DNA from: a virus
Taxonomy: Duplodnaviria; Caudoviricetes
DNA length: 54,435 bases
IMG/VR virus record: IMGVR_UViG_3300048577_000441
Location: 1 to 54,435 of that record
Direction: 5' to 3' (one strand)
Position 1 is the stretch's first letter, and each line of letters opens with the position of its first letter. The notes under the pieces were generated by a model that saw only the letters and a list, made by a program, of their open reading frames with translations, did no database searches and was not told where the DNA came from. Positions 1-54,435 of this stretch are shown here, one piece after another. The translations under genes were made by a program, and so were the position numbers.

Positions 1-741
1 TTGACCGCGTATCGCCGGCCCCCGGTTATTGAGAGCGTGATCGAGTTCCAAGTCGATCAGCCCGTCGCCGCCGCCGCACTGAACCGCCTGCGTGACCGTA
101 TCGCAGCGGACTTCTCGAATCGCGTCGACGAGCAAAACTTCAACGTCCACATTGACCCGGACGCCGGAACTATAAACGTCACCGCCGCCCAATCGAACAT
201 CAAGATGCTGGACGACAAGGGGGCGCACCTCCTCACCTTGAAGCCAGATATTATCAACTTCTCAAAGTTCGCCCCTTATCAAGGCTGGTCGGACCTTTCA
301 GGATTCGCGAGGAAATACTTCCCGATGTGGGTGGCCGAGGTGCGGCCAAAGGGAAGTGTCCAGCGTATTGGAATTAGGACTATCAATAGATTAGATATAC
401 CTGCGAAAGGTGCCGAGCCGTATGACCTCGATAAGTATCTTAACTTCACGTATCGCGCGCCGCAGCCGCCGCTGAATCCGAGTCTAACTTTCCTGGTAAC
501 AGTGGAGAGCTTCATCGGTGATAATGACGAATGTGGTGTTCGATACACATCGACTACCGCAGAATCGGCGCTGGTGGGTCACGCTAGTATTATCCTTGAT
601 TTGGACATCTATACTCGGGCGCCCATCGCAGTGGGTGACGAAGGTTTGTGGCCCCTTGTGGAGAGGATGAGGGATTACAAGAACGCTGTCTTTGAGGCGT
701 GCATTACCGACGAGGCGCGGGCTTTGTTCGGTCATGCTTGA
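1..741 (+). CDS. TIGR04255-family protein
   Basis: 246 aa. N-terminal Y-x-x-PP-V-IE-x-V-IE-F, central Y-x-GW, 'RIGIRTINRLDIP' and C-terminal 'ILDLDIY...KNAVFEACITDEARALF' match the family pattern as recalled. TTG start at the window edge. Confidence 0.8.
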   Translation: MTAYRRPPVIESVIEFQVDQPVAAAALNRLRDRIAADFSNRVDEQNFNVHIDPDAGTINVTAAQSNIKMLDDKGAHLLTLKPDIINFSKFAPYQGWSDLSGFARKYFPMWVAEVRPKGSVQRIGIRTINRLDIPAKGAEPYDLDKYLNFTYRAPQPPLNPSLTFLVTVESFIGDNDECGVRYTSTTAESALVGHASIILDLDIYTRAPIAVGDEGLWPLVERMRDYKNAVFEACITDEARALFGHA

Positions 742-1417
742 AGCACAAGTTCAGGCGGCGCCTGGGCGTCGGGGGGCGATAGATCATGCTTCATTCGGAT
801 CTAGCCGCGAGGCGAATCGAGTACTAAGGCAGCTTGAGCGGCGACCAACATCCGGGGATGTAACCAGTTTCTTCGAGGGTACATTAAAGGTACCTCCGAC
901 CGTCACGCAGCCCAACCGAAGGACCCGCCGGTCGAAGACTGGTTTGCCAGTGGGGCTGCACCGCTTTAGCTCACCGCGGCCATTGAACCTAAGGCTCGCA
1001 GAGCGGTCGCTTGCGCTCAAAATCACCCTGAACCAATTCGGCGCCTACCTTTCCGATGATTGGCGTCGGGGCTTGAACCGGCAATTGGATTTTATGCTCG
1101 ACTGCGAAGAGTGGCCTGCTGACGCTTTATTGCCCAGCCCCGACAGCTTTGCCGCTCTCCTTCGGTTAATCATCTATCTCAAGCCAATTAAGCGGCCAAG
1201 CTTGGGAGTCGCCGACGATGGACGTCTGGTCGCAGCGTGGGATTCAGAGGGTGCTCATCTCGTTGTACAGTGCAACGCTGGGGAGAGCGTGCGGTGGTCG
1301 TCGGTGCACATGGTGGATGGGCAAAGAGAAGTTAGTGCCGGGCAAACAACAATCCCTCGACTAATCGCCAATCTAAGCGCCTTCGAGCCGTCGCGATGGT
1401 TCGATTTGCATGACTAA
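734..1417 (+). CDS. Hypothetical protein (second gene of cargo operon; antitoxin/immunity-like)
   Basis: ATG at 734 overlaps the previous gene end. Basic low-complexity N-terminus; C-terminal 'EEW..DALLPSPDSF...RPSLGVADDGRLVAAW' domain. Confidence 0.7.
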   Translation: MLEAQVQAAPGRRGAIDHASFGSSREANRVLRQLERRPTSGDVTSFFEGTLKVPPTVTQPNRRTRRSKTGLPVGLHRFSSPRPLNLRLAERSLALKITLNQFGAYLSDDWRRGLNRQLDFMLDCEEWPADALLPSPDSFAALLRLIIYLKPIKRPSLGVADDGRLVAAWDSEGAHLVVQCNAGESVRWSSVHMVDGQREVSAGQTTIPRLIANLSAFEPSRWFDLHD

Positions 1418-1865
1418 GGATATTGGTGACGATCACCATGTTTTGAGGTGGGTGCCCAAGACGAAGCTTCGGCACGACCCTGACACTTTTGATGTCCTGG
1501 GCCCTCTCCCGATCGCATTTCGCCTACGGAAAGAGATCAACGAGGAATATCTGTCAGTGAGCTGGGTTGAGCATGCTTCTGGTTCCTACAGCGAGCAGCT
1601 CGAACGCACGGCCAAGTTACTCGCGAAGCAGGTGAAAGCGACGCCGACCAAAGGGGGAGCTTTTGCAGAAGGTGCAGCCGGCGATATCCGTAAGGCATGT
1701 GCCGACCAGAGCGGTGTGAAAGTGCGGATCTGGGCGACCCCCACCGGTAAGTCCCCTGCCTACGGCAAAGTGTACGGCATAGAAGCTGATGATGAGAGCC
1801 TGCAGGCGGTCCTTGCCTATGGCTGCTGGGGGAAAACCCACCTAGCGAAGGATGTTCTTGAGTAG
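1410..1865 (+). CDS. Hypothetical protein, possible ADP-ribosyltransferase-like fold
   Basis: 151 aa, overlaps the upstream stop. Motif order 'VLRWV', 'AFRLR', 'YLSVSW' resembles the ART strand-1 Arg and S-x-S motif. The ORF is solid; the fold call is tentative. Confidence 0.6.
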   Translation: MTKDIGDDHHVLRWVPKTKLRHDPDTFDVLGPLPIAFRLRKEINEEYLSVSWVEHASGSYSEQLERTAKLLAKQVKATPTKGGAFAEGAAGDIRKACADQSGVKVRIWATPTGKSPAYGKVYGIEADDESLQAVLAYGCWGKTHLAKDVLE

Positions 1866-1867
1866 TG

Positions 1868-3028
1868 TCATTCCCGCGCTTCCGCTCGGAGACCCTCCGA
1901 GTGGGTATCCGGCGGACTGCTAATCAGGCCCCGTTTGCGCTGCGCGTTCCAGGCGACCTGGTTGTCGCGCGGCAGGTACTTGCGCAGGATCTGCTCCACC
2001 GAAAACGGGCTGTGGCCGGTCACCGCGGCGATTTCCGGGACGGTGCAGCCGGCCCGGGCCTGCTGAACGACACAGGAGTGGCGCAGGGCGCGGAGCTGCA
2101 ATTCTGGCCGGGTGCGGATGGCGGCGAAGACATGGCCCAGGCGCTGCTCGGCCCAGGGCTTGCCCGTGGCGGCGTCGGTGAACAGGTAAAGGCTGTCGGT
2201 CGGCGCGACGGTATCCAGCAGGCCCCGCAGGTCGTCGCTGACCGGCACGGTGACGTGGGCGCGGGTCTTGGACTGCCAGAAGCGGAACAGGCCCTGGCGG
2301 GCGTCGTATTCGCCGCCGCGCCGGAACAGGCGCAGGTCGGTGACCCGCTGGCCGATTTCCCAGTTGGTGAGGATCATCGCGGCGATCGAGGGCTGGCCGG
2401 CCATGGCGCAGGCCCAGGCCTCACGGCGGGCGTCCTCCCATTCCCAGATGGTCAGCTGGCTCTCCGGCGCGGCCATCTTGATCCGCTCGGCCGGGTTGTC
2501 GGTGCGCCAGCCGAGGGCGATGGCGTGATCCAGCAGCATCTTCAGGACGATTTTGACGTGCCGGCGCGTGGTCGGCCGATCATCGTACAGGGCCAGAAAG
2601 GCCTCGATCGCGTCGCGGGGCAGGCCTGAGACCGGGCGGTGGCCGTTGGCGGCCGACCAGTCGAAGATCAGGCTGGCGTGGTAAGCGTAGCCCTGCTGGG
2701 TGCGCGGCTTCTTTGCCTTGAAACCCTGGCTGGTCTGCCACTCGCGGATCAGGCGGCGGAAGTCCCGGCCGGTGGCCTCGGGCGCCGGGCCGCCGAGCCT
2801 GGCCTGCTGCAGGCGGACGTAGAGGGCCTGGGCGTCGTCGCGGATCCGCGCCACCTCGCCCAGGTCAGAGAGGTCACCGGTGCGGGCGCCGTTGATCGGC
2901 AGGGGGATCGCCGCCGACCAGCCGGAGGGGCGCAGCCGGGCGGGCACCTCCATCAGGACGCGATAGGTCCCGTCCTTGCGCCGGCGCAGGGTGACGTATC
3001 TTCCGAGCTCGAGCGCGACGGATGGCAT
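1868..3028 (-). CDS. int: Tyrosine recombinase / phage integrase (start 3028 or 3052)
   Basis: GQR (catalytic R), QSKT (K), LRALRHS, TGH and KYL (catalytic Y); upstream core-binding domain 'PRTQQGY...DNPA'. Confidence 0.92.
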   Translation of the reverse strand: MPSVALELGRYVTLRRRKDGTYRVLMEVPARLRPSGWSAAIPLPINGARTGDLSDLGEVARIRDDAQALYVRLQQARLGGPAPEATGRDFRRLIREWQTSQGFKAKKPRTQQGYAYHASLIFDWSAANGHRPVSGLPRDAIEAFLALYDDRPTTRRHVKIVLKMLLDHAIALGWRTDNPAERIKMAAPESQLTIWEWEDARREAWACAMAGQPSIAAMILTNWEIGQRVTDLRLFRRGGEYDARQGLFRFWQSKTRAHVTVPVSDDLRGLLDTVAPTDSLYLFTDAATGKPWAEQRLGHVFAAIRTRPELQLRALRHSCVVQQARAGCTVPEIAAVTGHSPFSVEQILRKYLPRDNQVAWNAQRKRGLISSPPDTHSEGLRAEARE

Positions 3029-3269
3029 CGGGGTCTGCGGTCCAGGTTTCATGGGTCGGCGCATCCTTGACCAAACGGAAGGCTTTGAGAACGGCGTCCC
3101 GGTCGAACATCGTTGATCGGCCCAGCTGGACAGGGGACGCAGGGAGCCACGTGGGGTCCTCTCGCCGCTTGCGGGCTAGTCGGCTCGGGCTGCAGCCCGC
3201 GAGGGCGCAGACTTGGCGGGTCGTCAAGCGCAGCGGAAGGGCGATGTCATCAAGACCAGGATTCGTCAT
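2874..3269 (-). CDS. Excisionase-like / AlpA-MerR-type wHTH protein
   Basis: 'LTTRQVCALAGCSPSRL...LGRSTMFDRDAV' directly upstream of and overlapping int. Confidence 0.7.
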   Translation of the reverse strand: MTNPGLDDIALPLRLTTRQVCALAGCSPSRLARKRREDPTWLPASPVQLGRSTMFDRDAVLKAFRLVKDAPTHETWTADPDAIRRARARKIRHPAPAQGRDLSRPDGGARPAAPLRLVGGDPPADQRRPHR

Positions 3270-3295
3270 GGGAGAATCGCGCCACGTTCAACCGC

Positions 3296-3886
3296 ATGAA
3301 CGACTGTCTCTTCGCTTGGCAAACCGGTTGTGTGCTCGATAGCGACACGTCGGCTGCCTGGGCACAGGCCTATCTTAGTGCCTTGGCAATTCTGGCTGCT
3401 TGGCTCTTTCAGTGGGCGGTCGAGCGGCGGCGGCATCGTCGCGAGTTCCAAAGAGAGATGGTGGCTCTGCAGAGCTTGGTTGCTAGCTTGATTGGTCATG
3501 TCCGTGCCTGCCATGCTGGGGCAACCTCGCACGATGTCGGCGTCGATGGCCTCACCATCCTCGTGCCGGCTCTTAACGCCGAGGCCGAGGCAGTTGGATT
3601 GATCTCGATCCAGCGACTCGAGGACGTTGAGGTGGCCACACACTTCACGCAACTTCGGGTCGGCTTGAAGGTCCTCTCCGCAGTGCTGAATGAATCCGTG
3701 GCCACCCGCCACCTTGATGATGGGTTGCTCGGCGAGGCGTTCTTGCTGGTGATTCCACCACTGAGGGCGCTCGGGTTTCGCGAGGACGGAAGTTGGATTT
3801 CGACTCCGGATAGAATGGATGAGGCCGACCGGGATCTCAAAACTGCACTTGAGTGGGCTAGAGCGGCAGCCGGCGAGAGTAGCTGA
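3296..3886 (+). CDS. Single-TM membrane protein (antisense moron, paralog A)
   Basis: MNDCLFAWQTGC..DS..SAAWAQA followed by a hydrophobic helix and RRR; AT-richer; opposite strand to its neighbours. Confidence 0.7.
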   Translation: MNDCLFAWQTGCVLDSDTSAAWAQAYLSALAILAAWLFQWAVERRRHRREFQREMVALQSLVASLIGHVRACHAGATSHDVGVDGLTILVPALNAEAEAVGLISIQRLEDVEVATHFTQLRVGLKVLSAVLNESVATRHLDDGLLGEAFLLVIPPLRALGFREDGSWISTPDRMDEADRDLKTALEWARAAAGESS

Positions 3887-3894
3887 GTAATCGA

Positions 3895-4404
3895 TCATGA
3901 CTCCGCCAACGGCTTAAGATGCCCGTTCCCTAGAGGATCGAGACCTCGGTCGCTTCGCCATTCGGCGACTGAGCTGTCGCCGTCCAGGACCACGCGGGCG
4001 GCCATGACGGCAGTCTGGACGGCTTCCTTGCGGACGTTGGCGGCGGGTTCATCCAGGATGGCCTTGGCCAGCTCGCCGAACTCCTCGGCCAGAGCGATGG
4101 TCATGATCCGGTCGCCGGGGAACTTGGCCCGAGCGCGGACTAGCTCGACCCGAACTTCAGCCAGGAAGGCGTCCACATCGGCGTCCTCCAAGCCGTCAGC
4201 CATTAACGGTCCTAGGGGTCGGGTCGCGCCGCCGCGTTCATTAACTGGGTTATGTGGCGCTTGCGCTGCGGTTCTAGTGAGCTCCGCCGCGGCACTCTGG
4301 ATGATTTCCTTTGCGAGCGCTGCCTCGCTGGGGGTGAGGGGTTCCAGCTTGCCGAGCCGCTCGCGCAGCTGGCGGAGGCTGGAGATTAGATCAAGCGCGC
4401 TCAT
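3895..4404 (-). CDS. MazG-like nucleotide pyrophosphohydrolase domain protein
   Basis: 'ALAEEFGELAKAILDE...VRKEAVQTAVMAAR' matches the EExGE...E-x-x-Q all-alpha NTP-PPase signature. Confidence 0.7.
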   Translation of the reverse strand: MSALDLISSLRQLRERLGKLEPLTPSEAALAKEIIQSAAAELTRTAAQAPHNPVNERGGATRPLGPLMADGLEDADVDAFLAEVRVELVRARAKFPGDRIMTIALAEEFGELAKAILDEPAANVRKEAVQTAVMAARVVLDGDSSVAEWRSDRGLDPLGNGHLKPLAES

Positions 4405-5003
4405 GTGGTGGTCTCCCGCAACACCTGTCGCTTCCCAGTGATGTCGGCGTGGCTGACGATGCCCTGGGCTTGCATGCGCTCGACGAGCGCTGCAGCGCGG
4501 TTGTAGCCGACCTGCAGCTTGCGCTGGACGTAGGAGGTCGACGCCTTGCCGTCGCGCCGAACTAGGGCGACGGCCTGGTCATAAAGCGCGTCCTCCTCCG
4601 GAACGCCGCGGACCATCCGTTCGGCGGCGGCCAACTGGTCGGGCGTTCCAGTGACCGACTTTCCGCCGGCCATGGTCAGGGTGATGCTGGTGATCCCCTC
4701 GTGCTCGCTGGAGCTCGCCCTCTCAAACAACGGCAGCTCGCCAAGGGCCGACAGGTAGAGGTCCATGAGGGCGTCCTCCTCCTGCTGCTTTGCCCGATCT
4801 TGTTTGCGCCGGCGGATCACCTTGCGGAGGATCTTCACGTCGAAGCCGTTGCCCTTGGCCTCGGCGAACACCTCCTTGATCTGCTCCGCGACCTCGGCCT
4901 TCTCGACCTCGAGGCGCTCTATCCGCTCGACGATGCTCTTCAGTTGGCCCTGGGCTGTCATGTTGAGCGGGTCTGCGCCGCTGTTGTCTCCGATGTCGGC
5001 CAT
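4401..5003 (-). CDS. gapR: GapR (DUF2312) nucleoid-protein domain fused to a C-terminal FtsK gamma wHTH domain
   Basis: N-terminal 'QLKSIVERIERLEVEKAEVAEQIKEVFAEAKGNGFDVKILRKVIRRRK...DLYLSALG' is GapR-like; C-terminal 'DALYDQAVALV...ASTSYVQRKLQVGYNRAAALVERMQAQGIVS..GKRQVL' is FtsK gamma. Confidence 0.9.
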   Translation of the reverse strand: MADIGDNSGADPLNMTAQGQLKSIVERIERLEVEKAEVAEQIKEVFAEAKGNGFDVKILRKVIRRRKQDRAKQQEEDALMDLYLSALGELPLFERASSSEHEGITSITLTMAGGKSVTGTPDQLAAAERMVRGVPEEDALYDQAVALVRRDGKASTSYVQRKLQVGYNRAAALVERMQAQGIVSHADITGKRQVLRETTT

Positions 5004-5005
5004 GA

Positions 5006-5224
5006 CTAGGCGCACTCCGAAATGAGTTCGTTGAGGATGTCGCGGGCCTTGGTGAGGGCCTCGCGGCGGGAGTTGGTCGGGATCTCGCCGAGGGTCACGC
5101 CTGGGCAGACGGACGAGGCCTGCTTGAGCTGGCGGCCCCAGGCGGCCATCTCGGCCGGCAGGTCGATGGCGGCCAAGCACAGGGCGGCGGCGAGGCGCTG
5201 GCGGCGGTCCAGGAGGTCCGTCAT
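5006..5224 (-). CDS. Hypothetical phage protein
   Basis: 72-aa ORF packed against the next gene in the leftward operon. Confidence 0.6.
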   Translation of the reverse strand: MTDLLDRRQRLAAALCLAAIDLPAEMAAWGRQLKQASSVCPGVTLGEIPTNSRREALTKARDILNELISECA

Positions 5225-5259
5225 GGTGCTGGCCGCGAGTTCATCGGGGGACGAAGGCT

Positions 5260-5823
5260 TTGGAAGACTGCTATTTCGCCATTCAGGCGGGCTGTCGGTA
5301 TGACTCGACGTCGACCGCCGCCTGGGTCCAAGCGGTGGGTTCGGTGGTGGCCATAGCGGTCTCTGCGGCGCTGGCCTTCATCATTCCAGCGCGGGAGCGG
5401 ACGAGACAGGCCGAGGAGGAGATAGCTAGGGCGATACGGATGTCTGTCGTGAGCCTCACCTTGGTGACCAGCGGGTGGGAGAGCTATCGCAAGCTCGCCC
5501 GCGCCGGCCGTTGGCACCAAAGCAGTCACGTCGGCATGATGGAACACGTCCGGACCTGCCGCGACGCCATCGCAGCGATCGACTACCGCCTGCTCCCGGA
5601 TGACTTCGCAATCTGGCTTAGTAGAGCCCGGCTTTCCCTGGCAGCTCTGGAAGCGGTTATAGCCCTTGCCACGGAGGCCCGCCTCCAGAAGAGAGCGCCT
5701 CAGCTGTGGGGGGCGGATGAACAGATCAAGAGCGTTCGTGAGGCCCTCGTAAAGGCCGTAAGCAAGGGCCAGGCGCTCGGGCTCAACTTCGTCTCCGAGC
5801 CGCCGCCTACAATCATTGAATAG
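5260..5823 (+). CDS. Single-TM membrane protein (antisense moron, paralog B)
   Basis: MEDCYFAIQAGC..DS..TAAWVQAVGSVVAIAV; N-terminus similar to that of 3296..3886. Confidence 0.7.
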   Translation: MEDCYFAIQAGCRYDSTSTAAWVQAVGSVVAIAVSAALAFIIPARERTRQAEEEIARAIRMSVVSLTLVTSGWESYRKLARAGRWHQSSHVGMMEHVRTCRDAIAAIDYRLLPDDFAIWLSRARLSLAALEAVIALATEARLQKRAPQLWGADEQIKSVREALVKAVSKGQALGLNFVSEPPPTIIE

Positions 5824-5849
5824 GCCGCAGACCCGCCCGGCCAGTGCAT

Positions 5850-6215
5850 TCAGCATGGGCTTGATCTCTCAAAATCGAAGTACCGCACAGACGGCGCAGG
5901 GCGCGGGAGACGGGGCTCGTGGCCCAGGACCTGGTTCAGGCGGGCGAGCTCGGTCTCGCCGCGGGGGAGGAGGTGGAAGACCTTGCCGTCGCGGCCGATC
6001 AGGCCGGACCGCTCCAGCTCGGTGATCAGGGACCAGAGCTTCTTGCGCCGGTTGGCGGGGACCGGGTCGGCGAGGCCGACGGCGTCGGCGATGCGGCGGA
6101 AGTTCCCCTCGCGGTGGGCGAGGTTGGCCAGGATCTTGTGGGTGCGCCCGCCCGGCGTGAAGTTGCAGGCCAGGGGCATGGTCGCGCGCTGGCGAATGGC
6201 ATGGGTGGTCGCCAT
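5850..6215 (-). CDS. Winged-helix DNA-binding protein
   Basis: 'ILANL...FRRIADAVGL...LITELERSGLIGRDGKVFHLLPRG' wHTH pattern; GAGGAG RBS. Confidence 0.65.
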   Translation of the reverse strand: MATTHAIRQRATMPLACNFTPGGRTHKILANLAHREGNFRRIADAVGLADPVPANRRKKLWSLITELERSGLIGRDGKVFHLLPRGETELARLNQVLGHEPRLPRPAPSVRYFDFERSSPC

Positions 6216-6226
6216 GGCTGGGCTCC

Positions 6227-6553
6227 TCAGTGAAGGTGGGCGGGTCGGGCCTGCGCCTGGTCCAGGGCCTGCAGGGCCTCGGGGGCGAACAGGGCCAGGG
6301 CCTGGCGCAGGGCGTCGGCGCGCTCGGCGCAGCCCGCGCAGGATTTGCCGGCGGCGGTGCGCTCCTCGATCGCCGTGGTGAGAAGGGCCGAGGCCACGGC
6401 CTCCAAATCCTCCACCGAGCAGCTGGAGCCGGACCAGTAGATGTGCCGGGTGGTGTCATCGGCGGCGATGGTGGCCACCACGGCCGGGGCGTCCCGCAGA
6501 ACCCGGGAGACGTCTTCGGAGGCGCGATTGCACACGTCGTTCTGGATGGTCAT
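6227..6553 (-). CDS. Hypothetical phage protein (CxxC)
   Basis: ATG at 6553 (MTIQNDV...), in the leftward operon, high-GC3 codons. Confidence 0.6.
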   Translation of the reverse strand: MTIQNDVCNRASEDVSRVLRDAPAVVATIAADDTTRHIYWSGSSCSVEDLEAVASALLTTAIEERTAAGKSCAGCAERADALRQALALFAPEALQALDQAQARPAHLH

Positions 6554-6659
6554 CGGTCGGCTCCGGCGGGGGTGGCGATAGACGGGCAGGGCGGGGCGGT
6601 GGCCCGGCCGCAGGCGAAGGCCGTGGCGTAGGCGGCCACGGAGATGAGGAAGCAGGCGG

Positions 6660-6980
6660 TCAGGACTGAGCCGCGCACGGGACGCCTCCGGCCGTGCGGA
6701 TGGGAACGACCCGTGGGTCGGCCCGCATCGCCTCACCGATCCGCAGGGCGGCGCGGTAGTGGAAGAGGCCCCGCAGATAGGCGTCGCGGGCGCTGACGAA
6801 GGCGCTGCGGGCGACCCGCAGATGGCCGGCGGCCATGTGCTCCTCGCCCGCCGCCGTCTCGGCCTCGCCGCAAGTCCGCCACAGGTCGAACTCGGCCAGG
6901 TGCCACCGCTCGACGTCGGCCAGGTCCAGCTGGACGCGGCCGCCGACGGTGGCGAGCCGGATCATGGGGGCGGCGTTCAT
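6660..6980 (-). CDS. Hypothetical phage protein
   Basis: ATG at 6980 (MNAAPMIRL...) with GGAG RBS. Confidence 0.55.
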   Translation of the reverse strand: MNAAPMIRLATVGGRVQLDLADVERWHLAEFDLWRTCGEAETAAGEEHMAAGHLRVARSAFVSARDAYLRGLFHYRAALRIGEAMRADPRVVPIRTAGGVPCAAQS

Positions 6981-7077
6981 GGCCGCGCTCCCGCGATCAT
7001 CTGGCGCAGGTGCGCCAGCAGGGCGTCCAGCTGCGCCGGCGTCATCAGGTGCTGCGGGGTCGGGACGGGGACGGCGT

Positions 7078-7362
7078 TCACCGCCCCGCCCTCCGGTCGA
7101 TGGCGGCCAGCTGGCGGTCGATGTCAGCCACCAGGCTGCGGGCCCGTTCCTTGAGATCGAGGTCCACGCCGGGCAGGGAGACCAGCTCGGCCCCCTCGGC
7201 GGCGACCTCGCGCAGGGCGGCCAGCCAGGCCAGAGCGGCCTCGCGGCCGGCGGCCTCCATCTGGGCCTGGAGCGCTTGCGACCGGGCGATGGCGGCACGG
7301 GGGGAGTTCGCCGCGCCAGCGCGGTCGCCAAAGCCGGGGCGAAGGATTTCGGGACGGGACAT
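7078..7362 (-). CDS. Hypothetical phage protein
   Basis: 94-aa helical ORF starting 3 nt after the upstream stop. Confidence 0.6.
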   Translation of the reverse strand: MSRPEILRPGFGDRAGAANSPRAAIARSQALQAQMEAAGREAALAWLAALREVAAEGAELVSLPGVDLDLKERARSLVADIDRQLAAIDRRAGR

Positions 7363-7365
7363 GGA

Positions 7366-8022
7366 TCAGGCCTCCATCAGGGCGCCGGCCGCCTGGGCCG
7401 GGGTCGGGGCAGGGGCGCGCACCGGCTCGGCGAACCGGTAGAGGGCCACAGGCATGTGGTTCATCACCGAGCGGCGGACGATGCGCGGGGGATTGGGGGT
7501 GTGGACGGCGGCCACGGCGGGCGCCTCGTAGTGGGGATAGGCGGCGGTCGCCCGCCAGGGGGACACGACGACCCCGAGGGCCGGGCCCCGACCGGTGCAG
7601 AGGAAGACGTCGCCGGGCTGGGCGGCCTTCTGCAGGTTGGTGTCGGTGGCGGTGGCGACCAGGCTGAGCCCCCAGGCCTTCACCAGCCCCTCGAACGGGG
7701 TCGGATCGTAGCGGGCCTGTTCGGCGCCATAGCCGGCGAGGTCGCTGATGGGCTGGGGCTGGGCCAGGATACCTTCATGGGCGCCCGCCGCCGCGGCGGC
7801 CCAGTCGACGGCGGCCTGAACGCAGGCGCGCACCAGCCCGATCTCGTCGAACAGGTCGGGACCGCGGCCCATGTGCTGGTAACCGACGCCGGTGGCGCAG
7901 ATCAGGGCGGCGGCCTGAACCATGACCTCGGCGCGGGACCGGGCCCCGCGCATGACCGGATGGCCTAGATCGACGCGCCAGGCGTCGTAGTCTGGAAGCG
8001 GTTGGCTGTGAGCGGCGTGCAT
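7366..8022 (-). CDS. Hypothetical phage protein, first gene of the early-left operon
   Basis: 218-aa ORF directly downstream of the OL operators; GAGGGA RBS. Confidence 0.65.
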   Translation of the reverse strand: MHAAHSQPLPDYDAWRVDLGHPVMRGARSRAEVMVQAAALICATGVGYQHMGRGPDLFDEIGLVRACVQAAVDWAAAAAGAHEGILAQPQPISDLAGYGAEQARYDPTPFEGLVKAWGLSLVATATDTNLQKAAQPGDVFLCTGRGPALGVVVSPWRATAAYPHYEAPAVAAVHTPNPPRIVRRSVMNHMPVALYRFAEPVRAPAPTPAQAAGALMEA

Positions 8023-8046
8023 CTCGATCCCTCTTTGAGACCGAGC

Positions 8047-8087
8047 ATGACAAAACGTGCTATCCTAGGCAAGCACAATATGTGCTT
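8047..8087. promoter_or_regulatory. OL/PL-like region: two 15-bp repressor operators
   Basis: ATGACAAAACGTGCT (8047-8061) and palindromic AGCACAATATGTGCT (8072-8086); the same motif recurs between cI and cro. Confidence 0.8.
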
Positions 8088-8092
8088 ACAGC

Positions 8093-8626
8093 TCAGGGGT
8101 AGCGAGGGAAGCGGATGATTGTGTCCCGTGCGGAGCTCAGCGAACGCTCCCGCCGAGCGCATAGCTCAAGGAGTGCGGAAGCCTGGTCCTCGGATATCTC
8201 GGGGCACGCGACCGCTTTGCGGAGAAAGGCGCACTCGCCCTCGTGCTCACGCGAGACGTCCTCATAGAGTTCCCACGAACTAAGGCGCATCGCCGAAAGA
8301 ACGGTCCTGTTCCACTGGGCCATGTCGACCACGCCGGGATGTAGCGCCGCGCGGCCGCCAGTGCTTACGAACATTGTTCGGCCGGCCATTGCGCCGTAAG
8401 CGTTCTTTGCATTTACCTCACCGCAGACCGTGCGGCGGTCGGCCGTGACCGAGATATCCGCAAATTCCGCCGAGCCGGGGTCTCTCAGTAGGCCGCGCAC
8501 GGCCGCTTTGGCCAAGCGGATAGCGTTGGGCTCAGTTCCGGGCATCAATCCAAGCATGTAGGCCCCGCTGGCGGCTATTGCCGCCACGAGCAATGCCGCC
8601 GCCAGTATGATCGGCCCGCGCCTCAT
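8093..8626 (-). CDS. Exported / membrane-anchored protein co-transcribed with cI
   Basis: N-terminal hydrophobic segment and 'LRDPGSAEF...VCGEVNAKNAYGAMAG' motif; ATGA overlap with the cI stop. Confidence 0.75.
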   Translation of the reverse strand: MRRGPIILAAALLVAAIAASGAYMLGLMPGTEPNAIRLAKAAVRGLLRDPGSAEFADISVTADRRTVCGEVNAKNAYGAMAGRTMFVSTGGRAALHPGVVDMAQWNRTVLSAMRLSSWELYEDVSREHEGECAFLRKAVACPEISEDQASALLELCARRERSLSSARDTIIRFPRYP

Positions 8627-9213
8627 CGCGGTGTCATGCTCTTTACGCGGGCGGCCCAGAGAACTTCTTGGTCAAATATGGGTTCTTCATTGTTGGACAG
8701 AAGATGAAAGTGGTGGGGCAGCGCAGCGGGCTTGATCTTCTTTACCAGTATTCGATCATCAGGAAGGCCGACGACGCAAAGGCGGCCAAACAGATCGGAC
8801 GTGACCGGGGATCGCACGTCGTCATAGTAGATGAGCCAACTTTCGAACAGTGGGCCCAAGCTGTCCCCGCGAACCTCCACGGCCACGGTTGCTGCGGTGG
8901 ACTCATGAGGCGCATCAACCTCCCCAAGGCCCCCGTCGCCAGCTGCGTAATAGTGGGCCTGAGCTCCAGCGCCCACGTAACCCACCAGAGGGACAGTTGG
9001 CGGGGGCGCCGCACTTTCGTCGCCAAACTCGAGCGCAGCCGGGTTGAACCCTAGGGCGACCGCAATGCGTTGGACGTCGTCCCTGGTCGGCTCGGTACGG
9101 CCACGCTCCCACGACGACACTGTCGTCTGCCCGGCCCCGACTTTCTCGCCGAGCTTCCCCTGCGACCATCCCGCCGCCCGGCGGGCCTTTGCAATGCGCT
9201 CGCCTATCCCCAT
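8623..9213 (-). CDS. cI: CI-like repressor (HTH_XRE + S24 autopeptidase)
   Basis: HTH 'IAKARRAAGWSQGKLG...TTVSSWERGRTEP', A-G site 'VGAG', catalytic 'VRGDS' and 'LVKK'. Confidence 0.9.
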   Translation of the reverse strand: MGIGERIAKARRAAGWSQGKLGEKVGAGQTTVSSWERGRTEPTRDDVQRIAVALGFNPAALEFGDESAAPPPTVPLVGYVGAGAQAHYYAAGDGGLGEVDAPHESTAATVAVEVRGDSLGPLFESWLIYYDDVRSPVTSDLFGRLCVVGLPDDRILVKKIKPAALPHHFHLLSNNEEPIFDQEVLWAARVKSMTPR

Positions 9214-9248
9214 GGCCGGAAGCTGCCAATCGACCGCATAGGGGTCGA

Positions 9249-9324
9249 ACGACAATTTGTGCTTGGCAGCAGCACAAAATGTGCTCACAATTTCAGGCAT
9301 GCGCACTCACCGACAAATCGTGCA
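9249..9324. promoter_or_regulatory. OR-like region: three 15-bp operators
   Basis: ACGACAATTTGTGCT (9249-9263), AGCACAAAATGTGCT (9271-9285), CCGACAAATCGTGCA (9310-9324). Confidence 0.78.
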
Positions 9325-9544
9325 GGAATTTGGTGCTGCCGCCCTCGTTAGGGCGCTGGCGGACCAGGGCCTAATCGTCCACCAGACCACGCCCCAGCGA
9401 TGGGCCGACCGGGATTCCATACCCGGGGAGTACTGGGGCCAGCTTGTCGAGCTGAAGGCTGCCACCCTGGAAGAGCTTGCCCAGGCGGCGGAGCGCAGGA
9501 GATTTCCGCCCCGGACGGGCCCGCCTGAGGCGATGGCCTCATGA
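9299..9544 (+). CDS. cro: Cro-like HTH protein
   Basis: Divergent from cI; 'IVQEFGAAALVRAL...TTPQRWADRDSIPGEYW'. Confidence 0.8.
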   Translation: MRTHRQIVQEFGAAALVRALADQGLIVHQTTPQRWADRDSIPGEYWGQLVELKAATLEELAQAAERRRFPPRTGPPEAMAS

Positions 9545-9854
9545 GCGCGCAGCCGAACAGACCGCAAGGGTGGGCCATCAGCGGCCGCGCCGTTGGTGTC
9601 GGACCAAAATCCATAAGGGCAGGGGGCGCAGCAGTAGCGCGTCGTCATCGCCCGTTCTCCGGGTCTCGTTGTTTGTTGCCCGCCAGGGTCACGGCGCGAG
9701 CCCGGGCTGTCAAGTCATGGCCCCAGCGAGGCGACCCCGGCTGACGGCGGTTGCGCACCGCCGCGGCAGAACGGCGGGCGCCCACAAGCACATCGAGAAC
9801 TCCGGCGTCGGCCCTTTTCGGCGCCTTCAGTCAACCACGGGGAAGGGGGGCGGC

Positions 9855-10532
9855 ATGGCCAGCCACCAGGACGGCGCCTCTGTCGGCGTCGGAGATGAAG
9901 CGCCGAACGGTCGCCATGGCGGCTGGACGGACGCGCGCGTCGCGCAGCTGAAGACGCTGTTCGCTGAAGGCCTGCCGCCGAGGGAGATCGCCCGGCGGCT
10001 GGGCGGCGTCAGCAAGAACGCCGTCATCGGCAAGTGCAATCGGATGGGGCGGAAGGCCAGCGACAACGCCCCGGCCCACGTCAAGGCCAAGCGAGGCCCT
10101 GCGCCCCGGGTCCCGGCGGCGAAGCCGGTGCGGCTGGTGCTGAACGCCAGCCAGAAGGCTTCGCCTGGCCAGAACCATGCCTGGCGGGCGGGGCCGAGCA
10201 CTGAGGCCAAGCCGTTGCCCGAGATGGGGCCGCAGGATCTTCCAGGCATGCGGCCGGCGCAGCTGCGGGATCTGAACAGCCGCCAGTGCCGCTGGCCGCT
10301 GTCGCTGACGCCGGACATCCCCGGGCGCATGGACGAGACGCTGTTCTGCGGCGCGCCGGCCCCCGGTCTGGGCCAGGATGAGCCGCCCTACTGCCCCGCC
10401 CACGCCCAGATGGCCCACCCCAAGGGCGGCCAGCAGGCCCGCGAGAACCTGGACCCCCGCCTGGGCATCGCCCCGGGTAAGGCGTCCTACAATTTCGACG
10501 ACCGGCGCGCCCCGCGCTTTGGGGGGCGGTGA
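9855..10532 (+). CDS. gcrA: GcrA-family cell-cycle regulator homologue
   Basis: 'WTDARVAQLKTLFAEGL..REIARRLGGVSKNAVIGKCNRMG' and C-terminal 'DLNSRQCRWP...FCG...PYCPAH'. Confidence 0.9.
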   Translation: MASHQDGASVGVGDEAPNGRHGGWTDARVAQLKTLFAEGLPPREIARRLGGVSKNAVIGKCNRMGRKASDNAPAHVKAKRGPAPRVPAAKPVRLVLNASQKASPGQNHAWRAGPSTEAKPLPEMGPQDLPGMRPAQLRDLNSRQCRWPLSLTPDIPGRMDETLFCGAPAPGLGQDEPPYCPAHAQMAHPKGGQQARENLDPRLGIAPGKASYNFDDRRAPRFGGR

Positions 10533-12469
10533 TCATGCCGCCGATCATGGGTGCGCCCCTGGCGCAAGCCGAGCTGATCGTGGACCTGTTCGCCGGTGGT
10601 GGCGGGGCCTCAACGGCCATCCTGAACGCCACCGGGCGTCATCCGGACGTGGCGGTGAACCACAACCCTACGGCCATCGGGGTGCATGAGGCCAATCACC
10701 CGACGACGCGGCACTACACCTGCGACGTGCGCGAGGTGGACCCGGTGGAGGCCTGCACCTTCGGCGGCGCGCTGCGCCCGGTCGGCCTGCTGTGGATGAG
10801 CCCGGACTGCACGCACTTCTCCAAGGCCCGCGGCGGCAAGCCGGTCGAGAAGGGCATCCGCAGCCTGGCCGATGTGGGCCTGATCTGGGCCGAAAAGGTC
10901 CGGCCGCGTCTGATCCACCTGGAGAATGTCGAGGAGTTCCAGGACTGGGGACCGGTGCTGGAGGACGGCAAGCCGTGCCCCGACCGCAAGGGCCTGGATT
11001 TCCGCCGCTGGGTGTCGCGCCTGGAGGCCCTGGGCTACCTGGTCGAGTGGCGGGAGCTGACGGCGGCCGACTATGGGGCGCCGACGACGCGCAAGCGCCT
11101 CTTCCTGATCGCCCGCAATGATGGCGAGCCGATCGTCTGGCCGGCGCCGACCCACGCCAGTCGAGCGACCCTGGCCAAGGGCGACCTCTTCGGCCGCGAC
11201 CTCAAGCCCTGGCGGTCGGCCGCCGAGATCCTGGACTGGTCGATCTCGACGCCGTCGATCTTCGACCGCAAGAAGGCCCTGGCCGACAAGACCCTGGCCC
11301 GGATCGCCAAGGGCGTCCGCCGCTTCGTGATCGAAAGCCCCGCGCCGTTCATCGTGCCGGTCACCCACGGCGGCGAGCGGCCGATCCATGACCTGGACGA
11401 TCCGCTGCGGACCGTCACCGGGGCGAACCGGGGGGAGCTGGCGCTTGCCAGCCCGCACCTGACGACGATCACCCATGGGACCAGTCCCGCCCGGGTCCAC
11501 GATCCCCGCGAGCCGCTGAAAACGGTGACGACGGCCAATCGCGGTGAGTTTTCGGTGATCGCCCCGACCCTGGTTCCCCGGTATGGCGAGCGCGAAGGCC
11601 AGGAGCCGCGGGCCCTGGACGCCGCCGAGCCCTATCCGACGGTGGTGCCGACCGGCAATGGCGGGGACCTGGCCGCCGTCTTCTTGCAGAAGATGAACCA
11701 GAACGGCGTCGGCGCCTCGCCAGACGATCCGCTGGTGACCGTCATGGCCGGCGCGCCTCGGCACTATGAGGTGGCGGCCTATCTCACCCGGCAGTTCGGC
11801 TCGACGGTGAGCGGCCGCAGCCTGGACGAGCCGGCGCCGACAGTGATGACGGACGGCGATGGCGGCAAGACCGGCGTCGTCGCCGCGTGCATCGACAAGT
11901 ATTACGCCACGGGCGTTCCCAGCGACCCCGCCGAGCCCCTGGACACCGCCACGGCCAAGGCCCGTTTCGGCCTGAACGCCGCCTTCCTGGAGCAGGCGAA
12001 CACCGGCGTCGTCGGCCATGCCGCGACCGAGCCGGTCTCAACCATCCTGGCGGCGGGCAGTCATCAGCGCCAGGTGGACGTCCGCCTCGAGGCGGTGGAG
12101 GCCCACGCCGGCCGCCGGCGCCGGCAAGTGCTGGAGTTCCTGTTCCACCACTTCGGCGAGCCGACCGAGAGCGAGTGGGCCGATCCGGTGGCTACACCCA
12201 CGGGCCGCCTGCGGTTCGGGTTGGTGATCCTAGCCGGGGCCGTCTGGCAGATCGCCGACATCGGCATGCGGATGCTGGTCCCGCGGGAATTGTTCAATGC
12301 TCAGGGATTTCCTGCGGATTACATCATCGACCGCACGGCCGCGGGCGAGGCCGTCACCAAGACCGCCCAGACCAGCATGGCCGGCAACAGCGTCAGCCCG
12401 CCGCCAGCCGAGGCGACGCTGCGGGCGAACCTGACCTGGATGACGCTGCCGGAGCGGAGGGCCGCATGA
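10529..12469 (+). CDS. DNA cytosine-C5 methyltransferase with repetitive central insert
   Basis: DLFAGGGG, SPDC, ENV, TxRKR and C-terminal GNSV motifs. Confidence 0.92.
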   Translation: MIMPPIMGAPLAQAELIVDLFAGGGGASTAILNATGRHPDVAVNHNPTAIGVHEANHPTTRHYTCDVREVDPVEACTFGGALRPVGLLWMSPDCTHFSKARGGKPVEKGIRSLADVGLIWAEKVRPRLIHLENVEEFQDWGPVLEDGKPCPDRKGLDFRRWVSRLEALGYLVEWRELTAADYGAPTTRKRLFLIARNDGEPIVWPAPTHASRATLAKGDLFGRDLKPWRSAAEILDWSISTPSIFDRKKALADKTLARIAKGVRRFVIESPAPFIVPVTHGGERPIHDLDDPLRTVTGANRGELALASPHLTTITHGTSPARVHDPREPLKTVTTANRGEFSVIAPTLVPRYGEREGQEPRALDAAEPYPTVVPTGNGGDLAAVFLQKMNQNGVGASPDDPLVTVMAGAPRHYEVAAYLTRQFGSTVSGRSLDEPAPTVMTDGDGGKTGVVAACIDKYYATGVPSDPAEPLDTATAKARFGLNAAFLEQANTGVVGHAATEPVSTILAAGSHQRQVDVRLEAVEAHAGRRRRQVLEFLFHHFGEPTESEWADPVATPTGRLRFGLVILAGAVWQIADIGMRMLVPRELFNAQGFPADYIIDRTAAGEAVTKTAQTSMAGNSVSPPPAEATLRANLTWMTLPERRAA

Positions 12470-12708
12470 TTGGCCCGGCCTGGACCATCCCTGTGGAGCT
12501 GGTGCGGGGTCTGCTGCCGCCGGACGGCGTGGCCGAGTGGCTGCGGCTGTCGGTGAAGCAGTTCGTGCGCTTCCGGCCCCATGCGGTGGTGGTGCTGCGC
12601 GAGGGCCTGTTCGTGGCGGTGGTCACCTATGAGGTGCCCGGCCGCGGCGGCCATGTGGAGACCTCGGCCTTCCCCCTTGTCTGTCCTGCCCAGGAGAACC
12701 GGACATGA
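12466..12708 (+). CDS. Hypothetical phage protein
   Basis: ATGA overlaps at both ends. Confidence 0.6.
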   Translation: MIGPAWTIPVELVRGLLPPDGVAEWLRLSVKQFVRFRPHAVVVLREGLFVAVVTYEVPGRGGHVETSAFPLVCPAQENRT

Positions 12709-13040
12709 AGCCGGAGCAGCTCGATCTGCTGTCCTATCCCCATGCGCCCGGGTCGAAGGGCGGTGAGACGTCCCGCGCGGCGGCTGAGGGTATCGCGCCG
12801 CGGGTGGACGGCCTGCGCGGCCAGGTGCTGGCGGCCATCCGCCAGAGGCCGGGCACGCCCGAGCAGCTGGCGCACCGGATCGGCGAGCCGCTGATGAATG
12901 TGCGCCCCCGGTGCTCGGAGCTGAAGGCCAAGGGCCTGATCCGCGACTCCGGCCGCCGGGCCACGGCCATGGGCGGCCGCCGGGCGGTGGTCTGGGAGGC
13001 GGTTCCTGATCCCGCCGCCCACGGGGAGGCGTCGCAGTGA
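12705..13040 (+). CDS. Winged-helix hypothetical protein
   Basis: 'TSRAAA...TPEQLAHRIG...NVRPRCSELKAKGLIRDSG.R...GRRAVVW'. Confidence 0.7.
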   Translation: MKPEQLDLLSYPHAPGSKGGETSRAAAEGIAPRVDGLRGQVLAAIRQRPGTPEQLAHRIGEPLMNVRPRCSELKAKGLIRDSGRRATAMGGRRAVVWEAVPDPAAHGEASQ

Positions 13041-13480
13041 AGGTCGAAGAGTATCGCGCCCTGCAGGCGCAGAAGCCCCGACGCAATGACGATCCCGAGC
13101 ACCAGTTTCAGTGCGCGGTGGTACTCGGGCTGCACGAGGTGCTGCCGCCGCAGGTGCGCTGGACAGCCAACGCCGCCGGCGTGCGGGTGACCCCGGCCAC
13201 AGCGCGGAAGATGAAGGAGGCCGGCGTTCAGCGCGGCTGGGGCGATCTGCAGTTCCTCTTCCCCGACCTGATCACCCGCTACATCGAGTTGAAGCGCGGC
13301 GCCGTGCTCAGCGCCGAACAGAAGGGCTTCCGGGCGGCCTTCGAGCCCATGGGAATCTGGGCCATCGCCCGGACCTGGGACGAGGTGGAGGAGCCGCTCG
13401 CCCGGTGGTGCGAGGCCTGCCGCCTGGTCCTTCGCCCCCTGCATCCCATCACCCGCCAGCGTCTGAGGGCCTTCGCATGA
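13037..13480 (+). CDS. VRR-NUC-like PD-(D/E)xK nuclease
   Basis: 'EHQFQ...GVQRGWGDLQF...YIELK..AVLSAEQKGF'. Confidence 0.8.
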   Translation: MKVEEYRALQAQKPRRNDDPEHQFQCAVVLGLHEVLPPQVRWTANAAGVRVTPATARKMKEAGVQRGWGDLQFLFPDLITRYIELKRGAVLSAEQKGFRAAFEPMGIWAIARTWDEVEEPLARWCEACRLVLRPLHPITRQRLRAFA

Positions 13481-14127
13481 TGGACCTGAGACTCATGCGG
13501 CAGGCGGGTGGCTACAGGGTGATCTACGCAGACCCAGCGTGGCGTCATGTGACCCGCTCGCCGAAGGGGGTGACCCGACGCGCCCCGGCGCAGCACTACC
13601 CGACCATGCCGCTGGCGGACATTTGCGACCTGCCTGTGAGCGAGGTCGCAGCGCGGGACTGTCACCTCTTTCTTTGGACCACAGGCCCGCACCTCCAGCA
13701 GGCTTTCCGGGTCATAGATGCTTGGGGTTTCAGATACTCGAGCATCGGCTTTCTCTGGGCCAAGCTGAACCCCGCCGCCTCGGGGGCGATGTTCCTGACG
13801 GACGCCGATTTCCACGTCGGCATGGGCTACACGACCCGCAAGAATACCGAGATCTGCCTGTTGGCTCGGCGGGGCAACCCGAAGCGTAAAAGCAAGAGCG
13901 TGCGCGAGCTTATCCTGGCCGCGCGTCGTGAGCACTCACGCAAGCCGGATCAAGCCCGGGAGCGGATCGAGGCCTATTCGGACGGCCCATATCTGGAAAT
14001 GTTCGCCCGGCAGTCATCGCCCGGCTGGGATTACTGGGGTCTAGAGGCCGGGAAGTTCGACGAGCCGGCTGGCGGCGACGTCACCGGCACCCTGTGCAGG
14101 CCCACGTCTCTCGGGGGCCGCCCATGA
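13477..14127 (+). CDS. MT-A70 family adenine methyltransferase
   Basis: 'YRVIYADPAW...HYPTM...LFLWTT...WGFRY...GMGYTTRKNTE...REHSRKP...LEMFAR'. Confidence 0.9.
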   Translation: MMDLRLMRQAGGYRVIYADPAWRHVTRSPKGVTRRAPAQHYPTMPLADICDLPVSEVAARDCHLFLWTTGPHLQQAFRVIDAWGFRYSSIGFLWAKLNPAASGAMFLTDADFHVGMGYTTRKNTEICLLARRGNPKRKSKSVRELILAARREHSRKPDQARERIEAYSDGPYLEMFARQSSPGWDYWGLEAGKFDEPAGGDVTGTLCRPTSLGGRP

Positions 14128-14396
14128 CGGTCCATGTCGAGGTTCTGTCCCTCTGGCGGGGCGTGCTGCGTCAGCGGTGCACCCTGGCCGAGCTCGCCCG
14201 GGGCGGCGGCTATGATGTCGCGGAGCTGCGCGCGCAGTTCGGCCCTGCCGCCCAGCGGAGGCGCTACCACGAGTTCGTCGCTGAGGCGGTTGAGGCGGGC
14301 CACGCGCTGACCGATATCGCCCGGTTTTTGCGCCGAGAGCGCACCACGATCTGGAAAGCAATCCAACGCTTCTCCGCACAACAGGTGTCGAAATGA
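14124..14396 (+). CDS. Small HTH protein (DnaA C-terminal-like)
   Basis: 'GHALTDIARFLRRERTTIWKAI'. Confidence 0.6.
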   Translation: MTVHVEVLSLWRGVLRQRCTLAELARGGGYDVAELRAQFGPAAQRRRYHEFVAEAVEAGHALTDIARFLRRERTTIWKAIQRFSAQQVSK

Positions 14397-14424
14397 GCAG
14401 CTTAGCGCCCTATCCGGTGGCCCC

Positions 14425-15396
14425 ATGAGCGGTGGTCCTTGGAGCAAGTTCTTCTGGGCGGACTGGGAGAGCGATGAAGCCCTGAAGCTCTGCTCGCCGG
14501 GTGCGCAGGCGCTCTGGATGCGGATGCTGTGCGTCTGTTCGAAGGCGGACGGCTATCTGACGATCGCGGGCGAGAAGCTGGACGCGGACGCCATGGTGGT
14601 CCTGACCGGTTGGCCGCCCAGCGACGTGCGCGCCTGGTGGGATGAGCTGAAGCGCTGGCGGGTCTTTTCCATCGAAGGCCGCGGGAAAGTCTACTGTAGA
14701 CGCATGGTTCGCGAGGCGAAAAAGGCCGAAACCGCGCGTCAAAACGGACAATTGGGCGGCAATCCAAACCTTGGAAATCATTCAGTAAATCGCGCGTCGG
14801 TTAACCCCCGGCCAACCCAGCGACCAACCAAGAGGCCAACCCAGCGCCCTGGTATAAGCCAGAAGCCAGAAGCTAGATATATCCCCCCATCCCCCCTTGA
14901 GGGGGGTGCGAACGCTGAGGATCGACTAGTCTTCGAGAAGGCCCTGGCGGCCTATCCCGCCGCCGGCCGAGTGGCCACCAAGCCGGACGAGGCCTGGGCC
15001 GAATGGCTGGCGGCGGTGGCCGAAGTCGACGGCGATGAGCGGCGGCTGGTCGCTGCCGTCGAGACCCTGGCCGGCTCCCGGGAAGCCCAGCTCGGCGATG
15101 GCAAGCGCGTCCCGTCGATGCAGCGGTTCCTGCGGGAGGGCCGGTGGAAGGCCTTCGCGCCGGTGGTCCATCCACGATGGTCAGGACCGCCGGAGGTCCG
15201 GGCGCAGGTCGCCGCGGCGCACGGCGAGGAGTTCGCCGCCAACGTCCTGGACGCTTGCTGCGCCTTTCGCCACCTGCCGACGCCGGCGGTGACCTGCCGG
15301 TCGGGCTGGGCGCATCAGAAGCTGACCCGCCAGTGTCGTTCGATCTTCCAGAAGGCCGGGATCGACATCGTCCAGATCACGACGGCCGCGGCATGA
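14425..15396 (+). CDS. Phage replication initiator (replisome organiser-like)
   Basis: 'PWSKFFWADW.SD..LKLCS..AQALWMRMLC...YCRRMVRE...NGQLGGNP'; internal repeats; position in the early-right operon. Confidence 0.7.
   Translation: MSGGPWSKFFWADWESDEALKLCSPGAQALWMRMLCVCSKADGYLTIAGEKLDADAMVVLTGWPPSDVRAWWDELKRWRVFSIEGRGKVYCRRMVREAKKAETARQNGQLGGNPNLGNHSVNRASVNPRPTQRPTKRPTQRPGISQKPEARYIPPSPLEGGANAEDRLVFEKALAAYPAAGRVATKPDEAWAEWLAAVAEVDGDERRLVAAVETLAGSREAQLGDGKRVPSMQRFLREGRWKAFAPVVHPRWSGPPEVRAQVAAAHGEEFAANVLDACCAFRHLPTPAVTCRSGWAHQKLTRQCRSIFQKAGIDIVQITTAAA
14809..14878. repeat. Iteron-like repeats inside the initiator gene (putative ori)
   Basis: CGGCCAACCCAG / CGACCAACCAAG / AGGCCAACCCAG in tandem (14809-14844), then AAGCCAG x2 + AAGCTAG, next to an A-rich tract at ~14740-14800. 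Confidence 0.6.
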
Positions 15397-15439
15397 GCCC
15401 GGCCCGCGTCCATCCTTTCAGCCGTTCGGGGGAACCGTC

Positions 15440-16315
15440 ATGAGCGCCGCGCGACCAGCCGCCGCCGTCAAGTCCGGGATGTTCAAGCCAGGCTATGAGG
15501 GGGTGACGCCATCCTCGCGCCTGTCGCCGGTGGAGGTGGCCCAGTTCGAGGCCCGCAAGGACGCCCTGGTGGCCCGCCTGACGGACGCCATGCTGACCCT
15601 GTCGGTACTCGAAGCCGACGATCCCAGCGGCAAGGGTTCGGCCTGGCCCGCCTATGTCCGGGAGTTCGGCGACCTGACGGGGCGGGACGAGGAGTCCCTG
15701 CGGGAGGCCGAGACGCGCCCGGCGCGGTTTGCGGCCAAGCCGCACCATCTGGAGTCGCTGCTGCCCACCCTGGCCCTGCTGGACGGGCTGCGCCCGGTCT
15801 ATCTGAAGGTGCTCTTCCTGCGGGCCATCGGGTCCTATTACGGGGGCTTCTCATTCCCGGCCATTGGCGACCGGTTCGGCAAGACCGGGGAGTGGGCGCG
15901 TCACACCTATGAGGCGGTGGTGATCCAGGCCGCCCGCCGCGACGGCCTGCTGGCGCCGGAGCCGGCCGGCTGGGCGGTGCTGGTGACCGGGGTGCGGAGC
16001 GGCGGCTGGCGGTCCTACGTCACCACGGCGCGCGACCCCCACATGCAGCTGCGGGACCTGAAGGCGAAGAGCCCGCTCTTCCTGGATGACGCCTTTGCGC
16101 TTTGGACCGCCGGCCAGCCCCTGGCCCAGCGCCTGGCCAAACAGGCTCGGGTGCATCTGCTGGGGCGGGCGACGCACGGGTCCTGGCATCGGATCAGCCC
16201 GGATGACATGGCCGATCTGCTGGTCACCGAGGCCCGCAAGATCCGCGCGGAATGGTCCATCGAGAACCTACCGCTGGGCAGGCCCGTGGCGGCCGCGTCG
16301 GAGGAGGTCGCTTAG
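15440..16315 (+). CDS. Putative late transcription regulator (DUF6362/Q-like) with degenerate GIY-YIG-like C-terminal domain
   Basis: Last early gene before terS; 'SAWPAYVRE...LFLRA...SFPAIGDRFGKTGEWAR' HTH. Confidence 0.6.
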   Translation: MSAARPAAAVKSGMFKPGYEGVTPSSRLSPVEVAQFEARKDALVARLTDAMLTLSVLEADDPSGKGSAWPAYVREFGDLTGRDEESLREAETRPARFAAKPHHLESLLPTLALLDGLRPVYLKVLFLRAIGSYYGGFSFPAIGDRFGKTGEWARHTYEAVVIQAARRDGLLAPEPAGWAVLVTGVRSGGWRSYVTTARDPHMQLRDLKAKSPLFLDDAFALWTAGQPLAQRLAKQARVHLLGRATHGSWHRISPDDMADLLVTEARKIRAEWSIENLPLGRPVAAASEEVA

Positions 16316-16319
16316 GCGA

Positions 16320-16395
16320 CGGAAAAAAGTGGCGGCGTACTACTTGACCAATATGCGTATTACATGGTGTCTTTTGCATAACGTGGCGATACGCG
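16320..16395 (+). promoter_or_regulatory. Probable late promoter
   Basis: AT-rich intergenic tract with TTGACC (16344-16349) upstream of terS; the -10 element is uncertain. Confidence 0.5.
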
Positions 16396-16429
16396 CGTCC
16401 GGACGATCCGGAAGCTAGGCGACGCCGCG

Positions 16430-17155
16430 ATGAGCGCCCCCCACCATCCCCCTTCTGGCCGGATCACCGCCGCCGAGTACGGCCGGCGGAACAATATCGG
16501 CAAGAGCGGCATGAGCCGCCTGATCAAGGATGGCCTGCCCTTCGTCGAGGGGCAGGACGCGGACGGGCGCAAATGCAAGTTCGTCGATCCTGACGAGGCC
16601 GACCGCTGGCGGGCGACCCACTGCACGCCGAAGCTGTTCGCCGCCCAGGGGGTGTTGCGGGGGGTTCCGAACCTCACTGCGCAGGCCGCGGGTCGGTCGA
16701 CATCCCGAGATGGGCGCGCGCCCACCTCGCCGCCGCCCGGCCGGACGGCCCGGCGCCCCACCGCCGATAGGCCGGGCGGCGGCGAGGACACCGGACCTGG
16801 CGAAGACGACGCCCTGAGCGTCGCCCTGCGGATTCAGGACGCCCGGGCGAGGCGGGAGGAGATCATCACCGCCACCCAGGCGCTTCGTCTCGAAGCGTTG
16901 GAGGGCAAGCTTCTGGACCGGGTGGCGGCGCTGACGGCGCACGAGCGTTTCGTGGGCCAGGTCGCCGTGCTGATCGACCGGATGGCCGCCGACCATGCCA
17001 GCCGCATCGCCTCGAAGCTGGGCTGCAGCGAACACGCGGCCTTTGTGGTCCTGCGGGACATGGGCGACCGACTGAGAGGGGACCTGGCCGCCTATGCCGA
17101 GCGGGAGCTTGAACGGCTCGTCCCCGACGACGGGCGAGAGCCCAGCGCCGCGTAG
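16430..17155 (+). CDS. Terminase small subunit (Nu1-like)
   Basis: N-terminal wHTH 'ITAAEYGRR..IGKSGMSRLIKDGLP', coiled coil 'LEALEGKLLDR'; precedes terL. Confidence 0.78.
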   Translation: MSAPHHPPSGRITAAEYGRRNNIGKSGMSRLIKDGLPFVEGQDADGRKCKFVDPDEADRWRATHCTPKLFAAQGVLRGVPNLTAQAAGRSTSRDGRAPTSPPPGRTARRPTADRPGGGEDTGPGEDDALSVALRIQDARARREEIITATQALRLEALEGKLLDRVAALTAHERFVGQVAVLIDRMAADHASRIASKLGCSEHAAFVVLRDMGDRLRGDLAAYAERELERLVPDDGREPSAA

Positions 17156-19052
17156 GACGGCCCGGCTCGGCGAGCAGGACCTGTGGCGGCGCACCCGCCG
17201 GCAGATCGCGCCCCGGCGGCGCATGACGCCGCTGGAGTTCGGTCAGAAGCACCGGGTCTATTCGAAGGAAGGCCGCTCGGCCCGCTGGCGCGTCGAAGAG
17301 ACGCCCTGGGCCGCGGAGATCCTGGAGACGCTTTCGGACGAGAGCCCCTATCAGCGGGTGATCGCGCCGAAGGGGACGCAGCTGGGCTTCACCGAGCTCG
17401 GTCTGATCTGGATCGGGCAGGGGATTGTCGAGGCCCAGTCGGCCCTGGTGATCGAGCCCACGGAAGCGACCGCCAAGAAGGTGGTCCGGCAGAAGTTCCG
17501 GCCCATGCTGTTGACCACCTCGCTGTTGCAGGAGGTGTTCACCGGCCGGTCGGCGGACTCGACGCTGCACTTTTCGGCGCCGAGCGTGGACGTGATGTTC
17601 GCCGGCTCCAACAGCCCGTCGAACTTCGCCTCGGTCACCGTGCCGCGGTTCTTCGGGGACGAGATCGACCGGTGGTCAGCCGAGCTGATCGACGAGGGCG
17701 ACCCGCTGGACCTGGCGGCCAACCGGATCGCCGAGTACGGATTCCTGGGCAAGATGTTCCTGCCCTGCTCGCCCACCCTGGAGGGGGTGAGCCTGGTCTG
17801 GAAGGCCTGGCTGGAGAGCGATCAGCGGGTCTTCGAGTGTCCCTGTCCGACCTGTGGACTGAAACAGCAGTGGCTGTGGGACCATATGGCCTGGGAGCCG
17901 GACGCGCCGGAGACGGTGCGGCTCTATTGCGTGGGCTGCGGCGTCGGCTCCACCGAGGGCGAGTGGAAATCGGGCTGGGGCGCCGGGGCCTGGCGGGCGA
18001 CGAACCCAGCGCCCATGCGCAAGGATACGGCAGGCTTCCACCTCTCCACCCTCTATTCGAGGCTGGGGGGGCGGTCCTGGGCGGCCCTGGCCCAGCAATA
18101 TATCGCGGCCAAGGCCTCGGGCCTGGCCAGCCGGATGCAGGTGTTCTGGAACACCATCCTGGGCCTGCCCTGGAAGGTGTCGGAAGACGCGCCCAAGGCC
18201 GACGATCTGCGCAAGCGGCTGGAAGCCGACCATGAGCGGGGCGTGATCCCGGCCGGTGGTCTCTGTCTGACGGCCGGCATCGACTATCAGAAGAACCGGA
18301 TCGAGGTCTTCGTCTGGGCCTGGGGCCGGCGGCGGGAACGCTGGCTGGTGGACAAGGTGGTGATCGAGCGGCTGGACGCCGAGGGCAAGGATCGCCCCTC
18401 GGCCGAGCTCGCCGCCGACCTCAAGGACCAGGTGCTGGAGAAGGACTGGCCCCACGCCCTGGGCGGAAGCCTGCGCATCGAGCAGGCCGTCCACGACGCC
18501 AATGACCGCCCGGCCGACGTCTTCGACGTGCTGGACCATCTGCCCAAGGCCCGCAACCTAGCGAGCCACGGGGTCGAGGGCTGGGCCCAGCAGCTGCCCT
18601 TCGCGCCGCCCAAGGTGGTGGACGTGAAGCGGGACGGCAAGGTGGTCAAGACGGGCCGGATGCGCATGCGCCTCCACACCGCCGTGGCCAAGTCGCTCTG
18701 GTACGAGGACCTGGCCAAGCCGCTCTCGGAGGAGGGGGGCTCGGAACGGTATGTCCATCTGCCGGCCTGGATCGACGAGGAAGAGGGCCTGCTGGAACAG
18801 TTCGTGGCCGAGGAGATCCGGCGCACGACCCGGGGCAAGCCCTACTGGCACAAGGTCAACGCCCGGAACGAGGGCCTGGACTGCGCCGTGATGGGCGACG
18901 CCGCCCGCTGGCATTTGAAGACGCACCGCTGGAGCGAGGCCGAATGGCTTCGCCGGGAAGCCGCGGTGCGCATCGAACAGAAATCGAGCGCGCCGCCGCC
19001 CCCGCCTCCGAGCGGCGGGCGGCGCTCGCGCGTCCGGGGAAGGATCGGCTAG
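17094..19052 (+). CDS. Terminase large subunit, lambda GpA family (start uncertain, up to 17223)
   Basis: 'ETPW', 'KGTQLGFTE', 'DEIDRW...EGDP', 'SPT', 'SDQR..CPCPTCG', 'GIDYQ', 'RNEGLDC'. Confidence 0.93.
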   Translation: MPSGSLNGSSPTTGESPAPRRTARLGEQDLWRRTRRQIAPRRRMTPLEFGQKHRVYSKEGRSARWRVEETPWAAEILETLSDESPYQRVIAPKGTQLGFTELGLIWIGQGIVEAQSALVIEPTEATAKKVVRQKFRPMLLTTSLLQEVFTGRSADSTLHFSAPSVDVMFAGSNSPSNFASVTVPRFFGDEIDRWSAELIDEGDPLDLAANRIAEYGFLGKMFLPCSPTLEGVSLVWKAWLESDQRVFECPCPTCGLKQQWLWDHMAWEPDAPETVRLYCVGCGVGSTEGEWKSGWGAGAWRATNPAPMRKDTAGFHLSTLYSRLGGRSWAALAQQYIAAKASGLASRMQVFWNTILGLPWKVSEDAPKADDLRKRLEADHERGVIPAGGLCLTAGIDYQKNRIEVFVWAWGRRRERWLVDKVVIERLDAEGKDRPSAELAADLKDQVLEKDWPHALGGSLRIEQAVHDANDRPADVFDVLDHLPKARNLASHGVEGWAQQLPFAPPKVVDVKRDGKVVKTGRMRMRLHTAVAKSLWYEDLAKPLSEEGGSERYVHLPAWIDEEEGLLEQFVAEEIRRTTRGKPYWHKVNARNEGLDCAVMGDAARWHLKTHRWSEAEWLRREAAVRIEQKSSAPPPPPPSGGRRSRVRGRIG

Positions 19053-19055
19053 ACC

Positions 19056-19283
19056 ATGGCGACGTTGGAGCAGCTGCGGGCCTATGAGGCCAAGCTGGTC
19101 AAGGCGGCCAGCGATCCGACCAAGTCGGTCTGGTACGACGACTTCCGCAAGGAAAGCCGGCCCTTCGCCGAGATCCAGAAACAGCTGGCCTGGGTGCGCG
19201 CTGAGATCGCCGCCCATCCGGACAATCCGGCCGCCCAGGCCAAGCCCCGGCGGCAATTGCCGCGGGCGCGGTGCGACCTCTGA
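19056..19283 (+). CDS. gpW-like head-tail joining protein
   Basis: 75 aa between terL and portal. Confidence 0.75.
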   Translation: MATLEQLRAYEAKLVKAASDPTKSVWYDDFRKESRPFAEIQKQLAWVRAEIAAHPDNPAAQAKPRRQLPRARCDL

Positions 19284-20821
19284 TGGCCGCCCGCACCTCC
19301 TGGGCGGCGGGACTCGCCGAGCGGTTCCGCGCCTTCGCCAATCCGCACGGGCTGCGCGCCGAGGGCATGCCCCGCGGCGCCCGGCACGGGCGGCGGTCGG
19401 CCCTGTTCGAGCAGAGCCGTCAGCATCTGAACGCGGTGCTGGCCGGCGCCGGTTCGACCCTGCGCGGGCGGGTGCGCTTCCTGATCCGCGAAGGTTCCTA
19501 TGCCGGCGCGATGAAGCGCATCTGGACCGACTATGCGGTGGGCACGGGCTGGACGCCGGTGTCGCTGCATCCCAACGCCGAGGTTCGCGCGGCCCTGAAC
19601 CTGGGCTGGAAGGCCTGGACGGACCTCTGCGACCACGACGGCCTGACCGACTATTACGGCCTGCAGGCGCTGATCGCCGATGAGGAGTTCGAGGCCGGCG
19701 AGTGCTTCGTCCGGTTGCACCCGGACCCGGTGGTCGGACTTCGCCTGCAGGTGATCGAAAGCGAGCAGCTGCCCTATTCGAACCTGCCGGCCGAGGGCTG
19801 GGCCCTGCCGGAAGGCCATGAGGTGCGGCTGGGGGTGGAGTTCGACGCCCGCGGACGGCGGGTGGCCTATCACTTCTATCGCCAGCACCCCGGCGACGGG
19901 ACCAAGGAGTTCGCCGAGGCTCGCCTGCTGATGCGCGTGCCGGCCGATGAGATCCTGCACATCTTCCGGGTGCGCCGGCCTGGCCAGATCCGCGGCTATC
20001 CGCAGCTGGCCGGCGCCATCGTGCCGAACTTCAAACTGGAGGAGTACGAGGACGCGCTCCTGGAGCGCGCCGCCCAGTCGGCCAAGTATATGGGCTTCAT
20101 CACCCGGGCCGGTGGCGGCAACGAGGACCCCACACCCGTGGCGTCCGACGGCGGCGCCCGGGAGTACCAGCTCGAAACGGGCGTCCTCTACGAGGTCGAT
20201 CCGGAAGAGAAGATCGAGTTCAACCAGCCGCCGGAGCCGGGCGCCGGCTTCGACGACATGGAGCGGCGGTTCATCGCCAAGGCCTGCGCGGCCGTGGGCG
20301 TGCCCTATGCCGAGGTCTCCGGCGACCTGAAGAACGCCAACTTCTCATCGGCCCGCATCGGCCGCCAGCCGCTCCGGCGATCGGTGGAGCGGTGGGGCCA
20401 CGCCACCTTGAACTTCCAGCTCAACCGCCCGGTCTGGGCGGCCTGGCTGCGCCTGGGGATGCTGGCGGGCCAGATCAGCCTGCCGCGGGGCGCCTCGCGC
20501 CAGATCGAGACCTATCTGCCGGTCAACTGGCTCCCGCCGCACTGGGAGTATGTGAACCCGCTGGACGACGTAAAGGCCGACGAGATCGCCGTGGCCAACG
20601 GCTTCAAGCCCCGCGGCCACGTCATCGCCGCCCAGGGCTATTCGCCGGAGGAGGTGGACGCCCAGATCGCCGACGATCAGGCCCGCCAGGACCGCCTCAA
20701 GCTGCGGATCGGCTCCACCAAAAGCCAGAACGCGGCCGCTTCGACGACCAAGCCCGGCGAGCGTGAACGCGACGGCGGCCCGGCCGACACCGAAGACGAT
20801 CAAGAGGACGCCGCCCAATGA
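19283..20821 (+). CDS. Phage portal protein, lambda family
   Basis: 'GECF', 'LQVIESEQL', 'GVEFD..GRRVAYH', 'RPGQIRG', 'ANFSSAR', 'WEYVNPLDD'. Confidence 0.93.
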   Translation: MAARTSWAAGLAERFRAFANPHGLRAEGMPRGARHGRRSALFEQSRQHLNAVLAGAGSTLRGRVRFLIREGSYAGAMKRIWTDYAVGTGWTPVSLHPNAEVRAALNLGWKAWTDLCDHDGLTDYYGLQALIADEEFEAGECFVRLHPDPVVGLRLQVIESEQLPYSNLPAEGWALPEGHEVRLGVEFDARGRRVAYHFYRQHPGDGTKEFAEARLLMRVPADEILHIFRVRRPGQIRGYPQLAGAIVPNFKLEEYEDALLERAAQSAKYMGFITRAGGGNEDPTPVASDGGAREYQLETGVLYEVDPEEKIEFNQPPEPGAGFDDMERRFIAKACAAVGVPYAEVSGDLKNANFSSARIGRQPLRRSVERWGHATLNFQLNRPVWAAWLRLGMLAGQISLPRGASRQIETYLPVNWLPPHWEYVNPLDDVKADEIAVANGFKPRGHVIAAQGYSPEEVDAQIADDQARQDRLKLRIGSTKSQNAAASTTKPGERERDGGPADTEDDQEDAAQ

Positions 20822-21726
20822 GCCTGCTCTCGCCCGACGCGGCCGCGCGCCTCTTCAACCAGCCGCTGATGATCAGCGAGGCCCAGGCCCTGGCTCTGCT
20901 GGCCACCCTGGGCGCCGAGCGCGCGTCGGGCGGCTGGGTGCTGCCGTCACGCCTGGCGCAGGCGTCCCCCGAACCTGAAATGGGGCGGCTGTCGGACCGG
21001 CTGGGCCGGTCCTATGACCAGGCCGGCATGCGCACCTTCGAGGTGGTGGACAATGTGGCGGTGATCACCGTCGAAGGGTCACTGGCCCACAAGGGCGCCT
21101 ATCTCGGCTCGTCCTACTGGTTCGGCGGGACCTCCTATCAGGGCCTGCAAACCCAGATCACCCGACTGGAGCAGGACGACGAGGTCAAGGCCGTGGTGGT
21201 GGAGGTGGACTCCGGCGGCGGCGAGGTGGCCGGCTGCTTCGAGACCGCCGACATGCTGTGGCGCCTGTCGCAGCGCAAGCCGACCATGGCCATCCTGACC
21301 GATCACGCCTGTTCGGCGGCCTATCTACTGGCCGCGGCGACGCGCCAGATCGTCGTCCCGCCCACGGGACTGACCGGCTCCATCGGCGTCATGGCGCTGC
21401 ACCTGGACCTTTCGGGCATGCTCGAAAAGATGGGCGCCAAGGTGAACCTGATCACCTCGGGCGAGCGGAAGGCCGACGGCCATCCCATGAGCCCGCTTTC
21501 CGACGAGGGCCGCGCCATCGTGCAGGCCCGCGTCGACGACACGCGCAATCTCTTCGCCACCCGGCTGGGCAAATACCGCGCCGGGCGACTGAGCAAGGAA
21601 CAGGCGTTGGCCACTGAGGCTGGCGTCTATGCCGGAGCCGACGCCGTGCGCGCCGGCCTCGCCGACGGCGTGGGCGCGGCCCACGACGCTTTCGCCGCCT
21701 TCCGCAAGGCGGTCAACAAGGCCTGA
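20818..21726 (+). CDS. S49 family prohead protease (gpC-like)
   Basis: 'VDSGGGEVAG', 'ACSAAY', 'TGSIGV'. Confidence 0.92.
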   Translation: MSLLSPDAAARLFNQPLMISEAQALALLATLGAERASGGWVLPSRLAQASPEPEMGRLSDRLGRSYDQAGMRTFEVVDNVAVITVEGSLAHKGAYLGSSYWFGGTSYQGLQTQITRLEQDDEVKAVVVEVDSGGGEVAGCFETADMLWRLSQRKPTMAILTDHACSAAYLLAAATRQIVVPPTGLTGSIGVMALHLDLSGMLEKMGAKVNLITSGERKADGHPMSPLSDEGRAIVQARVDDTRNLFATRLGKYRAGRLSKEQALATEAGVYAGADAVRAGLADGVGAAHDAFAAFRKAVNKA

Positions 21727-21752
21727 CCGGCCGCCCAACCCTGGAGAAACCG

Positions 21753-22211
21753 ATGTCCGGTTCCAACCTCGCGGCCGTCGCAGCGGCGGCCGCCGCCCAA
21801 GATCCTGCGCCGGCGCCCGCCGCCACCAGTCCCGCCGCGCCCGCCGCCCCTGCAGCGGCTCAGCCCGCCGCCCCTGTGGCCGCCCAGACCATCACCGCCC
21901 CGGCTATCGCTGACGCGGCGACGGTGGTCACCGCCACCGCGGCCCTGGAGCTGCTGGTGGTCGGCTATCCCGAGCTGAAGGGCCTGGTCGAGCCGCTCGC
22001 CGCCAAGGCCAAGGCCGGCTGCAGCGAAGCCGAGTTCAGCCGCGCCATCCTGGAGGCCAAGGCCGGCGGCGTCACCGCCCCGGCGATGGACACCAGGCAG
22101 GGCAACCAAGTGCCCCAGCCGACGCCCAGCGGCGCCGCTCCCGCGGCGAAGGGCGAGGCCCTGGACGCCGGGGCGATCTTCTCCGACCGCGCAAAGGCCA
22201 TGACCTCCTAG
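21753..22211 (+). CDS. Ala/Pro-rich putative scaffolding protein
   Basis: GGAG RBS; lies between protease and decoration genes. Confidence 0.6.
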   Translation: MSGSNLAAVAAAAAAQDPAPAPAATSPAAPAAPAAAQPAAPVAAQTITAPAIADAATVVTATAALELLVVGYPELKGLVEPLAAKAKAGCSEAEFSRAILEAKAGGVTAPAMDTRQGNQVPQPTPSGAAPAAKGEALDAGAIFSDRAKAMTS

Positions 22212-22323
22212 AGCCTGATGCGATCAGACGAAACCGTCTGATCGTTGAATCAGGCTCTAAACTCAAAGTCTTGAGCGCGTTTCTTACCGATAACCGGTGC
22301 CCACTTATCGGAACGCGCTCTAG
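22208..22323. repeat. 116-bp CIR/RIME-like palindromic intergenic repeat (MITE-like)
   Basis: CTAGAGC...GCTCTAG termini; two internal hairpins (AGAGCCTGAT...ATCAGGCTCT and GAGCGCGTT...AACGCGCTC); one GANTC site (GAATC); AT-richer than its flanks. Confidence 0.85.
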
Positions 22324-22389
22324 GCGGCGGACCCAAGCCGGGGGCGTCCGCGCCCCTGATCCTCTCACTCGCGAAAGAAGGAACGCCCC

Positions 22390-23052
22390 ATGGCGGTCTA
22401 TGTCGAAGGCGCCCATGAGGGCGAATTTCTGATGTCGGAAGCCGCGGGCACTCGCTCGCGGGAAACCGTCGTCTTTGGTCCCAGTCAGGAGCTGGTCCCC
22501 GGCCAGGTGGTCGGCCAGATCCTGGTGGGCGCTCTGTCGGCCACGGCCGAAGCCTTTGCTGGCAACACCGGCAACGGCGTGATGGGCGCCATCACCGTGG
22601 ACGCTGGCGCCCCCCTGGGGGAATACAAGCTGGTGATCACCGAGCCGGCCTCCAACGTCGGCAACTTCGTGGTCGAGCGTCCTGACGGCGTCGTAGACGG
22701 GCAGGGGGATGTGGCCGCCGCCTATAACGGCCTGATCAATTTCACCCTGGCCGACGGCGCCACGGACTTCGTGGCCGGCGACGGTTTCACCATCACGGTG
22801 GTTGCCGCCGACGCCGACGATCAGGACCAGTATGTGGCGCTCTCCCTGACCGCCACCGACGGCTCCCAGACCCCGGCGGGCCTGACCTATCGCGGCGTCA
22901 TCACCGGCGCCGACGAGACGGCCGAGGATGTCCTGATCGTCCGGGACGCCGAGGTGAACGGCCAGCTGATCACCTATCCGACCGGCGCCACTGACGACCA
23001 GAAGGCGGCGATCCGCGGCGCCCTGATCACCAAGGGCATCATCGTCCGCTGA
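22390..23052 (+). CDS. Head decoration protein (gpD-like, with inserted domain)
   Basis: 'GEFLMSEA.GTRSRE...GQVVG...ATDGSQ..AG...VRDAEVN..LI.P...GIIVR'. Confidence 0.85.
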   Translation: MAVYVEGAHEGEFLMSEAAGTRSRETVVFGPSQELVPGQVVGQILVGALSATAEAFAGNTGNGVMGAITVDAGAPLGEYKLVITEPASNVGNFVVERPDGVVDGQGDVAAAYNGLINFTLADGATDFVAGDGFTITVVAADADDQDQYVALSLTATDGSQTPAGLTYRGVITGADETAEDVLIVRDAEVNGQLITYPTGATDDQKAAIRGALITKGIIVR

Positions 23053-23079
23053 TCGGCGGACTCTCTGAACCCCGCCCGT

Positions 23080-23146
23080 CCCGGGTCGTAAGGCCCGGGC
23101 TCGCGATCCCCCCACGTCAGGCCCGGCCGCAAGCCGGGCCGTTTTC
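23080..23146 (+). terminator. Two GC hairpins between decoration and capsid genes
   Basis: CCCGGGTC-GTAA-GGCCCGGG (23080-23099) and GGCCCGGC-CGCAA-GCCGGGCC followed by GTTTT (23120-23145). Confidence 0.5.
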
Positions 23147-23163
23147 ATGAGGAGAGCATTGCG

Positions 23164-24159
23164 ATGCTCGACGCCTTCACGCCTGACCAGTTCAGCCTCG
23201 CAACGCTGACCCAGTCGATCAACAAGCAACCCTACAAGCCCGGCTTCCTGTCCCGCCGCGGCCTGTTCACCGAGGACCGCACCGCCACGATCCTGATCGG
23301 GATCGAGGAGAAGGACGAGGTTCTGACCGTGGTGAAGACCCGCCCCCGCGGCGGTCCCCGCACCGGCCGTCAACGCGAGCGTCGTCGCCTGCGGACCTTC
23401 GAGGTCCCGCACCTGCCGGTGAACGACTATATCCGCGCCGACGAGATCCAGGGCGTCCGGGAGTTCGGCTCCGAGAACCAGCTTCAGGGCGTGGAATCGG
23501 TGCGCAACGCCCGGATGATGTCCATGGCCAGCGACCTGGACCTCACCCTGGAGTTCCACCGCCTGGGCGCGGTCAAGGGCCTGGTGCTGGACGCCGACGG
23601 CTCCACCCTGATCGACCTCTATTCGGAGTTCGGGGTGACCGCCCAGACCGAGGTCGACTTCGACCTGGACAACGCCAACCCCGTTTCCGGGGCGCTCAAC
23701 AAGAAGGTCGCCCAGGTCAAGCGGCGCATCCTCAATGAGCTGGGCGGCGCCGAACCCACGGGGATCGAGTGCCTCTGCGGCGACGACTTCTGGGATGACC
23801 TGATCAATCATCCGGACGCCCGCGAGTTCTACCGCCGCGCCGTGGCCAACCGCCTGGCCGATGCGCCGGTCTACGAGTCCTTCGCCTATGGCGGCGTGAT
23901 GTGGTGGAACTATCGCGGCGCGGGCTCGGTCGCCGTCCACACCGACAAGTGCCACTTCTACCCCGTCGGCGTCCCGGGCCTGTTCACCACCACCTTCGCC
24001 CCGGCCAACTATTTCGAGACGGTCAACACGCTTGGCCTGCCTCGCTACGCCAAGGGCGTCTCGGACGACTGGAACACCCAGATCGATCTGGAAGCCCAGA
24101 CCAACCCGCTGAACCTCTGCACGCGCCCCCGCGCCCTGCAGCAGGGCCGGCGCACCTAA
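23164..24159 (+). CDS. Major capsid protein E family
   Basis: 'FSLATLTQSIN..PYKPG...IRADEIQGVREFG...TLEFHRLGAVKG..LDADG...FAPANYFETVNTLGLPRYA...QTNPL.LCTRP'. Confidence 0.93.
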   Translation: MLDAFTPDQFSLATLTQSINKQPYKPGFLSRRGLFTEDRTATILIGIEEKDEVLTVVKTRPRGGPRTGRQRERRRLRTFEVPHLPVNDYIRADEIQGVREFGSENQLQGVESVRNARMMSMASDLDLTLEFHRLGAVKGLVLDADGSTLIDLYSEFGVTAQTEVDFDLDNANPVSGALNKKVAQVKRRILNELGGAEPTGIECLCGDDFWDDLINHPDAREFYRRAVANRLADAPVYESFAYGGVMWWNYRGAGSVAVHTDKCHFYPVGVPGLFTTTFAPANYFETVNTLGLPRYAKGVSDDWNTQIDLEAQTNPLNLCTRPRALQQGRRT

Positions 24160-24181
24160 TCATCCTCCCCGATGATGACCT

Positions 24182-24230
24182 GACGACGGGTCCGCGCGTG
24201 GCGACACGGCGGGCCCGTCGTCCCTTTTCC
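24182..24230 (+). terminator. Long hairpin / terminator after the capsid gene
   Basis: GACGACGGGTCCGC...GCGA...GCGGGCCCGTCGTC followed by CCTTTT. Confidence 0.6.
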
Positions 24231-24256
24231 CCCACAAGTTTCTGCCGGAGCGGCCC

Positions 24257-24601
24257 ATGGACCTGGCGAGCGCAGCCGACGCCATCGAGGCGGTGTTCGA
24301 CGCCACGGGCGAGGACGCCGTCTATGGCGATGGCGGCACGACCGGCGCGCCGTGCCTGGCGATCCCCTGGCGGCCTAGCCGCGAACGGCAGATGGCCGGC
24401 GTGGAGCTGGCCGGCTTCTCCATCGGCGAGCGCAGCCTGTTCGTCCTGGTGCAGAAGGGCGAGGTGCCTTCGCCGACGCAGGGCATGGCCTTCCGGCTGC
24501 TGGACGCCGGGACCACTTACAGGATCGGCGACACCCCCGTCGCCCACGACACCCGCGGGCTGGTCTGGCGCTGCCCGGCGGTGGAAGAGGCCACGACGTG
24601 A
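24257..24601 (+). CDS. Head-tail joining protein (FII-like)
   Basis: Size, beta-rich pattern and position after the capsid gene. Confidence 0.7.
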   Translation: MDLASAADAIEAVFDATGEDAVYGDGGTTGAPCLAIPWRPSRERQMAGVELAGFSIGERSLFVLVQKGEVPSPTQGMAFRLLDAGTTYRIGDTPVAHDTRGLVWRCPAVEEATT

Positions 24602-25062
24602 GCGCGACGAACGCGATCCGCCGGGCCCATGACGCCCTGGCCGCCCTTCTGACCGGCGCCTTCGACGAGGTGGACGGCCTGACGCTGGCCCGCAACCCGT
24701 CCGGCCACACCCCGCCCAAGGCCCGCGCCCAGGGCGAGATGGCCTTTTACCTGGCCTTGATCGACGACACCGAGCCGGAGGTGGAGGCGGTGCTCACCGG
24801 GCCGGTCTACGACCTTCGGGCAACGCCCACGGTGGTGCTGGCCTATTCCGGCGGGACGAAGGACGCCCGGCAGAGCGCCGCCTGGCTGGCTCTGGAGCCG
24901 GTCAAGACCGCCCTGGCCGCCGACCGCACCCTGGCGGGCGCGGTGTCCTATGTCGAGCTGGAGGCCGCCGGCCCCGCCGATGTCGCCGATAACGACTGGA
25001 TGGCCGGCGGGCTGGAAGTCCGCGTGTCGCTGCTGTTCGACGCCCCCACCAAGGCGGGCTGA
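24598..25062 (+). CDS. Tail terminator/completion-like protein
   Basis: 'ALAADRTLAGAV' motif; position. Confidence 0.65.
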   Translation: MSATNAIRRAHDALAALLTGAFDEVDGLTLARNPSGHTPPKARAQGEMAFYLALIDDTEPEVEAVLTGPVYDLRATPTVVLAYSGGTKDARQSAAWLALEPVKTALAADRTLAGAVSYVELEAAGPADVADNDWMAGGLEVRVSLLFDAPTKAG

Positions 25063-25109
25063 GCCCCTTCAGCCGACGGCCTCAAACCGCCTTCACCTAG
25101 GAGCCCCCC

Positions 25110-25364
25110 ATGGCCAAAGATCTGCCCACCCCCGCCGGCCTCGCCATCGCCGACAGCCCGCCCGTCGTGGAGCCCGCCGCCACGGCGCCGGCACCGCCCG
25201 CGAAAGCCCCTGAGAAAGGCGTCTTCCTCGCCCGCCGCACCAGTGAGGACTACGGCCCCAAGGGCGGGTTCGTCGACCTGACCGAGGACGAGGCCAAGGC
25301 CGCCGTGACGAGCGGGACCTTGCGCCCGGCCACGGCCGCAGAGATCGCCCGCCGCCGGCGCTAG
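25110..25364 (+). CDS. Hypothetical phage protein
   Basis: AGGAG RBS, 84 aa. Confidence 0.65.
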   Translation: MAKDLPTPAGLAIADSPPVVEPAATAPAPPAKAPEKGVFLARRTSEDYGPKGGFVDLTEDEAKAAVTSGTLRPATAAEIARRRR

Positions 25365-25407
25365 AGCCGGCGGCTCATCCCCTTCACTCACGTCTTAGGA
25401 GGCCCCC

Positions 25408-26364
25408 ATGCAGGGCTTGGAATCGACGGTCTCGATCGGCAAGCAGTCCGGCGCGACCGACCCCACCACCCTGGCCCGCCAGAGCCTGAACATCTATGGG
25501 ATCACCGGCGGCCAGACCGAGAGCGACGAGGACGACGACATCCTGGGCGGCGGTCTGGAGAATGCGTCGGACCCCACCGCGCCCGCGCCGGGCCTGGACG
25601 AACACCGGATCCAGGTGCGCGTCCCGGCCTGCATCGCCCAGCTGCCCTGGTGGTTCGCGGCCTTCTTCGGGACCGAAGCCGCCACCGGCGACACCCCGGA
25701 CTACACCCACACCTGGAAGAGCGGCCAGGCGCTGCCCTACATCTTCCTGGAGCACAAGCTGAAGACCGGACGGTTCCGTCGCCACTTCGGCCTGGTGGGC
25801 GAGAGCCTCGAGGTGGACTGGGACGCCGAGCGCAGCGGCTTCGCCATGGTGACCATGAGCTTCATCGGCCTGAAGGAAACCACGGCCACCTCGGCCCTGG
25901 CGGGCACGGTCACCGACGCCCCGGCCCTGGATCGTCCGGCGCAGAAGCTGGTGAACATGATCTACAACAGCGTCGGCGGCGGCGACATCATGGGCGGCCG
26001 GCTGCAGTTCAACCGGACCCTGAAGCGCATCCGCGCCGCCGATGGCACGGGGGTTCCCTACAAGGTCGAGCAGGACGGAACGTCGCGCCTCGAAGGCTCC
26101 CTGCGCCTGCGCTACGAGGATGACGACTTCGTGGATGACGGGATCGGCAAGACCGCCCGGGCCTTCTCCATCGAGCTGATGCGCACCGCCGCGCGCGGTC
26201 TGCAGTTCGAGATGGACAATATGCGCCTGTCGCGGACGCCCATCGACATCGACGGCCCCGACGGGGTCGAATACGAGATGGCCTTCAAGGCCTGGCAGGA
26301 CAGCGACTCCCCGGCGCTGCGGGCGCTCGCCCTCAACGGCTCGGCGACCGTCGCCTTCGCCTGA
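25408..26364 (+). CDS. Phage tail tube (major tail) protein
   Basis: AGGAGG RBS; 'YTHTWKSGQALP...LEGSLRLRY...PIDIDGPDGVE'. Confidence 0.8.
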   Translation: MQGLESTVSIGKQSGATDPTTLARQSLNIYGITGGQTESDEDDDILGGGLENASDPTAPAPGLDEHRIQVRVPACIAQLPWWFAAFFGTEAATGDTPDYTHTWKSGQALPYIFLEHKLKTGRFRRHFGLVGESLEVDWDAERSGFAMVTMSFIGLKETTATSALAGTVTDAPALDRPAQKLVNMIYNSVGGGDIMGGRLQFNRTLKRIRAADGTGVPYKVEQDGTSRLEGSLRLRYEDDDFVDDGIGKTARAFSIELMRTAARGLQFEMDNMRLSRTPIDIDGPDGVEYEMAFKAWQDSDSPALRALALNGSATVAFA

Positions 26365-26933
26365 TGTCCGCGCTGGAAAACGCCCCGCTGGCGGTGTTCA
26401 AGCGCCGTCAGCTTGGGGAGATCACGGTGGCGGCCCTGGACTCAGGGTCGCCGCCGCTGCTGGTGGCGTTCGAGGTCCCCACGGGCCTGAAGGTCGCCGA
26501 GGGGGAGGCCGCCGCCGCGCGGGCCATGGCCACCCTGCGGGACAATCCGGAGATCCTGCGGCGCTACGGCCTGCCCGAGCGGGCGCTCACCGATGCAGAG
26601 ACCTTCGCGCTCGGCCGCATCGCCACGGCCGTGGAGTTCGCGGTCCTGCTATGGCGGGAGTGGACCTATAGCCGCGCCGGCGTCGACGACGGCCCCGCCC
26701 CCCTGGAGCCCGAGGTGATCGGCGAGCTGCTGGCCGACCAGCACATCCGTGCGGCCTGGATGATGCAGCTGGACGCCGCCAGTCCGCTGGAGCGCGCCGA
26801 GGGAAACGGCTCCGGCGTCTCGCCGAATGGGAGTTCGGAGGAGGCGCCGAATACTGCCGAGGCTGCGTCCGGCGCGGAAGCGCCTGCGCCAGCGGCGGCC
26901 GAGGCCGATCCGGCAATCTCTGTCCCCGACTAG
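26364..26933 (+). CDS. Tail assembly chaperone (gpG-like)
   Basis: Follows the tail tube gene; slippery heptamer near its 3' end. Confidence 0.72.
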   Translation: MSALENAPLAVFKRRQLGEITVAALDSGSPPLLVAFEVPTGLKVAEGEAAAARAMATLRDNPEILRRYGLPERALTDAETFALGRIATAVEFAVLLWREWTYSRAGVDDGPAPLEPEVIGELLADQHIRAAWMMQLDAASPLERAEGNGSGVSPNGSSEEAPNTAEAASGAEAPAPAAAEADPAISVPD

Positions 26934-27184
26934 AGAACACGCCGCAGACGCCTGAGGGCGTGCTCGCCCGCCGGATCGGCGAGACGCCGGGCGCCTTCAA
27001 GCGCGCCGGCCAGGCCGCGGTGGTGGTGGGGCTGGACTGGCCGGCGGTGAATGTCCTGCTCCCACAGGACGGCGACCGGGAACGGCTGCTGGCCCTGCTA
27101 CAGGCCTGGGAGGGCGGCATGCTGGCGGGGGCGGCGAAGGCCACGGAGAAGACGGGCGGCCGAGGAAAGTCTGATCCGCGATAG
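26801..27184 (+). CDS. gpT-like -1 frameshift extension of the tail chaperone
   Basis: G GGA AAC at 26801-26807 is in the correct phase; the -1 frame is open to 27184 (KRLRRLAEWEFGGGAEYCRGC...CPRLENTPQTPEG...GLDW). Confidence 0.8.
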   Translation, partial: GKRLRRLAEWEFGGGAEYCRGCVRRGSACASGGRGRSGNLCPRLENTPQTPEGVLARRIGETPGAFKRAGQAAVVVGLDWPAVNVLLPQDGDRERLLALLQAWEGGMLAGAAKATEKTGGRGKSDPR

Positions 27185-27188
27185 CGAA

Positions 27189-27217
27189 TTGCTGAGTTTG
27201 TCACCAACGGTTAGCGT
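27189..27217 (+). promoter_or_regulatory. Putative sigma70 promoter of the tail moron
   Basis: TTGCTG-N17-TAGCGT just upstream of 27226. Confidence 0.5.
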
Positions 27218-27225
27218 GGCCGTTG

Positions 27226-27771
27226 ATGACAACCGCTGCGCGAATGGCAGAGGTCAACGAAGTTGACCGATTCATGAGGGACCAGAAGTCCCTGAACGAG
27301 GGGCTACCGCCCTGGCGTGAGAGTCACATCACAGGACGGATCACGGCCGAGTGGCCGATCATCGACAGCGAAGGGGTCCTTCGCGAAGGGACGCGCCTGG
27401 TCTTTGTCTGCAAGACCGAGGACGTGAACCGCCTCAGCATTTCGGTGCTCCTCAGGGGCAACCGGGTCTATGGGGTCGATCTGGTGCCTAGCCATGAGTG
27501 CAAGCTCAATGGCCCTCGCGCCGAAAGACTCGGCCTGCCGGCCAGGGTCTGCGGATCTCACTTTCATGAGTGGGCCGATAATCGTGACATGGCTCTGGCC
27601 TCCGGCCTGGGTCACATGCCACACAGGCGCCCGACACCAGCGCTATTGACCCGCTTGCCCCATGCTTTGCTCGCCTTAGCGCAGGCCATCAATCTGACGT
27701 TGACGCCTGAGCAGGCATCATTCGATGTGCCCCCCATTCGGGGGCTGCCGTTCAAAGGAGGTGCTGGATGA
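27226..27771 (+). CDS. Hypothetical protein (DUF6978-like), moron gene 1
   Basis: AT-richer; 'RVYGVDL...H...N...VCGSHFHEW' motif. Confidence 0.6.
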   Translation: MTTAARMAEVNEVDRFMRDQKSLNEGLPPWRESHITGRITAEWPIIDSEGVLREGTRLVFVCKTEDVNRLSISVLLRGNRVYGVDLVPSHECKLNGPRAERLGLPARVCGSHFHEWADNRDMALASGLGHMPHRRPTPALLTRLPHALLALAQAINLTLTPEQASFDVPPIRGLPFKGGAG

Positions 27772-28493
27772 TCTGCGATACCATTCGCGCCGCCCTGGCC
27801 GATGGCGACCTTTGCGAAGTGACCGACCGAGGCGCTCGAATCGTCACCCACTGCCTGTACCCGTCGTTCGAGCCCGTTGAGGTTTTCGTTTCGCCATATG
27901 GCGAAGGCTTCAGGATTACTGACGGTGGTGGAGCAGCCGCAGCCGCCTATTTGCATGGCCGCGATGAGCTCGGAAAAGTCCTCGCCAGGGAGTGCGCCCG
28001 CTTCGGTGTGGAGTGCAACGGGGACGTCGTAGTCGTCGAAGTTGGAAGCTCAGAGTGGCTTCGCTCTGGCATTCTAGCCGTCGCGAACGCCTCGGCGGCC
28101 GCGGCCATTTCCGCGCTGGAGCGCGTGGCGGTGGCGGCCGAGAAAGTGCTGGCTGAGAAGATCTTCGAAGGTCTGCGTCGGGTCGTGTCGCCTAGCCAGA
28201 TTGCTCGGGAATACGAGCATCGGGGTGTGAGCGGGAAGCGTTGGCGCTTCGATTTCGGCGCCACCGCCGGAGATGGGGTGCTGCTGGTCAATGCCATTGC
28301 GCCGCACCACGTGTCGGTCAGTGCAAAGTATGTGGCGTTCGCGGACACCCCGGCGAATGACGACGGGGTCAAGAAGCTCGCCGTTTATGGGCGTAGGCTC
28401 GAGACTGAAGACGCAGCCCTGATCACACAGGTCGCGACCTTGGTCTCCGTTGAGTCGGTCGAGGCGGGCATTCGACGCGCCATAGCGTCGTGA
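27768..28493 (+). CDS. DUF1828/DUF1829-like protein, moron gene 2
   Basis: 'IVTHCLYPSFEPVEVFV...FRITDGG' N-domain and 'RGVSGKRWRFDF' restriction-fold-like C-domain; ATGA coupling. Confidence 0.65.
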   Translation: MICDTIRAALADGDLCEVTDRGARIVTHCLYPSFEPVEVFVSPYGEGFRITDGGGAAAAAYLHGRDELGKVLARECARFGVECNGDVVVVEVGSSEWLRSGILAVANASAAAAISALERVAVAAEKVLAEKIFEGLRRVVSPSQIAREYEHRGVSGKRWRFDFGATAGDGVLLVNAIAPHHVSVSAKYVAFADTPANDDGVKKLAVYGRRLETEDAALITQVATLVSVESVEAGIRRAIAS

Positions 28494-28567
28494 GGAATAC
28501 CCTCGGCGTGATCAGCGAAGGCCTGCTGCGCGGAGGGTAGCCCTCGCAGTTCCGGCTTGAATCGTCC

Positions 28568-28596
28568 AAGGCCCGCTTCGGCGGGCCTTTTTCTTT
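28568..28596 (+). terminator. Rho-independent terminator
   Basis: AAGGCCCGC-TTCG-GCGGGCCTT followed by TTTCTTT. Confidence 0.85.
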
Positions 28597-28605
28597 GGAG
28601 GGGTC

Positions 28606-29247
28606 ATGTACGCCGTGCGCCAGCGGGGCGATGACCTCGCCGCCTTTGTCCTTGCCGCCAACCAGGACGGCCACAGGGCGAGCGAGGACGCGCCGCGCAA
28701 GGCGGCCATGAACGCCCGCAACGAGCTTCGGCGGCAGATCCGCACCCGGTTTTCGACGCAGGGGCGGGTGTGGGCGGCCCGGGGCTTCGCCGCCTCGATC
28801 CACGTCCGCAAGATGGACGAGGACTGGTGGTCGGTGATCGACCGGTCCGTCTATTCGAAGAAGCGTTCGCAGCCGGTCAGTCTGGCCTGGGTGTTCGATC
28901 AGGCGCCCATGATCCGCGGCAAGCGGGGCTGGGTGGCCGTGCCGATCAAGGGCCAGGCCCCCATCCACCGGAACGGCCGCCGCTACGCCTGGCCCAGCGA
29001 GGCCGCGGCCGATGGCTGGGAGCTGGAGGTGACGCCGATCATGGGCAAGAACCTCAAGCTTATCCTGGGGCGGCTGAACCGGCTGGAGCCGTGGCGGCCG
29101 CTGTATTTCTACGTTCCGCCCTATCGCGCCTCCAAGCGGCTGGACCTGGACAGCCTCTGGCGCAAGCACGCCGCCAGCATGGACCGGCTGTGGGCGGAAG
29201 CCTTCGACCGCCGCATGGCGAACCGGGCCCGCAAGCGCGCGGCCTGA
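28606..29247 (+). CDS. Basic tail-region protein (DUF6441-like)
   Basis: GGAGG RBS; 'IRGKRGWVAVP...PLYFYVP...KRLDL'. Confidence 0.65.
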   Translation: MYAVRQRGDDLAAFVLAANQDGHRASEDAPRKAAMNARNELRRQIRTRFSTQGRVWAARGFAASIHVRKMDEDWWSVIDRSVYSKKRSQPVSLAWVFDQAPMIRGKRGWVAVPIKGQAPIHRNGRRYAWPSEAAADGWELEVTPIMGKNLKLILGRLNRLEPWRPLYFYVPPYRASKRLDLDSLWRKHAASMDRLWAEAFDRRMANRARKRAA

Positions 29248-29278
29248 CCCGACCCCTTTAACCTGAACCGGAGACTCC

Positions 29279-32200
29279 ATGGCCCAGCGCCAGGCGATCC
29301 TCGACTTCAAGACCACGGGCGACGGCCCCGCGCGGTCGCGGGTCGTTTCCCTGGCCGACGCCCTGGAGCGCCAGAAGCGCAACGCCGACCGGCTGGCGCC
29401 CTCCCTTAAGACGGCTTCGGCGCAAGCCGGGGTGCTCGGCGCAGTCTCGCAGTCGGCGACCTCGCGGCTGGGCTCGCTGACCAACACCATCGGCCCGCTG
29501 GGGGCCGGGCTTGGCCATATGGGCCGGACGGCGCCCATGGCCGCGGTGGGGCTGCTGCAGCTGGCCTCGGCGGCCGAACGGGCCAGCCTGATGAACCGGG
29601 CGCTCAACACCACCATCCTGGCCGGGCTTACGGCGACCACGGCGGCCGGGGTCACGATGCTGGCCATGGCCGATGACGCGATCCGGGCCGGGGACACCTA
29701 TGCGACCCTGACGGCGCGCATCCGCACCTTCTCCCTGGGCGCCATCGAGGCCGCCCAGGTGGAGCGGGAGCTCTATGCCAACGCCAAGGACGCCCGCACG
29801 GCGATCGAGGGCCAGGTGACCCTCTACACCCGACTGGCGCCGGCGGTGCGGGACTATGGCCGCACGCAGGAAGAGGCGCTGAAGATCACCGAATTGACGA
29901 CCAAGACCATGGCCATCCAGGGGGCGGACATCCGCGAACAGGCGGCCGCCACGGTGCAGTTCAGCCAGTCCATCGCCTCTGGGGTGATGCGCGGGGACGA
30001 GCTGCGCTCGCTGCTGGAATCCTCGCCGCAGCTGCTGCGCTACATCGCCCGGAACCTGGAGATCAACGGCAAGATCGGCGTGGCCTTCAGTCAGCTTCGC
30101 AATCTCGGCGAAGAGGGCATGCTGACGACCGAGCGGATCATGGCGGCCATGCTGGCGGCCGAACCGCAGATCGAGGCCGACTTCATCAATGCCCCGAAGA
30201 AGGCCCAGCAGGGCTGGCAACGCCTGACCGACACCATCACCCGCACCGTGGGCCAGATGTCGAAGGCCACAGGGGCCCAGGAAGGCCTGGTGGACTGGCT
30301 GGGGGACCTGGCGGACAAGGCCGACGCCTTCCGCGAGAAGATGCTGCTGGACCCCAGCGCGCTCGACCCCGTGAAACAGGCCGCCGGCTTCATCGGCGAC
30401 GCGGTGGGCGCGGTGGGTCAGCTGGGCGGCGTGGCCGTGGAGCACTTCGACGAGATCGTCATGGCGGGCCAGGCGATCATCGCGCTCAAGCTGGGCGAGG
30501 TGATGGCCAGCTGGTTCGCGGCGGCGGCCAATGGCGCCCGCGGGGCGCTGGCCAATCTGCAGACCTATCAGGCGGCGGCCCGGGCCTCGGCGATCTCCAC
30601 CCTGAACCCGACGGCTGCGGCGGCGGCCGGGGGGCTGCGGGACGGCGCCCTGGCCTTGCAGATCCGCGCCGCCGAGCAGGCCGCCCAGGCGGAGATCAAG
30701 CTGGCCCAGGCTACGGCCATGAGGACGGCGGCCGACCGCGCGGCGGTGCAGGCGGCCCTGGCCAAGGCGCAGGTGGGCGCGGGGAGCGCCGCGGCGGCCC
30801 AGGCCGAGGCCACGGCCACGGCGGCGGCCACTGTGGCCAAGCGGGCGGAGGAACAGGCGACCCGGGCCCAGGCGGCGGCGAAGGCGGCCGCCTCGGCCGC
30901 TTCGCTGCGCAACGCCGCGGCCCTGGAGGCCGAAGCCGTCGCCTCGGCCAATGTCACCCGGGCCATGGTGACGCAGGGGACCGTCATGCGGACCCTGAAC
31001 GGCCTCTATGCCGCCATGGGCGGCGCCGTCGGGGTGGTCGGGCTCGCGGTTGGAGCCCTGATCTACGCCATCTGGCGCGCGGAGCAGGCCTATCGCGCCC
31101 AGGTGGAGGCCCAGCGGGACGCCCTGGTGGTGTCCGACGACCTGGCCCGCATCACCGACGCCATGACGGCTTCAACTTGGGCGCAGATTCCGGCGCTGCA
31201 AGCCCGGGCGGTGGCCTTGCAACAAGAGGCGGTGAAGGCGCGTGAGGCCGCCGAGGCGCAGCTTGCCCTGGCGGAGGCGCGCCGGGAGACCCTAAAGAAC
31301 GAGATGTGGCGGGCGCCGGGGCTCGTGCACGAAGTCGCGCGGCAGGACCGCATCGCCCGTGACACAGCGGGAAACCTGGAGGCTGCGCGAAAGGATGAGT
31401 TCGCGGCAGGGCAGGAAACGATTCGCCAGAACCTGACCGCGCGGACGATCGAAGCCTCGACGATCCAGCGCCAGCTTAGCAGCGGCAAGGACGTGGCTGG
31501 GCGGGCCTTGACCGCCCAGGATCGCGAGCAGCTGACCGCCCGCCGCACCGAGCTGTTCCAGTTGGGGCAGCGTCAGGTGGATGCTTGGGACGTTCATCAG
31601 CGCCAGCAACAGGCCGCTATGGAACGGGAGCAGGACCCCAAACGAAAGGAAGAGCTGCGGAAGGGCTTGGGTCTTTTCGCCGCCAATTTCCAGACTGCGG
31701 CCGAACTGGTTGCCACCGCCGACTCCGCGCCGACCGGTTCGCCTACGGCGACCAAGGCCGCCAAGGGAACCCGCACGACGGTTCCAGGCGGCGTGCAGCA
31801 GGCCCTGACGGAGCTGATCGAGCAGCAGTACCGCAATACCGGCGGCCAGAAGGATTTCACGCTGAAGGGCGGGCTGATCACCCGCGCCGATGGCTCGATC
31901 TTCACCGCGCGGTCGGAGGACGAGGCGGCGGCGGCGGCCAAGTATGTCAAGCAGATCGAGGCGATCAATTCGGCGACGGACGCCCAGATCGCCAAGGCGG
32001 GCAAGAGCCGCGAGGCCCTGCGGGAGGCGGCCAGCGCCATGCTGGCGGCCGAGGTGGCGACGTCGAAGGCCAGCCAGGCCGACGAGAAGTGGGCCGACAT
32101 CCGGGCCGAGATGACCGGCCAGAGCCGGGCGGTGGTGAAGGCCGAGCGGGAAATCAGCGACCTGATCGCCGACGGCGCCGACATCACCGAGCGCGCCGCT

Positions 32201-33349
32201 CAGGCCTATGTGGACTATGTGGCCGCGCGGGAGCGGGCGCAGCGGATGCGCCAGGCCCTGCAGATCGCCGAGCCGGCGGCCCGGGCGGCCTTCGACACCG
32301 CGACCGCTGGACTGGTGATACCGTCCGACGCCCGGGGGGTGCCTGATGCGGCCGCTGCGGCGGCGCAGCTGGCCACGGTCCGGGAACAGATCCTGATCCA
32401 GAGCGAGGCCCGCATCCGTGAGGAGCTTGGGCGGCTGCGCGAAGCCGAGGGCCTGACCGAGCAGCAATATGCCGCCCGCCTGGCCGACGCGATCGCCGCC
32501 AACCGCATCGCGGTGGAGACGGTGGTTCAGGATCGCCTGCTGCAGCTGGAGCAGGACCGCTTGCGGGCGGCCAGCGAGTATGCCGAGCGCCGCTATGCGG
32601 AGACGGCCGACATCATCGTGGGCGCCCTGGACACCGCACGGCGGGGGGACTGGGCGCAGGCCGGCAAGGACCTGGTGGATGACCTCCTGACGGCCGCCTA
32701 TCAGGAGCTTTTCTACAATCCGCTGCGCAAGGCGATCATCGACATGCTGCGGGACACCTTCTCGCCGCAGGCCGGAGGGGCGTCGGGCGGCGGCGTGGCG
32801 AGCTTCCTTGGCCGTGTGCTGGGCACAATGATGGGCGGGGGCGGGGCTGCGGCCGGCGGCATGCCAGGGCCGGTGGTGGTTCCCTATGGCCCGGCCATGG
32901 CGAGCGGCGGCTGGGTCAGCGGCCCAGGCGGTCCCCGCGATGACAAGGTTCCGGCCCGGCTTTCGAACGGCGAGTTCGTGGTGCAGGCCAAGGCGGCGCG
33001 GGACTGGGGGCCGGTGCTGGAGGCGATCAACCGGGGTGTGGGCGTGCCCGGCTACGCCTCTGGCGGCTGGGTAGGCGACGGGGCGGGCGCGTCGGGCGGC
33101 GGGGTCAATCCTGCCGCGCTGCGCCCGATCTCGGAACGGAGCGGGGCAGGCTCGCCCCCTGAGCTCAAGGTCGAGTTCCATGACCACACCGGCCAGAACC
33201 TGCGCAAGGAGGTGACGCCCACCTCCGAGGGCATGCGGGTGGATCTCTACGAACAGGTGGGGCGCTCGATGATCTCGAACGCCGCCCAGAACGGCGACCT
33301 GGTGAAGGCGCTTCAGCGCTCGCCCAGCGGCCACAAGAAACGCGGCTAA
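29279..33349 (+). CDS. Tape measure protein
   Basis: 1356 aa, Ala-rich helical; 'QFSQSIASGVMRGDELRSLLE' and 'ASGGWVSGPGGPRDDKVPARLSNGEFV'. Confidence 0.93.
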   Translation: MAQRQAILDFKTTGDGPARSRVVSLADALERQKRNADRLAPSLKTASAQAGVLGAVSQSATSRLGSLTNTIGPLGAGLGHMGRTAPMAAVGLLQLASAAERASLMNRALNTTILAGLTATTAAGVTMLAMADDAIRAGDTYATLTARIRTFSLGAIEAAQVERELYANAKDARTAIEGQVTLYTRLAPAVRDYGRTQEEALKITELTTKTMAIQGADIREQAAATVQFSQSIASGVMRGDELRSLLESSPQLLRYIARNLEINGKIGVAFSQLRNLGEEGMLTTERIMAAMLAAEPQIEADFINAPKKAQQGWQRLTDTITRTVGQMSKATGAQEGLVDWLGDLADKADAFREKMLLDPSALDPVKQAAGFIGDAVGAVGQLGGVAVEHFDEIVMAGQAIIALKLGEVMASWFAAAANGARGALANLQTYQAAARASAISTLNPTAAAAAGGLRDGALALQIRAAEQAAQAEIKLAQATAMRTAADRAAVQAALAKAQVGAGSAAAAQAEATATAAATVAKRAEEQATRAQAAAKAAASAASLRNAAALEAEAVASANVTRAMVTQGTVMRTLNGLYAAMGGAVGVVGLAVGALIYAIWRAEQAYRAQVEAQRDALVVSDDLARITDAMTASTWAQIPALQARAVALQQEAVKAREAAEAQLALAEARRETLKNEMWRAPGLVHEVARQDRIARDTAGNLEAARKDEFAAGQETIRQNLTARTIEASTIQRQLSSGKDVAGRALTAQDREQLTARRTELFQLGQRQVDAWDVHQRQQQAAMEREQDPKRKEELRKGLGLFAANFQTAAELVATADSAPTGSPTATKAAKGTRTTVPGGVQQALTELIEQQYRNTGGQKDFTLKGGLITRADGSIFTARSEDEAAAAAKYVKQIEAINSATDAQIAKAGKSREALREAASAMLAAEVATSKASQADEKWADIRAEMTGQSRAVVKAEREISDLIADGADITERAAQAYVDYVAARERAQRMRQALQIAEPAARAAFDTATAGLVIPSDARGVPDAAAAAAQLATVREQILIQSEARIREELGRLREAEGLTEQQYAARLADAIAANRIAVETVVQDRLLQLEQDRLRAASEYAERRYAETADIIVGALDTARRGDWAQAGKDLVDDLLTAAYQELFYNPLRKAIIDMLRDTFSPQAGGASGGGVASFLGRVLGTMMGGGGAAAGGMPGPVVVPYGPAMASGGWVSGPGGPRDDKVPARLSNGEFVVQAKAARDWGPVLEAINRGVGVPGYASGGWVGDGAGASGGGVNPAALRPISERSGAGSPPELKVEFHDHTGQNLRKEVTPTSEGMRVDLYEQVGRSMISNAAQNGDLVKALQRSPSGHKKRG

Positions 33350-33365
33350 GAGACCCGTCCAAGCC

Positions 33366-34238
33366 ATGGAAAACAGGATTGAAAACGCCGGTGGTCTCGA
33401 CGGGACCACAGGATACGCCGCCGTGGGCGGGGCCGCCCTGGCGGCGGACGAGGCCACCCTGGGGTCGCCCGGTCGGATCGTGATCACGGCGAGCGGCTCG
33501 GCGAGCGCGACCGTGGGGGTGGACACCGATCTGGCGGCGGTGAGCGCCGGGGCGACCTATGACTGTGCGGGCCTGTGGAGCTTCGTCGGCGCGGCGGCGA
33601 CCCTGGCCGTGCAGTGGTGTGATGCGGGCGGCGCGGTGGTGAGCACGGCCGTCCTGCCGCTGGTCCGGACGGCGACCGGCCCGGCCGCCAAGGGGCTGCG
33701 CCAACGGTTCAACCGGTCCTATGGGCGGGTGACCTGTCCGAGCGGGGCCAGCCAGGCGCGGCTGCGGCTGAGCGGCGCGGCGACGGGGGCCTATGTGGCC
33801 GGGCTGCTGAAGCCGATGATTGCGCCGGCCCGCACCGACGGCGACCCGCCCCGCTGGGATCCAGGCCCGACCTCGAACCCCGACCTGGCCTTGCCGATCT
33901 GGCCCGCCGCCTTGCCGCCGGTGCTGATGGATGGGTTTTCCGCGGCGCCCACCTCGCTGCGCAAGGCCTTCGAGAGCGACGCCGGAATCGCCATGACGCA
34001 GAAGGTCGGGGCGACCGCGCGCCAGATCGTGCAGGCGCAGCTGCGGGTGAGCCCCGAGCAGCTGGTGGCGCTGGAGGACTTCCACGCCCAGGGCGGCTCG
34101 CCCTTCTGGTTCGTGCGGCCTGACACCGACGAGCTCTGCCAGGCCTGGTGGACGAAGGACGGGGCGCCGGCGCTCTCGCGGCTGGCGGCCCAGGAAGCGG
34201 CTTACTACAGCTTTGGCCTGCAGCTGGCGGTGGCCTGA
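33366..34238 (+). CDS. Minor tail / distal tail protein with N-terminal beta-sandwich domain
   Basis: Follows the tape measure gene; C-terminal 'WPAALP..LMDGFS...FESDAG...PFWFVRP'. Confidence 0.6.
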   Translation: MENRIENAGGLDGTTGYAAVGGAALAADEATLGSPGRIVITASGSASATVGVDTDLAAVSAGATYDCAGLWSFVGAAATLAVQWCDAGGAVVSTAVLPLVRTATGPAAKGLRQRFNRSYGRVTCPSGASQARLRLSGAATGAYVAGLLKPMIAPARTDGDPPRWDPGPTSNPDLALPIWPAALPPVLMDGFSAAPTSLRKAFESDAGIAMTQKVGATARQIVQAQLRVSPEQLVALEDFHAQGGSPFWFVRPDTDELCQAWWTKDGAPALSRLAAQEAAYYSFGLQLAVA

Positions 34239-34732
34239 TGCAGGACATCAGCGAAGACCTGGTGCGGGAGCTGTTCGCCGGCGAGCCGGAGGAGCCGGTG
34301 CTGCTGATCACGCTCAACGCCGATGGCCTGGACGATCCGATCCGTGCGGCCAGCCATGACGGCCGGCTGGCCGGGACCACGCGCCGCGGCGTGCTGAGCC
34401 GCGGCGAGATCTTCGACTTCGCCCCCTTCGAGTTCACCTGGGCCGGCGCCGGGGAGGGCGAGCCGTCCCGCGACGCGAAGCTGGAGATGTTCATCCGCGA
34501 CGGCGACGTGGCCCGGGCCATCCGCACCGCCACGGGCCAGCCGACGGTCACCGCCGAGATGGTGCGTCTCTCTGACGCCGACGTGGTGGAAATGGCCATG
34601 ACGGACGCCGAGGTGGCCGAGGCCGAGATTGACGCGCCAAAGGCCATCGCCACCATCCGGTCGCGGGACTTCGCGGCCGAGCCGGCCTGCAAGGCCAGCT
34701 ACAACCCCAGCCGCACGCCGGGCGCCTATTGA
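34238..34732 (+). CDS. DUF1833-like minor tail protein
   Basis: 'VLLITL...DPIR...SRGEIFDFAPFEF...YNPSRTPG'. Confidence 0.72.
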   Translation: MQDISEDLVRELFAGEPEEPVLLITLNADGLDDPIRAASHDGRLAGTTRRGVLSRGEIFDFAPFEFTWAGAGEGEPSRDAKLEMFIRDGDVARAIRTATGQPTVTAEMVRLSDADVVEMAMTDAEVAEAEIDAPKAIATIRSRDFAAEPACKASYNPSRTPGAY

Positions 34733-35145
34733 TGAGCGCCGTGCTGCGGGTGGCGGGCGCCTATGTGGGCGTCCCCTATGTGCTGCGCGGGCGCGACCCT
34801 GGCGGTTGGGACTGCTGGGGTTGCCTGCGGTTCGGCCGCAAGGCGCTTTTCGGCAAGGAGAGCCCCTGCGTCAGCGACGCCTACGACCTGGCCGAGGCGG
34901 CGAGCCCGGCCCGGCTGGCGGCCCACATGGAAGGGCTGGTGGCGCAGTCGATCTCGCTCTGGCGGCCCTGCGCCGCCCAGCCTTCGGCGGCGGTGCTGCT
35001 GAAGGTGTTCGGCCGCCCGGCCCATGTGGGCCTGCTGCTGGACGACATGAATTTCCTCCATGCCCAGATCGGGTGCGAGACGGTGATCAGCCGGCTTGAC
35101 GAACCGATGTGGGCCCAGCGCCTTCTGGGATGTTTCGATGCCTGA
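34732..35145 (+). CDS. NlpC/P60 family tail-associated protein
   Basis: 'YVGVPY..RGRD..GWDCWG...HVGL...FLHA'. Confidence 0.85.
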   Translation: MSAVLRVAGAYVGVPYVLRGRDPGGWDCWGCLRFGRKALFGKESPCVSDAYDLAEAASPARLAAHMEGLVAQSISLWRPCAAQPSAAVLLKVFGRPAHVGLLLDDMNFLHAQIGCETVISRLDEPMWAQRLLGCFDA

Positions 35146-38100
35146 TGGTTCGCACATGACGCCCCCCAAGGGCGCCGGCGCCGCCGTCATCCTGGCCCCG
35201 GAACCGTTCGCCCCCCGTGTCGAGCGGCTGGAGGCCTGCGAGGGCCAGAGCGTGGCCCAGATCCTGACGGCGGCCGTGCGCGCCGGCCTGCTGGACCCGC
35301 AGGACCTGTCGCGGACGGTGGTGTTCCTGGACGGGGTCGAGATCGAGGACCGGACCCTGGCCCTGGACGTGGTCCCAAGACCCGGCCAGATCGTCAATAT
35401 CGCGGTGCTGCCGCAGGGCGGGGGCAAGGGCAAGGGCAACAAGGTCCTACAGACGGTCCTGACCATCGCCATCATCGCGGTGAGCTTCTGGATCGGCGGC
35501 CCCGCCGGCCCGCTGGCGGCCATGGGCAATGGTTTCACCAATGTCCTGATCCGCACGGCGGCGGCTGCGGCGGTGGCCACCGCCGGCCAGGCCCTGACCA
35601 ACAGCCTGTTTGGGCCGAAGGCGGGCAAGGCCGACCTGGAGCGGCAGGCCCGTTACAGCCTGCAGGGCCAGCAGAACCAGCTTCGCCGGGGGCGGATGAT
35701 GCCCCTGGTGCTGGGCCGCAGGCGGGTGTGGTTCGACGTGGCGTCCAGCGCCTACACCCAGACCGAGGGCGAGGACGTCTATCTGCACGTCGTCTATGGC
35801 CTGCACTACGGCAAGTGCGCCCTGGACCTGGCGACCCTGAAGCTGGGGGAGACCCTGGTCTCCAGCCTGCCTGAAGGGGTGGTGGCCTATGAGCTGGCCC
35901 TGACGCCTGGCCCGCGCAACTTCACCCTCTATCCGATGCGGGTGGTGGAGGAGGCCTATACGGACGAGCTGACCGGGACCCCGGATGAGTACGTGGTCCA
36001 CACCACGGCCGAGGACACCGAGAAGGTTCAGATCGACGTCAGCTGGCCGGGCGGCCTGAACTACGTCAACGAAAAGGGCGCGACGCTCGCCTTCGACGCC
36101 CACCTGCATGTGCGCTATCGCGCCGTGGGTGACACCGAGTGGATCAACGCTCCCCTGGGCGCGGTGAGCGGGCCCTCCGGGCCGCTGCTGGAGGGGTCGA
36201 TCTACGTCAAGACGATGACCAAGGACGCCCTGACCGTCACCCGTGAGTGGACGGTGGCCAAGGGCCAGTACGAGGTCGCGGTGAAGAAGGTGGGCCCTCA
36301 GCCCACCCTGGACGGGACGCTGACCAACACCGTCTTCTGGGCGGCCATGCGGTCGGTGGAGAACCGCAAGCCGGTGATCGACGAGACGCTGGCCTGCATC
36401 GCCATGAAGGTGAAGGCCACCTCCACCATCAATGGACAGCTGCCGCAGGTGTCGGGCGTGGTGACGCCGATCTGTCCGATCTATGCCGATGGCGACTGGG
36501 AGACCGAGGACGAGACCTCCAACCCGGCGGCGCTGGCGCGCTGGCTGGTGACCGGGCCGGCGGCGGCCAAGCCCATGAGCGCAGGCCAGATCGACGCCAG
36601 CTGCGCGGTCGCCTACGACCTGATCACCGAGCGCGAGTGGGAGGCCAGCGTCCTGGTGGGCGACGACGCCAGCCAGGAAGACGTCCTGCTGCGCCTGGGT
36701 CGCGCCGGGCGGTTCGCCACCTATTACAACGGCTCGAAGCTGTGCTTTGTCACCGACTGGGAAAAGCCCTTCCCCCGGCAGATGTTCACGGGCCGGAACG
36801 TCAAGGGCTACCGCTATCGCCGGGCCTTCCCCGACCCGGTGCATGCGGTGCGGGTGCAGTTCGAGAACCTGGACAGCGACAGCCGCGCCGACGAGCTGGT
36901 GGTGTTCAACGACGGCTACAGCGCCGCCAACGCCGACCTCTATGAGACGCTGGACCTGCGCATGGCCTGCACGCCGGCGCGCGCCTATCGGGAGGGCCGC
37001 GTCTATCTGGCCAAGGCCAAGCTGCATGTGGAAGGCCACGAGTGGACCTCTGGCCTGGACGGGGTGGCCTCGACCTTCGGCGACCGGGTGCGGGTGCGCC
37101 ATCCCAGCGCCCTCTACGGCGCCGCCGAAGGGCGGGTGACCTTCCGCCGGTGGTCCGGCGCCCTGGTGGCCGGGGTGCGGCTCGACGAGGCGGTGACTTT
37201 CGAGGCGGGCCTGGACTACGCCATGGACGTGCGCCGCCCCGACGGGGTGCTGCTGGACTTGGCGATCGTCAATCCGGGGACGACGACGCGGGACATCGTG
37301 TTCGCCGCGCCTCTGGCGGCCGATGAGGCGCCGGGCAAGGGCGACCTGGTGGCCGTCGGCGTGGCCGAACAGGTCACCGAGGACCTGGAGATCATCGACA
37401 TCACGCCGACGGCGTCGGGGGAGGTGCAGTTCGCCGCCCGGGCCTATCGGGCCGCCGACATCATGGCGGCAGAGACCGGCGAGATTCCGGCCCTGCAGAC
37501 GACCCTGAGCGCCAAGGTCGGCGCCCCGCGACCCCGTATCCGGGGGGCCAAGGGCTCCCCCGACGGCGTGGTGGTCTATTTCGAGATCGCAGGGCAAAGG
37601 ACCAGCCCGGTGCAGGGCTTCACCGCCCGCTGGCGCTTCACGCCGGGCACGGGGGAGGACTCCAACTGGCGGGACCTGGCCGCGCTGGGCGCAGGCGTGC
37701 GGGAGGTGCGCACCCCGCCGATCACCGAGGCGGCCTTTGATCCCGATGGGGAGTTCGAGGGCCTGCGGGTGGATGTGGAGATCCGCTCGGTCCTGGAGAA
37801 TGGCGACGTCTCAGAGCCGGGGTCGGCCTCAGGCATCCTGATCACCCGCGACGTGCCGGCGGTGGACAATTTCTCGGTGATCGGGGTGATCCGCGCCGCG
37901 CCGGACGGCTCGTCCTATCCGGTGGCGCAGATCTATGCCGACGCCCGCGAAGCCGGCCAGGTGCAGGACCTGACCGTGCAGTTCCGCAAATCGACCGGCG
38001 GCGACTGGGCCGCGGCGGTGGTGCTGCCGGCGCACGCGCCGCGGGGGGACTTCCCCGGCGTGCTCGGCGGCGAAACCTACGACTTCCGCGCCCGGTGGCG

Positions 38101-39466
38101 GGCGACAGACGGCTGGGTCGGCGCCTGGGCCTATGAGAACGATGTCAGCGTGCCGGGGGAGGGGTTCGTCTCCTTCGCCGTGGCCCTGATCGACGGCAAG
38201 ACGCCGGCGGAGCTGCTGGCCGAGGTGGCCGCCCTGGAGGCCATGGGGCGAAAGGCCAGTCAGGCGGCCTTGCGGCTGGCCCTGGAGACGGTGTCCGAGC
38301 GCCGCAACCTACTGCCGCGGGTGTTCCTGGACGGTGAGCCCATCGTCACGGTGGTGCGGCGGGAGGTGGCCGAACGGATCGAGGGCGACACGGCCATCGT
38401 GGAGGTGCTCGACCTGATCGGCGCCAAGACGCCGGATGGGACCGCCTTCATCCTGGACGAGGCGACTGTGAAGGTGTCGCCGACCGAGAGCCTGGCCGAG
38501 CGGTTCTCGACCCTGTCGGCGGCCACCGCCTCGGCCGCGGCCCTGATTGCGACCGAGGCCACGGCGCGGGCCACGGCGGACGAGGCCCTGGCCCAGACGC
38601 TGAGCCTGCTGGGGGTGGAAACCGGCGGCGGGACCGCCTTCCTGCTGGACTCCGCCAGCGTGAAGGTCTCGCCGACCGAGACGCTGGGCCAGCGCCTGAC
38701 CAGCCTACAGGCCCTGTCCGACGGGAACGCCGCGGCGATCACCGCAGAACAGGTGGTGCGGGCCACGCAGGACAGCGCACTGGCCTCGTCCCTGAGCACC
38801 CTGTCGGCGACCGTGGGGGACCAGTCGTCGTCCATCTCGGTGCTGCAAAGCGTGACCTCCGACCTGGGCTCGCTCTGGACCCTGGCCCTGGTCTCCGGGA
38901 ACAAGGTGGCGGGCATCCGGGCCTATAACAGCGGGGTGCTGAGCTCGATCGTGTTCATGGCCGATCAGATCGGCTTTTCGGACGGGACCTCGAACCTGTT
39001 TCCCCTGGCGGTGGTCGGCGGGATCGTCCGGGCGACGAACCTGGAGGTGGACCGGGTCAAGGCCAACTCCATCGTCACCGAGAGCATCCAGGGCGGGGCG
39101 GTGTCGAAGATGTCGCTCTATGTCGCCTATACGGGCGCAGACCTGGCGACCGAGACGACGGTGCATGCCTTCTACTTCACCTGCTCGGGCGGCAAGCTGC
39201 TGCTGAATGTCTCGGCGACCTATACCCAGTACAACGCCAGCACGGTGGGGATGCGGGCGCGGATCTATCGTGACGGATCGCCGATCTACGACGGGACCTG
39301 GCCCATCGAAGGTCCTTTCGCCGCTACCGAGCCGTTCTTCCAGTACGACGATCCCGGCCCCGGGACCTTCCTCTACACGGTGACGATGAACACGCTCACG
39401 GGCATCAACAATGTGATCAGTGGGTCCTGCCTGGCCGTCGTCACCGAACTCAAGAAGGCGGCCTGA
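35138..39466 (+). CDS. Host-specificity / tail tip protein (gpI-gpJ-like fusion)
   Basis: ~1440 aa; ubiquitin-like N-terminus, 'TSNPA', FN3-like region, coiled-coil repeats, 'FMADQIGF'. Confidence 0.88.
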   Translation: MPDGSHMTPPKGAGAAVILAPEPFAPRVERLEACEGQSVAQILTAAVRAGLLDPQDLSRTVVFLDGVEIEDRTLALDVVPRPGQIVNIAVLPQGGGKGKGNKVLQTVLTIAIIAVSFWIGGPAGPLAAMGNGFTNVLIRTAAAAAVATAGQALTNSLFGPKAGKADLERQARYSLQGQQNQLRRGRMMPLVLGRRRVWFDVASSAYTQTEGEDVYLHVVYGLHYGKCALDLATLKLGETLVSSLPEGVVAYELALTPGPRNFTLYPMRVVEEAYTDELTGTPDEYVVHTTAEDTEKVQIDVSWPGGLNYVNEKGATLAFDAHLHVRYRAVGDTEWINAPLGAVSGPSGPLLEGSIYVKTMTKDALTVTREWTVAKGQYEVAVKKVGPQPTLDGTLTNTVFWAAMRSVENRKPVIDETLACIAMKVKATSTINGQLPQVSGVVTPICPIYADGDWETEDETSNPAALARWLVTGPAAAKPMSAGQIDASCAVAYDLITEREWEASVLVGDDASQEDVLLRLGRAGRFATYYNGSKLCFVTDWEKPFPRQMFTGRNVKGYRYRRAFPDPVHAVRVQFENLDSDSRADELVVFNDGYSAANADLYETLDLRMACTPARAYREGRVYLAKAKLHVEGHEWTSGLDGVASTFGDRVRVRHPSALYGAAEGRVTFRRWSGALVAGVRLDEAVTFEAGLDYAMDVRRPDGVLLDLAIVNPGTTTRDIVFAAPLAADEAPGKGDLVAVGVAEQVTEDLEIIDITPTASGEVQFAARAYRAADIMAAETGEIPALQTTLSAKVGAPRPRIRGAKGSPDGVVVYFEIAGQRTSPVQGFTARWRFTPGTGEDSNWRDLAALGAGVREVRTPPITEAAFDPDGEFEGLRVDVEIRSVLENGDVSEPGSASGILITRDVPAVDNFSVIGVIRAAPDGSSYPVAQIYADAREAGQVQDLTVQFRKSTGGDWAAAVVLPAHAPRGDFPGVLGGETYDFRARWRATDGWVGAWAYENDVSVPGEGFVSFAVALIDGKTPAELLAEVAALEAMGRKASQAALRLALETVSERRNLLPRVFLDGEPIVTVVRREVAERIEGDTAIVEVLDLIGAKTPDGTAFILDEATVKVSPTESLAERFSTLSAATASAAALIATEATARATADEALAQTLSLLGVETGGGTAFLLDSASVKVSPTETLGQRLTSLQALSDGNAAAITAEQVVRATQDSALASSLSTLSATVGDQSSSISVLQSVTSDLGSLWTLALVSGNKVAGIRAYNSGVLSSIVFMADQIGFSDGTSNLFPLAVVGGIVRATNLEVDRVKANSIVTESIQGGAVSKMSLYVAYTGADLATETTVHAFYFTCSGGKLLLNVSATYTQYNASTVGMRARIYRDGSPIYDGTWPIEGPFAATEPFFQYDDPGPGTFLYTVTMNTLTGINNVISGSCLAVVTELKKAA

Positions 39467-39681
39467 TGCAAGCGGTGGTCTATCATCCAGCTGCGCCGAA
39501 CAACGGCGTCACGCACTTCTTCCAGGCCGAAGAGGCCGACGTGCTGCTGAACCTGGCCATCGCTGCGGAAGGCTCGGAGACCCGCATCCTGGACGGCACG
39601 CCCTTCGCGGGCGTCAGCGATCCCAAGACCCTGCCGCCCTTGGCGGCCCTGGACGCCGCCATCGCCGCGGCGGCCGACTGA
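39466..39681 (+). CDS. Hypothetical phage protein
   Basis: TGATG coupling to J. Confidence 0.65.
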   Translation: MQAVVYHPAAPNNGVTHFFQAEEADVLLNLAIAAEGSETRILDGTPFAGVSDPKTLPPLAALDAAIAAAAD

Positions 39682-39697
39682 CCCACAGGAGAGACCG

Positions 39698-40027
39698 ATG
39701 ACCGACCCCACGCCCGGCGCGCCTGCGCCGGCGGCGGACCTGCGCGCCCAAATGGCGCAGGCCGAAGCCCAGATGCGCCAGGCCGCCGCGGCGGCCGCCC
39801 AGGCCGACAAGCCCCACCTGCTGGCTGTGCGAGACGCCCTGCAGGGGGAGGCCGTCGCCGCCCTGCTGGAGACTCTGTCCAGCGCCCGCGACGGCCTGAC
39901 CGACGAGCCCACGCGCCAGCAGCTGTGGAACATCCTGGCGGTGGTGCGCTCGGGCCGCGCCGCCGTGCTCAATGGGCTGGCCCGCGCCGAGCAGGCCATT
40001 CTCGCCGTTGAAGGGCCCGACCAGTGA
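39698..40027 (+). CDS. Hypothetical phage protein
   Basis: AGGAG RBS. Confidence 0.65.
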   Translation: MTDPTPGAPAPAADLRAQMAQAEAQMRQAAAAAAQADKPHLLAVRDALQGEAVAALLETLSSARDGLTDEPTRQQLWNILAVVRSGRAAVLNGLARAEQAILAVEGPDQ

Positions 40028-40257
40028 GCGGCGCCGCCGCGACGCCGGCGGAGGCCAAGCCCTCGCCCATCGACCTGCGCGAGCGCGAGCTGGGCCTGGA
40101 ACACGGCCGCCTGCTGCAACAGGCCTGGGGGGTCGAGCGGCAACTGGAGGAGCTGACCCAGAGCCGGGAGATCCTGCGCCACCGGCTCCGCGCCATCGAC
40201 GCCGAGCTTGAGGGCCTGCGGTTCGCCCGCGCTTCGGCGGCCAAGCGGGAGCGTTAG
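40024..40257 (+). CDS. Hypothetical coiled-coil protein
   Basis: GTGA overlap with the upstream stop. Confidence 0.6.
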   Translation: MSGAAATPAEAKPSPIDLRERELGLEHGRLLQQAWGVERQLEELTQSREILRHRLRAIDAELEGLRFARASAAKRER

Positions 40258-40260
40258 ACC

Positions 40261-41928
40261 ATGGCGCTCACGACCGCCCAGTTCGCCGAGGACGTCGCCG
40301 CCCTGCTGGTGGCCCAGGGCGTGGCCCTGGACGACGCCACGGCCTTCGCCACCACCTTCGCCACCAAGCTGACCGGCTGGCTCGGGGGCGAGGACGCCAT
40401 CCCCGCCGATCTGGCCCAGCGGCTGACCGCGCTGATCTCGCTTTGGCACGCCGAGATGATGCAGTGGATCGACTGGTGGGCGGGCACGACCACGGGCGGA
40501 CCGAACGAGGACGGGCTCTATCCCATCGTCAACCCGTCCGATCCGGATGGCGACCCGCTGCTGATCCCCTGCCTGGCCAAGATCCAGGAGAGCATGGAGC
40601 GAGGCGACCCGGCCGGGGTGAGCTTCACCTTCGCCGCCAGCACCGCAGACGGGGACCCGGGCGCGGGCAAGCTGCGCCTGAACCACGCCACGCCGGCCTC
40701 GGCGTCCTTCGCCTATATCGACCTGACCGAGGTGGGCGGCGCCGACATCACCGCCTGGCTGGACTCCTTTGACGCCTCGACCTCCACGGCCAAGGGGCAG
40801 CTCTACCTCCAGGAGTTCGGCGCGCCGATCATGGCCATCTACCGGGTGACCGGGGCGGTGGTTGACGCGACCGGCTATCGCAAGCTGCCCCTGGCCCACA
40901 TCGCCAGCACCGGGTCCTTTACGGCCGACGCCAAGGTCTCGGTGGTGTTCGTGCCCAAGGGCGACATGGGGCAGGGGGATGTAGACGGACCGACCGGCGC
41001 TACGGACGGCCATGCGGCGGTGTTCGACGGGACGACGGGCAAGGCGATCCGCTCGGCCGGCTTCGCCCCGGAGAACGCCGCCCTGAAGGGCGTGGCCGGC
41101 GGCTATGCGGGGCTGGATGGCGGCGGCAAGGTTCCGGCCGCGCAGCTGCCCTCGGCGGTGCTGGGCGGGCTCAACTATCAGGGCGCCTGGGATGCGGCCG
41201 CCAACAGTCCGACCCTGCCGGCGGCGTCGTCGGCCAACAAGGGCTGGTTCTACAAGGTGGCAACGGCCGGGACCACGAACCTGGACGGGATCACCGACTG
41301 GCAGGTGGGCGACTGGGCGGTGTCCAGCGGGACGGCCTGGGAGAAGGTGGATAACACCGACCAGGTGTCATCGGTGGTCGGGCTGACCGGGGCGATCACC
41401 GGCGAGGCCCTGAAGGCCGCCATGGCCCTGGCCAAGGCCGATGTGGGCCTGGAGAACGTCGACAACACCGCCGACGCCGACAAGCCGATCTCCACCGCCA
41501 CCCAGACCGCCCTGGACGCCCTGGGCGTGCTCTACCTGGCCTCGGTGGGCCTGACGCTGAGCCTCACGGAGTTCGAGGTGGCCTATGGCTCCCGCGTGCT
41601 CTCCGAAGACGACGCGAACAAGCTGCTGTTCTTCACCAATGACGAGCTGGCCATCTGTTACGTGGACAGCCTGCCGGAGAACTTCGTCTGCGGCGTCCTG
41701 ATGGCCGGCGAGGCGCCCGTGCAGGTGCGCCCGGGGCTTGAGCGCGCCGAGGCGCCGGGCGGGCTGCTGGCCATAACCCAGCGCTACCGGTTCGGCGTGA
41801 TCCGCCGGCTGACCTCCACCCTCTCGGTCTTCCACGGCGGTGACGCCGTCCTGCCCAGCGGCGGGATCGACCGCGCCCTGTTCGACGACCCCGCCGCCAG
41901 CGGGCTCGCCGCGCTTCTCCTCCTCTGA
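40261..41928 (+). CDS. Tail fibre-like protein
   Basis: Mosaic fibre motifs 'AVFDGTTGKAI', 'AGLDGGGKVP', 'YQGAWDA..NSPTL', 'KADVGLENVDNTADADKPIS'. Confidence 0.75.
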   Translation: MALTTAQFAEDVAALLVAQGVALDDATAFATTFATKLTGWLGGEDAIPADLAQRLTALISLWHAEMMQWIDWWAGTTTGGPNEDGLYPIVNPSDPDGDPLLIPCLAKIQESMERGDPAGVSFTFAASTADGDPGAGKLRLNHATPASASFAYIDLTEVGGADITAWLDSFDASTSTAKGQLYLQEFGAPIMAIYRVTGAVVDATGYRKLPLAHIASTGSFTADAKVSVVFVPKGDMGQGDVDGPTGATDGHAAVFDGTTGKAIRSAGFAPENAALKGVAGGYAGLDGGGKVPAAQLPSAVLGGLNYQGAWDAAANSPTLPAASSANKGWFYKVATAGTTNLDGITDWQVGDWAVSSGTAWEKVDNTDQVSSVVGLTGAITGEALKAAMALAKADVGLENVDNTADADKPISTATQTALDALGVLYLASVGLTLSLTEFEVAYGSRVLSEDDANKLLFFTNDELAICYVDSLPENFVCGVLMAGEAPVQVRPGLERAEAPGGLLAITQRYRFGVIRRLTSTLSVFHGGDAVLPSGGIDRALFDDPAASGLAALLLL

Positions 41929-41940
41929 AGGATCTTCCAC

Positions 41941-42534
41941 ATGGCTGACAGCAGCATCACTATGCGTTCTTCGCCGGGCGACGCAGTCGCGGTGGCCGCC
42001 AACTCCGGTGTCGGCGGGGTCAAGCGCCCGGTCCACCACAGCGAGGTGGTAACGATCACCTCGGCGACGAAGACGAGGCCGAACAACGCCACACCCTATG
42101 ACGCAGGGGACCTATACGGCGCGGCGACCGATGTGGTTTTCGACTTCGACCTGGCCGCCAAGGGCCTGCAGGGCGGCGGCTTGATCATCGCCGCTCGGCT
42201 GCTGCGCAAATCGACGGCCTCCAGCAGCGTGCGCTTCCGGGCCTTCGTCCATGACGCCGACCTGGTCACCCTGACCGATGCGGACAACGCCCAGCATCCG
42301 CTGCTGTGGGCCAATGCGCCATCGCGCTGCGGCTGGATCGACTTCTCCGGCCCGATCACCGGCGACGCGGCCTCCGGCAACGACATGCTGGACTATCAGG
42401 GCCTGCTGTCGGCGGTGCAGGGGATCGGCGTGTCGCCCGCGGACCACGCCCTGAGGGTGGTGCTGACGTGCCGGGACGCCTGGACGCCCATCGCCCAAGA
42501 AGAAGTGGCTCTGCAGCTCAAGCTGATCTGCTGA
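41941..42534 (+). CDS. Hypothetical virion-associated beta protein
   Basis: Shares a domain with the next gene (TRP.N.TPY...AARL.R...VRFRA...GWIDF). Confidence 0.7.
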   Translation: MADSSITMRSSPGDAVAVAANSGVGGVKRPVHHSEVVTITSATKTRPNNATPYDAGDLYGAATDVVFDFDLAAKGLQGGGLIIAARLLRKSTASSSVRFRAFVHDADLVTLTDADNAQHPLLWANAPSRCGWIDFSGPITGDAASGNDMLDYQGLLSAVQGIGVSPADHALRVVLTCRDAWTPIAQEEVALQLKLIC

Positions 42535-42585
42535 GCCGCGGCGCCCCCGCCGACCCCCTAAAACCCGAACTTGAGGAGAGCCCGC

Positions 42586-43425
42586 ATGGCAAAGGTGCGG
42601 ATCGAATATGTGCGCCTGCGGCGCGGCGGCGACGTTAGCGACGACCCCGACGGTGGGGTGCTGGCCCTGGTGCTGGGCGGCGGCGAGACGCTGACCGTCG
42701 GTGGTTCCAGCGTCCAGTCCGCCGCGGTCCCGGACTTCGGCCCCGACCGCGGCTGGACCGATGCGGTGCATGCCCGGGTGACGGCTCTGGACCGCCCGGT
42801 GGTGATCGAGTGGGGCGAGAACCCTGAGGCCGACGAGGCCGGCGGGGCCCGCGTCGAACCCGGCGCGCCCGTCTATGTGGCGGTGGAGTCTGGACACAAG
42901 ATTGCGGCGATCGCCGCCAGCCACGGTGTCGGGCAGATGGCCCGGTCGGGTATCCTGACCCTGCAGGCGGAGATCACCCGCCCCGCGAACCAGACGCCGT
43001 ACAACGGCCACGACGCGTTGGCCGGAGACGCCTGGCTGTCCGGCTTCGACCTGTCGCCTATCGGCGGGGCGGGGCTGCTGCTGGCCGCGCGGCTGATCCG
43101 CAGCACCACGAGCAACAGCGCGGTGCGTTTCCGGGCCTATGTCTATGACGCCGCCGTGGCCTCGCCGCCGGCAGATAACGCCGCCTTCAGCCTGACCTAT
43201 GCGGAGCGTGCCAAGCGCCGGGGCTGGATCGACTTTACCTCGCCGCTGTCCAGCGCCGGGGCAAGCGCCGACTGCCTGGAGATCCCGGGCGTGCTGTCGA
43301 ACAGCCAGGGCCTTCCGGTCGCCCCCATCGACGGGATCGCGCGGCTGGGCCTCGTGACCCTGGACGGCTACACGCCCGCTCAGAACAGCGACAAGTTCAC
43401 CCTCGAAACCGATTGGGTGGCGTGA
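42586..43425 (+). CDS. Hypothetical virion-associated protein; C-terminal domain paralogous to 41941..42534
   Basis: GAGGAG RBS; shared motifs. Confidence 0.7.
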   Translation: MAKVRIEYVRLRRGGDVSDDPDGGVLALVLGGGETLTVGGSSVQSAAVPDFGPDRGWTDAVHARVTALDRPVVIEWGENPEADEAGGARVEPGAPVYVAVESGHKIAAIAASHGVGQMARSGILTLQAEITRPANQTPYNGHDALAGDAWLSGFDLSPIGGAGLLLAARLIRSTTSNSAVRFRAYVYDAAVASPPADNAAFSLTYAERAKRRGWIDFTSPLSSAGASADCLEIPGVLSNSQGLPVAPIDGIARLGLVTLDGYTPAQNSDKFTLETDWVA

Positions 43426-44663
43426 TGGCGATTACAGGAGCCCTCGCGGCCGCCGCCCGCGTCTTCGATCCCTATCCCGAGGCGATCCTTGCGCTGGACT
43501 TCGCCGGCGTGCGGACCGGCGGCCGGCAGTGGCACAAACGCGACGGAATTATCGTGCCGCGCTTTGAGATGCTGCGCGGGGCGTCCAGCGTCGGCCACGC
43601 GGGGTTCGGGCGGGCTGAGGTCAACGGGGCTTGGAGGGCCTTCGCGCCTGACGCCCCCCTGATCGGTTCCGGTGGGCTGCTGGCCCCTGAGTTGAAGACC
43701 GAGATTGTCGGGCTTTCGTGTCGGCCAGCGGATGCGGGGTGGTCCAGGGTCGGCTCCGTCGGTGCAAAGACGGCGGGACCTACATACAAGGGCATTTTTC
43801 AATCTGCTCGGATGGCATCTGGGGGCGCGACGTGGCACCGCTTGACGCCGCCAGCTTCGGCATTCCTGGCAGTCACCTCTGGGCAGCTTTATACCGTAAT
43901 CGCTCGCTATCGTGCAGGCACCAGCGGGCGTGTAGTGATCGCACTTCCGAATAGTGCAGGTACAAACATCAGCATCGCGCGCGGGGCTATTGGTGGCGTT
44001 GCGGTGAATGCACAAGATGCCGGCCCCTTGACCCTCATTGAAACGGAGGCCGAGGGCGACGGTGTTATTCGCACGGTCTTAGCCTGGACGCCCAACTTTA
44101 CCGGCCTGACCGTTAGTAGCGGCATTGGACCAGACAGCACCGTTGTTGGCGAAGATGTCGAAGTCCTTGGCCTCTCGATCCAGGCCGGGGCCTATGTCGG
44201 CAATCCGCCCATCGACAACGGGAACCTCGCCGCCACACGGACGGCGGTCGCTCAGAGTGTGGGTGGGCTGGTGTTGCCGAGCGGCGATTTCGATATTGAG
44301 CAGACGCTTGTAACTGGTCCGGCAGGAACCTCTAGGCGGTATTTTGAATACCACAACGCTACGGACGACGAGCGGATTCTCATAAGACAGGCGACCAATG
44401 ACACCTTGATTGCTTCCTTGGTCATTGGGGGGAGCGTCACCAATATTGGCTCTGCATCGAGCGCGCTAGCGTCCAACACAGAAGTCCACGCGGAAATTCA
44501 AAGGCGTGGGAGCGATTGGCGGTTCGCTGTCAATGAAGCGCAAGTTGGAGCCGATACCGCTGCTGGGATGCCTGCGGTCAACGCCGTTATTTTTGGCCAA
44601 CGGCGCGTCGGCGCGGAGTTCGCAAACAGCACAATCTCTCGCCACCTTGTGAGGGCCGCATGA
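43425..44663 (+). CDS. Putative fibre/head-spike protein with lectin (LamG-like) domains
   Basis: 'LALDFA' N-terminus, beta-rich; distal two-thirds markedly AT-richer. Confidence 0.6.
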   Translation: MAITGALAAAARVFDPYPEAILALDFAGVRTGGRQWHKRDGIIVPRFEMLRGASSVGHAGFGRAEVNGAWRAFAPDAPLIGSGGLLAPELKTEIVGLSCRPADAGWSRVGSVGAKTAGPTYKGIFQSARMASGGATWHRLTPPASAFLAVTSGQLYTVIARYRAGTSGRVVIALPNSAGTNISIARGAIGGVAVNAQDAGPLTLIETEAEGDGVIRTVLAWTPNFTGLTVSSGIGPDSTVVGEDVEVLGLSIQAGAYVGNPPIDNGNLAATRTAVAQSVGGLVLPSGDFDIEQTLVTGPAGTSRRYFEYHNATDDERILIRQATNDTLIASLVIGGSVTNIGSASSALASNTEVHAEIQRRGSDWRFAVNEAQVGADTAAGMPAVNAVIFGQRRVGAEFANSTISRHLVRAA

Positions 44664-44986
44664 CCTTGCGCCTCAACCCCACCTGCGCCGTCCGCCTCGA
44701 TCCGGTCTATGAGTACGGCCCCGAGCTGATCAACGAAGAGACCGGCGAGACCTATCGCGAGATCACCGGGATCAAGCCGGGCGTGCATATCGACATGCAC
44801 CCCCGGACCATCGAGACGCATCCGGCCCTGGCCTGGGCTTTCATCGCCCCCGACCATCCGGTGCATGACCCCGGCGGCAACGTGCGAACCTGGGCGGCGA
44901 CGGAGGAGGCCTATCTGGCCGCCGCCCCGCTCACGAGCGCGCTGTTCGACCTACAAGCCCCAGAGCCCCCCGATGGCGAGATCTAG
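44660..44986 (+). CDS. Hypothetical phage protein (possible fibre chaperone)
   Basis: ATGA overlap; high-GC3 codons. Confidence 0.6.
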   Translation: MTLRLNPTCAVRLDPVYEYGPELINEETGETYREITGIKPGVHIDMHPRTIETHPALAWAFIAPDHPVHDPGGNVRTWAATEEAYLAAAPLTSALFDLQAPEPPDGEI

Positions 44987-45338
44987 GACCCCGCCGGAGG
45001 ACCGGGCGGCCATGGCCCTGGTCAACCGGATCAACCGGGCCGTGAACCGCGAGAAGCGATACGGCGCGACCCATCCGGCCGACACGAGCGATGGCGTCTG
45101 GGACTGTGAAAACTATGCCGCCCTGAAGCGCGACCGGCTGGCCGCCGCAGGCTTTCCCGGACGCCTGACGACGTACTATTGCACCACGTCCAGAGGCGAG
45201 CGCCACGCGGTGCTGGTGGCGACGCTGCCGAGCGGTCAGGCCGTCGTGCTGGACAACATGACCCCTTGGGCCTTGCCGCGAGAGCAGACCGGCCACCGAG
45301 AATGGAATCAGGCCTACATCCCGCGGCAGGTGGTCTAG
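44973..45338 (+). CDS. Transglutaminase-like cysteine peptidase (BTLCP/C93)
   Basis: 'VNRINRAVN...DCENYAALKR...HAVLV...VLDN' Cys-His-Asp triad. Confidence 0.8.
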   Translation: MARSRTPPEDRAAMALVNRINRAVNREKRYGATHPADTSDGVWDCENYAALKRDRLAAAGFPGRLTTYYCTTSRGERHAVLVATLPSGQAVVLDNMTPWALPREQTGHREWNQAYIPRQVV

Positions 45339-45541
45339 GCGCCCGCCTCGGTGAGGCGGGCCACCTGGACCCCGCGCGGGTCGTCGGCGTCCACCAGGCA
45401 CGCCCAGCCGGGCGGGCTTAGCCAGGCGGTGTCGATGATCACGTCGTCGACGTGGGCACTGAAGTCCAGCGCGCTCGGCATGACCACCTGCAGGGTCGGA
45501 TCAAGCTGGCACAAACGGCGGATGAGTTCGGCGACCGTCAT
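45335..45541 (-). CDS. Hypothetical protein
   Basis: 'MTVAELIRRL..LDP.L.V' small-protein start; GGGAG RBS. Confidence 0.6.
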   Translation of the reverse strand: MTVAELIRRLCQLDPTLQVVMPSALDFSAHVDDVIIDTAWLSPPGWACLVDADDPRGVQVARLTEAGA

Positions 45542-45842
45542 GGCGGCGGCTCCCTTGCTGACACGACCAGCCTAGGCGGCCCAGGCCCTCGGGCTGCATC
45601 CGTAACCCTACGGATTGTGGGGGGGCTTCTGGCGGGTGCTGACATCCCGGTGACCATGGCGATTGGTGCTTGCCCAGCGCCCCCGCTACAACCGATAGAG
45701 GCAAAGGCGGCCGAAGGCCCAACAGCTGGTAGACCGAACACGGCGCCAGCCCATTCCACCGCGGGGACGATGAGACAGGGGCGCGATCGCGCCGAGGGTT
45801 CACGGGTGTGAGCTCGCCATCTCGAAGCCGTGGGCCTCTTCA

Positions 45843-46322
45843 ATGTCCGAACCGCACTCTGGGAACTGGGTTCCGGCCTATCTGGCCGCTGCCTTGACCT
45901 TCTTCGGCGGGATCTGGGGCCTGCTGACGGCCTGGGCCCGGCTTAAAGCCTCACCCCCGGCCGAGGTGACCGCGTCACAGGCTCACATGGCGGTGGCCCT
46001 GAACGAACAGGCCGAGCTGATGCTTGCGCGACAGGACCAGCGGATCGCCAAACTGGAGACGCGCCTCGAGGGCGTCGAAGCCGAGAACCGGCAATGCCGG
46101 CTGGAGAACGAGGCCCTGCGGCAGGACATCGCAAAGCTGCATGGGGAGAACGCTGATCTCCGCGAACAGGTGAGCACCCTTCAACAGGCGGTGCGGGACC
46201 AGGGCATCGCCAGTGCGGCCCGCGAGGCGCCGGGAACCTTCATCGCCATCGAAGGCGACAAGACGATGGTGATGACGCCGCTGACCCGCCGTTCGGGCGG
46301 ACGGGGGAGGACCCAGGAATGA
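45843..46322 (+). CDS. TM + coiled-coil protein (lysis cassette)
   Basis: One N-terminal TM helix and heptad repeats; upstream of endolysin. Confidence 0.65.
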   Translation: MSEPHSGNWVPAYLAAALTFFGGIWGLLTAWARLKASPPAEVTASQAHMAVALNEQAELMLARQDQRIAKLETRLEGVEAENRQCRLENEALRQDIAKLHGENADLREQVSTLQQAVRDQGIASAAREAPGTFIAIEGDKTMVMTPLTRRSGGRGRTQE

Positions 46323-46711
46323 CGCACCCGCCCGTCCCCAAGCCCGTCGTGGCCCACCTGACCTCCGCCGCCAAGAGCCTGGTCTCCGGCCTCAAGTCCC
46401 TGCACCTGATCAGCTTCGCCCTGCTGCTGGGCGCCGGGATGGTCGTGACCGCCTTCGCCATCTGGTTCGGGATGACCCTGTCCTATGGGGACTGGCCCGA
46501 GGCGGTGGCCGCCGAGCGGATCAGGGTGTTGGGCGCCGCCCTGCTGCTGTCGCTGGGGCTGATCGGCCTGGTGATGGTGACCCTGGGCGTCGGTGGTCGA
46601 CTGAAGATCGACAAGGTGAGCATCAACACCGTCGCCGGCGGCGGGGAGATCGACTTCGCCGATGACGCGGCCAAGCCCGCGCCAGGCGCGCCAGAAGACC
46701 CGCCCTACTGA
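46319..46711 (+). CDS. Holin-like membrane protein
   Basis: Two TM helices; adjacent to endolysin. Confidence 0.6.
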   Translation: MTHPPVPKPVVAHLTSAAKSLVSGLKSLHLISFALLLGAGMVVTAFAIWFGMTLSYGDWPEAVAAERIRVLGAALLLSLGLIGLVMVTLGVGGRLKIDKVSINTVAGGGEIDFADDAAKPAPGAPEDPPY

Positions 46712-46786
46712 TTGGGCGACCTCTGCGGGCCCCGCGCCCGCTCTGACCGGCCGCCGATGCGGCCTCCTGACATTGAAAGAGATCCC

Positions 46787-47461
46787 ATGAACGCCCCGCT
46801 GATCACAGCGGCGCGTCTGCAGCTGTTTGCGCGACGGTCGGACTATATGGCCGTGGCCCCGAAGCTGGAGGCGGCCGCTCGCCGGTTCGGTATCGACACC
46901 CCGCGGGAGGTGCGCCACTGGCTGGCTCACCTGCACGTGGAGAGCCAGGGCTTCACCCGACTGGTGGAGAACCTGAACTACACGGCCAAGCGCCTGACGC
47001 AGGTCTGGCCAAGCCGCTTCCCCACCTTGGCCTCGGCCGCCCCCTACGCCAATAACCCCCGGGCCCTGGCCAACAAGGTCTATGGGCGGCGCGGGGGCAA
47101 TATCCGCCCCGACGACGGCTGGCTGTTCCGTGGGTCCGGGCCCGGGCAAATCACCTTCCGGGGCAACTTTGCCGCAGCCGGCCGGGGCCTGGGCGTCGAC
47201 CTGGTGGGGCGTCCGGAGCTGATGCGCACCTGGGCCACGGGGTCGATGGCGGCGGCCTGGTTCTGGGAGTCCAAGGGCCTCAACCGGATCGTGGCCAAGG
47301 ACGATGACGAGCGCATCCGGGCGACCCTTGAGCTGACCATCAGCGAGAACGAGTTCGACGACGTCCGCGACGCCCGGGTGATCTACAACGGCGGCCTGCA
47401 CGGCTTCGATGAGGTGAAGCGCCAGCTTCTGCGGGCGGCCACCATCTGGGGGGACGAATGA
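46787..47461 (+). CDS. Glycoside hydrolase family 19 endolysin
   Basis: 'LAHLHVESQGF..LVENLNY...ANKVYG.R.GN...DGWLFRG.G..QITFR.NF...AAWFW...NGG.HG'. Confidence 0.9.
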   Translation: MNAPLITAARLQLFARRSDYMAVAPKLEAAARRFGIDTPREVRHWLAHLHVESQGFTRLVENLNYTAKRLTQVWPSRFPTLASAAPYANNPRALANKVYGRRGGNIRPDDGWLFRGSGPGQITFRGNFAAAGRGLGVDLVGRPELMRTWATGSMAAAWFWESKGLNRIVAKDDDERIRATLELTISENEFDDVRDARVIYNGGLHGFDEVKRQLLRAATIWGDE

Positions 47462-47916
47462 TCGCCGTCCCGGTGGTGGCGCCGGACTATCGCCGGCTGT
47501 TCGCCGCGTCGGTGGTCGCCCTGATCCTGGTGGCGTGCCTGGCCGTCGGGGTGCGGCTCGCCCACCGGGCCAACGCGCCGGTGACCGAGCGACTGGCCAC
47601 CCAGGGCGAGCAGGCCAGGGACGAAGCCGCCGCGCGCGGCCTGGAGGCCGCAGGGGCGGCGCAGACGGGCCGGGATGTGGCCCAGTGGCGGCGGGTCAAC
47701 ACCGCCGCCGAGGAGATCCTTGATGAACAGGAAGACTTGGCCCGCGCCGATGGGAGCGGGCAGGCGCCTCTGGGCGCTGATCGCGCTCGCCGCCTGCGCC
47801 ACCACGACGACTGGCTGTGCGCTCATTCCGGGCTCGTCTGTCTTGAGGGCGGACGGCGCGGCCCGGGTGGCGGCGCGCCAGGCGCAGGCCCTGACAGCCG
47901 CGCCGCCCCAGATTGA
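47458..47916 (+). CDS. Putative i-spanin (Rz-like)
   Basis: N-terminal TM plus helical domain after endolysin. Confidence 0.6.
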   Translation: MIAVPVVAPDYRRLFAASVVALILVACLAVGVRLAHRANAPVTERLATQGEQARDEAAARGLEAAGAAQTGRDVAQWRRVNTAAEEILDEQEDLARADGSGQAPLGADRARRLRHHDDWLCAHSGLVCLEGGRRGPGGGAPGAGPDSRAAPD

Positions 47917-48139
47917 GACGCCGCCCGAGGCGGAGGAAAGGTGCGAGATCTACATCCTGCCCCTCGATCCGACCCTGGCCGACCTCGAGGTGGGTTATCA
48001 GACCCGCGGGGCGCAGCTGATGGCCTGCGACGGCCGTCGCGGCCTGGCGGTGAGCGCGCACGCCCGTGAGCACGAGCTGGAGGCGGAGTGGCTCAGGATT
48101 CGGGAGGCTCGGGGGCGGTGGCGGTGGTGGCCGTGGTAG
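47723..48139 (+). CDS. Putative o-spanin (Rz1-like lipoprotein)
   Basis: Overlaps the i-spanin in another frame; lipobox-like LAAC/TTGC; Pro- and Cys-containing. Confidence 0.55.
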   Translation: MNRKTWPAPMGAGRRLWALIALAACATTTTGCALIPGSSVLRADGAARVAARQAQALTAAPPQIETPPEAEERCEIYILPLDPTLADLEVGYQTRGAQLMACDGRRGLAVSAHAREHELEAEWLRIREARGRWRWWPW

Positions 48140-48350
48140 GCGTAGGCTCCGACTGAGACCCTTCGCCCATTGACGGGCGCTTGTGCCAGAGGCCCTTGCC
48201 GTCCTTGCGTTCCCAAAGCTCCTGGCTGCTGGCCAGCGTTTCGATTTCGGGGCCCCCTGCTTTCGGCTTATGGGCCGTGTGGCTCCAGCCTTCGACCGTC
48301 TTTCCTTGGACAATCTCGTCACGGATCTCGTTCAGCTTGTCCTGGGTCAT
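48093..48350 (-). CDS. Hypothetical protein
   Basis: AAGGA RBS; ATGA coupling to the upstream mini-ORF. Confidence 0.55.
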   Translation of the reverse strand: MTQDKLNEIRDEIVQGKTVEGWSHTAHKPKAGGPEIETLASSQELWERKDGKGLWHKRPSMGEGSQSEPTPTTATTATAPEPPES

Positions 48351-48532
48351 TGGTCGCTTTCCTTTAGGTCTTGGGGGCTATCCGCCCGCGGTCCCTCCGA
48401 TCGCTTCGGTCCTCGCGCGTCGAGGGTCTGGCGCGCGCCCGGATAGAGGCGAACCTCCCCATGATCACCAACGTCACCGAGAATCGGCACGTAGCCGACG
48501 GGCGGATTGGGTCTAGGGGTTCGTGTGGTCAT
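48347..48532 (-). CDS. Small hypothetical protein (GYVPILG copy 1)
   Basis: AGGAGG RBS; paralog at 49251..49391. Confidence 0.6.
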   Translation of the reverse strand: MTTRTPRPNPPVGYVPILGDVGDHGEVRLYPGARQTLDARGPKRSEGPRADSPQDLKESDQ

Positions 48533-48693
48533 AAGCGCCTCCTGTTGCGCGCCCACGAATCCACGGAGGCGGATTGGCTTCAAGGGGCGCCGGGAGGGGG
48601 TGCGTCCGGAACTGTCGTGCGCCTGTCATCGGGGACCTTGGTGCCTAAGGCTCGGCTATGCATAGTAGCGGCTCACGTGCCAAGGAGGCGTGC

Positions 48694-49185
48694 ATGCTGT
48701 CGGTGCTTATCGCTGGTGCAATCTCCGTGACATCACCCAGTCCACTTGTCCTCCCGCCGTGCTGTCAGTCAACATATGGCGGTCGAGTGTTAGATGAAAT
48801 TGCAGCCCGCCCCGAAACGGAAGGCTTGCAAGAGACAAGTGAGTGGCTGCGAGAGCGCCTAGACGGCTCGACGGCGGCGGAACTTGAAACGGTCTTAGCC
48901 GCTTTGGAGGGGCACTGCCGCGCAGATGTTTGCGCACCCAAGTTCAACAGCGCACGAAGCGTTGTGATTTCTCTGGCGTCGAAAGAATACCGGGATGAGG
49001 GCACACGCCAATCGTGGCTGATCAGCGTCTTCACAATGATCGGGACGATTCTAGGCTCATTTATATCCGGCGGTGCGGCGGGCTATTGGTTCGGTCAACG
49101 CCATGCGCGGCCTGTCCGTCACGCTGCGCCACCTCGATTCAGTGAGCGCCACAAGCTCAGTCGTGGCCGCAGGGGCCCCGGGTAA
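48694..49185 (+). CDS. Hypothetical exported / membrane protein (moron)
   Basis: AAGGAGG RBS; signal-like N-terminus, four Cys, C-terminal TM; AT-richer. Confidence 0.65.
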   Translation: MLSVLIAGAISVTSPSPLVLPPCCQSTYGGRVLDEIAARPETEGLQETSEWLRERLDGSTAAELETVLAALEGHCRADVCAPKFNSARSVVISLASKEYRDEGTRQSWLISVFTMIGTILGSFISGGAAGYWFGQRHARPVRHAAPPRFSERHKLSRGRRGPG

Positions 49186-49250
49186 CCGAACCTGGGTGGC
49201 GCTTGTATTGTCGAGTGGTGGCGCACCCCAAGCTCGCGGGTGCCTCCGCC

Positions 49251-49391
49251 CTACGCGGACGCCCGAAGGCGGCGAGCCTCCAGTGACTCACGGGCTCCCG
49301 TGTAGAGCCGAACCTCGCCCTCATCACTGACCTCGCCGAGGATCGGGACGTAGCCGGCGTGCGGATTGGGCTTGAGGGTTCGTGTGGTCAT
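49251..49391 (-). CDS. Small hypothetical protein (GYVPILG copy 2)
   Basis: AGGAGG RBS; paralog of 48347..48532. Confidence 0.55.
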   Translation of the reverse strand: MTTRTLKPNPHAGYVPILGEVSDEGEVRLYTGARESLEARRLRASA

Positions 49392-49473
49392 CAGCGCCTC
49401 CTGTTGTCCGGCCACGAATCCATGGGGGCGAATTGGCATCAAAGGGAGCCGGGCGGGCCTACGTCCGAATCTG

Positions 49474-50547
49474 TCATGCCGGGCGGCTCCAGACCGGACC
49501 GTACATCTCGATTAGCTGGCGGGAGGTGAGGGGCTCCAGGATCACCCGGTCCGCGCGCGGGTCGCTGGCCCCAACCGCATCCCAGATGTCCATCGCGGTA
49601 AGTGGAAGCGCCGGCCCAAGAAACTCCCGCATGCCGATCGTGGCGTGCTCGTCGGGATCGGCAGGGGGGGGCACATAGTGGGTGCCATAGATCTTGAGGC
49701 CGAACGCCAAGCGGTTGCGGCTCTGCAGGAGGTCCAGGTTCTGCCGGTGGTAGGCGCAGCCCAGGAATACGATCTGAGCCGAATTGGCGAGAAACTCGCG
49801 AGCATCCTTGAGTTCGTCGTCGCTGACCGCCTCGCTATAGGTGCGGATGTTCGAAGCCACATCAATGAGGTCGGCTGTGGAGGCGCCGAAGGGGACACCC
49901 CGCCGTCCTGCAAGCGGATAATCGCCCACCGGCCCATATGGCCGCCAGATTTTGAGGCCCTCGACGACGCTAGCCGCTTGAGCGGGCGCCAGCTGAGAGC
50001 GTTGCTTCAGCGCATTCAGCAGGTAGTGCTCCAGCGTGCGGTCATAGTTGAAATTGATGAAGCCTATGCTGGCGAAAGCGTCCTCGATCAGAGGCCGGCT
50101 GCAGCCCGCCATGATGATCTCGAAGAGCGCCTTCAGGCCGGAGCGATTTGCCTTTTCAATCGCCATGCGCTGGCGCGCCTCGTATCGCTCCTCCTCGCGC
50201 ACGGTCGAAGCCCACATGCAGCTGGCCTCTCGCGAGAGGATCGCCTCGGCGATGCGGATCTTGGCGATCCTCGCCACGTCGCCTTGATGGGCGAAGTGAT
50301 GCACGAGATTGTCGATCGAGGAGTGATGATCCAGGGCATCACGGATGGTCCGCAATGCGGTGGTCAGGCGCTCAGGGTCGGAGCCGACAGCCAGATAGCA
50401 GGACCGGTCGGCCGTGCTCCTGTCCCCGTGCAAGAGCATCTCGCTACAGGCCTTATGGATCAGAGTCTTCAATTCTGAGCCGAGCGGCATGCGAAGCTCA
50501 TACGAGAAGCCCGCCCCCAGGATGAACGTGGTCTGTTTCGTGATCAC
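49474..50547 (-). CDS. SIR2-like domain protein
   Basis: 'TFILGAGFS...MPLG.EL', 'SIDN', 'FINFNYDRTLE', 'RPYG', 'IVFLGCAY...NL'; GTG start overlapping the upstream stop. Confidence 0.8.
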   Translation of the reverse strand: MITKQTTFILGAGFSYELRMPLGSELKTLIHKACSEMLLHGDRSTADRSCYLAVGSDPERLTTALRTIRDALDHHSSIDNLVHHFAHQGDVARIAKIRIAEAILSREASCMWASTVREEERYEARQRMAIEKANRSGLKALFEIIMAGCSRPLIEDAFASIGFINFNYDRTLEHYLLNALKQRSQLAPAQAASVVEGLKIWRPYGPVGDYPLAGRRGVPFGASTADLIDVASNIRTYSEAVSDDELKDAREFLANSAQIVFLGCAYHRQNLDLLQSRNRLAFGLKIYGTHYVPPPADPDEHATIGMREFLGPALPLTAMDIWDAVGASDPRADRVILEPLTSRQLIEMYGPVWSRPA

Positions 50548-51107
50548 CTGTCGGCCTCGCGGGCGGACTGGCCCAAAGGGTCCGGGCGGATTGGCTCGTC
50601 TGGTTCCTGGTCCAGCTGGAGTCGCACCACGCGGCCGTCGCGGCCCAGCAGGGTGGCCGCCCGGGTGATCGCCGCATCGGCCAGGGCCTGCCAGAAATCT
50701 CCGCCGCCCTGGTCGAGGGCTGTCAGCTGCGCGGCTCTGAGGGGAAGCCCCACAGCGGCGGGCTCCAGCACCTGGTGGATTCGCTTGGCGCCCAGGGGGC
50801 GGCGGAGGACTGCGGCGTCCCCGAAGCTCACGCCTGCGGCCTCGCGGGCCATGTTGAGCGCCCAGCCCTCCACGGCGCTCTCTAGGGCGTGCAGGGCGTC
50901 CACCAGGGCTGTGGGATAGCCGCGTCCCTTCGAGCGCTCCCAATTGGTCAGCAGGGCGGTGGTCACCTCGCGATCGCCGAGGCGCAGGGCGTTGGCCAGG
51001 GCGACCACGTGGCGGCGCTCTAGGTTCAGGGCGCCGCGCAGGGCGCGAGACTCGGCGCCGTTCAAGTCCTCGCCTTCCAGGCCGAAGAGGCGACGGGCGT
51101 TGGTCAT
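50544..51107 (-). CDS. HTH regulator resembling Aca2/YdiL (DUF1870)
   Basis: 'LNGAESRALRGALNL...LTNWERSKGRGYP..LVDAL' HTH with a helical C-terminus; GGAG RBS. Confidence 0.6.
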   Translation of the reverse strand: MTNARRLFGLEGEDLNGAESRALRGALNLERRHVVALANALRLGDREVTTALLTNWERSKGRGYPTALVDALHALESAVEGWALNMAREAAGVSFGDAAVLRRPLGAKRIHQVLEPAAVGLPLRAAQLTALDQGGGDFWQALADAAITRAATLLGRDGRVVRLQLDQEPDEPIRPDPLGQSAREADR

Positions 51108-51153
51108 AGGAGGCTCTCCATGGTGAGGCCCGCGCAATGGCGGGCCGGGGGGT

Positions 51154-51218
51154 ACGGTTCCACGGTTCCAGGCCACGGTTCCACGTGGATTGGAACGGTG
51201 AACCGTAAGGAAATTCAA
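51154..51218. promoter_or_regulatory. Operator-like repeats and putative promoter of the HTH-SIR2 operon
   Basis: ACGGTTCCA x3 (51154, 51162, 51175) plus inverted variants TGGAACGGT and TGAACCGT (51191-51206); minus-strand TTGAAT at 51218-51213. Confidence 0.6.
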
Positions 51219-51407
51219 GGCTTTTCCCGCGCCGATGGTCGGGCGAGGCTAGGTCCGCCCACCAGACCCTTCTCAAGCCACATTGAGGGCCCCGGACGTC
51301 CGCCGGGCGGACCGGCTGCCAGGGTGTCGGGGCGGATTGGCCCGCAGGGTGGGCGGGCGGATTAGGTCGCAGGGTGGGGCGGCCGCGGCGGACCGCCCCG
51401 AGGCCGA

Positions 51408-52619
51408 TCAGACGGCGAGGGCGAGGGCGGTCAGGGACTGGGTGCCGAACCGGATCAGGTGGCCGCGGGAGTCGGTGAGGGTGAAGGTTCGGCCGCCCGT
51501 TCCGCGGGCGAAGGTGTAGCGGGTGAGTGATTCGCCGCCGGCGGCCTGGCGAAGGGCGGGCAGGCCACCCCGGAACCGAGCCAGGGCGTGGCCCGCCTCA
51601 TCGGTGTTTGTCGCGTTGATTCCCTCTTCCGCCTTCACCTGGGCATAGGCGGCCTGCAGGGCGCGTTCGTGACGGTCGGCGGCCTCAAGGTTGATCACCA
51701 CGGCGGCGCCCTGCAGATCGTCCATAGTCACGGCGCCGACGGACGCGCCGGCCGTGGCGGTCACCAGGGGCGCAGGCTCCGGCTCATAGCAGAAGGCGTC
51801 GCGGGCGCTCGCTTCCTGGGCCTGTAGCAGGATGGCCCGGTTAGTGGTCCGGCCGACGGTCGCGCCTGGAATGATCGGCGAGACCAGCTGCGATTCCAGA
51901 TGGCGGGCGCGCTCAATGTCGCCCGCGCCAAACTCGCCGCCCGGCTCATAGGCGGCGCCGGTGGATTCCTCGACGATGGCCAGCAGGGCCGGCATGGGGC
52001 GGAGGGCGATCAGCTCGAGCCATTGGGGCGACTCCCGCCGCACGCCCATGGGGCCCATGACATAGCGGCCGGAAACGGCGCTTTGCGCGGTGGTGAGGCT
52101 ATCGGCGTAGGACTCCCGCGCGCGGCTGCGGCGCAGACGGTCGGCCGCCTGGAAGGCCGCCGCCCAGCGGGTTTCGGCCTTGGCCGCATGCCAGGGCACG
52201 GCGGAAACGAAGGTCGCCAAACCGTCCGCCCAGACGCAATGGAAAGCGCCCGTGGCGGTCCGGGCCCGCGGCGGATCGGCGAGGGGGGCGGCCAAGTCCA
52301 GCATCTTGGCCGCCGGCGCGGCCTTGCGGGCGCGCGCACGGGGCGCCGGAGCCGCCGGCGCGTCGGCCTGGGCTATCGGGGCGGAAACGGGCGCGGCGGC
52401 CTGGAAGGCGGCCAGATCGGCCAGGGCGCGACGCAGGGCGCCGGCCAGGGCGTGGCCCGCGATCTCGGCCACAATGCCAACCCGTGTGGCCGTAGCCAGG
52501 TCATATAGGGCCAGGGCCTTGGCGGCCGGAAGGCCCTGCAGCTGCAGGATCGAAAGGGAAAGGGGCTCGACGCGGGCCAGGGTAGGGGCGGCGGCGAAGG
52601 TTTCGGCGTCATAGGCCAT
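51408..52619 (-). CDS. Hypothetical Ala-rich protein
   Basis: ~403-aa ORF, GGAG RBS, phage-like codon usage. Confidence 0.7.
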   Translation of the reverse strand: MAYDAETFAAAPTLARVEPLSLSILQLQGLPAAKALALYDLATATRVGIVAEIAGHALAGALRRALADLAAFQAAAPVSAPIAQADAPAAPAPRARARKAAPAAKMLDLAAPLADPPRARTATGAFHCVWADGLATFVSAVPWHAAKAETRWAAAFQAADRLRRSRARESYADSLTTAQSAVSGRYVMGPMGVRRESPQWLELIALRPMPALLAIVEESTGAAYEPGGEFGAGDIERARHLESQLVSPIIPGATVGRTTNRAILLQAQEASARDAFCYEPEPAPLVTATAGASVGAVTMDDLQGAAVVINLEAADRHERALQAAYAQVKAEEGINATNTDEAGHALARFRGGLPALRQAAGGESLTRYTFARGTGGRTFTLTDSRGHLIRFGTQSLTALALAV

Positions 52620-52739
52620 GGGGAAGGCTCCAAATTGAGCCCCGCGCAATTGCGGGGCGGGTTGTGTCGTCCGGGCGGGCCCGGAAGGCCCTAGCGGCCT
52701 CTAAAGCCCTCGGGCGTCACCCGGGGGCTTGGAAGGTGG

Positions 52740-53441
52740 CTAGGCGTCGTCGGTGGCCGCTTCGATCTCGGCTTTGCGCAGGGTGTCACGCAAGCGCCAG
52801 TCGCATTCGACCTGGCCGTAGTAACGGACGTCGAAATAGTCGACCATGGAGTCGCTGTTGTCGCGGTTATACGCGCCGTGAAGGGCCTTAAGCTTGGACT
52901 CCAGGTCGCGATATTCCCGGCTCTGCTGGTCCTGCCAAGCAAACGGCGGATTGTAGTCATCCGGGTTTTGCTGGGCATAGCGGGCGAACCGAGGGTTCAG
53001 GACCTTGAAGCCTTCCGGAAGGGCCACAATGCGCAGGTCTATGGATTGGCCGCCGCTATAGCTGGAATACCGGACGGACGTCTTAAGGCCCTTGGGAAGG
53101 TCGCCGCGGGCCAGGGCTTCCTTGATGTCCTGGCGGATGCGCTTGGCGATCTCGGCGCCAGTGAGCTGGCGCGTGGCGTCATGCTTGGCGCCCCGCTGTT
53201 CGTTGGTGGGGTCGCAGTATGCCGGCTGATAGCGGGCGGCGGACTCGGCGGCCTTCCGCTCCTCTGCGATGTTCGCCATGACGTCGGCCAGGATCTGCGC
53301 CGCGGCGGTCCCGCCCATGCGCTGGGCCAGCTCCTCGCGGGCCTTGGCCTGGTGTTCGGCCTTGGCGGCCTCATGGGCGGCGGTGGCCGCCGCCGCGCGG
53401 CGGCTGTTCAGGCGTTCACTAAAATTGATGACGTTGGACAT
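52740..53441 (-). CDS. Large polyvalent protein-associated domain (LPD29-like) protein
   Basis: 'AEIAKRIRQDIK...KTSVR.SSYSGGQSID...YNRDNSDSMVDYFDVRYY'; AAGGAG RBS. Confidence 0.6.
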   Translation of the reverse strand: MSNVINFSERLNSRRAAAATAAHEAAKAEHQAKAREELAQRMGGTAAAQILADVMANIAEERKAAESAARYQPAYCDPTNEQRGAKHDATRQLTGAEIAKRIRQDIKEALARGDLPKGLKTSVRYSSYSGGQSIDLRIVALPEGFKVLNPRFARYAQQNPDDYNPPFAWQDQQSREYRDLESKLKALHGAYNRDNSDSMVDYFDVRYYGQVECDWRLRDTLRKAEIEAATDDA

Positions 53442-53639
53442 TGTCCGCTCCTTATCCGTGCTGCGGTCCGCCCGATTGCGGACCTTCCGGCGCCCTGGCC
53501 TAGGGGTGAGGCCAGGGCGCCCAGGGTCTCGACTGCGGCGCCGTTACGGTCGTTCTCGCCAGTCTTCGGAATGAAGGCCTAAGCCTCGCCCGATGCGGTC
53601 GGGCCCGGCGCTTGTGCGCTTCTGTCTCCCGACAAGGCG

Positions 53640-53678
53640 AAGAAAAGCGCGCGGATGCGGGGCGCGTCAAGCAAAAAA
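53640..53678 (-). promoter_or_regulatory. Putative sigma70 promoter for the leftward right-arm genes
   Basis: Minus-strand T-tract then TTGACG (53670-53665) with GCTTTTCT about 16 nt downstream. Confidence 0.45.
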
Positions 53679-53743
53679 CGCAGACGCCGCAAGGTGATAG
53701 CCGCCGCTAACCTCGGTGCGCCCCTGTATAAACCACCCCTTCT

Positions 53744-53830
53744 GGGTCCTTCCCGCCATGAATAGATATGCGGGGAGGCTGCCCGCTTGTTGTTCGCCAT
53801 AAAACTACTGTGATCACTGTGAACTGTACC
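53744..53830 (+). other. Lambda-like cos packaging signal (cosQ + cosN + downstream repeats)
   Basis: GGGTCCT (53744-53750), dyad GCGGG-GAGGCTG-CCCGC (53770-53786), then ACTGTGA x2 + ACTGTA; lies in an intergenic region. Confidence 0.6.
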
Positions 53831-53918
53831 GTTTTCGACGTCGGTTTGACCGTGATCGCGGGCGCTGCGGCGCGAATCGGCGGGCGTCTTTCGGCGTTAG
53901 ACGCTCAATCTGCCGTCC

Positions 53919-54152
53919 ATGAACGATGACGAGATCGAGATGCGGGTGGCCGCTCTGGAGCTGCTGCTCACCGAGTTTCTGGCGCACGCCTCGCCGGAGC
54001 TGCTTCAGCGGCTGGCGGCCGGCATGGGCGAAGGCATGGCCGATCCGGTGGATGGTCGAGAACGGGCCATCCGCCAGCAAGCGATTCAGCACATCACCGA
54101 CGCCACCCGCCGCTTCCAGCTGTTCAGTCTGCCTCGTCGACCCGGCGCGTGA
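53919..54152 (+). CDS. Hypothetical protein
   Basis: 77-aa helical ORF with high-GC3 codons. Confidence 0.6.
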   Translation: MNDDEIEMRVAALELLLTEFLAHASPELLQRLAAGMGEGMADPVDGRERAIRQQAIQHITDATRRFQLFSLPRRPGA

Positions 54153-54435
54153 GGTTCGGCGGGATCACGCCGTCCTCGTAAGGCCTGGATGCGAAGGCCG
54201 GTCTGGTCTCCCACCTGCGCGCGCCGCAGCGATCGCACGTCCGATCCGCGAGCCGCCCGACCGCGCAGATCCCCGTGTGCTCATCCCCCAGGCCGCGCCG
54301 CCGCAGGCGCGCGATGACGTCGTCCAGGGCAACGTCGAAGCCTCGGTGACACTTGGCGCAGTGAAACCGGACGGCGCAGCCGGCGTGCGTCAGGTAGTGG
54401 GAGAGGGGAACCCCGTCGGGGTTGTCGGCGCGCAT
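54124..54435 (-). CDS. Hypothetical zinc-ribbon protein (CxxC...CxxC)
   Basis: CAKC and CDRC motifs. Confidence 0.65.
   Translation of the reverse strand: MRADNPDGVPLSHYLTHAGCAVRFHCAKCHRGFDVALDDVIARLRRRGLGDEHTGICAVGRLADRTCDRCGARRWETRPAFASRPYEDGVIPPNLTRRVDEAD

What the first reader, a model, noticed from the sequence alone, without database searches (positions are those of the whole stretch)
4401..5003. Phage GapR fused to an FtsK gamma (KOPS-reading) domain
Seen: a single 200-aa ORF with an intact GapR-like N-terminal half and an intact FtsK gamma motif (S..QRKLQVGYNRAA) at the C-terminus, with no motor domain. Known: GapR oligomers encircle overtwisted DNA and stimulate gyrase/topo IV in Caulobacter; FtsK gamma binds GGGNAGGG KOPS to orient the translocase. 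Inference: GapR oligomerisation would make gamma multivalent. The result could be a KOPS-targeted nucleoid protein that blocks host FtsK loading and division, poisons host GapR through mixed oligomers, or recruits topoisomerases to phage DNA.
Basis: partly seen in the sequence, partly recalled or inferred. Interest (0 to 1): 0.8.

Follow-up and report, generated by a model that had tools for sequence, protein, structure and literature searches.

The report
Phage GapR clamp fused to FtsK-gamma

Summary
Window 4401..5003 (-) encodes a 200-aa protein with an intact GapR domain (res 17-88), a flexible linker that holds a small beta-hairpin/helix module, and an FtsK gamma winged helix (res 136-195). 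There is no motor domain.

The gene sits in the leftward early operon of a lambda-like prophage, between the repressor and the integrase. It is not an artefact. 91 of the 120 best database hits carry both domains. So do 87 of the 150 best 50%-identity cluster representatives, 44 as GapR-gamma and 43 as gamma-GapR. One isolated phage, Ruegeria phage 45A6, has the reversed form.

Both modules look like host genes. The GapR module is up to 91% identical to stand-alone GapR, and gamma is 70-75% identical to Phenylobacterium-type FtsK gamma. DNA-contact residues are conserved in both modules.

"KOPS-reading" is not shown. Two of the three E. coli KOPS-recognition residues differ, and GGGNAGGG is not enriched in the phage.

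My best reading is a GapR-type tetrameric clamp with four tethered gamma heads that anchor or load it at host-type guide motifs during early phage development. The function is inferred, not tested. My literature searches found no description of this fusion.

The parts
4401..5003 (-). Whole gene, 200 aa (P0001): GapR module, linker with a beta-beta-alpha module, FtsK gamma module
4740..4955 (-). GapR_DNA-bd domain, res 17-88. The predicted helices H12-51, H56-67 and H70-86 reach a little beyond it.
   Evidence: Pfam; same coordinates; PDB GapR chains E 7.4e-38; AF2
4722..4733 (-). PLFE motif (res 91-94) directly after the GapR domain, in a low-confidence linker. It is conserved in most forward-order relatives. 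Role unknown.
   Evidence: alignment rows; pLDDT <50 at 94-101
4605..4697 (-). Small beta-hairpin + helix module (res ~103-133; E107-110, E116-119, H121-131). It is optional in the family and matches no known family.
   Evidence: AF2; own HMM census (53 of the 91 two-domain proteins have it); hhalign against the FtsK pre-gamma region gave no homology
4419..4598 (-). FtsK_gamma winged helix, res 136-195 (H136-151, H156-163, H167-179 and the wing with G190-K191-R192)
   Evidence: Pfam; PDB; Foldseek; 39/56 identical to P. terrae FtsK gamma
5006..5224 (-). Upstream 72-aa ORF of the same operon, no family hit. Its stop lies 2 nt before the target's ATG.
3895..4404 (-). Downstream 169-aa ORF whose start overlaps the target's stop (ATGA). 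It matches phrog_30401 (unknown function) and is possibly MazG-like (a lead only).
8623..9306 (-). CI-like HTH repressor at the head of the leftward early region
1868..3064 (-). Tyrosine integrase at the end of the leftward operon

Best explanation
What it is (shown): an early-operon accessory protein of a temperate, lambda-like siphovirus whose host is probably Phenylobacterium or a close Caulobacterales relative. A host-like GapR module is tethered by a roughly 45-residue linker to a host-like, motor-less FtsK gamma winged helix.

How it most likely works (inferred). The GapR module assembles into the GapR-type tetramer (dimer of dimers) that encircles DNA. This puts four gamma heads on flexible tethers around the ring. 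The heads make additional, sequence-selective DNA contacts of the kind the host FtsK gamma makes with its guide motif. In FtsK, three gamma domains on one motif nucleate ring loading. By the same logic, the gamma heads would load the GapR clamp at such motifs, or hold it there, while the phage early genes are expressed.

The likely use is control of DNA topology for phage replication and transcription through the host type II topoisomerases that GapR stimulates. This step, and whether the target DNA is phage or host DNA, are not shown.
For: 1. Both modules are intact and host-like.
- GapR: E 7.4e-38 to solved Caulobacter GapR in an ungapped alignment. All 8 DNA-contact residues are kept (7 identical, K59->R), as are E28, R65, D68, Y82, G87 and E88 (PMC7498317 and PMC7373187 passages).
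- The GapR module is 91% identical to a stand-alone GapR (P0084) and 85-87% to others. It is at most 82% identical to the GapR module of any other fusion.
- Gamma is 70% identical to P. terrae FtsK gamma and up to 75% to FtsK proteins. The model superposes on KOPS-bound gamma at 0.4-0.6 A.

2. DNA-binding positions of gamma are as conserved in 91 distinct fusion gammas as in 83 distinct FtsK gammas: Q160 1.00/1.00, R161 0.98/1.00, N168 0.97/1.00, E175 0.90/0.96, G190 1.00/1.00, R192 1.00/1.00.

3. The link between the two domains is selected for.
- 91 of the 120 best hits have both domains.
- 87 of the 150 best 50%-identity cluster representatives have both, 44 in the order GapR-gamma and 43 in the order gamma-GapR (Pfam check of 14 of them).
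- The reversed form occurs in an isolated phage.

4. Natural motor-less proteins with 3 tandem gammas (3 of 150), 2 tandem gammas (11 of 150) and gamma-gamma-GapR (2 of 150) exist. This points to multivalent DNA binding, as in FtsK, where three gammas bind one KOPS (PMC5052618 passages).

5. Position. The gene lies in the early or replication module in the window and in 8 other loci. A DNA methyltransferase lies close by in 5 of the 8, a primase or O-like initiator in 4 of the 8, and an integrase further along the same strand in 3 of the 8 and in the window.

6. Stand-alone GapR genes are common in phages. 152 phage records match P0001, several only over its gamma domain; the GapR-only matches include lytic Caulobacter and Brevundimonas phages.
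Against: - No binding, oligomer state or phenotype was measured.
- In this protein, two of the three E. coli KOPS-recognition residues differ (A172 and Q178).
- GGGNAGGG is under-represented in the phage (12 against 20.6 +/- 4.4). Its 11:1 strand bias is no greater than that of other G-rich octamers (p = 0.15). The phage DNA therefore shows no sign of being a preferred target of a canonical KOPS reader.
- The motif that the host FtsK reads is unknown.
- Several positions that are invariant in FtsK gamma are relaxed in the fusions: R150 0.58, Y167 0.76, R169 0.56. The gamma function may therefore have drifted.
- No neighbouring gene is conserved that would point to a pathway.
- The gamma surface that binds DNA also binds XerD (PMC5052618), so conservation cannot separate the two roles.
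Confidence: 0.5

Rival explanations
1. Host take-over factor aimed at the host chromosome. The ring with its gamma heads occupies the host's FtsK guide motifs. It may also co-assemble with host GapR. This would block FtsK loading or translocation, late chromosome segregation and division, or divert host GapR, while the phage grows.
For: - Both modules track host genes. The GapR module is closer to stand-alone GapR (91%) than to any other fusion's GapR module (at most 82%). Gamma is as close to FtsK gamma (75%) as to any fusion gamma (73%).
- FtsK gammas lie interleaved among fusion gammas in the tree. Rhodobacterales FtsK groups with the Mameliella and Ruegeria-phage fusions (SH-aLRT 93). The window's nearest rows by path are Phenylobacterium-type FtsK.
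- The R1300-equivalent residue follows the host clade: S or A in Caulobacterales-type sequences, R in Rhodobacterales-type sequences.
- At 79-91% identity to host-type GapR, mixed tetramers are plausible.
- The gene lies in the leftward early operon. In lambda this region holds host-interference genes such as kil and gam (recalled, not from a call).
- GGGNAGGG is less dense in the phage (0.22 per kb) than in a Phenylobacterium genome (0.36 per kb).
Against: - There is no phenotype data.
- In E. coli, the FtsK variant with the three KOPS-recognition residues replaced still supports XerCD recombination on plasmids (PMC2680272 passages). Blocking the motifs alone may therefore do little.
- The density difference is small (12 observed against about 19.5 expected at host density).
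- Host-likeness can also come from shared structural constraint or from a need to work with host topoisomerases.
- Many lytic phages carry plain GapR. This argues for a role that helps the phage rather than a poison.
Confidence: 0.2
2. Xer activator or decoy. Gamma acts as a protein-binding module that switches on, or titrates, host XerD away from the septum. Possible uses are resolving or rearranging circular phage or host DNA, or disturbing chromosome dimer resolution. GapR would supply DNA tethering and multivalency.
For: - Isolated gamma, a covalent gamma trimer, or a 9-residue peptide (E. coli 1289-1297, RQFRIGYNR) is enough to activate XerCD-dif recombination (PMC3130261 and PMC5052618, passages read).
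- The window protein has RKLQVGYNR at that place, with the critical R1289 kept as R161. R161 is 0.98 conserved across the fusions.
Against: - Within that 9-mer the fusions are relaxed exactly where FtsK is invariant: R169 (=R1297) 0.56 against 1.00, Y167 0.76 against 1.00, position 165 L 0.54 against I 0.96.
- XerD of the stand-in host genus has A-A where E. coli XerD has E183/E184, the partners of R1289. The E. coli interface therefore cannot simply be carried over.
- No dif-like site was found in the phage: 1 match with up to 2 mismatches to CATAA-N6-TTATG against 2.0 expected, and its flanks are not dif-like.
- The phage has its own integrase.
Confidence: 0.12
3. Phage transcription factor. 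A GapR-type ring acts on phage promoters, with gamma as the sequence-specific HTH. The precedent is the proposal that the T4 late-transcription protein DsbA is a GapR homologue.
For: - PMC7824862 (passage read) states that T4 DsbA is a homologue of the GapR family and is predicted to form a ring on dsDNA.
- GapR itself affects transcription (abstracts of PMC13408042 and 10.64898/2026.01.13.699244 in the listing).
- phrog_639 'transcriptional regulator' matches the GapR part weakly (E 0.0041).
- 5 of the window's 12 GGGNAGGG sites lie at 6584-9847, around the immunity region.
Against: - The gamma domain is host-FtsK-like rather than phage-specific.
- The motif cluster lies in the most G+C-rich part of the window (0.741 at 6001-8000) and was noticed post hoc.
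- No operator-like repeats were examined.
Confidence: 0.1
4. Assembly artefact, or a decaying chimera of host gapR and the 3' end of ftsK.
For: No public run that could be laid holds the window's own stretch. The best shares 16% of the sampled words, so the junction could not be checked in reads.
Against: - The frame is intact, with coupled start and stop.
- The same architecture, with a homologous linker (68-72% identical to P0002-P0015), occurs in 91 of the 120 best hits from several sources, in viral contigs and in a cultured phage.
- hhalign finds no FtsK-derived sequence upstream of gamma.
Confidence: 0.01

Closest known systems
GapR (UPF0335/DUF2312; Caulobacter CCNA_03428; PDB 6CG8, 6JYK, 6OZX)
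   Same: The N-terminal 90 residues align without gaps at about 80% identity. All DNA-contact and key interface residues are kept. The NCBIfam equivalog score is above the cut-off. The same three-helix prediction is obtained.
   Different: GapR is a stand-alone chromosomal protein of about 89 aa. Here the domain is phage-borne and carries a 110-aa C-terminal extension with a second DNA-binding domain. I64 of the open-tetramer interface is R here.
FtsK gamma subdomain (PDB 2VE8/2VE9, 2J5P; XerD complex 5DCF)
   Same: It has the winged-helix fold at 0.4-0.6 A rmsd. It is 70% identical to a Phenylobacterium FtsK gamma. R1289, N1296 and E1303 and the wing G-K-R are kept.
   Different: There is no 4TM anchor, no linker region and no alpha/beta motor, so it cannot translocate DNA. 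R1300 is A and E1306 is Q. Calling relatives 'cell division protein FtsK', as in Ruegeria phage 45A6, is a misnomer.
Motor-less FtsK_gamma proteins of phages, e.g. the gamma-small-terminase fusion of Bacillus phages Sam46/Sam112 (PMC8190038)
   Same: A host-derived gamma domain is grafted onto another DNA-handling phage protein. [quoted passage not shown] Several PHROG families hold gamma at different positions.
   Different: The partner domain here is a GapR clamp, not a terminase. The host clade is alphaproteobacteria.
PHROG phrog_4212 (function unknown)
   Same: The window protein matches it at E 2.1e-45 in two stretches. So do the fusion proteins of all 8 other loci examined. This is the existing database family for the fusion.
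   Different: In the profile, GapR sits at the C-terminal end (positions 271-351 of 353), which is the reversed order. The family carries no annotation.
T4 DsbA (proposed GapR-family homologue; PMC7824862)
   Same: It is a phage-encoded GapR-like dsDNA-binding protein, which shows that phages use this fold.
   Different: No gamma domain is described for it in the passage read. The similarity is remote and I did not test it here.

Membership tests
GapR (NF052541 / PF10073) | Sequence match above the curated thresholds | tested here: met
   PF10073 107.4 bits (cut-off 22.6). NF052541 145.1 bits (cut-off 140).
GapR (NF052541 / PF10073) | Basic residues that contact the DNA backbone (K34, K42, K49, K56, K59, K60, R63, K66) | tested here: met
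   7 identical and K59->R, from the ungapped alignment. The residue list comes from PMC7498317 and PMC7373187.
GapR (NF052541 / PF10073) | Residues of the dimer and tetramer interfaces (E28-R65, D68, Y82, G87, E88; hydrophobic V57, V61, I64, I78, L81) | tested here: met
   All are kept or conservatively replaced, except I64->R. E29, R66, D69, Y83 and G88 (P0001 numbering) are at least 90% conserved in 73 relatives. Tetramer formation itself was not tested.
GapR (NF052541 / PF10073) | Stand-alone chromosomal nucleoid protein of about 89 aa | tested here: not met
   200 aa, fused to another domain, and prophage-borne
GapR (NF052541 / PF10073) | Binds overtwisted or AT-rich DNA and stimulates gyrase and topo IV | not testable with these tools
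   Needs biochemistry
FtsK/SpoIIIE DNA translocase | RecA-type alpha/beta motor (PF01580, PF17854) and an N-terminal membrane anchor | tested here: not met
   No such Pfam hit at E<=1. True FtsK proteins found with the same query carry PF17854, PF13491, PF01580 and PF09397.
FtsK_gamma domain (PF09397) | Winged-helix sequence and fold | tested here: met
   86.7 bits (cut-off 30.6). Foldseek E 2e-5, TM by target 0.81-0.91, rmsd 0.4-0.6 A.
FtsK_gamma domain (PF09397) | KOPS-recognition residues of the recognition helix (E. coli R1300, E1303, E1306) | tested here: inconclusive
   The window protein has A172, E175, Q178, so 1 of 3 is identical. Host-genus FtsK has S/E/E. Fusion family: position 172 S 0.36 / A 0.29, E175 0.90, E178 0.89. 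The motif read in this clade is unknown.
FtsK_gamma domain (PF09397) | XerD-activating loop (E. coli 1289-1297, RQFRIGYNR, with R1289 critical) | tested here: inconclusive
   RKLQVGYNR is present. However, the family is relaxed at 3 of the 9 positions that are invariant or nearly so (0.96-1.00) in FtsK, and stand-in host XerD lacks E183/E184.
phrog_4212 (GapR + gamma phage proteins) | Profile match over both domains | tested here: met
   E 2.1e-45, 2 stretches

The most novel reading that the evidence does not exclude
Gamma would be a portable ring loader. In FtsK, three gamma domains on a guide motif nucleate the hexameric motor around DNA. Phages would have moved this loader onto a different ring, the GapR tetramer, and kept it matched to the host's own FtsK gamma. 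The result would be a sequence-addressed topological clamp placed on the host's chromosome-polarity motifs. There it could act as a roadblock to FtsK or as a beacon for gyrase and topo IV. The phage would gain a handle on host chromosome segregation, division and supercoiling. The natural triple-gamma and double-GapR proteins would be variants of the same toolkit.
Probability: 0.15. Interest if true: 0.8.

Novelty: new variant of a known kind. Interest (0 to 1): 0.55.

Why it matters
GapR is the only known protein that reads positive supercoiling by encircling DNA, and it is already used as a probe (GapR-seq). FtsK gamma is the textbook reader of chromosome polarity and the switch for XerD.

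Phages have joined the two repeatedly, in both orders, and kept each module close to the host version. This suggests that the two activities work together in a way not seen in cells. Possible forms are sequence-directed loading of a topological clamp, or interference with late chromosome segregation.

The family is large: 87 of the 150 best cluster representatives carry both domains. It gives a simple, testable system: a small soluble protein with two well-understood domains and available structures. It could show what motor-less gamma genes do in phages, a question stated as open in PMC8190038. It could also show why phages of alphaproteobacteria carry GapR at all.

Tried and rejected
1. The beta-beta-alpha linker module as a relic of the last strand and helix of the FtsK motor. 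By eye, 'LTMAGGKSVT' looked like 'LYMAGGGRIT'. BLASTP did not extend beyond gamma. hhalign of 48 module sequences against 7 FtsK pre-gamma regions gave probability 0.15%. Rejected.

2. The conserved PLFE motif after the GapR domain as a beta-clamp-binding motif. Complex prediction with P. terrae DnaN (a stand-in host) and res 76-135 scored 0.20 against a mark of 0.32. The tool's verdict was 'no answer', which is no evidence either way.

3. Independent origin of the reversed domain order. In both domain trees the starred branches force at least 2 changes. The AU test on the GapR tree does not reject a single clade (p = 0.157). Both alignments have only 60-77 columns. Unresolved.

4. A conserved partner gene. 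tblastn of 17 window neighbours against 9 fusion loci found only a C5 methyltransferase, in L005.

5. Canonical KOPS in the phage. It is not enriched, and its strand bias is not special.

6. A dif-like site in the phage. None is convincing.

7. att repeats between the two ends of the window. Only one 13-bp G+C-rich match was found, and there are no tRNA genes. The prophage ends were not defined.

8. Fusions in cellular genomes. 2 of the 80 kept genome-contig loci are full-length (L004, L005). The scan was swamped by host gapR. In 201 genomes of the family of P. terrae the best E was 6e-41, which is the level of GapR alone, so no fusion was found in those searched with this query. One of the 201 (G028) is flagged unpublished, and the statement does not depend on it.

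9. Longer forms. The best 120 hits of 351-2000 aa were true FtsK proteins plus a few GapR proteins with other domains. None had both domains. That search scored only the 8000 candidates sharing most words.

10. Reads. No RNA holder is listed, and no run holds more than 16% of the sampled words. The laid contigs covered only the conserved parts. One 410-nt contig of X2 spans 4495-4747 (linker to gamma) with 22 differences. The window's own junction could not be checked in reads.

Lowe 2008 and Sivanathan 2006 are not held, so the list of gamma-DNA contacts was not seen. Fig. 1C of PMC5052618 and all supplements were not seen either.

12. Foldseek did not return GapR structures for the helical N-terminal half. 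Its identity rests on sequence.
Full report
OBSERVATION

The minus-strand ORF 4401..5003 translates to a 200-aa protein, P0001.
- Pfam finds GapR_DNA-bd at res 17-88 (E 2.8e-31, 107.4 bits, cut-off 22.6) and FtsK_gamma at res 136-195 (E 8.6e-25, 86.7 bits, cut-off 30.6). None of the 5 families with E<=1 is a translocase motor.
- The NCBIfam GapR equivalog scores 145.1 bits against a cut-off of 140.
- The ATG at 5003 lies 2 nt after the stop of the upstream 72-aa ORF, and relatives start at the same place.
- The stop overlaps the ATG of the next ORF (ATGA, 4401-4404).

SETTING

The window is a provirus record of IMG/VR. PHROG and Pfam scans of my ORF picks give a lambda-like layout.
- Minus strand: integrase 1868-3064 and a CI-like HTH repressor 8623-9306, with the target between them in the leftward early operon.
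- Plus strand: a GcrA-like protein (9477-10532), a C5 and an MT-A70 DNA methyltransferase, small and large terminase, portal, protease, major capsid protein, tape measure (29279-33349), a J-like tail protein and an endolysin.
- No tRNA gene and no att repeat were found.
- The host is probably Phenylobacterium or a near relative. In the genome-contig scan, the GapR part is 74-80% identical to chromosomal gapR loci, most of which are titled Phenylobacterium.

THE GapR MODULE

P0001 res 10-90 align without gaps to Caulobacter GapR structures (6JYK and 6OZX, E 7.4e-38 and 4.5e-37). I used the residue lists in PMC7498317 and PMC7373187 (passages read).
- The eight residues that contact the DNA backbone (K34, K42, K49, K56, K59, K60, R63, K66) are kept: 7 identical and K59->R.
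- E28, R65, D68, Y82, G87 and E88 are identical.
- One hydrophobic residue of the open-tetramer interface (I64) is R.
- AlphaFold2 with 73 relatives gives the three GapR helices (H12-51, H56-67, H70-86), with block means of pLDDT 93-96 for res 21-60.

THE LINKER

Residues 87-105 have no predicted structure (pLDDT <50 at 94-101). A beta-hairpin plus helix follows (E107-110, E116-119, H121-131; pLDDT about 70-76).
- A PLFE motif directly follows the GapR domain in most forward-order relatives.
- The small beta-beta-alpha module is present in 53 of the 91 two-domain proteins among the first 120 hits (49 + 4). It can lie on either side of gamma.
- I found no family for it. hhalign rejected the idea that it is a remnant of the FtsK motor end.

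THE GAMMA MODULE
- phmmer matches E. coli and P. aeruginosa gamma structures (E 2.7e-15 to 2e-12).
- The model superposes on chains of 2VE8 and of KOPS-bound 2VE9 at 0.4-0.6 A over 56 columns for the best-ranked chains.
- 39 of 56 residues are identical to the gamma of Phenylobacterium terrae FtsK. Identity to FtsK proteins from the 'longer' search reaches 75%.

I mapped the E. coli numbering through the ungapped alignment.
- The 9-residue XerD-activating peptide 1289-1297, RQFRIGYNR (PMC5052618, passages and section 4 read), corresponds to RKLQVGYNR, with the critical R1289 kept as R161.
- The three residues changed in the KOPS-blind FtsK (R1300, E1303, E1306; PMC2680272) correspond to A172, E175 and Q178.
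- Phenylobacterium-type FtsK has S at the first of these. Rhodobacterales FtsK and the fusions that resemble it have R.

'KOPS-reading' in the E. coli sense is therefore not established, for this protein or for its host's FtsK.

THE FAMILY
- Of the 120 best hits of 110-350 aa, 91 carry both Pfam domains, 28 carry GapR only and 1 carries gamma only. That last one is a truncated gene call.
- My own domain HMMs split these hits as follows: 49 GapR-bba-gamma, 24 GapR-gamma, 14 gamma-GapR, 4 gamma-bba-GapR, 5 GapR-bba, 23 GapR only, 1 bba-gamma.
- A profile search of 1.84 billion 50%-identity representatives gave 212 proteins with E<=1e-30.
- Of the best 150, 87 hold both domains: 44 with GapR first and 43 with gamma first, two of the latter with two gammas.
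- The same list holds 11 proteins with two gammas, 3 with three gammas and 5 with two GapR domains. Pfam confirmed the 14 that I checked.
- Among 50,697 phage records, 152 match, mostly through one domain. None covers 80% of the query in one place.
- Ruegeria phage 45A6 has a 351-aa protein annotated 'cell division protein FtsK', with gamma at 141-198 and GapR at 280-350.
- In IMG/VR, 6 of the best 80 loci hold a full fusion. Four are in forward order and two are reversed.
- In cellular genomes the fusion is rare. 2 of the 80 kept loci hold it. None was found with this query in 201 sampled genomes of the P. terrae family. One of those genomes is flagged unpublished, and the statement does not rest on it.
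- PHROG phrog_4212 (function unknown) is the existing family for the fusion.

EVOLUTION
- The window's GapR module is 91% identical to a stand-alone GapR (P0084) and 85-87% to several others. It is at most 82% identical to the GapR module of any other fusion.
- The linker, usually the fastest-evolving part, is 68-72% identical to P0002-P0015. This is as much as the flanking domains.
- Gamma is at most 73% identical to another fusion's gamma, but up to 75% identical to FtsK.
- In the gamma tree (60 columns, weakly resolved), FtsK gammas lie among fusion gammas. Rhodobacterales FtsK groups with the Mameliella and Ruegeria-phage fusions (SH-aLRT 93). The window's nearest rows by path are Phenylobacterium-type FtsK.
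- In the GapR tree, forward fusions are interleaved with stand-alone GapR, and the starred branches force at least 4 changes.
- The reversed order needs at least 2 changes by starred branches. However, the AU test does not reject a single clade (p = 0.157).

I read this as one old fusion lineage, or a few, whose two end modules stay matched to host genes. The cause could be recombination or shared constraint. How often the domain order changed is not settled.

CONSERVATION IN GAMMA

I compared 91 distinct fusion gammas with 83 distinct FtsK gammas.
- Equally conserved in both: L140, Y141, A144, V148, S155, S157, Q160, R161, L163, G166, N168, A170, E175, E178, G181, G190, K191 and R192.
- Relaxed in the fusions where FtsK is invariant: R150 (0.58), A154 (0.78), T156 (0.68), Y167 (0.76), R169 (=R1297; 0.56) and M177 (0.80).
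- Position 165 is I at 0.96 in FtsK, but L at 0.54 in the fusions.

The recognition helix and the wing are therefore under FtsK-like constraint, while part of the alpha2-alpha3 loop is not. The XerD interface is a subset of the DNA interface (PMC5052618), so this leans towards DNA binding but cannot exclude XerD binding.

CONTEXT

tblastn of 17 window neighbours against 9 fusion loci found no conserved partner. The only match was a C5 methyltransferase in L005.

PHROG annotation of 8 loci places the gene in early or replication modules.
- A DNA methyltransferase lies close by in 5 of the 8 (L005, L095, L146, L122, L125).
- A primase or an O-like initiator lies nearby in 4 of the 8 (L146, L122, L125, L005).
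- ParB-like genes flank it in L092.
- An integrase lies downstream in 3 of the 8 (L004, L095, L146), as in the window.

MOTIF TESTS
- GGGNAGGG occurs 12 times in the window (expected 20.6 +/- 4.4), 11 of them on the plus strand. Other G6+A+N octamers are 74.6% on the plus strand, so the bias is not special (p = 0.15).
- A Phenylobacterium genome has 1502 sites in 4.2 Mb, against 1145 for the reversed control.
- No dif-like site was found.
- P. terrae XerD has A-A where E. coli XerD has E183/E184.

HOW IT MOST LIKELY WORKS

Shown:
- Two intact DNA-binding modules, each host-like, joined by a flexible linker.
- The gene lies in a phage early operon.
- The linkage is conserved in both domain orders.

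Inferred:
- The GapR module forms its tetrameric ring on DNA, which puts four gamma heads around it.
- The heads bind the motif class read by host FtsK. There they nucleate or retain the ring, much as three gammas nucleate FtsK on KOPS.
- The ring then acts through GapR's known effects on overtwisted DNA and type II topoisomerases, for the benefit of phage replication and transcription (confidence 0.5).

Rivals:
- The same machine aimed at the host chromosome, to block FtsK, segregation and division, or to trap host GapR (0.2).
- An activator or decoy of XerD (0.12).
- A transcription factor like T4 DsbA (0.1).
- An artefact (0.01).

WHAT IS KNOWN

Full-text searches found no paper that describes a GapR-gamma fusion. 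The search terms were:
- GapR+FtsK+phage (3 papers)
- DUF2312 (2 papers)
- UPF0335 (1 paper)
- GapR+Caulobacter+bacteriophage (19 papers)
- 'FtsK gamma'+phage (12 papers)
- GapR+nucleoid-associated+tetramer (22 papers)

I read passages of the relevant hits, not whole papers.
- PMC12185513 reports GapR in an Erythrobacter phage as a first.
- PMC7824862 links T4 DsbA to GapR.
- PMC8190038 describes a gamma-terminase fusion and says the role of phage gamma genes is unknown.
- PMC3706429 describes motor-bearing FtsK-like genes in Cluster J mycobacteriophages.

Subscription papers and supplements were not searchable. The fusion sequences themselves are in public databases under generic names.

VERDICT

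This is a real, widespread and uncharacterised phage protein family. It is a new variant built from two well-known domains. The 'KOPS' label and the proposed functions remain hypotheses. Interest 0.55.

Noticed in passing
window 9477-10532 (+), 10529-12469 (+), 13111-14127 (+): The first rightward gene encodes a protein with a GcrA cell-cycle-regulator domain (PF07750, E 4.6e-25, res 150-322). A C5 cytosine methyltransferase and an MT-A70 methyltransferase follow it. Together with the GapR and FtsK-gamma modules, the phage carries copies of several Caulobacter-type chromosome and cell-cycle factors.
   Followed up: no
window 8093-8626 (-): This 177-aa protein, next to the repressor, matches the C-terminal part of phrog_16400 (positions 197-269 of 272). 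The gamma domain of the target matches the N-terminal part of the same profile (positions 6-66). In other phages, gamma therefore seems to be fused to a relative of this neighbour.
   Followed up: no
window 3895-4404 (-): The gene translationally coupled to the target (169 aa, phrog_30401) has no Pfam hit. Its nearest ESM Atlas clusters are MazG-like (score 0.86, a lead only).
   Followed up: partly
proteins P0275, P0307, P0344 (3 gamma); P0308, P0321 (2 gamma); P0244, P0302 (2 GapR); P0258, P0272 (gamma-gamma-GapR); P0328 (T5orf172 + 2 gamma): Small motor-less proteins made of tandem gamma domains or tandem GapR domains exist in the public protein library. The triple-gamma ones resemble the engineered gamma trimer used in the Xer work. 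Their genomic origin was not examined.
   Followed up: partly
window 4722-4733 (-) and relatives (alignment A2): A short P-L-F-E motif follows the GapR domain in most forward-order fusions (variants PDLFD, PQYEMF). It is absent after the C-terminal GapR of the reversed-order proteins I read (P0056, P0065, P0083) and from stand-alone host-type GapRs such as P0090 and P0110, which end at GEI. Its role is unknown.
   Followed up: partly
window 6584-9847: 5 of the 12 GGGNAGGG sites of the window lie within 3.3 kb around the immunity region, all on the plus strand. This region includes the most G+C-rich stretch of the window, so the cluster may be compositional.
   Followed up: no
window 1-1865: The left end has a much lower G+C content (0.51-0.62 against about 0.69). 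Its three plus-strand ORFs match no Pfam family. It may be host flank or another island. No att repeat was found.
   Followed up: partly
L086 (G001 contig C81), about 950-1700: Two convergent ORFs, about 100 nt apart at their stops, both end in an FtsK-like C-terminus with a gamma domain. This is either a second FtsK paralogue fragment or a chimeric MAG contig.
   Followed up: no
L181:1486-2400 (-), P. terrae XerD: The XerD of this alphaproteobacterium has Ala-Ala where E. coli XerD has E183/E184, the residues reported as critical for activation by FtsK gamma. The FtsK gamma R1289 equivalent is nevertheless invariant in 83 alphaproteobacterial-type FtsK gammas.
   Followed up: no
L001 (Ruegeria phage 45A6, KT820175.1) 2569-3624: The gene annotated 'cell division protein FtsK' has no motor domain. 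It is a 351-aa gamma + GapR protein with an extra N-terminal region of about 140 aa that matches no family.
   Followed up: partly
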